Assembly: GCF_000298275.1 (NCBI RefSeq) | Contig: NW_006922148.1 | Span: 1,228,987 to 1,252,044, forward strand | DNA length: 23,058 nt | Source of the DNA: Orycteropus afer | Taxonomy: Eukaryota | Reading direction: 5' to 3' | Part shown: piece by piece, positions 1 to 23,058 of the stretch | Position numbering within the stretch: position 1 is the stretch's first letter | How the letters are laid out: each line of letters opens with the position of its first letter | The notes under the pieces: model-generated | The model's input: only the letters and a program-made list of their open reading frames with translations | Database searches by the model: none | Told to the model about the DNA's origin: nothing | Translations under genes and position numbers: made by a program

Positions 1-140
1 ACCAGAAGGCTGGCAGTTCAAACCCACCAGCCACTCCTCAGAAAGAAGGTTGGGCAATCTACTTCTGTAGTGATACTGCCTCAGAAACCCAAGGATGGGT
101 TGCTATGAGTTGGGTCCGACTCGACGGCACATAACAACAA
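1..140 (+). mobile_element. AfroSINE-type tRNA-derived SINE (copy A). It is 5'-truncated by the window edge and carries the 3' tail '...GACTCGACGGCACATAACAACAA'.
   Basis: Near-identical to the other copies in the window (e.g. 8559-8741). Conserved core 'CCAGAAGGCTGG.GTTCAAACCCACCAGCC...GGGCAATCTACTTC.GTAGTGATACTGCC...GCTATGAGT'. Confidence 0.85.
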
Positions 141-663
141 TATGATTTACAATTTTCTTTCCACGGCTAAACCAGTCCATTCTATCTTGCAATTGTCTTG
201 ATTTTTTCACCATTTAGAAGTTCTATAAGTGCATTACCCCCCACCCCTTTTTTGGTTTGTCGTTGTCTTCATTTGCAAATTTGTGGCTCTCTTCCCTGTT
301 TCCCATCTTTAAAGCTTATTTTACTTGGGATACTTTCATAACTGTGTTGATGTCTGGGTCATGTCATTATGTGTGTTAATGATCGGTTGTTGTTTGCTGT
401 TGTTGGTTCTCTGTCCAAAGGACACCCATTAGAATTTCTTGTAAGGTTGGTTTGGTTTTAATAAATTCCCTTAGTTTATGCTTATCTGGAAATGCCCTAC
501 TTTTACCATCATATTTGCAGGACAGTTTTGCTGCATATATAATTCATGGTTGAAAATTTTTACCTTCATGGTTTTTATATATAGCATCCCATTACCTTCT
601 TGCCTGCATGGTTTCTGCCCAGAAATCCAAGTTTAGTCTTATTACTTGCCCCTTGTAGGTAAC
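141..663 (-). mobile_element. LINE-1 / half-L1 (HAL1-like) fragment, paralog copy 1. It covers the ORF1 C-terminus to junction region and is a collinear paralog of 20700-21890 without the LTR and SINE insertions.
   Basis: Collinear block alignment with 20700-20729 + 21225-21267 + 21469-21890 by eye, e.g. 'TGTGTTAATG.TC..TTGTT..TTG.T.CTCTGTCCAA.GG...CCC.TTAG.AT.TCTT.TAAGGTTG.T.TGGTTTTAATAAAT.CC.T..TTT.TGCTTATCT..AAATG.CCTA.TTT.CC.CATCATATTTG'. The reverse-complement translation of the paralog matches the L1 ORF1p C-terminus. Confidence 0.6.
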
Positions 664-835
664 TGCCTAAGGCATTTGAATGCTAACCAGAAGGCTGGCG
701 GTTCAAACCCACCAGCCACTCCTCGGAAGGAAGATGGGGCAATCTACTTCCGTAGTGATACTGCCTTGGAAACCCAAGGACGGGTCGCTATGCGTCGGGT
801 CTGACTCGACGGCACCCAGCAACAACAGCAACAAC
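664..835 (+). mobile_element. AfroSINE-type SINE (copy B). It lacks ~20 nt of the 5' head and has a (CAA/CAG)n-like tail.
   Basis: Starts at 'TGCCTAAGGCATTTGAATGCTAACCAGAAGGCTGGCGGTTCAAACCCACCAGCC' and ends '...GACTCGACGGCACCCAGCAACAACAGCAACAAC'. Confidence 0.85.
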
Positions 836-1052
836 TCAGGTCCTAACACTTGTAAATATTCAAACTGTCTGTGCCATCAGGATAGCTGATAGTCTGCAGC
901 TCCGTTTGTGTCATTATTCACTGTTTTCATTCAGGTTTTTCTGCTAGTTGGTATTTAAAGTGGTTTTGTATGCTTCATTTCAATGCTCAGGTCTCCAGGA
1001 TTATCTTTTGTGTCTGTATCAACTGGTTTCTCTTTTTGTGTGTGTTGCATAG

Positions 1053-1579
1053 TGTGGTAGTTAAGTTTGTGTGTCAGCTTGGCTGGGCTTGGTTGAGTGG
1101 CTGGATGTAGAATTCCCCATGATGAGACTAGTAATCAACTCCATGGTGGAATCTACTGTGAGCAGCAGAGTAGCTGCCTTTGGGTCTGTGGTCTGCTTCC
1201 TATATATAAAGAAACAGCTTTGGGAATGGTTTCTCGCTTATAGAATGCTTCAACCCTCCATGTAGCTGTGTCGTTCTGCAGCCTGCCGTGTGGTTTGGTG
1301 ACATTGGAACTGTGCCTTTTTACTTGTCAACCTTGGGCTTGTTGGCCTCAGCAGCCAGCAGCTGTCTGAGTGTAGAAATGCTTCTAGCTCCAGTGGGCCT
1401 GGAGCAGGAGGCAGAGCTGAAGCCCAAGGCTGAGGGGCTTTCACACAGCCCCTAGAGGCTGGCACTTCGAACTCAGACTTCTAACTTCCCGAACTGTAAG
1501 AGAATAAATAAACTCATGTTTGTTAAGGCCATTTCATTTGTGGTATATTCTTGTCAAGTGGCACTAGGTAACCAGAACA
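1053..1579 (+). mobile_element. Solo MaLR-type LTR (ERVL-MaLR, MST/MLT-like) with TG...CA termini and a 5-bp TSD CATAG/TATAG.
   Basis: The 5' end 'TGTGGTAGTTAAGTTTGTGTGTCAGCTTGGCTGGGC' resembles MaLR LTR starts ('TGTGGCAGGTTAGAATTGTGTGTCAACTTGGCTAGGC', from memory). The 3' end has the MaLR-like architecture '...GAACTGTAAGAGAATAAATAAACTCATGTTTGTTAAGGCC...TGGTATATTCTTGTCAAG...AACCAGAACA'. The flanks are 'GCATAG|TGTGG' and 'AACA|TATAGGG'. Confidence 0.65.
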
Positions 1580-2860
1580 TATAGGGTCTGTGTAGCTTGT
1601 TTGTCTCTTCTTCCAGCTTACTGTATGTCACCTTGACTTTTTTTTTACAATGGTGGACTAATACAGTATTTACATTGACTTATTTCACTCACTGTAATGT
1701 CCTCCAAATTCATCCATGTTATGTGGTGATTTGCAGATTCTACATTATTCTTTAGGGTTGCATATTATTCCATTGTATGTATGTACCACAGTTTATCCAT
1801 TCCTCACTTGATAGACACTTGGGTTGTTTCCACCTCTTTGCTGTTGTGATTAGTCCTGTGGTAAATATGGGTGTGCATATATTTATTTGTGTCTTTTTTA
1901 CTTCTTTAGGATACATACTGAGTAATGGAATTGCTAGGTCAAATGGTATTTCTATTTCTAATTTTTTAAGGAATTGACATACTGATTCCAACAATGGTTG
2001 TATCATTTTATAGTCCCACCAGCAGTGTATGAAAATCTCAGTCTCTTCGCATCCTTGCCAGTATTTGTTATTTTCTTTCTTGTGAACTTTGCTATTAATG
2101 CTGGGATGAGATGATATCTCATGGTTGTTTTCATAGCATTTCTCTAATGGCTAATGATTGCAAACATTTCTTTGTGTGTTTGTTGCCTGCCTAAATATCT
2201 TTGGTGAAGTGTCTGGCTTCTGCCCATTTTTCCAACTGTATTGTCTCTTTGATGTTGAGGTGTTGGAGTTTTCTATAAATTTCAGAGATAAATCCCTTGT
2301 CAGGTACGTCATTGTCAGATATTTTTTCCCATTCTTTGTGTTCTCTTTTTACTCTTTTGGGGACGTTTTTTTGATGTACATAAGAACTTAAGTTTTATAA
2401 GGTCCCAATCATCTAGTTTATCTTCTGCTGTTTGTGCATTTTTGGTTATGCTTTGTAGTCTATATATGCCATAAATGAGGGCCCTGAAGATTGGCCCTGT
2501 TTTTTCTTTGATGAACTTTGTAGTTTCAGGTTTTAAATTTAAATCTTTGATTCATTTGGAGTTAGTTATTATGTGTGATGGGCGGTATCAATCTTCTTGC
2601 ATTTTTCTGCAAATGGATAACCAGTTTTGCTTTTTACCATTTGTGGGAGAGAGAGTATCTCTTCCCCATTTAATGGATTTCAGCCCTTTGTCAAAGATCA
2701 ACTGACCATAGGTGAATACATCTGTTTCTGGGTTCTCAATTCTATTCCATTGGTCTATGTGTCTGTTGTTGTACCAGGCTGTTTTGACAACGGTGGCTGT
2801 ATAGTAAGTTTTGTGATCTGGGAGTGTGATTCCTCCTACTTTGTTCCTCTTCTTCAGTAC

Positions 2861-3061
2861 AAAAAAAACCCAAAAAAAAACAAAAAACCAAACTCACTGC
2901 TGTTGAGTTGATTCTGACTCATAGTGACCTCTCCATAGGTCCCTGAGGTGGTATGGAAGTAGATTGCCCAGTCTTCCTTCTGAGGAGTGGCTGATGGGTT
3001 TGAACCGTCAGCCTTCTGGTTAGCAGTCAAATGCTTTAGACACTATGCCACCAGAGTTCCC
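2861..3061 (-). mobile_element. AfroSINE-type SINE (copy C) of the second tail subfamily (tail '...GACTCA..GGCAGTGAGTTTGGTTTTTT', with an A-run on the + strand at 2861-2885). It is nested in the L1 with the TSD TCTTCAGTA(C/G).
   Basis: The tRNA-like head 'GGGAACTCTGGTGGCATAGTGTCTAAAGCATTTGACTGCTAACCAGAAGGCTGACGGTTCAAACCCATCAGCC' is read on the minus strand. Flanks are 'CTTCTTCAGTAC|' and '|TTTTCTTCAGTAG'. Confidence 0.8.
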
Positions 3062-3436
3062 TTTTCTTCAGTAGTGCTTTGCTTATCTGGGGTCTCTTTC
3101 CTCTCCATTTAAAATTAGTGATTGACTTTTCCATGTCCTTAAAGAATTTTGATGGGATCTGGATTGGGATTGCATTGAATGTATAGATTGCTTTGGATAG
3201 TACTGACATTTTCACAATATTCACTCTTGCTATCCATGACCATGGTATGTTCTTCCATTTATGTACTCTCTTAGGGTTTCTTGAAGTCATGTTTTGTAGT
3301 TTTCTTTGAATGGGTCTTTTGTGTTCCTGGTTTGATTTATTCCCAACTATTTTATCTTTTTAGTAGGCATTGTAAATGGTATTGATTTCCTTTTCAGAGA
3401 CCTCTTTGCTGATGTAGAGGAATGCAACTGATTTTT

Positions 3437-3937
3437 TTTTTTAAATTTTTATTGTGATTTGGGTGAAAATTTCCAGAGCAAATTCATTTTCCATACAGCA
3501 GTTCACATACACTGTCTCATGACGTTGACTGCAATTTCACACAATGCAACAGGTCCCCTCTCACTTCCTCCCCATAGTTAGCTCTTTCCTGTTTCCTTCC
3601 CTCTCATGCACTCCTGTCCCCTGAGCTGTCTCCCTGTGCATACACAGCCCTCTATTCTCCCATGATTGATCTTTCCAAGGAGTGTATCTACCTAATGTAA
3701 ATGTTCAGCTCATGTGCCTGTCTTTTGTTTGGCTGGAAGCCACAGGAGTGTGTTTAGTTCTGGACCTGAAGGACATCTAGGGGCCATAGTCTAAGGGGTT
3801 CCATCAGGCTCTATCAGACCAGCAAACCTGGCCCCTGCCTTTTTTTTGTGTGTGTGGTTTTGAGTTTTGTTCCACATTGTTCTCTCACTCTATCCAGGAT
3901 CACCTATATAGATCCCCTTCCGAGTGGTTGACAGTGG
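3437..3937 (-). mobile_element. Polyadenylated retroposed insert of unknown identity (~500 bp). It has an AATAAA-like signal and an A-tail on the minus strand, and is flanked by a 16-bp TSD, AATGCAACTGATTTTT (3421-3436) and AATTCAACTAATTTTT (3938-3953), inside the L1.
   Basis: L1 antisense homology stops at 3436 and resumes at ~3938. The direct repeats match 14/16. The + strand begins with T11 then 'AAATTTTTATTG', so the minus-strand insert ends in 'CAATAAAAATTT' followed by A(n). Confidence 0.55.
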
Positions 3938-4077
3938 AATTCAACTAATTTTTGTATGTTGTTCTTGTATCCTGTCAGTATGCAAAATCTCACAATAAGT
4001 CCAGTAATTTTTTTGCTAAGTCTCTTGGGTTTTCTATATATTGGGTCATATTATCTGCAACTAGGGATATTTTTCCA

Positions 4078-5600
4078 TCTTCTTTTGATGCTTCTTGCAT
4101 TGTTCAATATTTTGCCCATAGAATCCTTCAGGATTGCAACTCAAGGCTTTAATATTTTCTTCTGGTCTTTCAGCTTGAGAAATGCCAAGTATATTCTTTC
4201 CTTTTGATTTTATAACTCCAGGTCTTTGGACATTTCATTATAATATTTTACTTTGTCTTCTTGTGGTGCCCATTGAAATCTTATGTTCAACTCTTTCACT
4301 TCATCTTTTTTCCATTTGCTTTAGCTACTCTTTGTTCCAGATCAAGTTTCAGAGTCTCTTCTAACATCCAGTTTGGTCTTTAATTCATTGCATGTCTTTT
4401 TAATGACCTTTTTGTTTCTTCATGTATGGTATCCTTGATGTCATCCAACAACTCCTGTGGCTTTGGTCATTAGTGTTGAGTGCATCAAATCTATAGTTCA
4501 GATAGTCTCTACGTTCAGGTAGGATATACTCAAAGTTGTACTTTGGCTCTTGTGGTTTTGTTTTAATATTCTTCAGCTTCAACTTCAGCTTGCATAGGAT
4601 CAATTGATGGTCTTTTCTGCAGTTTCCCTTGACCTTGTTCTGACTGATGATATTGAGCTTCTCCATTGTCTCTTTCCACAGATATTGTTGATATGATTCT
4701 TGTGTATTCCATCCAGTTATATCCACGTGCATTTTATATTGTTGAAAAGTGGTATCTGCAATAAGTAATTCATTAGTCTTGCAAAATTCTATCATGTGAT
4801 CTCCAGTATAGTTTTATATCGCCAACATCATATTTTCCAACAATTGATCCTCCTCCTTTGTTTCCAACTTTTGTGTTCTAATCACCAGTAATTATCAATA
4901 CATCTTGATTGAATGTTTGGTCAATTTCAGAGTTCGGAAGTTGGTACTTATCTTCAATTTTTTCATCTTTGGCTTTAGTGGTTGGTGAGTAAATTTGAAT
5001 AATAATTGTATTAACTGATTTTTCTTGTAGGCTGATGGATGTTGTCCTGTCATTGACACAATGTACTTTATGATAGATTATGAAATATTCTTTTTGACAA
5101 TGAATGTGATGCCATTCCTGTGCAGTTTTTCATTCCTGGCATAGTTGACCCTATGTTTGTATGATTCACATGGCTAGTGCCTGTCCATTTCACCTCACTA
5201 ATGCCTAGGATATTGATCTTTATGTGTTCCATTTCAGTTTTGATCACTTCCAGTTTTCTAAAATTCACGTTTTCTACATTCCATGACTCAGTTATTAATA
5301 GATGTTTGTAGCTATTTCTTCTCATTTTGAGTTGTCCCAGATCAGGAAGTGAAGATCTTGAAAGCTTTATTCTATCCACATCATTAAAGTCATCTCTACT
5401 TTGATAAGGAAGCTCTTACTCAGTTGTATTGTGAATACTTTGCAGCCTGAGGGGCTCATCTTCTGGTACTATATCTGGCAGTGTTCCATTGCTAGTTATA
5501 AAGGTTTCAGTAGCTTATTTTTTTCAGAGCTAAATCACTACTTCTGCTTGTTAGTATGTCTTAGTCTGGAAACTCTGCTGTAGTCTGCCCACTACAGGTG
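4078..5600 (-). mobile_element. RTE/BovB-type LINE, copy 3. It covers the 5' region (5'UTR, AP-endonuclease domain and the linker to the start of RT) and is degraded. It abuts the L1 at ~4078.
   Basis: The minus ORFs 5068..5379 ('VIKTEMEHIKINILGISEVKWTG') and 4400..4795 ('LLIADTTFQQYKMH...HQLILCKLKLKLKNIKTKPQEP') match the BovB endonuclease ('VVKQEMARVNIDILGISELKWTG', 'LVIANTLFQQHKRR...HELLIAKFRLKLKKVGK'). The nucleotide sequence is collinear with the reverse complement of RTE copy 2 (15440-17200). Confidence 0.8.
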
Positions 5601-6879
5601 ACCCTGCTGGTATTTGAAATACCAGTGGCATACTTTCCGGTATCACAGCAACATGCAAGTCAGCACAGTACAACAAACTGACAGATAAATGGTGGTGCAT
5701 ATTTGTATTTGGGAATATAAGTTATAAAATTTCTCCAAGGAATGAAAGTATGCTAAAATGGTATGGGAAATGGACAGACAAGTAGTGTGGTGGATGCTGC
5801 TGCAAGATCAAGTAAAGTAAAGACAGAATTATTGCTGAATTTAGCAATGAGATCATTGGTGATGTTGACCAATATCTTTTTTTGTGATTGACAGAGGTGC
5901 GAGCCTAATTAGGTTGAGTTTAAGAGTGAATGGAAGACAAGAGTTTTGAGACACAGGAGAAAATATGGGACAGTAGCAGAGAGGAAAGTGAGGTCAAGAA
6001 TGCTTTATTTTTCTTTTGAAGTGGGAGAAATAACAGCATGTGTATGTGCCAGTGGTAGTGCTCCATTGCAGGAGAGGAAAACTTCCCCATGAGAATGGGA
6101 ATTGCTAGAACTTCTTCCTCTTGTAGGCAAGAGGATGAGAACCAGTGCTCAGAAGCAGTGTCTGGCCTTGGCTGGGAGCTCACAGTTAGTTGGGACAGAA
6201 GGTATAGGTTATGGGGACATATGCAGGTAGGTGGCTACATTTGGTAGTATAGCTTGAAGAAATCTCAGTTTTCTAAAATTGAATTCTAAGATTTAACCTC
6301 ATCATTGCCTCCTAATCAATATTGAAGATTATGTTAAGCAACTCTAAAAATCTGTTAGGAAAATAATAACATCATGATTTTGATAAGCTTCATTGGGAAA
6401 TTAGGTTAATTTTAGTGATCCATTAAATTGGGGAAATGGGAGTAGGGTAGAGTGGGAAAGAGCATGTGATTTATGATATTTATTCCAGTTTGATAATAAC
6501 TGACCACCACTGTCTGGGCTGCTCTGTTCCATACCCATACCTCTGAGCTAGCTCAGGAGGATGTCATAAACATTGAGAAAACCTACATGTGGGCTGGTAG
6601 TCAATGTTTCATACCTTTGGAGGCATTTAGGAGCTGTAACAATAATTACAACTTCAATGAATCAGGCACTGAATTGAGTTTTTCACATGCAGTAACTCTG
6701 GGAGTTAAATGCTATTTTTACTCTACCTGTAAGTTGACAGTGACATTAAACAATATGATAGAGCATACTTTTGACCTCAAGTCATTTTGACTCTAGAGTT
6801 CTAGATCCTAATACTGTACCATAGTGCAACATGGTGTAAAACTTCCTGCCATTGAGTCAGTTCTGTAGGTGATATATAA

Positions 6880-7055
6880 CAGAGCATGGGGTTTGGAGTC
6901 AGAAAGACAGACAGGAGTCAGAGGAAAGACAGGAGTCAGAATCCTTGGTTTGTTCTTTTCTAGTGCTTTGACTTTGAGGAAGTTATTTAACTTCTTTGTG
7001 CCTCAGTTTCCAGATGTGCAAAATGGGAATAATCACCCATTGGTGTTGTGACTTT
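6880..7055 (+). mobile_element. MIR (ancient tRNA-derived SINE) fragment.
   Basis: The MIR core 'TGACTTTGAGGAAGTTATTTAACTTCTTTGTGCCTCAGTTTCCAGATGTGCAAAATGGGAATAAT' compares with the MIR consensus '...GACCTTGGGCAAGTTACTTAACCTCTCTGAGCCTCAGTTTCCTCATCTGTAAAATGGGGATAAT'. Confidence 0.7.
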
Positions 7056-8040
7056 TAGGTACCATGAATGCAATTAACTAGTAAATTTTTTGACATGTTG
7101 GAGATGCATAACAAATTATGAATACGTTACAAGAGGCATATGTCCTTTGAATTTTACAACTTGCCCCATATGATATTTCATTCCTGAAATGGCCTCTGCC
7201 ATGAGGAAGGTTGGCCCCAGAATAACTCATTTAGTAGAGAGTTTTTATTAATTTATGGTCAGACAGCTATCTTGTAGATTAATCTTGCATATCTGAGCAG
7301 AGGCTGAATAGAAAGGACCTCTCTGTGCTTGGCTCATGTATTTTAACTTTTCTTGGAATAAGTTTAATGTTTTTAGTTTATTATTTATATAATGATTTTT
7401 TCAAAATGTGGAAAATTAGATGTCAACATCTTATATTAGTTTATGTTCTAAATTCTAATAAAAATACTTCTATCATCATTACCTAAAATTACTTATTTAT
7501 TTGAGTGCCCAGTTATACATCATGAATATATAAGGAAAATCAAGCTGACAGAGCCTGGAACTCACATGCAAAGACAAACTTGTTAAGCAGAGACAGTAGG
7601 ATATCTACAGAGTAATATGAAGACGCTTACCTAAAATACGATTCAATGATAATCATACTCATGAAATACATGCCAAGAAAATATGTGCCAGAGGAGTTTG
7701 GTAGAGTTGTGTGAAACTGAGAGAGTTTTCTGTGCAACCAAAGAGTGAGCAAGATATCTTAGTAGCGCTTTGATCAGGACAAACAGAGCCCTGTGCCATT
7801 TCCAGTCTTGGTTTCTCCCCTTCTAGACTCTCATGGGGCCACACAGGTAGCTCAGAAACTTTCGGACTTGTACCTGTGGGGTTGTTTTGGGTAAGTCCCG
7901 ACCCTAGTTCTTGGGAAGTAATCTGTCAAGAACTCTCCCCCTAGCCATTGAAGCATTTGTTTGCAGGATTTTAAGAGACTGGATCTCCAAAAGGGTGCCA
8001 GCCTGCTGACTTGGGGTGCCTCGAATTGTTTATAAAGGCT

Positions 8041-8230
8041 TTGTTGTTGTTGTTGTTATGTGCCGTCGAGTCAGCCCCGACTCATAGCGACCCCTCCTTG
8101 AGTTTCCGAGGCATTATCACTACGGAAGTAGGATTGCCCAACCTTCCTTCCAAGGAGTGGCTGGTGGGTTTGAACCGCCAGCCTTCTGGTTAGCAGTCAA
8201 GTGCCTTAGGCACTATGCTACCAGAGCTCC
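8041..8230 (-). mobile_element. AfroSINE-type SINE (copy D), full length, with a 12-bp TSD TTT(A/G)TAAAGGCT.
   Basis: The sequence is '(TTG)n TTATGTGCCGTCGAGTCAGCCCCGACTCATAGCGACC...CACTATGCTACCAGAGCTCC'. Flanks are 'GTTTATAAAGGCT|' and '|TTTGTAAAGGCT'. Confidence 0.9.
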
Positions 8231-8558
8231 TTTGTAAAGGCTAGAGCCCCTAGAGCCCCTCAACACTTCCCTGGTGCCCTATACACCATAGCTTTTAGCA
8301 AATCCAATTGTGGACAACATTTTATAATAGGCCCCACCCCCACCCCATTTTGGTGTCTTTGGTGACTATAAATTGTTAAATATTTTTCCTTATTAGTACC
8401 ACTGTTTATTAAAAAATACCAAATATTTAAAAATTCCTGCTTTTTCTTGGTAAGGGAGTGATGTGATAAAACTATCCTTTTACAAAGATTAATAGGAAAG
8501 AAGACAGTAAGATAGAGTGGGATGGAAAAGGTTTTATTCAGGAGCTATCTAGGCAGGA

Positions 8559-8741
8559 GGGAGCTCTGGTAGCATAGTGCCTAAGGCACTTGACTGCTAA
8601 CCAGAAGGCTGGTGGTTCAAACCCACCAGCCACTCCTCGGAAGGAAGATGGGGCAATCTACTTCTGTAGTGATACTGCCTCGGAAACCCAAGGAGGGGTC
8701 TCTATGAGTTGGGTCCGACTTGACGGCACACAACAACAACA
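8559..8741 (+). mobile_element. AfroSINE-type SINE (copy E), full length. It is in inverted orientation relative to copy D, 330 bp away.
   Basis: 'GGGAGCTCTGGTAGCATAGTGCCTAAGGCACTTGACTGCTAACCAGAAGGCTGGTGGTTCAAACCCACCAGCCACTCC...GGTCTCTATGAGTTGGGTCCGACTTGACGGCACACAACAACAAC'. Confidence 0.9.
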
Positions 8742-9185
8742 TTTAGGTGGGAAGAATTGAAGACTTAGATTAGAAAAGCCACAAGAGAAGTAGGTAAAAC
8801 CAAAAAGACATCTCCAAGGAAGAGTACCAAGACATCATAGATTGAATATAAAGAGTATTCTGGAATAATATGACGCCCACATGCTATAAGAAGGCCTGAA
8901 AAAGGGATTTTTTCCTGGCCAGCTTAATAGTAGCTACAATGCTAACTAAGTTACACTGCTACCAAGTGACTCATCTTCAGTTAGGTGTGTATGAACTACC
9001 TAAACATGGAGACAGTGCATTTTCTCCTGTGACATGGACTCTGCATTGTTGTAGTATCTCTTCTAATATCTGAAGCCAGAGTTGGGAACTTGAGGGGCAT
9101 GATAAAAAGTCAAGGAATTTAAAACAAATGTGCATAAGAATTTTATTAGTAGATACATTATGAAGTATGGATTTTTCTTCTTCAG

Positions 9186-9317
9186 GTCATCGTGTTTCAA
9201 ACATACACAAATCAAAGTCATGTACCCATTGAGGCAAAATATATCTTTCCTCTGGATGATAAGGCTGCTGTGTGTGGCTTTGAAGCTTTCATCAATGACA
9301 AGCATATAGTAGGACAG
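9186..9317 (+). CDS. Internal coding exon (132 bp, phase 0) of a VIT-domain protein gene (VWA5A/ITIH/PARP4 family). It encodes VIVFQTYTNQSHVPIEAKYIFPLDDKAAVCGFEAFINDKHIVGQ.
   Basis: The acceptor is 'TTTTTCTTCTTCAG|GTC' and the donor is 'GGACAG|GTAAAG'. It is an open frame in unique (non-repeat) sequence. The motif 'FPLDDKAAVCGFEAFINDKHIVG' matches the VIT-domain consensus (human VWA5A 'FPMDEDSAVYSFEALVDGKKIVA', ITIH4 '...FSMIIDGMTYPGIIKEK', both from memory). Confidence 0.75.
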
Positions 9318-10056
9318 GTAAAGGAAGAAAATATATTGTGACTTCACTTTGTTTTTCCGTTTACCTAAAACTTCGTTATCTGAGTCTCCATAGCAGTGAG
9401 GTTGAGCCACAACCTAGTTGTAAAGCAAAGGTATTTTTGTACTTACACAATTAGTCTCCAGTCAGATATCCTCCCTGATTACCTCTTTATATCCCTGTTC
9501 ATCCAGGCTTTGTTGGTCAGTGTCTGGCAAATTTTATGCCTAGGCAATTCAGAGAAGAATGACTTCAATATCAAAAGTTTAAGAGGTACATTGGATAACT
9601 GGTGAAGCCCTTATTTACTTTTGCAAAAACTGATTCTCTTGAACCTGCTGTAAAGTTTAAACTGAAGTGAATTTAGAAAAATTATACCAAAAGAAATAAG
9701 TTGATTTATTCTTTGTTTATTCTAAACATTAGCCCCTAATTGTAATAACAATCTGTATTTTGTTAGATTTAAGATAAAATAAACTTAATTTAGTATTTTT
9801 TGTTCAAAATAAAGTCTCATTCAAACTTTTTTCCACTTTATAAATTCAAATATTTTGTTTCTAGTTTTAAGAGAATTTTCTTTAATTGTCCTTTTGGGTT
9901 TAAATTATTGATGATCACTTTCCATAAGCTTCCAGTTTGCTTAGACCCAGTATTAGTTTTTTGTTTTTGCCTAGGTTTCAGTAAACATGATGAAGTTTTC
10001 CTAATTAAAGTCTGAAGTCACCATATTATGACGGATGTAAGAACTATTTTTTCCAG

Positions 10057-10143
10057 GTTAAAGAGAAGGAAGAAGCCCATCGAGAATACCGGGAAGCCAT
10101 TAGTCAAGGCCATGGTGCTTACTTGATGGATCAGGATGCACCG
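10057..10143 (+). CDS. The next coding exon (87 bp, in frame) of the same VIT-domain gene. It encodes VKEKEEAHREYREAISQGHGAYLMDQDAP.
   Basis: The acceptor is 'TATTTTTTCCAG|GTT' and the donor is 'GCACCG|GTATGA'. It continues exon 9186-9317 in frame. The hallmark 'VKEK.EA...Y..AISQGH.A.L' matches VWA5A 'LQDKMKARTNYEKAISQGHQAFL' and ITIH 'IKEKAEAQAQYSAAVAKGKSAGL' (from memory). Confidence 0.75.
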
Positions 10144-11280
10144 GTATGACTTGATGTTCATCTGCTAGCTTAGTACATTTATTAGAAATGAAAAAGGGGT
10201 TGAAAATGATTTGAAATATGAAATTCATACTATAAATCAAGATAACTTATAGTATTTAGGGCCTTGGAGTTTCATTTACTTTTGGCAGGGGGAGGGCAAG
10301 CTGGTCAGACCCATGTGACTTGTCTAAATAAAGAAGGAAATGGTATAAATATTACCACACAAATAAGCACTATTTCTTAATTGGTAACTGAGTTTCCCAG
10401 AAATAACAACAAAAAGGAAACATTTGGGTTGTTAATTATCACCTTTTAATAAAAGAGTGTAATGTATTTACAGGATAAATTTACCTAGAATTAAGCTCAC
10501 CTAAAATTTTACTCACTTTTCACCAAATAATAACTTAGGAACACATTGGTGCAGGGTATTGACATAGGGCCAGATTCTTTCCTTTCTTCTTAATAGCTTT
10601 AAGCTCAGAAATAATACCACTCATCTGTTCTTTCTTCCTTAATCATTTCTAATACTAACCCATCTCTTGAACTCTTTATCCTGTCTATTCCTAGTCCTTG
10701 CTTCATCAGCTATTTCCTTTAGTGTTTCCAACTTCTCTCTTACTACTTGCTTTTTATCCCTGACCTCTCTAGCCTGAAAAATAAAGCAAGGCCTTCCTTT
10801 ACCTCAAAACAAACCCATTTCAACACAAAACTTACCCATTTTCTTATTAATTTACTTCTCAGTGTGTTGCAGTGACTCCCCACATCAGGCTACTGAAAGG
10901 CTCCCAGTAAGGTATCTTGTTTCCAAAGTGTCAAAACAACAGTTTTTCTGTGACATTCTAGATGACCCTACTGCAGTTTTGACTCTGTTGACTAGCCCTT
11001 TCTTCAGTTCAGCAGTTGAACTAACATTAATACCTATACCAGATGCTAGTGACTTAGAAATAATATGTAATCCCACATGGAACTCACAGTGCAGTACGGA
11101 AAGCAAACTAAACAAAGAGTGTGATATGTGACAGAGTATTAAAGACATGTACTGAATGTAATAGTGGCACAGTAAGGCACCACCAGACAAGTGAGATGTA
11201 ATAGTCATAGGACCCTTCCTAGAGAACAAGATACTTGAGCAGTCTTAAAAAATGAATAGGAACTTCTTCGGTAAACTAAG

Positions 11281-11528
11281 AGGTGGACTCTGGTTGGTGC
11301 AAGTGGTTAAGTCCTCAACTACTAATGGAAAGGTTGGCAATTGGAACCCACTCAGAGGCACCTTGGAAGACAGTCCTGGTGATCAGTTTCTGAAAGGTCA
11401 CAGCCTTGAAAAACAAATAAATAAATAAACAAATTAAAAAAAAAAAAAAAAAACCGATGGAGCAGGTCTATTTTGTACATATGAGGTCGCTTTGAGTCAG
11501 CATCAACTTGATGGCAACTCAACAACAA
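11281..11528 (+). mobile_element. tRNA-derived SINE of a distinct subfamily (copy K). It has a divergent tRNA-like head, an internal 42-bp A-rich tract (11404-11445) and the conserved 3' block 'GGTCGCTTTGAGTCAGCATCAACTTGATGGCAACTCAACAACAA'.
   Basis: The head 'GGTGGACTCTGGTTGGTGCAAGTGGTTAAG...GGTTGGCAATTGGAACCCACTCAGAGGCACCTTGGAAGACAGTCCTGG' is homologous in architecture to other AfroSINE/CORE-RTE-type SINEs. The 3' block is shared with the other SINE copies and with RTE tails. Confidence 0.65.
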
Positions 11529-12383
11529 ATTCACAGACGGTAAGTAACCTGAAATAGCACATTTCATTGGGAGTGTCAGTATTTTGTCCTGTCTGGAGTG
11601 ATATGGATAAGATTTGTCTTTGAGAAAGAACACTCAGATGGCAATGAGAAGGTTGGAGTGGCCTATGAGTTGTCAGGGAGACTAAGTGACTCTTATGGTA
11701 ATCTAGGCAAGAGGTATAATGAGGGGCTGAACTAAAATAGTGACAGTGGGAATGGAGAAGATGCAACTTGTGAAAGATCTTAGAGAGGTAGAATGTACAG
11801 AATTGGTTAAAGATGGGAGGATGTGGGCGTGCCAAGAGAATGGAGTATGAATGGCTCTTGGTCAAGTCTGGCTTGGATGACTAGAGGCTGTTTGCCATCA
11901 ATGAAGTCATGGATTTGAGAAGAGTAGAGTCTTTGTGAATATGGGGATACTGCAAGTGGGAGGAGAAAGTGAGTTTGAGAAATTGCTGGGACATCTTGTG
12001 CATGTGTCCCTGAGGTAGCTGGATATGTATTTGGGAGTTCAGGGGTGAGGTATGTACTGGAGGTGGAAATCTGTATATCATCGTTGGAGTCTCTGAGATG
12101 GCATTGTGACAGGGGCTAGGTATTATAACAGAGATTAGGTAACAGAGATTGGATGTAGTCCTGAAACACCTAGCTTTAAGTTTGGGTGGTAGAAGGGGAA
12201 AGGAAAAAGTATCTGAACTGCCATTATCTAGGGAAAAGTTCCCTAACACAATGTTATCATTTCCTAAGTCTAATTGAGTGTGAAATTATATACTTGTTTT
12301 TCTATCAAGATTCCTTGAGTTAAGGCACAGTAATGAGTCCCAAGTCTAAATTACTAAATCAAATTTATATTGCCCCACTTTTG

Positions 12384-12409
12384 ATATATATATATATATA
12401 TATATATAA
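12384..12409. repeat. (TA)n microsatellite (~12 units).
   Basis: 'GATATATATATATATATATATATATAAAATC' read directly. Confidence 0.95.
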
Positions 12410-13284
12410 AATCATTCATTAATCTGACTTTTTGAAATCAGGTGAAAGGAACAAGGTAGAATATTTATCAAATCTGTAATTGAAAATGAAAATACAAAAA
12501 ATAAAAAAACAAATTAAGTACTTTTTGTAAAACTGATCTCATTACCTTCCCCTCCAAACTTTCTTTCTGTGTTCCTTGTCTCTGTCATCCTTCATGTCTC
12601 TTTTTCCTCTCCTCCATTTCCTATTAAATTAGCCATCTGAATTTTCATGTTTATTACATCCATGGAATGTGTCCTATGCCACAACCTATTCTATAGCCAT
12701 TAAATAACTTTAGACCTATTGGTTATTCCTTTGACTCATTAATGCGGAGTAGTAGGCTTCCAAGTTCTTCAGTCCTATCCTGTGTTACTACTTTCTTCCA
12801 TGTCATATCTTAATAAGCCTGAGTTATTTGTGTTTCCTGAAAATACAATGACACTCCATTTGTTTGCTTAATTTTTTTAAATATCATTTTAAAATTTTTA
12901 GCTCCAGTATCCTTTCATCTAAGAGAAAACTAAAGCTTTTCCTGCCATTCCTCAGGAAAGTTAGGTGCCTTTGTTTTATGCTTCCAATACAAACTTGTAT
13001 GTGTCTGTGTCATAACTCTTACACTGTTTAGGAAGATAGAGGTTTAGCTTGTAATCCCCAGTACTTAAGCAGGGAAGTAACAGAAAAGGATAGATAAAAG
13101 AGTTAGTGGGAAAATAAAGAGAAAACTATGGTGCCAAAACCAAGACTGGAGAGAGTGCTTCAGGTAGGGTTACTTATAGCCTCCTAATTGCCAGATTAAA
13201 TAGCAGTGTTTCTGAGACCAAATTTTTTTGAGAAGTTGACCATTTTCTTCTTCCTAAAACATCTAGACTGACTTATTTATCACT

Positions 13285-13471
13285 GTTGTTGTTGTTGTTA
13301 TGTGCTGTTCAGTTGGACCCGACTCATAGTGACCCCTCCTTGGGTTTCTGAGGCAGTATCACTATGGAAGTAGATCGCCCAGCCAACCTTCCGAGGAGTG
13401 GCTTGGGGGGTTTGAACCGTCAGCCTTCTGGTTAGTAGTCAAGTGCCTTAGGCACTATGCTACCAGAGCTC
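13285..13471 (-). mobile_element. AfroSINE-type SINE (copy F), full length. It is inverted relative to copy G, ~70 bp away.
   Basis: '(TGT)n TATGTGCTGTTCAGTTGGACCCGACTCATAGTGACCCCTCC...CACTATGCTACCAGAGCTC'. Confidence 0.85.
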
Positions 13472-13542
13472 TTACCCTTACACTATTAAATTCAATCTGA
13501 CAGTCTCCGTCTTTTAATTAGGTTGTTTTTGTTTAGACCATA

Positions 13543-13654
13543 GGAGCACTGGTAGCGTAGTGCCTAAGGCACATGACTGCTAATCACACAAATAAGTTCA
13601 AACCCACTAGCCACTCCTTGGAAGGAAGGTTGGGCAATCTACTTCCATAGTGAT
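13543..13654 (+). mobile_element. AfroSINE-type SINE (copy G/H), 5' segment. The SINE is split by an RTE insertion and its 3' segment lies at 14983-15056.
   Basis: 'GGAGCACTGGTAGCGTAGTGCCTAAGGCACATGACTGC...GGGCAATCTACTTCCATAGTGAT' stops where the antisense RTE 3' end begins. The SINE resumes at 14983 with 'GATACTGCCTCGGAAACCCAAGGAGGGGTCGCTATGAGTCGGGTCCGACTCGATGGCACATAATAACAACAAC'. Confidence 0.85.
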
Positions 13655-14982
13655 GTTGTTTTTGTTGTTAGGTGCCATTGAGTCATTTCCGACTCATAGC
13701 GACCCCATGCACAGTAGACTGAAACACTGCCTGATCCCATGCCAGCTCCATGGTCCCTGCTATACTTGAGCCCATCATCACAGCCACTGTGTCAATCCAT
13801 CTCGTTGAAGGCCTCCCCCTCTTTCGTTTATCCTCCATCCTACCAAGCATGACATCCTTCTCCAAGGAATGGTTCCTTCTGACAACATGACCAAAATAGG
13901 TGAGACGAAGTCTGGCCTTTCTCGCTTCCAAGGAGCATTTCGGCTGCACTTCCTCCAGGACAGATGTGTTAGTTCTTTTAACAGTCCATGGTACTTACAG
14001 CATTCTTTGCCAGCACCACAACTCAAAAGCATCAACTCTTCTTCGGTCTTCCTTATTCATTGTCCAGCTCTCACATGCATACGAGGTGATTTTACATATC
14101 ATGGCTTCTGTCAGGTGCATGTTAATCCTCAAGGAGACATCCTTGCTCCTCAGCACTTGAAACAGTTCCTTTGCAATTGACTTTCCCAGTGCCACACGTC
14201 ATCTAATCTCCTGACTGCTGCTTCCATTGGCATCGATTGTAGAACCAAGCAATGTGAATTCTTTGACAACCTCAGTCTTCTCTCCATTTATTATGATGCT
14301 GCTTATTGGTCCAGTTGTGAGGATTTTTGTTTTCTTTATATTAAGATGTAATCCATACTGCAGACTGTGTTCTTCAACCTTAATCAGTAAGTGCCTCAAG
14401 TCATCCTCACTTTCAGCAAGCAAAGTTGTATCGTGTGCATATCTCAGGTTGTTAATGATTCCTCCTCCAATCCTGATGCCACGTTTTCCTTCATATAGTC
14501 CAGCTTCTCGGTTTATTTGCTCAGAATATAGATTGAATAAGTGTGGGGAAAGGATACAACCCTGACGCACTCCCTTCTTGATTTTAAACCATGTAGTGTC
14601 CCCTTGTTCCATTCGAACGACAGCCTCCTGGTGAAAGTAGGTGAAGTTCTTCATGAGTACAATCAAGTGTTCAGGAATTCCATTCTTCTCAATGTTATCC
14701 ATAATTTGTCATGATCCACACAATCAAATGCCTTTGCATAGTCAATAAAACACAAGTAAACATCTTTCTGGTATTCTTTGCCTTGAGCCAAGATCCATCT
14801 GACATCAGCTATGATATCCCTTGTTCCATGTCCTCTTCTGAATCCATCTTCCACCTCTGGAAGTTCTCTGTCAATATACTTCTGCAACCGTTTTTGAATT
14901 ATCTTCAGTAAGATCTTACTTGCATGAGATATTAGTGATATTGTTTTATAATTTCCACGATCTGTGGGAATTATATCCATAA
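13655..14982 (-). mobile_element. RTE/BovB-type LINE, copy 1. It is the 3'-terminal 1.3 kb (RT C-terminal half to the 3' end), 5'-truncated, and is inserted into AfroSINE G/H with the TSD CCATAGTGAT (13645-13654) / CCATAATGAT (14976-14985).
   Basis: Minus ORFs include 'ISLISHASKILLKIIQKRLQKYIDRELPEVEDGFRRGHGTRDIIADVRWILAQGKEYQKDVYLCFIDYAKAFDCVDHDKLW' and 'GVRQGCILSPHLFNLYSEQINREAG...RYAHDTTLLAESEDDL'. These match BovB RT 'IALISHASKVMLKILQARLQQYVNRELPDVQAGFRKGRGTRDQIANIRWII...YFCFIDYAKAFDCVDHNKLW' and 'GVRQGCILSPCLFNLYAEYIMRNAG...RYADDTTLMAESEEEL'. The 3' terminus read on the minus strand is 'GGTCGCTATGAGTCGGAAATGACTCAATGGCACCTAACAACAA'. Confidence 0.9.
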
Positions 14983-15056
14983 TGATACTGCCTCGGAAAC
15001 CCAAGGAGGGGTCGCTATGAGTCGGGTCCGACTCGATGGCACATAATAACAACAAC
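14983..15056 (+). mobile_element. AfroSINE copy G/H, 3' segment (the continuation of 13543-13654).
   Basis: See 13543-13654. The joined parts reconstitute a complete SINE. Confidence 0.85.
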
Positions 15057-15224
15057 ATGTTTAGACCATTTACAGTTAATGTAATTACTGATATGATCTG
15101 ATTAATAGTTACCTTCTTGCTAATGGTTTTCTATTTTTCTTATTATTTATTATTTTTTTGGTTTCCTTTTCTTGTATTGAACTTTTTTTTCAATGATTCC
15201 ATTTTATCTCCATTATTGGCATAT

Positions 15225-15345
15225 TTATTACATCTCTTAAAAATCTTTGGTGGTTGGTCTATAGCTGCCCTTTACAATATGGTAGCCACTAGACATATGT
15301 GAATATTTAAATTTAATTAAATAAAATTAAATATTTACATATGGC
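15225..15345. mobile_element. MER-type non-autonomous DNA-transposon (hAT MITE-like) fragment with an AT-rich imperfect palindrome. The family assignment (MER5/MER30-like) is from memory and tentative.
   Basis: 'CAATATGGTAGCCACTAGACATATGTGAATATTTAAATTTAATTAAATAAAATTAAATATTTACATATGGCTATTGGCTA' resembles the human repeat motif 'TGGTAGCCACTAGCCACATGTGGCTATTTAAATTTAAATTAATTAAAATTAAAT'. It may instead be part of the RTE 5'UTR. Confidence 0.3.
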
Positions 15346-15885
15346 TATTGGCTAACTTATTGGATAGCAAACCTTTTGTTTTATCATTTCAGTGGTCTAT
15401 TGGTCAACACTGCTTTAGGGTTTACTATATACAACTTTTGAGCCCCTCACATTGGAAGGAACTCAAAATACAACTGGGAGAAAGCTGTGTCCTCAAAGTA
15501 GAATTGACCTTAATGATATGGGTGGAATAAAAGCTTTTGGGACCTACATTTGCTGATGAGGCACCAACAAAATGGAAAGAAACAGCTGTAAACATTCATT
15601 AATAATCAGAATATGGAATGTACAAAGGATGAATGTAGGGAAATTGGAAGTTTTCAGTAATTAAATGGAATGCATAAAGATAGTACCCCTAGGCATTAGG
15701 GAGCTGAAATGGATTGGTATTAGCCATTTTGAATCAGACAGTTGTATGGTGTGCTATGCTGGGAATGCCAATTTGAAGAGAAATGGTGTCACACTCATCA
15801 TCAAAAAGAACATTTCAATATCTATCCTGAAGTACAATACTGTCATTTATAGAATAATACCCATATGGCTATAAAGAAGACCAGT

Positions 15886-16069
15886 TAAACCAAACTCACT
15901 GCCATTGAGTGGATTCTGACTCATAGGGATCCCCTTTGGCTTTCCAAGGGGGTAAATATTTATGGAAGTAGATTGCCCAGTCTTCCTTCTGCAGAGTGGT
16001 GGGTGGGTTTGAACTGCCAGCCTTCCGGTTAGCAGTCAAATGCCTTAGGCACTATGCCACTAGAGATCC
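15886..16069 (-). mobile_element. AfroSINE-type SINE (copy I) of the second tail subfamily ('AAACCAAACTCACTGCCATTGAGTGGATTCTGACTCATAG' on the + strand). It is nested in RTE copy 2.
   Basis: The head on the minus strand is 'GGATCTCTAGTGGCATAGTGCCTAAGGCATTTGACTGCTAACCGGAAGGCTGGCAGTTCAAACCCACCCACC'. The RTE reading frame resumes immediately afterwards ('NTTITRIYAPTTKAKDE' matches BovB 'ITVIQVYAPTSNAEEA'). Confidence 0.85.
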
Positions 16070-16937
16070 TAATACTACTATTACTCGAATCTATGCACCA
16101 ACCACTAAAGCCAAAGATGAATAAATTGAAGATATTTACCAACTTCTGCAGTCTGTAATCAGCCAAACATGCAATCAAGATTGCTTATGATTGGAATGCA
16201 AAAGGTAGAAATGAAGAATTAACAATAGTTGGACAATGTGGCCTTGGTGATAGAAATGACTTGGGAGATCAGCATTTTGCAAGACCAATGACTTATTCAT
16301 TGCTAATATGTTTCTTCGGCAACATAAATGGGGCTATATATGTGTACCTTGCCAGATGGAATACACAGAAATCAGATTGATTACCTCTGTGGAAAGAGGA
16401 GATGTAGAAGCTCAGTATCTCCTGTGAAAGCAAGACCAGGAGCTGATTGTGGAACAGACCACCAACTGCTCATATGCAGGTTCAACTTGAAGCTGAAAAA
16501 AATTAAAACTAAGTCCATGAGAGCCAAAACATGACCTTGATTATATCTCATCTGAATTTAGAAACCATCTGAAGAATAGATTTGATGCATTGAACATCAG
16601 TGACCAAAACCCAGACGAATTGTAGAATGACATCAAGATGACAACAAAGAAACAGTCATTAAAAAGGCAAGAGAGGAAGAAAAGACCAAAATGGATGTCT
16701 GAAGACTGTCTGAAACTTGCTCTTGAATGCAGGATAGCTAAAGCAAGTGGAGGAAATGACAAGGTAAAAGAACTGAATATTTTGAAGGGTACCTTGAGAA
16801 GACAACATAAAGTACTGTAATGAAATGTGCAAAGACCTGGAGTTAGAAAACCCAAAAGGAAGAACACAGTCAGCATTTATCAATCTGAAAGAACTGAAGA
16901 AAACATGCAAGCCTTGAGTTGCAATATTGAAGGATTC

Positions 16938-17108
16938 TGTGGGCAAATATTGGGAGCTCTGGTGGCATAGTGCCTAAGGCATGTGACTGCTATCTGGAAG
17001 CCTGGTGGTTCAAATCCATCAGCCACTCCTCAGCAGGAACATTGGGCAATCTACTTCCATAGAGATACTGCCTTGGAAACCCAAAGAGGGGTTGCTATGA
17101 GTCAGATC
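16938..17108 (+). mobile_element. AfroSINE-type SINE (copy J), nested in RTE copy 2 with a perfect 11-bp TSD TGGGCAAATAT. It lacks the usual 3' tail.
   Basis: Flanks are 'CTGTGGGCAAATATTG|GGAGCTCTGGTGGCATAGTGCC...' and '...GTTGCTATGAGTCAGATCTGA|TGGGCAAATATGAATGATG'. RTE copy 3 shows the empty-site sequence 'TATGGGCAAAATATTGAACAATG' (reverse complement of 4105-4127). Confidence 0.85.
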
Positions 17109-18754
17109 TGATGGGCAAATATGAATGATGCAGGAAACCTCAAAAGAGGATGGAATACACAGAGTCACTGTAAACAGAAAGAGTTGGTTGATGTTCATTT
17201 GTTTCAGAAGGTTGCATATGATCAAGAACCACTAGTATTTAAGGAAGAAGTCAAAGCTGCACTAAAGGAAGTGGCAAAGAGCAAGGCTCCAGGAGTTGAT
17301 GGAATACCCATGTTCCAACAAACGGATGCTGTGCTGGAGGCACTTGGCCACTTATGCCAAGAAATTTGGAAGACAACTATCTGGCCAACTGACTGGAGGA
17401 GACCAATGTTTGTGCTCATTCCAAAGAAAGGTGATTCAACAGAATATGGGAATTATTGAATATCTTTAATATCACATGCAAGATTTTGCTGAGAATAATT
17501 TAAAAATAGTTGCTCCAGTTTATTGACAGGGAACTTCCAGAAATTTAAGCTGGATTCAGAAGAGGATGTGGAATGAGGGATATTATTGCTGATGTGAGAT
17601 GGATCTTGGCTGAAAGCAAGCAATACCAGAAAGATGTTTACCTGTTGACTATGCAAAGACACTTGATTGTGTGGCTCGTAATGAATTATGGATAAAATTG
17701 AAAATAATGGGAATTCCAGAACACTTAACTGTGCTCATGAGGAACCTGTACATAGACCAGGAGGCTGTTGTTTGAACAGAACAAGGGGATACTGCATGGT
17801 TTTAAATCAGTAAGGGTGTGCATCAAGATTGTATCCTTTCCCCATACTTAGTCAATCTGTATGCTGAGTAAATAGTTTGAGAAACTGGACTATATGAAAA
17901 AGAATGCAGCATCAGGGTTGGAGGAAAACTCATTAACAGCCTGCAATATGCAGACAACACAACCATGTTTGCTGAAAGTAAAGATGACTTGAAGCACTTA
18001 CTGATGAAGATTGTAGACTACAGCCTTCAGTATGGATTACACCCCAACATAAAGTAAACAAACATTTTTACAACTCGACCAACAAGCAACATCATAATAA
18101 ATTGAGAAAAGATTGGAGTTGTCAGAGATTTTATTTTTCTTGGATCTACAATCAACACTCAAGGAAACAGCAGTCAAGAAACCAGACATTGAATTGCACT
18201 GAGCAAATCTGCTGCGAAAGACCTCTTTAAAGTGTTGAGAGAGGCAAAGATGTCATTTTAAAGACTAAGGTGCACCTGATGGAAGCCATGGTGTTTTCTA
18301 TCACCTCAAATGCATGTGAAAGCTGGAAAATGAATACGAAAGTCCAGAGAAGAGTTGATGCCTTTGAATTATGGTGTTTGTGAAGAATACTGAAAATACC
18401 ATGAACTGCTAGAGGAACAAACCAATCTGTCCTGGAAGAAGTGCTCCTTAGAGGTGAGAATGGCCAGACTTCGTCTCACCTACTTTGGTCATTTTGTCAG
18501 AAGGAACCATTCCCTGGAGAAGGCTATAATACTTGGTAAAGTACTGGGTGGGGTAAGTGGTCAGTGACAAAGGGGAAGACCCTCAGTGAGATGGACTGAC
18601 ACAGTGCCTATAAGGATGCTCTGATGTGTAGCAAAGATTGTGAGCATGGAGCATGACTGGGCAGTGTTATGTTCTCTGGTACACAGGGCTCATGTGAGTT
18701 GGAGGTGACTTGATGGCACCTAACAACAACAATATGAATATTGTAGCATCCAAA

Positions 18755-18861
18755 AACAAAAGCCAAACTCTGCCTCATTTTTTCTACTCCAGAGTAGCTT
18801 GTGGGAGAACTGCTAACCTTTTGGTTAATAGCTAAATGCTTTTACCACTATGCCATTGGGG
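18755..18861 (-). mobile_element. Truncated tRNA-derived SINE (copy O) with a second-subfamily-like tail.
   Basis: The minus strand reads 'CCCCAATGGCATAGTGGTAAAAGCATTTAGCTATTAACCAAAAGGTTAGCAGTTCTCCCACAAGCTACTCTGGAGTAGAAAAAATGAGGCAGAGTTTGGCTTTTG'. Confidence 0.6.
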
Positions 18862-19254
18862 TGTGTAAAATATATCCAGCCTTTTTTTTCTGCCGTATAT
18901 GATAAGGACATTGCCTTTTTATACAGTACTTAGCCATTTACAGAAAAACTACTCTGACTTGGCAGCCACTGGTTGAGCTAGTGCTGAGTGTCATGGGAGT
19001 CAGGAGGCTGTCTTGGAGCATTGCACAGGAAAAAGCCCTTGTGTGGGGACAGCTGCTGGGCCACAATACCCAGTCAGGCCAGAGTTCAGCTTTAGGGGCC
19101 ACCTTCTTCAGCCTCCTGTAAAAGTCACCCCCCCCCCAACTGGTGAATGACCCCAGGGCTCCCTTTTAGTACTAACAATGCTTTGTTTTGTAGGTTCTAT
19201 TACCATGTCCTGAGGAAGAATTTAGTAGATTATAACTCAAGTACTTCATTAATA

Positions 19255-19451
19255 GGATCTCTGGTAGTGTAGTGCCTGAGACATTTGACTGCTAACCAGA
19301 AGGCTAGGGGTTCAAACCCACCAGACACTCCTTGAGAGGAATGTCAGGCAATCTACTTCGTAGTGATACCGCCTCGGAAGCCCAGGGAGGGGTCTCTATG
19401 AGTTAGATCCGACTCGATGGAAGTGAGTTTGTTGTTTGTTTTAGTTTATTA
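19255..19451 (+). mobile_element. AfroSINE-type SINE (copy L) with the second-subfamily tail ('...GACTCGATGGAAGTGAGTTTGTTGTTTGTTTTAGTTTATT').
   Basis: 'GGATCTCTGGTAGTGTAGTGCCTGAGACATTTGACTGCTAACCAGAAGGCTAGGGGTTCAAACCCACCAGACACTCC...GGTCTCTATGAGTTAGATCCGACTCGATGGAAGTGAGTTTG'. Confidence 0.8.
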
Positions 19452-19453
19452 AT

Positions 19454-19547
19454 TGTTGTTGTTATGTGCCATCGAGTTGAACCCGACTCATAGCAACCCC
19501 TCCTTGGGTTTCTGAGGCAGTATCACGACAGAAGTACATTGCCCCAT
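19454..19547 (-). mobile_element. AfroSINE 3' half (copy M), 5'-truncated. It abuts copy L tail to tail in inverted orientation.
   Basis: 'TTGTTGTTGTTATGTGCCATCGAGTTGAACCCGACTCATAGCAACCCCTCCTTGGGTTTCTGAGGCAGTATCACGACAGAAGTACATTGCCCCAT'. Confidence 0.8.
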
Positions 19548-20729
19548 TAGTTCGTTACTATGAGGGGTTAATGTGCATCAAATGGATGTGATAATATACA
19601 TTTAAATGCATTTTATTGAAATATAATTTATGTACACTGAAATACACAGAATTAAAGTGACATGGGTCAGTGCTTTTTTTTTTTTTTTTGCAATGTTCTC
19701 TCCTTTGCCCTCCCACACCTGGCAACCAACAAAGAAAGTTTCCCTCCATATATAAACCTTTCCTTGACCCCCCACAACAATGAACTAAAACTATATTTGT
19801 CCTTCTGTGATTGACTTATTTTACTCAGAATAATATCCTCCAAGTTCATCCATGTTATGCATGTTTTTGCAGACTCTACATTATTGTTTAGTGTTGCATA
19901 GCATTGTATGTACCATAGTTTGGTCATCCATTCTTACATTGATGGGCATATAGGTTGTTTCCATCTTTTTGTTATTGTGAATAGTGCTGCAATGAACATG
20001 GGTGTGTATATATCTGTTCCTGTCCTGGCTCTCATCCCTCTAGGATATATCCCAGTAGTGGGATTGTTGGGTCAAATGTTATCTCCTATTCCAGATTTCT
20101 AAGGAATTGCTATACTGCTTTCCACAGTGGTTGTATCACTTCACAGTCCCATCAGCAGTGTATGAGAGTCCCAATCTCTCCACATCCCTGCCAGCATTTG
20201 AACTTTGCCATCAGTGCTGGGGTGCTATGGAATCTCATTGTTGTTTTGATTTGCATCTCTCTGATGGCCAGTGATCGTGAGTATCTCTTCATGTATTTGC
20301 TAGCCACCTGAATATCCTCCTTGCTGAAGTATCTATTCATGTCTTCTGCCCATTTTTCAATTGGATTTTTAATTCCTTTGCTGTCGAGGCACTGGAGTTT
20401 TCTATAAACCTTAGAGATAAGTCCCTTGGCAGATAAATAATTATCAGCAAATATGGATTTGTTGCTGTCATTTTTGTTACGTGCTTTTTTGTGGTATTGA
20501 TTTCTTTATTCCATATAATTTTCTATGCTGAGCTCATTTTGTTTATGAATTGTGTTATCATTTCCTTTGTTGCTATTATTTTAGTATTTGCTAAATATTT
20601 GTGCTGGTCCTCTTTTTTATTTTGATGTGGAGGTGTATCATTTTTCTTTGAGGTTACCCTGTGCTTTATAGTTTTCTTCCCAAGTTCAGAAAAGTCCATT
20701 CTATCTGGTAGTTGTCTTGACTTCCCTAG

Positions 20730-21224
20730 TGTGTTAGACTGGGTTCTCTGGAGAAACAAAACCAGTAAAGCTTACATATATAGAGAAAAAGAAAGTTATC
20801 TTAGCAAAATGGCTGACACACTTATAGAAGCTGGCAAGTCCAAAGTTCTTGGATCAAATGTCAAGCTTTTCCCGACTCATGCAGCTGCAGAGGCTTTGGC
20901 GCTCAAGGTTGGCAGGCAGTATGCTGGCCGTTGACTCTAGCGAATGACGAATTCAAGATCTCCAGGCTGAGTGGTGGGTTGTTCACTCACGGACAGTTGT
21001 AAGCAGCACAACAGAATCCCGATCCACAGAAGAATGTCTCTTTTCCCAGAGTGTCCATAAATATACTGGAAGCAGGCCACACCCCTAGGGAAACTCCCTT
21101 TCAATGGATTGGCTGCCCAAAACATACATGTCTGATCCCATCATTGGAGAAACCCACATCACAATTGCTTAAACCACACAGAATTGTGCTCCAGGCAAGT
21201 TGACCCACAGCTCCAACTATCACA
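20730..21224 (-). mobile_element. Solo MaLR-type LTR (MST/MLT-like) inserted in the half-L1, with TG...CA termini and a ~5-bp TSD CCTAG/CCTAC. The site is empty in paralog copy 1.
   Basis: The + strand starts 'TGTGTTAGACTGGGTTCTCTGGAGAAACAAAACCAGTAAAGCTTACATATATAGAG...GGCAAGTCCAAAG' (the reverse complement of the MaLR 3' end '...TTGGACTTGCC...TATATAT...GGTTCTGTTTCTCTGGAGAACCCTGACTAATACA', from memory). It ends '...GGCAAGTTGACCCACAGCTCCAACTATCACA' (the reverse complement of the MaLR 5' 'TGTGATAGTTGGAGCTGTGGGTCAACTTGCC'). Confidence 0.7.
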
Positions 21225-21278
21225 CCTACCATCTAGATGTTCTGTAATGACACAGATTTTTTCCCCTTTTTGGCTTGT

Positions 21279-21468
21279 TGTTGTTGTTGATGTTATGTGC
21301 CCTCGAGTCAGCCCTGACTCATAGCGACCCCTCCTTGGGTTTCCGAGGCAGTATCACTACGGAAGTAGGATTGCCTAACCTTCCTTCCGAGGAGTGGCTG
21401 GTGGGTTTGAACCGCCAGCCTTCTGGTTAGCAGTCAAGTGCCTTAGCTACTATGCTACCAGAGCTCCC
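21279..21468 (-). mobile_element. AfroSINE-type SINE (copy N) inserted in the half-L1 with an 11-bp TSD TTTTGGCTTGT (21268-21278 and 21469-21479).
   Basis: '(TGT)n GATGTTATGTGCCCTCGAGTCAGCCCTGACTCATAGCGACCCCTCC...CTACTATGCTACCAGAGCTCCC'. The flanking direct repeats are identical. Confidence 0.9.
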
Positions 21469-21489
21469 TTTTGGCTTGTAGTTGTCCTC

Positions 21490-22593
21490 ATTTGTCAATT
21501 GATGTCTCTGGTTCCCTGTTTACAGTCTTGTAGGCTTATTTACTTTGTATACTTCCATAGCTGGGTTGGTTTCTGGGTTATATCATCATGTGTTAATGGT
21601 CATTGTTATTGCTTCTCTGTCCAAGGGGCTCCCTTTAGCATCTCTTCTAAGGTTGATCTGGTTTTAATAAATCTCCTTCATTTCTGCTTATCTACAAATG
21701 TCCTAATTTCCCCCATCATATTTGAGGGATAATTTTGTTTGGTACATAATTCTTGGTTGGAATTTTTTCTTTTTCACGGTTTTATATGTACCATCCCATT
21801 GTCTTCTCTTCTGCATGGTTTCTGCTGAGAAATCTGAGCTTAGTCTTCTTGGTTGCCCCTTGTAGGTAACTTTTTGTTTCTCCTGTGCTGCTTTGAGGAT
21901 TCTTTATTTGTCTTTGGTTTTGGTGAGTTTGCTGATGATATTTCTTGGTGATTTTCTTTTGGGTTCTGTCCTGTTTTGGGTTCGTTGGACTTCCTGAATG
22001 GATATATTCTTATCTTTCATCCTACCAGAAAAATTCTGTTCCAACAAATCTTCTACAATTTTCTCTGTGGTTTTATTTGTCTCTTCCTGTTCTGGAATTC
22101 CGATTACATGTAGGTTGTTCCTTTTTATGGTATCCCACATGAACCTTAAGCTTTTTTCATTTTGTTTTGATCTTTTTTTTTTCTGATTGATCCCTTTCCA
22201 AAGAAGTATTGAGGTACTTGCCTTCAATCTTACTAATTCTCTCTTCAAGTGATTCAATTCTAATCCTTTGCCCATCTTATCTATTTTTGAAAATTTAATA
22301 TTAATCTTCTGGATTTCTGTGCATAGATTTTGTATCATTTCTAATTTTTCATTGATTTTGTCATTTTGTTGTATTGTCTTTCAGAATTTTTCTAGGGTTT
22401 TCTCTGTGTTTTCCTTGATCTGCCTCTCAATTTGTTGAAAATACCTAAATATAATTCTTTTGAATTCCTTATGAGGGAGTTCCAGTGCTGCATCTTCCTC
22501 AGGGATGTGTTTTGGGTCTGTATCCTGCCTTGTTTCTCCTGCTTTATCTTGCTTCTTTGTGTGGACTGTGGTGCTCTGTTGTTTCTGAGGCAT
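21490..22593 (-). pseudogene. L1 ORF1p-like coding region of the half-L1. It is disrupted (an in-frame stop near 21895 and a frame break near 22340-22380).
   Basis: Minus-strand translations: 'EFKRIIFRYFQQIERQIKENTEKTLEKF' (coiled-coil part), 'WDTIKRNNLHVIGIPEQEE...LLEQNFSGRMKDKNISIQEVQRTQNRTEPKRKSPRNIISKLTKTKDK*RILKAAQEKQKVTYKGQPRRLSSDFSAETMQARRQW'. These match human ORF1p 'WDYVKRPNLRLIGVPESDV...IIQENFPNLARQANIQIQEIQRTPQRYSSRRATPRHIIVRFTKVEMKEKMLRAAREKGRVTLKGKPIRLTADLSAETLQARREW' (from memory). Confidence 0.8.
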
Positions 22594-23058
22594 TGTGACA
22601 TTTTAGTGTTTATATTTAATTGGTGATTTTATGTTGGAGTGACTTGCCCACGATTTTCATTTTCTTTGTTTTGATTTTATGTTATCTATGTAAGCAGGGT
22701 ATTGTGCTGTGCTCCTCTGTTCACTAGTTAACAGCACTTATACACTCACCACATGTCTCCTTTTTTGTTGTCAGCCTCTCATATGTCCCTGTCGACCATG
22801 GCAAACAGAGCCTATTCTTAGGTCCCTGTAATCCGAATGACAATGCTATGACTTTAAAATCCAAATGGCCACCACTTATAAACATTCAAAATGGCTGTAC
22901 CCTTGCTCACTTTAAATATTCAAAATGGCTGCCACATGTAAACAAATGCCTGCACTGTCCAGAGTGCGGAATGTCTACAACTCAGGTTGTCTTCCTCCTT
23001 GCTGTTTCTCTTCCTAGTCATAGGCCTCCAGAGCAGTTGTCCCTGTAGCCCTTGGTGA

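What the first reader, a model, noticed from the sequence alone, without database searches (positions are those of the whole stretch)
3421..3953. A polyadenylated ~500-bp retroposed insert of unknown identity with a 16-bp TSD inside the L1
L1 antisense homology stops after 'GAGGAATGCAACTGATTTTT' (3436) and resumes at 'GAATTCAACTAATTTTTGTATG' (3938). The 501 bp in between are flanked by a 14/16 direct repeat, AATGCAACTGATTTTT / AATTCAACTAATTTTT. On the minus strand the insert ends '...CTCTGGAAATTTTCACCCAAATCACAATAAAAATTT' + A11, an AATAAA-type signal and a poly-A tail. A TSD of this length together with a poly-A tail is the signature of L1-mediated retroposition. The body has no tRNA A/B boxes, no LTR termini and no similarity to the other repeats in the window. 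It could be an undescribed SINE or SINE-like family, or a retro-copied 3'UTR of a host gene.
Basis: seen in the sequence. Interest (0 to 1): 0.5.

Follow-up and report, generated by a model that had tools for sequence, protein, structure and literature searches.

The report
Truncated L1 tail inside older L1
The "unknown" 500-bp insert is the last ~490 bases (3' untranslated region) of a younger afrotherian LINE-1 element that retrotransposed into an older LINE-1, which is the commonest and most ordinary kind of LINE-1 insertion.

Summary
A ~0.5-kb segment, sense on the minus strand, interrupts an old L1 ORF2. It ends in AATAAA plus an A-run and is flanked by a target-site duplication, which is 21 nt long (18/21 matches; 3416-3436 and 3933-3953) rather than 16. 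Deleting the insert and one repeat copy restores an unbroken L1 ORF2 alignment.

The insert's identity is not unknown. A profile built from four elephant L1 3'UTRs, each lying directly after an ORF2 stop and ~1.05 kb long, hits the window once strongly. That hit is 3915..3433 on the minus strand, profile positions 561-1035 of 1051, E = 6e-22. Five hundred dinucleotide shuffles of the insert scored at most 2.5 bits against 67.7 observed. The match runs colinearly to the shared 3' terminus (...TTTCAC..ACAATAAAAATT(A)n) and begins within 17 nt of the insert's 5' edge. That leaves no room for a SINE head.

So this is a 5'-truncated, 3'UTR-only L1 copy of the afrotherian L1 lineage, inserted by target-primed reverse transcription.

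The source species is an afrotherian but not an elephant. I could not reach its genome, so the exact subfamily is unnamed. The finding is ordinary and of low interest.

The parts
3443..3932 (-). Body of the insert: the distal ~490 nt of an afrotherian-lineage L1 3'UTR (a 5'-truncated L1 with no ORF sequence).
   Evidence: nhmmer with a profile of four elephant L1 3'UTRs hits 3915..3433 (-), profile positions 561-1035 of 1051, E = 6.4e-22, 67.7 bits. Controls scored at most 2.5 bits. Pairwise local alignments to four UTRs give 65-70% identity, z = 16-33, colinear to the 3' end.
3448..3453 (-). AATAAA polyadenylation signal of the inserted L1, within ...CACAATAAAAATTT(A)n.
   Evidence: Read from the sequence. 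The same terminal motif, ACAATAAAAATT(A)n, ends the elephant L1 copies.
3437..3442 (-). Remnant of the poly(A) tail. There are 6 A beyond the duplication. The whole A-run is 11 nt (3432-3442) and merges with the AAAAA that starts the target-site duplication.
3416..3436 (-). Target-site duplication, copy on the 3' side of the insert. Sense strand: AAAAATCAGTTGCATTCCTCT.
   Evidence: It aligns to the same L1 positions as the other copy.
3933..3953 (-). Target-site duplication, copy on the 5' side of the insert. Sense strand: AAAAATTAGTTGAATTCCACT. Matches the other copy at 18/21.
3554..3623 (-). Purine-rich, G-run-rich tract inside the inserted UTR (83% purine over 70 nt). This is a feature typical of mammalian L1 3'UTRs.
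   Evidence: for the composition. That such tracts are typical of L1 3'UTRs comes from my own knowledge, not from a test here.
3060..3436 (-). Host (older) L1, ORF2 segment on the 3' side of the insert.
   Evidence: tblastn with human ORF2 aa 738-864. BLASTN to elephant L1.
3954..4085 (-). Host L1, ORF2 segment on the 5' side of the insert. Its homology ends at ~4085-4100, where RTE/BovB-like sequence begins.
   Evidence: Repair test, (HSP from repaired position 116, which is window ~4085). RTE-like matches from 4102 onward.
870..2859 (-). Remainder of the host L1: the ORF2 C-terminus (1675-2859) and its own, different 3'UTR (~870-1640). An AfroSINE inserted at ~2860-3060 separates it from the segment above.
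   Evidence: Assigning the UTR to an old L1M type rests on a motif I recall, not on a test.

Best explanation
The segment at 3437-3932 (minus strand) is a 5'-truncated LINE-1 copy. It consists only of the last ~490 nt of the long 3'UTR of an afrotherian-lineage L1 ('AfroLINE'), plus a short poly(A) remnant.

Inferred sequence of events:
1. An L1 mRNA from a then-active element in this afrotherian lineage was bound by its own ORF2 protein.
2. The endonuclease nicked the strand opposite the insert's sense strand inside an older, dead L1, at 5'-GATTTTT/GTATG-3'.
3. The T-run primed reverse transcription on the poly(A) tail.
4. Reverse transcription stopped or was resolved after ~490 nt (5' truncation).
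5. A staggered second-strand cut 21 nt away produced the 21-nt target-site duplication.

The copy has no ORF and no promoter and is inert. The 3/21 mismatches between the duplicated copies suggest the event is tens of millions of years old (~36 My at 2.2e-9 per site per year, with very wide error).

Shown here: the insertion anatomy, the homology to L1 3'UTR, and the restoration of the host ORF2. Inferred: the TPRT steps, the age, and the identity of the source subfamily.
For: 1. In two elephant genome loci, four L1 copies carry the same ~1.05-kb sequence between the ORF2 stop and the poly(A) tail. A profile of these hits the window once strongly, at 3915..3433 (-), profile positions 561-1035 of 1051, E = 6.4e-22. 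The reversed window gives no hit. Five hundred dinucleotide-preserving shuffles of the insert reach at most 2.5 bits against 67.7 observed.

2. Pairwise alignments cover insert nt ~38-502 against UTR nt ~564-1015 at 65-70% identity, z = 16-33. The elephant copies are themselves only 68-78% identical to one another.

3. The 3' terminus is shared: TTTCACnnAAAnnACAATAAAAATT(A)n.

4. The window's own L1 at 19698-19767 carries the beginning of the same UTR type (profile positions 27-96, E = 2e-4). An L1 with this type of 3'UTR start has therefore inserted in this genome.

5. The 21-nt duplication lies exactly at the breakpoints, and removing the insert plus one copy restores one ORF2 frame and one HSP to elephant L1.

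6. The nick site TTTTT/G resembles the L1 endonuclease consensus TTTT/A (sequence; consensus from my own knowledge).

7. No tRNA or small-RNA head was found. There is no similarity to the window's AfroSINEs or RTEs.

8. Published work describes a distinct, lineage-specific L1 clade (AfroLINE) active across afrotherians (PMC1764860).
Against: Identity to the only reachable afrotherian L1 UTRs (elephant) is just 65-70%. The homology is therefore remote, and the same-species master element was not seen.

The first ~17 nt of the insert (3932-3916) lie outside the nhmmer alignment. They align only weakly in MAFFT.

Genomic copy number and the distribution of 5' ends in the source genome could not be examined.
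Confidence: 0.9

Rival explanations
1. The insert belongs to a discrete non-autonomous retroposon family (SINE-like) whose whole body derives from the distal L1 3'UTR. Such a family would have a fixed 5' end at about this position and be mobilised in trans by L1.
For: The insert contains no ORF sequence, and a single copy cannot show whether its 5' end is fixed or random. In elephant locus L001, the sequence at 8266-8383 shares only the last ~115 nt of the L1 3' end, with different sequence upstream. L1-tail-bearing elements of other kinds may therefore exist in Afrotheria.
Against: L1 UTR homology starts within 17 nt of the 5' junction, which leaves no room for a head or promoter. ARAGORN and Rfam find nothing. 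There is no second copy in 23 kb of window or 89 kb of elephant sequence. Random 5' truncation is the rule for L1 insertions (established knowledge).
Confidence: 0.05
2. The insert is a processed retrocopy of a host transcript (mRNA or lncRNA) whose 3' end happened to be an embedded L1 3'UTR using the L1 polyadenylation signal. This would be the reader's 'retro-copied 3'UTR' in modified form.
For: Over its last 490 nt, such a transcript would be indistinguishable from an L1 mRNA. The anatomy (duplication, tail, AATAAA) would be identical.
Against: No non-L1 sequence is present anywhere in the insert. The idea needs an extra assumption and has no supporting observation.
Confidence: 0.03
3. There was no insertion. 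The segment is a rearranged or mis-assembled part of the host L1, and the flanking repeat is chance.
For: The host and the insert are both L1 and lie in the same orientation.
Against: The host L1 has its own, different 3'UTR at ~870-1640, and the insert shows no similarity to it. Both repeat copies map to the same 21 nt of L1 ORF2, and excising the insert restores the frame. A match of 18/21 or better occurs in 2 of 200,000 random pairs.
Confidence: 0.01

Closest known systems
5'-truncated LINE-1 insertions (target-primed reverse transcription), here of the afrotherian L1 lineage ('AfroLINE', Waters et al. 2007, PMC1764860)
   Same: The insert is homologous to L1 3'UTR, colinear to the canonical 3' terminus. 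It has AATAAA, an A-tail, a 21-nt target-site duplication and a T-rich nick site. It lacks 5' sequence and is nested in older L1 sequence.
   Different: Nothing differs in kind. The exact subfamily is therefore unnamed.
Elephant L1 3'UTR (copies at L001:421-1577, L001:16728-15705, L001:34252-35434, L002:20230-21254)
   Same: Same order of sequence blocks over the distal ~475 positions, same purine-rich tract, same terminal motif.
   Different: Lineage-specific differences, for example a (CA)n-A8-GGCAGGGG insertion at 3830-3855 in the window copy and a 57-nt tandem triplication in one elephant copy. Substitution divergence is ~30-35%.
AfroSINE (tRNA-derived SINE mobilised by RTE/BovB; PMC6007223)
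   Same: Abundant in the same window, and one copy has also inserted into the same host L1 (~2860-3060).
   Different: No sequence similarity to the insert. AfroSINEs end in (CAA)n or (GGTTT)n rather than AATAAA plus poly(A), and they use RTE rather than L1.
Processed pseudogenes / retrocopies of host mRNAs
   Same: Same L1-driven mechanism and the same hallmarks.
   Different: The insert's sequence is L1, not a host gene.

Membership tests
LINE-1 (5'-truncated copy) | Sequence homology to L1, colinear up to the element's 3' terminus | tested here: met
   nhmmer E = 6.4e-22, profile positions 561-1035 of 1051. Controls. Pairwise z = 16-33. Shared terminal motif.
LINE-1 (5'-truncated copy) | Polyadenylation signal and 3' poly(A) tail | tested here: met
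   AATAAA at 3453..3448 (-). A-run of 11 nt, of which 6 lie beyond the duplication.
LINE-1 (5'-truncated copy) | Target-site duplication of roughly 7-20 bp at the exact junctions | tested here: met
   21 nt, 18/21 matches. Both copies map to the same L1 ORF2 positions, and excision restores the host frame.
LINE-1 (5'-truncated copy) | Insertion at an L1-endonuclease-type site (TTTT/A-like) | tested here: met
   The nicked strand reads GATTTTT/GTATG. This is a T5/G variant of the consensus. The consensus itself is from my own knowledge.
LINE-1 (5'-truncated copy) | A same-species full-length L1 whose 3'UTR matches the insert at subfamily-level identity | not testable with these tools
   No same-species DNA or proteins could be retrieved.
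SINE (small-RNA-derived head plus LINE-derived tail) | A tRNA-, 7SL- or 5S-derived 5' head with a pol III promoter | tested here: not met
   ARAGORN finds none. Rfam finds none at gathering threshold. The only sub-threshold hit is antisense: CPEB3, 17 bits, E = 0.08. L1 homology begins within 17 nt of the 5' junction.
SINE (small-RNA-derived head plus LINE-derived tail) | Many genomic copies sharing one fixed 5' end | not testable with these tools
   The source genome is not available. No second copy in the window or in 89 kb of elephant DNA.
AfroSINE | Similarity to the AfroSINE consensus and an RTE-type microsatellite tail | tested here: not met
   The insert has no BLASTN similarity to the 12 or more AfroSINE copies in the window. 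Its tail is AATAAA plus A(n).
Processed retrocopy of a host gene | Homology to a unique, intron-containing parent gene or its 3'UTR | not testable with these tools
The whole insert is already accounted for by L1 UTR homology.

The most novel reading that the evidence does not exclude
The insert could be the first recognised copy of a 3'UTR-only, non-autonomous L1-derived retroposon family with a fixed 5' end, in a poorly annotated non-elephant afrotherian genome. It could also derive from an L1 subfamily whose 3'UTR has not been catalogued for that species.
Probability: 0.05. Interest if true: 0.25.

Novelty: already known. Interest (0 to 1): 0.04.

Why it matters
It matters little biologically. 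Nested, 5'-truncated L1 copies make up a large share of every placental genome.

The value lies in annotation. Afrotherian L1s carry an unusually long (~1 kb) non-coding 3'UTR, so 3'UTR-only copies can look like 'unknown polyadenylated retroposons' to a reader who recognises L1 by its ORFs. Knowing this prevents false leads of this type elsewhere in the same genome.

Tried and rejected
1. BLASTN of the insert against the window found no other copy. Identity therefore could not be settled inside the window.

2. Rfam and ARAGORN found no small-RNA part. A permissive Rfam run gave only an antisense, sub-threshold CPEB3-ribozyme hit (17 bits against a gathering score of 35, E = 0.08), which I treat as chance.

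3. A protein search with the window's intact RTE reverse-transcriptase ORF returned no same-species proteins. It did return two elephant proteins, whose loci supplied the L1 UTRs.

4. A protein search with translated AfroSINE frames, aimed at exonised SINEs in the source species, found nothing.

5. A protein search with the window's afro-type ORF2 C-terminus gave a best identity of ~60%. The top metagenome contigs turned out to be primate L1 (L003-L005), plus one afro-type L1 (L006) that ends 80 nt into its UTR.

6. Exact-pattern scans of JGI metagenomes and GTDB genomes, using the insert's 3' end and the window's AfroSINE core, gave zero hits.

7. A full-text search of papers for four diagnostic sequence strings gave zero hits.

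8. I considered that the insert's 5' end resembles an AfroSINE core (CCACTCGGAAGG). I rejected this because BLASTN shows no similarity and the stretch aligns colinearly with L1 UTR.

9. I considered that the internal (CA)nA8 run marks a junction between two separate retroposed pieces. I rejected this because both sides are colinear with one L1 UTR.

Full report
**Setting.** The window is mammalian and afrotherian.
- It holds at least a dozen AfroSINE copies that are 81-92% identical to one another.
- It holds RTE/BovB fragments with an intact RVT_1-positive ORF at 14199-14702.
A Transposase_22 hit supports the ORF1 piece.
- The AfroSINEs match elephant copies only partially and at 72-86%. The species is therefore an afrotherian other than an elephant, and I could not name it.

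**Checking the observation.** The host L1 lies on the minus strand.
- ORF2 aa ~738-864 map to 3431-3060 and aa 861-1260 map to 2857-1675.
- An AfroSINE is inserted at ~2860-3060.
- On the other side of the insert the frame reads GYKNNIQKLVEF, corresponding to human GYKINVQKSQAF.
- The flanking direct repeat reported as 14/16 extends to 21 nt with 18/21 matches, at 3416-3436 and 3933-3953.
- I deleted 3437-3953 and aligned the result to a near-full-length elephant L1. One uninterrupted HSP resulted, along with one ORF2 frame (...GYKNNIQKSVAFLYISKE...).
- In the unrepaired sequence the two HSPs overlap by exactly 21 nt of L1, nt 2224-2244.
- The repeat is therefore a genuine duplication of host sequence, located exactly at the breakpoints.
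- Only 2 of 200,000 random 21-mer pairs from the window match at 18/21 or better.
- On the minus strand the insert ends ...CACAATAAAAATTT followed by an 11-nt A-run. Five of those A are shared with the duplication.
The body is 3443-3932, 490 nt.

**What the insert is.** The insert has no BLASTN similarity to anything else in the window. It has no ORF longer than 40 aa and no tRNA or Rfam match.

The lead came from outside the window. A protein search with the window's RTE ORF returned two elephant proteins. Their genomic loci, L001 (Loxodonta) and L002 (Elephas), were fetched. The insert's terminal ~76 nt hit three places in L001 at 75-79% identity. Two of these are the ends of ~1-kb sequences lying directly downstream of L1 ORF2 C-termini.

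In all, four elephant L1 copies carry the same ~1.05-kb 3'UTR between the ORF2 stop and the poly(A) tail. Each aligns with the insert colinearly:
- Insert nt ~38-502 align to UTR nt ~564-1015, that is, to the very 3' end.
- Identity is 65-70%, with z-scores of 16-33 against shuffles.
- The elephant copies are themselves only 68-78% identical to each other.

An nhmmer profile of the four UTRs finds one strong hit in the whole window. It lies at 3915..3433 on the minus strand, profile positions 561-1035 of 1051, E = 6.4e-22, 67.7 bits. The reversed window gives no hit, and 500 dinucleotide-preserving shuffles of the insert reach at most 2.5 bits.

The multiple alignment shows a common terminus, TTTCACnnAAAnnACAATAAAAATT(A)n. 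The sense strand also carries a purine-rich tract, 83% purine over 70 nt at 3623-3554. Such tracts are a familiar feature of L1 3'UTRs, which is my own knowledge and was not tested here.

The same profile gives a second, weak hit at 19767-19698 (profile positions 27-96, E = 2e-4). This is the start of the 3'UTR of another L1 in the window, one that is polyadenylated early. It shows that an L1 with this type of 3'UTR start has inserted in this genome.

**Mechanism.** The anatomy is that of target-primed reverse transcription by L1.
- The nicked strand reads GATTTTT/GTATG, a T-run that primes on the poly(A) tail.
- The cDNA covers only the last ~490 nt of the L1 RNA, which is 5' truncation.
- A staggered second cut gives the 21-nt duplication.
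- The anatomy and the homology are shown. The individual TPRT steps are inferred from established L1 biology.
- Three mismatches in 21 nt give a Jukes-Cantor distance of 0.158 between the copies. At 2.2e-9 per site per year that is about 36 My, with a very wide error from so few sites.
- The insert postdates the host L1. The host has its own, different 3'UTR at ~870-1640. I recognise that UTR as an old L1M type from a remembered motif. This is a recollection and not a test.

**Rivals.**
- *A SINE-like family made solely of L1 3'UTR.* This cannot be excluded from one copy. There is, however, no head: L1 homology begins within 17 nt of the 5' junction. There is also no pol III or small-RNA signal and no second copy in the window or in 89 kb of elephant DNA.
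- *A retrocopy of a host transcript that ended in an embedded L1.* This is formally indistinguishable over these 490 nt but needs an extra assumption with no supporting observation.
- *A rearrangement or chance repeat.* This is contradicted by the repair test.

**Comparison with what is known.** This is an ordinary 5'-truncated L1 copy of the lineage-specific afrotherian L1 clade described as AfroLINE (PMC1764860). It is unrelated to AfroSINEs, which are RTE-mobilised and end in (CAA)n or (GGTTT)n (PMC6007223). The one membership feature I could not test is a same-species master L1 with a closely matching UTR.

**Dead ends.** All routes to same-species sequence failed.
- Two further protein searches returned no same-species proteins.
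- The contigs behind the top hits were primate L1, plus one afro-type L1 that stops 80 nt into its UTR.
- Four collection scans gave zero hits.
- A sequence-string search of papers gave zero hits.

**Verdict.** The proposed identity (novel SINE or gene 3'UTR retrocopy) is not supported. I rate it already known, with interest about 0.04.

Noticed in passing
window 19677-20454 (minus strand): This L1 copy has an ORF2 C-terminus followed by only ~100 nt of the afro-type 3'UTR and then an A16 run. It looks like premature polyadenylation, or an internal A-rich stop, within the long UTR. It matches profile positions 27-96 of the elephant UTR model (E = 2e-4).
   Followed up: partly
window 1-140, 641-860, 2832-3082, 8021-8252, 8538-8771, 13264-13494, 13561-13705, 14976-15057, 15858-16091, 16931-17171, 19233-19560, 21257-21486: The window is dense in AfroSINE copies that are 81-92% identical to one another, but only partly and 72-86% similar to elephant copies. 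Two tail types occur: (CAA)n and GGTTT-like. This implies a relatively young AfroSINE subfamily in a non-elephant afrotherian. The species was not identified.
   Followed up: partly
window 4102-5693 (-), 13659-14955 (-), 15439-16950, 17122-18750 (+): Several RTE/BovB-type LINE fragments are present. One carries an intact 167-aa RVT_1 ORF (14199-14702). They are 74-80% identical to elephant RTE copies. One of them abuts the 5' end of the host L1 at ~4100.
   Followed up: partly
window ~870-1640 (minus strand): The host L1's own 3'UTR starts after a short internal A9 run at ~1640. It contains the motif TTTATTCTCTTACAGTTCGGGAAGTTAGAAGTC, which I recall from old eutherian L1M-type 3' ends. It is unrelated to the afro-type UTR of the insert.
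   Followed up: no
L001:8266-8383 (Loxodonta africana): This element ends in poly(A) and shares only its last ~115 nt with the L1 3' end. It is 75% identical to the insert's 3' end, and its upstream sequence differs. It may be an older L1 subfamily or an element that borrowed the L1 tail.
   Followed up: no
L001:1300-1480 (Loxodonta africana): One elephant L1 3'UTR carries a tandem triplication of a ~57-nt unit (AACATGAAAATAGAGGGTGGAGAGGAGTGTGCTGTCTCATTAGGGGGAGAGCAACTAAA) that the other three copies lack.
   Followed up: no
window 409-663 (-) and 21627-22338 (-): Two L1 ORF1 fragments are present. The second includes an intact 144-aa ORF with a Transposase_22 match. It is interrupted by an AfroSINE at ~21257-21486.
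   Followed up: no
window 3768-3871 (+): A sub-threshold Rfam match to the CPEB3 ribozyme model (17.3 bits against a gathering score of 35, E = 0.083) lies antisense to the inserted L1 UTR. I treat it as chance.
   Followed up: no

Follow-up and report, generated by a model that had tools for sequence, protein, structure and literature searches.

A head-to-head AfroSINE pair in a PARP4 intron, predicted to form a long RNA hairpin and probably a substrate of ADAR1

The AfroSINE copies D and E, which lie head to head in an intron of PARP4, are a real and ordinary instance of a well-known phenomenon, the intronic inverted SINE pair. We analysed the whole stretch of 23,058 nt in which they are found (hereafter the window), and folding predicts that their RNA forms a long and nearly perfect hairpin. 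The likeliest fate of this hairpin, and in our judgement a probable one, is to be hyper-edited from A to I by ADAR1 within the intron. In metazoans hyper-editing occurs mostly in long near-perfect dsRNA formed by neighbouring inverted repeats, chiefly SINEs, on one pre-mRNA (PMC5625713). The editing idea is a direct transfer of this general metazoan rule and not a new insight, and one more intronic inverted SINE pair leaves the picture of endogenous dsRNA and A-to-I hyper-editing unchanged.

SINE copies were searched for by BLAST using E (8551-8745) as the query, which gave 14 matching segments in the window. The copies are reported in Table 1, together with the PARP4 exons and the LINE fragments.

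Table 1. Coordinates of the exons, SINE copies and LINE fragments in the 23,058-nt window
Feature	Position	Strand	Remarks
AfroSINE A, (CAA)n type	1..143	+	cut by window edge
AfroSINE B, (CAA)n type	664..834	+	BLAST, alignment
AfroSINE C, classic subfamily	2880..3062	-	BLAST, alignment
AfroSINE D, (CAA)n-tailed subfamily	8041..8230	-	antisense to PARP4; 5' arm of the predicted hairpin in the pre-mRNA
Spacer between D and E	8231..8559	+	329 nt, unique sequence, middle AT-rich; loop of the predicted hairpin
AfroSINE E, (CAA)n-tailed subfamily	8560..8745	+	sense to PARP4; 3' arm of the predicted hairpin
PARP4 exon X	9186..9317	+	132 nt, phase 0; ...cttcag/GTC, CAG/gtaaag; encodes VIVFQTYTNQSHVPIEAKYIFPLDDKAAVCGFEAFINDKHIVGQ = human PARP4 639-682
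PARP4 exon Y	10057..10143	+	87 nt, phase 0; ...ttccag/GTT, CCG/gtatga; encodes VKEKEEAHREYREAISQGHGAYLMDQDAP = human PARP4 683-711
AfroSINE F, (CAA)n subfamily	13284..13471	-	partner of G; could also pair with E on the other side of exons X and Y (88.5% complementary)
AfroSINE G, 5' half of one SINE	13543..13654	+	split by RTE1 insertion
RTE1/BovB-type LINE fragment, 5'-truncated	13655..14979	-	inside SINE G/H; inverted partner of 17459-18732
AfroSINE H, 3' half of G's SINE	14980..15057	+	target-site duplication common with G
Near full-length RTE1-type LINE	15439..18740	+	hosts SINE insertions I and J; 3' end of ~45 nt and (CAA)n tail common with SINEs
AfroSINE I, classic subfamily, GGCAGTGAGTTTGGT-type 3' end	15889..16069	-	inserted in RTE1(+) element
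AfroSINE J	16952..17112	+	target-site duplication TGGGCAAATAT; inverted partner of I
AfroSINE L, classic subfamily, GT-rich tail	19255..19449	+	BLAST, alignment
AfroSINE M, 5'-truncated, (CAA)n type	19450..19547	-	tail-to-tail at L's tail and target-site duplication
AfroSINE N, (CAA)n type	21276..21469	-	94.8% identical to D

The gene context is new with respect to the preliminary description of this DNA and consists of the PARP4 exons for residues 639-711. Exons X and Y were picked from stop-to-stop ORFs, as two adjacent segments of the + strand that read as one protein. Their joined product (73 residues) matches Pfam VIT with E = 2.7e-25 and aligns end to end with human PARP4 639-711 (E = 3.8e-38; PDB 9bw6, 9bw7, 11jf), and no further PARP4 exon was found in the window. 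In a compact non-mammalian PARP-VIT homologue the PARP catalytic ORF is located directly upstream of the VIT ORFs, which is consistent with the PARP-VIT architecture of PARP4; two other homologue contigs, in the search with the 73-aa product, match the window across the exon only, at 82-83%. PARP4 is broadly expressed and, given the intact exons and the canonical splice sites, we infer that it would be transcribed here as well. The positions of X and Y place D/E in the intron before exon X, and the pairs F/G, I/J and L/M in the downstream intron, which measures at least 12.9 kb and in which F starts 3.1 kb after exon Y. As PARP4 is read from the + strand, D and E stand on one pre-mRNA; the earlier proposal that the SINE pairs share a putative pre-mRNA is supported by these exons, though the pairs are spread over two introns.

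The coordinates of D/E and the spacing of 330 nt that had been given for the pair are correct. A gapless repeat finder returned arms at 8132-8230 and 8560-8658 (99 nt, 96% complementary) with 329 nt between them, and the tail of D appears on the + strand as (TTG)n at 8041-8057. The identity of the arms, for which ~85-90% had been claimed, is higher, since BLAST of E against the window aligns D at 8230-8048 on the opposite strand with 92.35% identity over 183 nt.

MFE folding, which takes no account of proteins that bind during transcription, of helicases or of the speed at which introns are removed, gave -421.2 kcal/mol for the + strand RNA of 8041-8745, compared with -201 +/- 8 kcal/mol for shuffled sequences (z = -27.5), and a very similar -427.2 kcal/mol for the - strand RNA. 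In the MFE structure the D:E stem comprises 182 inter-arm bp, with 8 G-U pairs, a longest uninterrupted helix of 81 bp and a loop of 314 nt. When longer sequences were folded, namely 7000-10300 and 8000-13700 (3.3 and 5.7 kb, the latter with F present as a rival), D:E kept 173-174 bp. Folding thus predicts the stable long duplex on which the dsRNA proposal of the preliminary description depended. Of all 42 pairs in opposite orientation within the window, none has a lower duplex energy than D/E (-345 kcal/mol), and D/E is the closest of the long inverted pairs; two pairs 2-7 kb apart exceed it in percent identity, but over 68-78 nt only.

According to the mechanism that we propose, D would be transcribed first and E ~330 nt later, and the two would fold back on each other as a hairpin within one molecule, with ~182 bp, 81 bp of them without interruption, around a loop of ~314 nt. 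D and E are expected to snap together because E is the nearest and best-matching partner in the window. As is the case with inverted pairs of Alu, B1/B2 and other animal repeats, the duplex would then be bound in the nucleus by ADAR1 and edited promiscuously from A to I (there are 90 adenosines in the two arms, of which 40 are preceded by U or A), and the intron carrying it would be spliced out and degraded. No coding or regulatory consequence would be expected, and the pair would be a neutral by-product of SINE density. The analysis establishes the anatomy of the sequence, its gene context and the predicted fold; from these we infer that in vivo the arms of D/E would probably pair, bind ADAR and be edited.

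Chance expectation was evaluated with a model of 12 independent SINEs, placed with random position and orientation in 23 kb, in which adjacent inverted pairs with a gap of at most 330 nt were counted. Under this model 0.95 close inverted pairs are expected and P(>=3) = 0.057, so that an excess of inverted pairs over chance was rejected as not significant. Abutment as close as that of L/M (gap <=10 nt) has P = 0.033, and orientation changes in 7 of the 12 neighbouring SINE pairs, where ~50% is expected. The arrangement of the pairs is mildly clustered and is roughly what SINE density predicts. The complementarity of the arms, on the other hand, is far beyond chance, with fold z-scores of -27.5 for D/E, -15.6 for F/G and -9.9 for L/M, and this is trivially explained by common SINE ancestry.

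This near-random arrangement is one of the points that speak for inert DNA, that is, for neutral SINEs whose hairpin is too short-lived or too inaccessible in vivo for detectable editing, possibly because hnRNPs coat it, helicases unwind it, the intron is turned over quickly or PARP4 is weakly expressed. No sequence feature demands a function, the identity between D and E is the neutral expectation, and a search of the accessible literature for RNA editing in AfroSINEs or Afrotheria found no report. However, a metazoan survey accepted putative dsRNA by BLAST at >=65% identity over >=80% of the region (PMC5625713), and the D:E duplex surpasses this criterion in length and in perfection, while its loop is shorter; it is also stable in longer sequence contexts. 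We consider inert DNA rather unlikely, and editing of the D:E hairpin remains the preferred reading.

The same editing logic would apply, more weakly, to F:G, I:J, L:M and the inverted 1.3-kb RTE1 pair of the downstream intron. The coordinates and the 71-nt gap previously given for F/G are correct, but the arms are 81.6% identical over 114 nt, below the claimed 85-90%; the predicted stem is 96-107 bp. G was at first a candidate for an independent 3'-truncated SINE, which was rejected: a perfect 12-nt target-site duplication, TGTTTAGACCAT, is present at the 5' end of G and at the 3' end of H, and G and H are for this reason one SINE split by the 1.3-kb RTE1(-) insertion. The inserted fragment matches Pfam RVT_1 (E = 4.5e-16 and 5.1e-12), and it is because of RVT_1 matches that the LINE fragments are called RTE. 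Concerning L/M, the two elements do abut as described, but their homologous arms cover ~75-86 nt at ~81%, so that the claimed >=95 nt was too generous; between them the two tails make up a loop of 48 nt, and the predicted stem is 72-86 bp. A further adjacent inverted pair, I(-)/J(+), was absent from the earlier list (81.6% over 152 nt, with an 882-nt spacer) and has a predicted stem of 142-152 bp (142 bp in the MFE fold). None of the SINE pairs, however, gives the largest duplex predicted for the window; this is formed by the inverted RTE1 LINE pair 13655-14979 / 17459-18732, which is 75.9% identical over 1305 columns in self-BLAST and has 1078 nt paired in the MFE structure of a 6.35-kb fold.

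M, with its (CAA)n RNA tail, sits exactly at the GT-rich tail and target-site duplication of L. This placement, and with it the abutment of L/M, may have a simple cause, since it would be expected if the M tail had paired with TTG-like DNA at the target while reverse transcription was being primed there, following a tail/target pairing model that PMC6007223 attributes to Gilbert et al. 2008.

An effect of the pairs on splicing or nuclear retention had also been suggested, and here our analysis offers no support: D/E is wholly intronic and E ends 444 nt before the exon X acceptor. Nuclear retention by inverted Alus concerns 3'UTRs. A more specific regulatory reading, which we judge very unlikely, is that E:F pairing favours a 219-nt circular RNA while D:E competes with it and favours linear splicing. 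E(+) upstream and F(-) downstream do bracket exons X and Y, which are both of phase 0, and over 182 nt they share 88.5% identity, their duplex energy being -335 kcal/mol. It is also known that competing reverse-complementary sequences affect circularisation (PMC5042038), and human PARP4 has been reported to give a circRNA, whatever its exons. In the fold of 8000-13700, however, D takes up the whole of E (174 bp) and 96 bp join F to G, leaving zero E:F pairs. E:F cross-exon pairing was therefore rejected as the dominant structure, and with E taken by D and F by G the predicted outcome is no circle; moreover, the E/F geometry is expected by chance in so SINE-dense a region.

A bolder version would have the D:E versus E:F balance, tuned by ADAR, set a lineage-specific 219-nt PARP4 circle or the skipping of the in-frame exons X and Y, to which we attach only a slight probability. 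It includes the proposal that young (CAA)n AfroSINEs and 5'-truncated RTE1 fragments would give unusually dense competing dsRNAs around the PARP4 VIT exons, and this part too we regard as highly improbable. The competing structures of that set are D:E, E:F, F:G, I:J, L:M and the 1.1-kb RTE:RTE stem. If true, the balance would be the first functional role for AfroSINE pairs.

At the DNA level, close inverted repeats, especially L/M and F/G, could extrude hairpins or cruciforms when the DNA is replicated, and the locus would then be liable to deletions or inversions. Single-strand DNA folds give some substance to this hazard (L/M, -52 kcal/mol with a 48-nt loop, z = -11; F/G, -93 kcal/mol, z = -17), and in the human genome there is a depletion of inverted Alus that lie close together, with verified cases of deletion (PMC3215922). 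Fragility drops with the distance and divergence of the repeats (PMC10164571). However, high identity and a very short spacer are combined in none of the three pairs L/M (81%, 48-nt loop), F/G (82%, 66-71-nt loop) and D/E (92%, 329 nt): those with short spacers are short and only ~81-82% identical, while D/E is alike enough but 329 nt apart. At D, E, G/H, J and N the target-site duplications have been preserved, which indicates that no rearrangement has occurred at these elements so far. The genome instability that the preliminary description had envisaged thus finds no support, and we give a deletion- or inversion-prone locus a very small chance.

Concerning the origin of the pair, a multiple alignment of all window copies describes an element of ~185 nt overall with a tRNA-like head. 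A pattern search located pol III A and B boxes, TAGCATAGTGC ... GGTTCAAACCC with a 55-nt span, in D, E, F, N, C and J (8166-8220 in D, 8570-8624 in E). A permissive scan with the Rfam tRNA model scored 26.2 bits for E (E = 0.0044) and 18.8 bits for D, both of which fall short of the gathering score (29), as they should in a decayed tRNA derivative; Rfam at gathering thresholds gave zero matches in the window and ARAGORN no intact tRNA. Pseudomonas P26 matches in the permissive scan were discarded as a chance likeness to the B-box stem. Over its last ~45 nt (GGGGTCGCTATGAGTCGG..GACTCGATGGCAC.TAACAACAA) the SINE can be aligned to the 3' end of each of the two RTE1 fragments in the window. Tails are of the (CAA)n kind in A, B, D, E, F, H, M and N, and GGCAGTGAGTTTGGT or GT-rich, as in the classic subfamily, in C, I and L. 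Among elephant subfamilies (CAA)n tails mark AFROSINE2 / AFROSINE-2_LA and (GGTTT)n tails AFROSINE (PMC6007223), and the 3' part of AfroSINE comes from RTE, its subfamilies being mobilised by RTE1 (PMC6007223, PMC5786205). The window copies fit AfroSINE by head, 3' end and tails, an assignment made by anatomy and not by a curated consensus. We also take them to resemble the AfroSINE consensus of Nikaido et al. 2003.

Target-site duplications could be read for D (TTTATAAAGGCT / TTTGTAAAGGCT, 11/12), G+H (12/12), J (11/11) and N (7/7), and approximately for E (TAGGCAGGA / TAGGTGGGA), L and M. D and E have different target-site duplications and flanks and are therefore two separate retropositions. 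Divergence from the local (CAA)n subfamily consensus is 2.9% for D and 4.6% for E, which predicts a D/E identity of 92.6% against the 92.3% observed; since this is what is expected for two young copies, no gene conversion or selection is required. Of the 14 differences between D and E, 11 fall at consensus positions 90-176, the second half of the element. Most of the consensus CpG sites, as read, lie in this second half, and faster decay there may explain the imbalance. Local inverted duplication, or gene conversion or selection for pairing that kept the copies alike, has next to no probability: the tRNA-like halves are indeed 96% complementary, above the 3' halves, but this bias may reflect the faster CpG decay, the product of the consensus divergences accounts for the identity, D is more like N, 13 kb away, than like E, and the differing target-site duplications together with the neutral-level identity rule these origins out. 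Judged from their sequence, D and E are independent and fairly recent insertions of the RTE1-mobilised (CAA)n AfroSINE subfamily in head-to-head orientation.

The value of D/E lies in being a clean test locus, with a 182-bp near-perfect stem and a short loop. It is suited to asking whether RTE-mobilised AfroSINEs play the role of Alus in afrotherian transcriptomes.

Inverted Alu pairs in primate introns and UTRs are the main ADAR1 A-to-I substrates, and Alu arms measure ~300 nt. Like D/E, these IRAlus are opposite copies of an abundant pol III-derived SINE, a few hundred nt apart on one pre-mRNA, which form a long imperfect intramolecular duplex as a by-product of SINE density, and their editing is promiscuous (PMC5625713 for the rule). 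Alu is however derived from 7SL and mobilised by L1, whereas AfroSINE has a tRNA head and an RTE-derived 3' end; the AfroSINE arms are shorter (~185 nt), with D/E 92% identical, and editing is known for Alus and predicted here. The exon circularisation brought about by complementary sequences such as flanking inverted Alus also has a counterpart, in that E and F flank two exons with D as a within-intron competitor, but the predicted fold here prefers the within-intron pairs D:E and F:G.

The inverted RTE1 pair can be compared with 3' fragments of the chicken CR1 LINE, because fragments that hold the LINE 3' part pair in the manner of SINEs. Both RTE1 fragments include that part and can for this reason pair over ~1.1 kb, and the same explanation has been given for chicken CR1 editing (PMC5625713); the pair described here differs in its 76% identity with indels, and its editing is hypothetical. 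As regards the element itself, a caveat to reading such copies as a mark of an afrotherian host is the horse SINE2-1_EC, which is built like an AfroSINE and also ends in (CAA)n, although at 407 bp it is longer than the ~185 bp found here (PMC6007223, PMC5786205). In arm length, the most direct analogue of D/E is given by inverted B1/B2 pairs, although B1/B2 belong to another lineage and depend on L1 as the LINE partner instead of RTE1. Mouse B1/B2 and other short SINEs derived from tRNA or 7SL form shorter duplexes and are edited at lower overall levels.

Within the 23-kb window, no coding sequence was found beyond the two PARP4 exons that encode the VIT domain; both are of phase 0 and have canonical splice sites. 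They are flanked by the AfroSINE copies E and F, one on each side, and this geometry suits the formation of circRNA. In the predicted fold, pairing of E with F is out-competed by the within-intron partners D and G. The sequence of D, an antisense SINE in the intron upstream of these exons, holds at 8041-8075 (+) a pyrimidine/G-rich tract and, directly after it, AG dinucleotides; this arrangement might be a cryptic acceptor with exonisation potential. In the PARP4 sense transcript the same stretch reads (UUG)5UUAUGUGCCGUCGAGUCAG.

Features annotated in the window
Feature	Positions	Strand	Remarks
L1 fragments	1755-2150 / 3039-3359 / 19810-20447 / 21907-22380	- / - / / -	
Second inverted LINE pair	4105-5458 / 15439-16952	- / +	
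Tandem repeat	6895-6941		18-nt unit, 2.6 copies, GGAGTCAGAAGAAAGACA
SINE pair E / F	8560-8745 / 13284-13471	+ / -	88.5% identity over 182 nt
PARP4 exons	9186-9317 / 10057-10143	+	encode VIT domain, human residues 639-711
(AT)12 microsatellite	12384-12408		
AfroSINE halves G / H	13543-13654 / 14980-15057	+	one copy, split by RTE1(-)
Inverted pair of RTE1/BovB-type LINE 3' fragments	13655-14979 / 17459-18732	- / +	
RTE1-type LINE, near full-length	15439-18740	+	two SINE insertions, opposite orientations
SINE I	15889-16069	-	inserted in RTE1-type LINE
SINE J	16952-17112	+	inserted in RTE1-type LINE

G at its 5' end and H at its 3' end are bordered by a perfect 12-nt target-site duplication, TGTTTAGACCAT. 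Where the RTE was inserted within this SINE, CCATAGTGA / CCATAATGA occurs as a repeat; since RTE1(-) went into an existing SINE, the RTE1 copy is the younger of the two. SINE J has the target-site duplication TGGGCAAATAT and ends in ...GAGTCAGATCTGA, without the usual 3' tail. The SINE L(+) is older than M(-), a 5'-truncated SINE of the (CAA)n type inserted at its tail. Because the insertion point of M coincides precisely with L's GT-rich tail and target-site duplication (19420-19470), it is suggested that the RTE machinery was primed on TTG-like DNA from this tail.

The members of the second inverted LINE pair are ~72.6-72.8% identical over ~1.35 kb, with ~10 kb between them; their ORFs found no match in Pfam and were judged, from their sequence, to be probable fragments of the RTE endonuclease region. 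Concerning L1, one ORF1 piece matches Pfam Transposase_22 (E = 1.1e-11); several ORFs look by eye like ORF2, without Pfam support; the regions 1674-2318 and 19810-20447 form a direct pair (72%).

The inverted RTE1/BovB-type 3' fragments are 76% identical over 1.3 kb and lie 2.5 kb apart. Because 1078 nt of one copy are paired with the other in the MFE fold of 6.35 kb, this pair is, as modelled, the largest potential dsRNA of the window. It is analogous to the 3' fragments of chicken CR1, which are SINE-like for editing.

Follow-up and report, generated by a model that had tools for sequence, protein, structure and literature searches.

Two consecutive exons, probably of PARP4, encode the centre of a VIT domain in a retrotransposon-filled stretch of the Orycteropus afer genome

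To which gene do two short open exons belong when the DNA on either side of them is intron filled with retrotransposons? The stretch analysed here, hereafter the window, comprises 23,058 nucleotides of Orycteropus afer DNA and contains two such exons, hereafter exon A and exon B. The first-pass annotation placed them in a VIT-domain gene and leaned towards VWA5A or a paralogue without a name; PARP4 was listed among its candidates but not favoured. We arrive at a different gene. With a probability that we put at about 0.93, the window is a stretch of the mammalian PARP4 gene on the + strand, with two consecutive mid-gene exons and the remainder intron. The coordinates of all features are collected in Table 1.

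Table 1. Features of the window, in window coordinates.
Feature	Position	Strand	Remarks
Upstream PARP4 intron, 3' part	1-9165	+	L1/RTE/SINE debris; no PARP4 or host match; preceding exon outside the window
Exon A acceptor: polypyrimidine tract and AG (tggatttttcttcttcAG)	9166-9185	+	AG at the same position in L001 and L003; interspecies similarity starts here
PARP4 exon A	9186-9317	+	132 nt, phase 0-0, 44 aa; human PARP4 residues 639-682, VIT domain
Intron between exons A and B	9318-10056	+	739 nt; donor GTAAAG, acceptor ttttttccAG
PARP4 exon B	10057-10143	+	87 nt, phase 0-0, 29 aa; human PARP4 residues 683-711, VIT domain
Exon B donor, GTATGA	10144-10149	+	GT at the matching position in L003 (gtaaga)
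Downstream PARP4 intron, 5' part	10150-23058	+	RTE/L1/SINE insertions; no PARP4 or host domain; next exon outside the window
SINE copies	1-140, 664-827, 2956-3062, 8048-8230, 8558-8745, 13290-13471, 13543-13654	both orientations	self-BLAST
SINE copies, continued	14980-15054, 15919-16069, 16952-17102, 19255-19414, 19450-19547, 21285-21469	both orientations
RTE/BovB-type LINE fragments	13841-14942 (-), 17459-18538 (+), 4105-5458 (-), 15439-16952 (+)	- and +	decayed
RVT_1	14238-14654	-	Pfam, E = 8e-26
Two decayed L1 elements	250-664, 1674-2067, 19810-20200, 21469-22122	-	antisense to PARP4
L1 ORF1 domains (RBD, dsRBD)	21907-22122 and 21712-21825	-	Pfam
L1 ORF1 dsRBD, weak	430-543	-	Pfam

Exon A is a stop-free run of 44 codons that translates to VIVFQTYTNQSHVPIEAKYIFPLDDKAAVCGFEAFINDKHIVGQ, and exon B is a stop-free run of 29 codons that translates to VKEKEEAHREYREAISQGHGAYLMDQDAP. 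Translation reproduces exactly the coordinates, lengths and joined 73-aa peptide first described, and the polypyrimidine-AG acceptors and the GTAAAG and GTATGA donors are likewise in place. With a slash marking each boundary, exon A reads tggatttttcttcttcAG/GTC at its acceptor and CAG/GTAAAG at its donor, and exon B reads aactattttttccAG/GTT and CCG/GTATGA. All four splice sites are canonical and both reading frames are intact. Since 132 and 87 nt are each divisible by three, each exon is of phase 0-0 and the two share a reading frame. Coding lies on the + strand, in keeping with the left-to-right transcription proposed earlier.

The first codons of the intron that follows exon A (positions 9318-9329, GTAAAGGAAGAA) read on as VKEE, which resembles VKEKEE at the start of exon B. 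For this reason phmmer over-extended exon A by four residues. Mimicry of this kind can misdirect exon-boundary calls that are based solely on homology.

The joined peptide identifies both the domain and the gene. It matches the Pfam VIT profile (PF08487) at 89.2 bits (cutoff 26.5, E = 2.7e-25) over profile positions 18-88 of 111, and the related profile VIT_2 at 45.6 bits (cutoff 23, E = 6.5e-12). The peptide had been read as the conserved centre of a VIT domain, with a VIT-domain match named as the test of that reading; the match is there, and the reading holds. Exons A and B encode core strands of the VIT beta-sandwich together with the conserved K-E-K..A...Y..A helix.

To name the gene, we compared the peptide with all PDB chain sequences, a set that includes neither VWA5A nor VWA5B. 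The best match is human PARP4 (11jf_P, 9bw6, 9bw7), at 131.9 bits and E = 3.8e-38. Peptide residues 1-73 align without a gap to human PARP4 residues 639-711, with 63 of 73 positions identical (86%), and this human segment occupies the same place in the Pfam VIT profile as the window peptide. Just one other protein, ITIH4, matched, with a score of 19.4 bits (E = 0.014). Given 86% identity to human PARP4 and a match to ITIH4 at just that E-value, we assign the gene to PARP4 (vPARP). Seventy-three residues, held by the first-pass annotation to be too few to name a gene, are enough here. At such a level of identity between placental orders, a closer paralogue is out of the question. Gapless colinearity across 9317/10057 also gives independent support to the predicted splice junction, which is probably the one used in RNA. 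Ten substitutions separate the window from human PARP4 (window residue first: Q10K, D38G, Q44E, V45I, H52Q, R53Q, R56L, I59V, S60T and D69S).

The exons might instead come from another VIT-vWA gene, such as VWA5A, VWA5B1/2 or an ITIH gene. The motifs that first suggested the domain, FP.D...A.V..FEA and AISQGH.A.L, occur across the family, and Pfam alone does not discriminate among its members. ITIH heavy chains and VWA5A share with the window peptide the VIT fold, the FP.D and FEA motifs and a K.K..A...Y..A...G helix. These proteins are nevertheless paralogues and far more divergent, as the bit scores of ITIH4 and PARP4 make plain, and the identity to VWA5A estimated by the earlier reader was ~50%, against the gapless 86% to PARP4. 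We regard an origin in one of these genes as very improbable, and read the exons as PARP4.

Comparison with other mammals bears on whether the exon boundaries are real and whether the exons are maintained. A search of 5.8 billion proteins returned just short, exon-sized pieces encoded by eukaryotic DNA of public assemblies, and no full-length PARP4 among its matches; the PDB sequence set served as the PARP4 reference. In two mammalian ORF fragments from this search (P0066 and P0064), similarity stops precisely at the exon A boundaries (..LLQ/VIVF.. and ..HIVGE/V..). Orthologous loci were available as Logan/ENA contigs of other mammals (L001-L006). Exon A is present in all of these, and exon B is also present in L003-L005, 715 nt downstream. 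The AG and GT positions in the orthologous contigs are identical to those of the window. PARP4 loci of other mammals thus share the exon boundaries seen here and have an intron of similar length (715 nt, against 739 nt in the window).

The pattern of substitution separates exon from intron. Between the window and L003, identity is 83% in the exons and, in the intron, 68% over ungapped columns or 60% over all columns. In the DNA alignment, interspecies similarity begins at the pyrimidine tract and ends a few bases past the donor. Differences in the two exons fall 7/3/28 across the three codon positions, so 28 of 38 are at the third, and they comprise 28 synonymous and 10 non-synonymous changes. 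The resulting dN/dS of 0.048 is approximate, since synonymous sites are close to saturated (pS 0.6-0.7); at about 0.05, the ratio places both exons under purifying selection. At the protein level, identity between the window and the orthologous loci is 91-95% for exon A and 83% for exon B. Exon nucleotide identity of ~83% with near-saturated synonymous sites points to a deep split within placental mammals.

These data also bear on whether the open frames and splice-like signals could have arisen by chance in intron or repeat sequence. AT-rich DNA often contains short ORFs, and nothing further speaks for such an origin. The E-values of 1e-25 to 1e-38, the absence of any repeat overlap, the confinement of interspecies conservation to the exons and the bias of substitutions towards third codon positions all run against it, and its probability is negligible.

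A harder case to distinguish is an unprocessed PARP4 duplicate or pseudogene, that is, a segmental copy that has retained its introns and is not the functional orthologue. Human carries partial PARP4 pseudogene copies. Just 219 coding nucleotides are visible, with the other exons beyond the window, and over such a length a duplicate would look alike; a recent duplicate would also keep a low dN/dS against distant species. Set against this are intact frames, four of four canonical splice sites, conservative changes and no decay, and PARP4 is, as a rule, single-copy in mammals. We consider a duplicate unlikely, and infer from the sequence that this copy of PARP4 is probably the expressed orthologue.

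Both exons look constitutive, and once spliced they would supply 73 residues of the central VIT beta-sandwich. Skipping is conceivable, as each exon is symmetrical, beginning and ending in phase 0. There is a slim chance that the exons are alternatively skipped, giving VIT-disrupted isoforms, or that the lineage holds a second, intron-containing PARP4 copy; nothing argues for either.

More distant relatives show a different gene structure in this region. In a set of non-mammalian PARP4 fragments on large contigs (P0003-P0013 and P0049), the upstream VIT segment and the equivalents of both exons lie in a single uninterrupted ORF. In another non-mammalian fragment, P0119, there is a break before VCGFEAF. 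Set side by side, the break and the uninterrupted frames indicate that PARP4 intron positions in this region vary between animal lineages.

Does the window hold any further part of the gene? All six frames were split into stop-free segments, and + strand segments of at least 22 aa were compared with the PDB, a length below which an exon would escape. Among these segments there was no PARP4 match beyond exons A and B, and nothing else was significant. Two PDB matches of + strand segments, to AbiQ (E = 0.83) and to a designed coiled coil (E = 0.18), were dismissed as noise. A tblastn search with non-mammalian PARP4 fragments that reach ~40 aa upstream, and so include the upstream part of the VIT domain, found no further exon in the window. 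Regular-expression searches of the window for motifs of the neighbouring exons (DVF..VGN and PL.SV.V) gave nothing credible. The next VIT exon, which the first-pass annotation expected nearby and marked by DVF..VGN, is therefore not inside the window by either tblastn or motif search.

Pfam was run on segments of at least 40 aa from both strands. It matched VIT on the + strand, and RVT_1 and L1 ORF1 domains on the - strand. A GRHL1_C candidate at 5813-5899 (-) scored 18.9 bits where 27 is required, and no single stretch passed; we judged it to be chance. Searches of the window for tRNAs (ARAGORN) and Rfam families gave no matches. The earlier claim that exons A and B are the only host coding signal is upheld by the PDB, tblastn, motif and Pfam searches, and since no other such signal appears on either strand, the remainder of the window is intron. 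The exons for the BRCT, PARP catalytic, vWA and C-terminal MVP-interaction regions lie outside these 23 kb.

That intronic remainder is dense in mobile elements. By self-BLAST, 37% of the window matches other parts of it, and the exons sit in its sole long repeat-free stretch (8746-13283), in agreement with their first description as unique sequence between repeats. SINE copies surround this stretch, at 8048-8230 and 8558-8745 on one side and 13290-13471 on the other.

The most numerous element is a (CAA)n-tailed, tRNA-derived SINE of ~185 bp, present as about 13 copies or fragments in both orientations. Measured against the copy at 8558-8745, taken as reference, identities are 81-92%; the consensus is GGAGCTCTGGTAGCATAGTGCCTAAGGC...GCTGCTAACCAGAAGGCTGGCGGTTCAAACCCACCAGCC...GCTATGAGTCGGGTCTGACTCGACGGCACATAACAACAACA. 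Their tRNA-like heads are too decayed for detection by ARAGORN or Rfam. We take the element to resemble AfroSINE; literature searches for sequence strings with AfroSINE motifs found no printed consensus. Tails of (CAA)n have been reported for elephant AFROSINE2 and also for a horse SINE (PMC6007223). The pairing of an RTE element with a (CAA)n-tailed tRNA SINE fits the elephant-type AfroSINE2 families, but horse has a similar pair (PMC6007223). The SINE and RTE content is compatible with an afrotherian origin, which is plausible.

LINE remains make up the other repeats. The RTE/BovB-type fragments, which point in opposite directions, share 73-78% identity with one another, and a + strand RTE copy is broken by the SINE insertions at 15919-16069 and 16952-17102. 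The + strand is T-rich at 1-5 kb and 20-23 kb, with an AT skew of -0.2 to -0.33 over the L1 regions. This is the pattern expected of L1 pieces lying antisense within an intron.

What would the two exons contribute to the protein? PARP4 is the vault poly(ADP-ribose) polymerase (vPARP), a vault-associated ADP-ribosyltransferase. Its N-terminal 575 residues are PARP1-like, with BRCT, WGR, HD and ART domains, and its C-terminal domain docks on the major vault protein (PMC10450202, PMC12280208). Between these, an ITIH-like central region combines VIT, its first part, with vWA in a tightly packed, single rigid module that presumably serves protein-protein or cargo interactions within the vault (PMC10450202, PMC12280208). 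By homology, exons A and B would have a structural role within this VIT-vWA interaction module.

Together, these results make exons A and B an ordinary piece of a well-known mammalian gene, and the biology that they represent is already known. The lean towards VWA5A is corrected to PARP4, a correction from which no new biology follows. Its value is one of annotation: the window gains the name PARP4, a strand and a reading phase, and the other 96% of its length is accounted for as retrotransposon-filled intron.

What the first reader, a model, noticed from the sequence alone, without database searches (positions are those of the whole stretch)
13543..15056. An RTE fragment inserted into its own dependent SINE, with an exact 10-bp TSD
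An AfroSINE is cleanly split. Its 5' part (13543-13654) ends '...CTACTTCCATAGTGAT' and its 3' part (14983-15056) resumes 'GATACTGCCTCGG...'. Between them lies a 1.33-kb 5'-truncated RTE 3' end in the opposite orientation. The junctions carry the direct repeat CCATAGTGAT / CCATAATGAT, made of SINE sequence. This is a resolved nested event. The SINE was resident first, and the RTE, the LINE that is thought to mobilise AfroSINEs, then landed in it. It shows RTE was still active after this SINE copy inserted, and that RTE target-primed insertion here generated a ~10-bp TSD.
Basis: seen in the sequence. Interest (0 to 1): 0.5.

Follow-up and report, generated by a model that had tools for sequence, protein, structure and literature searches.

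The report
RTE LINE fragment nested in AfroSINE
An old mammalian SINE copy was later split by a truncated copy of its partner LINE (RTE). This is a real, cleanly resolved nested insertion, but it is an ordinary kind of event already catalogued by the thousand.

Summary
An AfroSINE-type element (13542-15057, + strand) is split after 13654 and resumes at 14987. Joined with one copy of the junction repeat, it is collinear with the intact copies in the window. It also keeps its own perfect 12-nt target-site duplication, TGTTTAGACCAT (13530-13541 and 15058-15069).

The insert (13655-14969, minus strand, 1,315 nt) is the 3' 42% of a ~3.1-kb RTE/BovB-type LINE. It has an RT domain (RVT_1, E=3.5e-32) and is 79% identical in DNA to Elephas maximus RTE copies up to their last base. 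It ends in a (CAA)n-like tail that abuts the duplication. Its last ~50 nt match the SINE tails.

The duplication is TCCATAGTGAT / TCCATAATGAT: 10-11 nt with one G/A mismatch, so it is not "exact" as the title says. Six filler bases (14970-14975) lie at the 5' junction.

The TSD length, the first-base A (in RTE orientation) and the tail all match published genome-wide RTE1 statistics. The same window also holds the reverse case: two SINEs inside a near-full-length RTE.

The parts
13530..13541 (+). Left copy of the SINE's own target-site duplication, TGTTTAGACCAT (12 nt, exact)
   Evidence: It occurs only twice in the window, immediately outside the two SINE ends.
13542..13654 (+). 5' part of the AfroSINE-type element (tRNA-related head plus middle region). 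Its last 11 nt are TSD copy 1 of the RTE insertion.
   Evidence: It aligns to positions 1-114/115 of intact copies. It differs from the local consensus by 12.5%, mostly in one cluster at 13583-13598.
13644..13654 (.). RTE target-site duplication, copy next to the RTE 3' tail: TCCATAGTGAT. It keeps the SINE-consensus G.
13655..13669 (-). Microsatellite-like RTE 3' tail. It reads AACAACAAAAACAAC in RTE orientation, i.e. (CAA)n-type, and directly abuts the TSD.
   Evidence: Elephas copies end ...CTAACAACAACAACAAC. PMC6007223 Table 2 lists (CAA)n for RTE1_LA.
13655..14969 (-). 5'-truncated RTE/BovB-type LINE fragment, 1,315 nt. It covers RT motifs through the end of the ORF, the stop codon and the tail. 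It carries one frameshift and three premature stops.
   Evidence: RVT_1 E=3.5e-32. Best protein hits are Elephas maximus at 71-76%, then squamates and Bos at 50-58%. It is 79.3% identical in DNA to Elephas RTE copies over 1,310-1,318 nt, ending at 14969.
13662..13706 (-). RTE 3'-terminal segment shared with the SINE tails (the LINE-SINE partner recognition region). It forms an inverted repeat with the SINE's own tail at about 15008-15057.
   Evidence: (insert positions 1271-1322 hit seven SINE tails at 79-87%).
14970..14975 (.). Six filler nucleotides (ATTATA on the + strand) at the RTE 5' junction. They match neither the RTE copies nor the SINE.
   Evidence: ungapped alignment to Elephas copies stops at 14969, and only 1 of 7 upstream bases matches. 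Whether these bases are untemplated is inferred.
14976..14986 (.). RTE target-site duplication, copy next to the truncated RTE 5' end: TCCATAATGAT. It has one G>A difference from copy 1.
14987..15057 (+). 3' part of the AfroSINE-type element, including the RTE-derived tail and (CAA)n-like end
   Evidence: It differs from the local consensus by 4.4%.
15058..15069 (+). Right copy of the SINE's own target-site duplication, TGTTTAGACCAT

Best explanation
This is a two-step nested retroposition in an afrotherian-type genome.

Step 1. A tRNA-derived, RTE-tailed SINE of the AfroSINE group, of the (CAA)n-tailed subtype, inserted by target-primed reverse transcription. It duplicated 12 nt of the target (TGTTTAGACCAT).

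Step 2. An RTE/BovB-clade LINE transcript was later integrated into that SINE in the opposite orientation.
- The RTE endonuclease nicked the window's + strand between 13654 (T) and the base that is now 14987 (A).
- The freed 3'-OH (...GTGAT-3') primed reverse transcription from the (CAA)n end of the RTE RNA.
- Synthesis stopped, or the template was lost, after about 1.3 kb. This gave a copy lacking the 5' 1.8 kb (5' UTR, endonuclease and N-terminal RT region).
- The second strand was cut 10-11 nt away, which produced the TSD TCCATAGTGAT. Six extra nucleotides were added at the 5' junction.

The copy was dead on arrival and has decayed since. It carries one frameshift and three premature stops, and one TSD copy has a G>A change.

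Shown directly: collinearity, both TSD pairs, the identity and extent of the insert, the intact 3' end and the orientation. Inferred: the enzymatic steps (standard TPRT), the untemplated origin of the filler, and the dating.
For: 1. The SINE halves are collinear with intact copies. Keeping both junction copies gives an 11-nt insertion relative to every other copy.
2. An outer, perfect 12-nt TSD brackets the whole composite.
3. The insert is RTE-type.
   - RVT_1, E=3.5e-32.
   - Its nearest proteins are Elephas RT models, followed by squamate and Bos RTs. This is the BovB/RTE host range.
   - It aligns over 1,310-1,318 nt at 79% to two 3.09-kb Elephas elements.
   - One of these elements (L001) encodes an Exo_endo_phos endonuclease upstream of the RT.
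4. The 3' end is complete. The ORF stop TAA is followed by AACAACAAAAACAAC, which abuts the TSD.
5. The right TSD copy is not RTE sequence. RTE copies read differently at that position.
6. The junction fits published RTE signatures. PMC6007223 reports RTE-clade TSDs of mostly 7-15 bp, most often 10-12. For RTE1_LA (193,947 copies, 124,680 with TSDs) it reports a (CAA)n tail and A as the first TSD base. Here the TSD is 10-11 nt and reads ATCACTATGGA in RTE orientation, with a TTT run at P-13 to P-11.
7. Decay is consistent with the order of events. Three stops in 435 codons fit about 4-8% neutral decay of the RTE copy. The host SINE differs from the local consensus by 9.4%.
8. Both TSD copies carry CCATA where the local SINE consensus has CCGTA. 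That CpG change, or source variant, therefore pre-dates the RTE insertion.
Against: - No empty-site or SINE-only allele could be examined. No mammalian genomes are available in the tools, and exact-match scans of the metagenome and prokaryote collections for the unique flank found nothing.
- The insert differs by about 20% from a majority consensus of three other RTE copies, more than the SINE differs from its consensus. I attribute this to subfamily bias: two of the three copies are young Elephas elements that are 92.6% identical to each other.
- The filler bases and the TSD mismatch make the exact nick positions uncertain by 1 nt at each end.
- The host species was not identified.
Confidence: 0.95

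Rival explanations
1. Endonuclease-independent capture: an RTE cDNA or RNA fragment was patched into a pre-existing double-strand break in the SINE by repair, rather than by canonical endonuclease-initiated TPRT.
For: There are six non-templated-looking bases at the 5' junction, and the copy is strongly 5'-truncated.
Against: Repair-mediated captures typically lack TSDs, often delete target sequence and often lack the 3' tail (established knowledge from L1 studies). Here there is a clean 10-11-nt duplication, no loss of SINE sequence and a complete (CAA)n 3' end at the junction. The first TSD base is A, as is typical of RTE1. Filler bases at 5' junctions are compatible with normal TPRT.
Confidence: 0.03
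2. There is no nesting. Two unrelated partial SINE copies (one 3'-truncated, one 5'-truncated) happen to flank an RTE fragment, or the arrangement arose by rearrangement or assembly error between repeats.
For: The window is very repeat-dense, with 14 SINE-related hits in 23 kb. The left half is more diverged (12.5%) than the right half (4.4%).
Against: The break points coincide to the nucleotide, with an 11-nt overlap. The chance of >=10/11 at a fixed register is 1.4e-5, and no other pair in the window at this spacing reaches it. A perfect 12-nt TSD brackets the composite. The excess divergence of the left half is one local cluster at 13583-13598, not a uniform age difference.
Confidence: 0.01
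3. The order is the reverse: the SINE inserted into, or was built around, a pre-existing RTE fragment.
For: SINE-into-RTE events do occur in this very window (16951-17111 inside the RTE at 15439-18732).
Against: Here the RTE fragment is contiguous from its truncation point to its tail, and the SINE is the interrupted element. The duplicated 11-mer is SINE sequence, not RTE sequence. A single SINE insertion cannot deposit its two halves on either side of an inverted LINE.
Confidence: 0.01

Closest known systems
RTE1-type (RTE/BovB-clade) LINE insertions of afrotherian genomes, e.g. RTE1_LA of elephant
   Same: RT homology. Collinear DNA alignment to Elephas copies up to the last base. ORF stop immediately followed by a (CAA)n tail. 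5' truncation. TSD of 10-11 nt beginning with A in element orientation. All of these are as reported for RTE1_LA in PMC6007223.
   Different: Only 77-79% identical to the two Elephas copies fetched, and 75% to the other RTE in the window, so the subfamily is not assigned. Six filler bases at the 5' junction. No comparison with the curated Repbase/Dfam consensus was possible.
AfroSINE family (Nikaido et al. 2003; RTE-mobilised tRNA-derived SINEs of Afrotheria), (CAA)n-tailed subtypes such as AFROSINE2 / AFROSINE-2_LA
   Same: tRNA-like head with A/B-box-like motifs, an RTE-derived 3' region and a (CAA)n end. Homologous along its length to SINE copies found in the Elephas loci. The window also holds the GGTTT-tailed type listed for AFROSINE in PMC6007223 Table 2.
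   Different: The window's copies lack about 23 nt (GCAGTTCTACTCTG...) that are present in the two Elephas copies. The SINE is far denser here (14 hits in 23 kb) than in 42 kb of Elephas DNA (2 old fragments). This suggests a lineage-specific subfamily of a non-elephant afrotherian. The species was not determined.
Nested-transposon target analysis (Ichiyanagi & Okada 2008, as cited in PMC6007223) and TinT 'transposition in transposition' chronology (PMC3014933, PMC2169234)
   Same: A TE interrupted by another TE gives the pre-insertion target sequence, the TSD and the relative order of activity.
   Different: Those studies use thousands of such cases statistically. This is a single instance.

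Membership tests
RTE/BovB-clade LINE (the insert) | Reverse-transcriptase domain of non-LTR type | tested here: met
   Pfam RVT_1, E=3.5e-32, 112 bits, residues 6-246 of the frame-corrected translation.
RTE/BovB-clade LINE (the insert) | Closest relatives are RTE/BovB elements rather than L1, L2 or CR1 | tested here: met
   The top hits are Elephas maximus RT models (71-76% identity), followed by Podarcis, Anolis, Varanus and Bos RTs at 50-58% over 95-98% of the query. This is the known BovB/RTE host range. The source names are uncurated, and no formal RT phylogeny was built.
RTE/BovB-clade LINE (the insert) | Family architecture: a unit of about 3.1-3.3 kb with an APE-type endonuclease followed by the RT | tested here: met
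   This was tested on the family, not on the truncated insert. Two Elephas elements that align with the insert share 3.09 kb. The upstream ORFs of one of them (L001) hit Exo_endo_phos, E=1.2e-10. The window's own copy at 15439-18732 spans the same unit.
RTE/BovB-clade LINE (the insert) | Very short 3' UTR ending in a short simple repeat, not poly(A) | tested here: met
   ...LNGT, then the stop TAA, then CAACAAAAACAAC, then the TSD. The Elephas copies show the same layout.
RTE/BovB-clade LINE (the insert) | TSD of about 7-15 bp (mode 10-12) with first base A for (CAA)n-tailed RTE1 | tested here: met
   10-11 nt, ATCACTATGGA in RTE orientation, compared with PMC6007223. One instance cannot test a statistical preference.
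AfroSINE (the host element) | tRNA-derived 5' head with pol III A and B boxes | tested here: inconclusive
   By eye, the consensus contains TAGCATAGTGC (A-box-like) and GGTTCAAACCC (B-box-like). ARAGORN and Rfam call no tRNA in the window.
AfroSINE (the host element) | 3' region derived from, and shared with, the partner RTE LINE | tested here: met
   The last 50-52 nt of the RTE insert match seven SINE tails in the window at 79-87%. The literature describes AfroSINE as bipartite and RTE-derived (PMC5786205).
AfroSINE (the host element) | Homology to SINE copies of afrotherian genomes, or to the curated consensus | tested here: met
   It aligns head-to-tail with SINE copies in two Elephas maximus loci, apart from a ~23-nt indel. 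The curated Repbase/SINEBase consensus is not available in these tools.
Nested TPRT insertion (the event) | The host element is collinear once the insert and one TSD copy are removed | tested here: met
Nested TPRT insertion (the event) | An empty (SINE-only) site exists at the orthologous locus of an outgroup species | not testable with these tools
   No mammalian genome collection is available. Exact 27-mer scans of metagenome contigs and genome contigs found nothing.

The most novel reading that the evidence does not exclude
RTE integration might be biased towards its own family's sequences, i.e. partner SINEs and other RTE copies. One route would be pairing between the (CAA)n/3'-tail RNA and related target DNA. 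On that reading, the three RTE/SINE mutual nestings in this 23-kb window would reflect homing rather than chance. My evidence does not exclude this, and it gives no support either. RTE and SINE sequence together make up roughly a third of the window, so chance nesting is expected. The insertion point also lies in the SINE middle region, not in the shared tail.
Probability: 0.03. Interest if true: 0.4.

Novelty: already known. Interest (0 to 1): 0.07.

Why it matters
It matters little by itself. It is a clean textbook example of a LINE landing in its own non-autonomous partner. It gives one exact RTE target site (GGCAGT|ATCACTATGGA|AGTAG), one TSD length and one relative-age datum.

Such cases only become informative in bulk, through TinT chronologies or target-site logos. 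For RTE-clade LINEs and elephant RTE1/AfroSINE those analyses have already been published (Ichiyanagi & Okada 2008; PMC6007223). If the locus were compared across afrotherians, the two insertions could serve as presence/absence phylogenetic markers. That is also an established use.

Tried and rejected
1. I first read the insert's N-terminus IIPTDRGNY as PIP[KKGDP]TECGNY with a 15-nt in-frame deletion (after). I rejected this. Ungapped alignment to the Elephas copies pairs IPTDRGNY with DPTECGNY, and RTE homology simply ends at 14969. That leaves six filler bases.

2. I first read the second RTE (17121-18732) as another RTE inserted into a SINE tail, with an AATATGAAT repeat. I rejected this. 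Alignment to a full Elephas element shows one long RTE at 15439-18732. The SINE at 16951-17111 inserted into it, duplicating 11 nt of RTE sequence, TGGGCAAATAT.

3. I tried dating the insert against a majority consensus of three other RTE copies, which gave 20% divergence. I rejected this as biased, because two of the three are young Elephas copies 92.6% identical to each other. I used stop-codon counts instead.

4. Rfam and ARAGORN found nothing in the window.

5. Scans of metagenome and prokaryote-genome collections for the unique right flank, as a long shot for host-contaminant contigs carrying the orthologous locus, found nothing.

6. The top 120 protein hits include no near-identical copy (best 76%). 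The orthologous RTE copy is therefore not retrievable through the protein index.

Full report
**What is in the sequence**

Reading 13300-15300 shows a SINE that starts at about 13542/13543 (GGAGCACTGGTAGCG...) and runs to ...CTACTTCCATAGTGAT at 13654. The sequence then switches abruptly to GTTGTTTTTGTTGTTAGGTGCCATTGAGTC.... About 1.3 kb later, at 14976, TCCATAATGAT is followed by ACTGCCTCGGAAACCC...GGCACATAATAACAACAACA, ending at 15057.

A BLAST of the intact copy at 8559-8741 against the window finds 14 SINE-related segments. Two of them are 13543-13654 (reference positions 2-115) and 14980-15054 (reference positions 109-183).

I aligned nine other SINE copies from the window with two reconstructions of the split element. 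With one junction copy retained, the element is gap-free across the junction. With both retained, it shows exactly one 11-nt insertion relative to every other copy.

The neighbouring intact copy (13290-13473, minus strand) carries TCCATAGTGAT once, directly followed by ACTGCCTC.

The duplication is TCCATAGTGAT (13644-13654) and TCCATAATGAT (14976-14986). The left copy keeps the consensus G, so the right copy has the G>A change.

At a fixed register, the chance of >=10/11 is 1.4e-5. Sliding the same 1,332-nt spacing along the whole window gives one such pair out of 21,715, and it is this one.

The composite is bracketed by a perfect 12-nt direct repeat, TGTTTAGACCAT, at 13530-13541 and 15058-15069. 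These are its only two occurrences in the window. This is the SINE's own target-site duplication. The two halves therefore belong to one original SINE insertion.

**Identity of the insert**

- On the minus strand, the insert translates into a reverse transcriptase with one frameshift and three premature stops. It hits Pfam RVT_1 at E=3.5e-32.
- A protein search returns Elephas maximus RT-containing gene models at 71-76% identity. Podarcis, Anolis, Varanus and Bos RTs follow at 50-58% over nearly the full query. This is the host range of BovB/RTE elements.
- I fetched two of the Elephas loci. The insert aligns to them at 79.3% over 1,310-1,318 nt.
- The two Elephas elements share a 3.09-kb unit. 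The upstream ORFs of one of them (L001) hit Exo_endo_phos at E=1.2e-10. This is the RTE architecture.
- The insert corresponds to the last ~1.30 kb of that unit, so it is 5'-truncated by about 1.8 kb.
- Its 3' end is complete. The ORF ends ...LNGT-TAA and runs straight into AACAACAAAAACAAC, which touches the TSD at 13655.
- The last 50-52 nt match the tails of seven SINE copies in the window at 79-87%. This shared 3' end is what marks the RTE as the SINEs' partner LINE. PMC5786205 describes AfroSINE as RTE-derived.

**The 5' junction**

Ungapped alignment to the Elephas copies ends at 14969. Only one of the next seven bases matches the RTE copies. The bases 14970-14975 (ATTATA) are not SINE sequence either. 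I take them as six filler nucleotides, a known feature of LINE 5' junctions. That they are untemplated is an inference. My earlier idea of a 15-nt internal deletion was dropped.

**Mechanism**

In RTE orientation the reconstructed empty site is ...gggtttccgaggcagt|ATCACTATGGA|agtagattg....

Standard target-primed reverse transcription then implies three things:
- a first nick on the window's + strand after 13654;
- priming on the (CAA)n end of the RTE RNA;
- a second nick 10-11 nt away.

Published genome-wide data give RTE-clade TSDs of 7-15 bp, most often 10-12. For elephant RTE1_LA (193,947 copies, 124,680 with TSDs) they give a (CAA)n tail and A as the first TSD base, with a weak T excess near P-10 (PMC6007223). 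This instance has 10-11 nt, first base A and TTT at P-13 to P-11. It is therefore typical.

**Relative age**

Nesting fixes the order: SINE first, RTE second.

As a consistency check, the host SINE differs from a consensus of five local (CAA)n-tailed copies by 9.4%. A simulation shows that three stops in 435 codons are most compatible with about 4-8% neutral decay, and that 20% is disfavoured (P(<=3 stops)=0.03).

The raw 20% distance to a three-copy majority consensus is inflated. Two of those copies are young Elephas elements from a later RTE lineage.

Both TSD copies share CCATA where the local consensus has CCGTA. That difference was therefore already present when the RTE arrived.

**Context**

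The same window contains the reciprocal situation. A near-full-length RTE lies on the + strand at 15439-18732 and is interrupted by two AfroSINE-type copies. One of them (16951-17111) is flanked by an exact 11-nt duplication of RTE sequence, TGGGCAAATAT. LINE and SINE activity therefore overlapped in time, as expected for partners.

The SINE family aligns head-to-tail with SINE copies in the Elephas loci but lacks about 23 nt that they carry. It is also much denser here than in the 42 kb of Elephas sequence. The source is probably a non-elephant afrotherian, but I could not identify it.

**Comparison with what is known, and verdict**

Using TEs nested in TEs to recover target sites and to order activity is established practice. 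Examples are the nested-transposon analysis of Ichiyanagi & Okada 2008, cited in PMC6007223, and the TinT method (PMC3014933, PMC2169234).

Nothing about it departs from known RTE/AfroSINE biology.

The one test I could not run is the orthologous empty-site comparison. No mammalian genomes are available in the tools, and long-shot scans found nothing.

Interest is low, and the novelty rating is "already known".

Noticed in passing
window 15439-18732 (+), with insertions at 15889-16069 (-) and 16951-17111 (+): A near-full-length RTE is interrupted by two AfroSINE-type copies, the reverse nesting of the finding. The second SINE is flanked by an exact 11-nt TSD of RTE sequence, TGGGCAAATAT (16940-16950 / 17112-17122). 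It lacks roughly the last 25-30 nt of the usual SINE tail. The first SINE has at most a 3-4-nt duplication (TAA/TTAA).
   Followed up: partly
window 4073-5509 (-): Another RTE fragment, this one the 5' half (5' UTR and endonuclease region). It is 77% identical to the Elephas element, and its ORFs contain ...ILGISEVKWTG...
   Followed up: partly
window 21904-22338 (-): A 144-aa ORF matches the L1 ORF1 RBD-like domain (Transposase_22, E=9e-12). It is an L1 fragment, so at least two LINE clades are present in the window.
   Followed up: partly
window 2916-3060, 15881-16069, 19255-19440 versus 664-827, 8048-8231, 8559-8741, 13290-13473, 21285-21469: There are two SINE tail types. The more diverged copies end GGCAGTGAGTTTGGTTT (GGTTT-type). 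The less diverged copies (2-9% from the local consensus) end GGCACATAACAACAACA, like the RTE tail. This matches the AFROSINE versus AFROSINE2-type tails tabulated in PMC6007223.
   Followed up: partly
window 13583-13598: The split SINE has a tight cluster of about 9 substitutions plus a 2-nt deletion in its tRNA-like head (TAATCACACAAATA--AG versus the consensus TAACCAGAAGGCTGGCGG). This accounts for most of the left half's 12.5% divergence. The cause is unknown.
   Followed up: no
window 13290-13473 (-) and 13542-13654 (+): An intact minus-strand SINE lies about 70 bp upstream of the split plus-strand SINE, forming a head-to-head inverted pair. The RTE tail (13655-13706) and the split SINE's own tail (15008-15057) form a further ~50-nt inverted repeat, 1.3 kb apart.
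   Followed up: no
window 14663-15058 (-): A 131-aa ATG-initiated ORF starts in antisense SINE sequence and reads across the TSD and filler into the RTE RT. It is almost certainly a chance chimeric ORF.
   Followed up: no
protein hits (P0001, P0002, P0017, P0024, P0031, P0032): Elephas maximus RefSeq models named as isoforms of host genes (ST3GAL6-like isoform X2, TMEM61 isoform X1) are RTE RT ORFs lying in introns of those genes. BovB-like RTs are also filed under Staphylococcus aureus, Mycoplasmopsis arginini and Babesia ovata. These look like bovine-host DNA contamination in those assemblies.
   Followed up: partly
whole window versus L001/L002 (Elephas, 42 kb): SINE density is about 14 hits per 23 kb here, against 2 old fragments in 42 kb of Elephas DNA. 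The window's SINE lacks about 23 nt that are present in the Elephas copies. The source genome is probably an afrotherian other than an elephant. It was not identified.
   Followed up: partly
window 6895-6941 and 12384-12408: There is a small 18-nt tandem repeat (2.6 copies) and an (AT)12 microsatellite. Nothing else was found by TRF.
   Followed up: no
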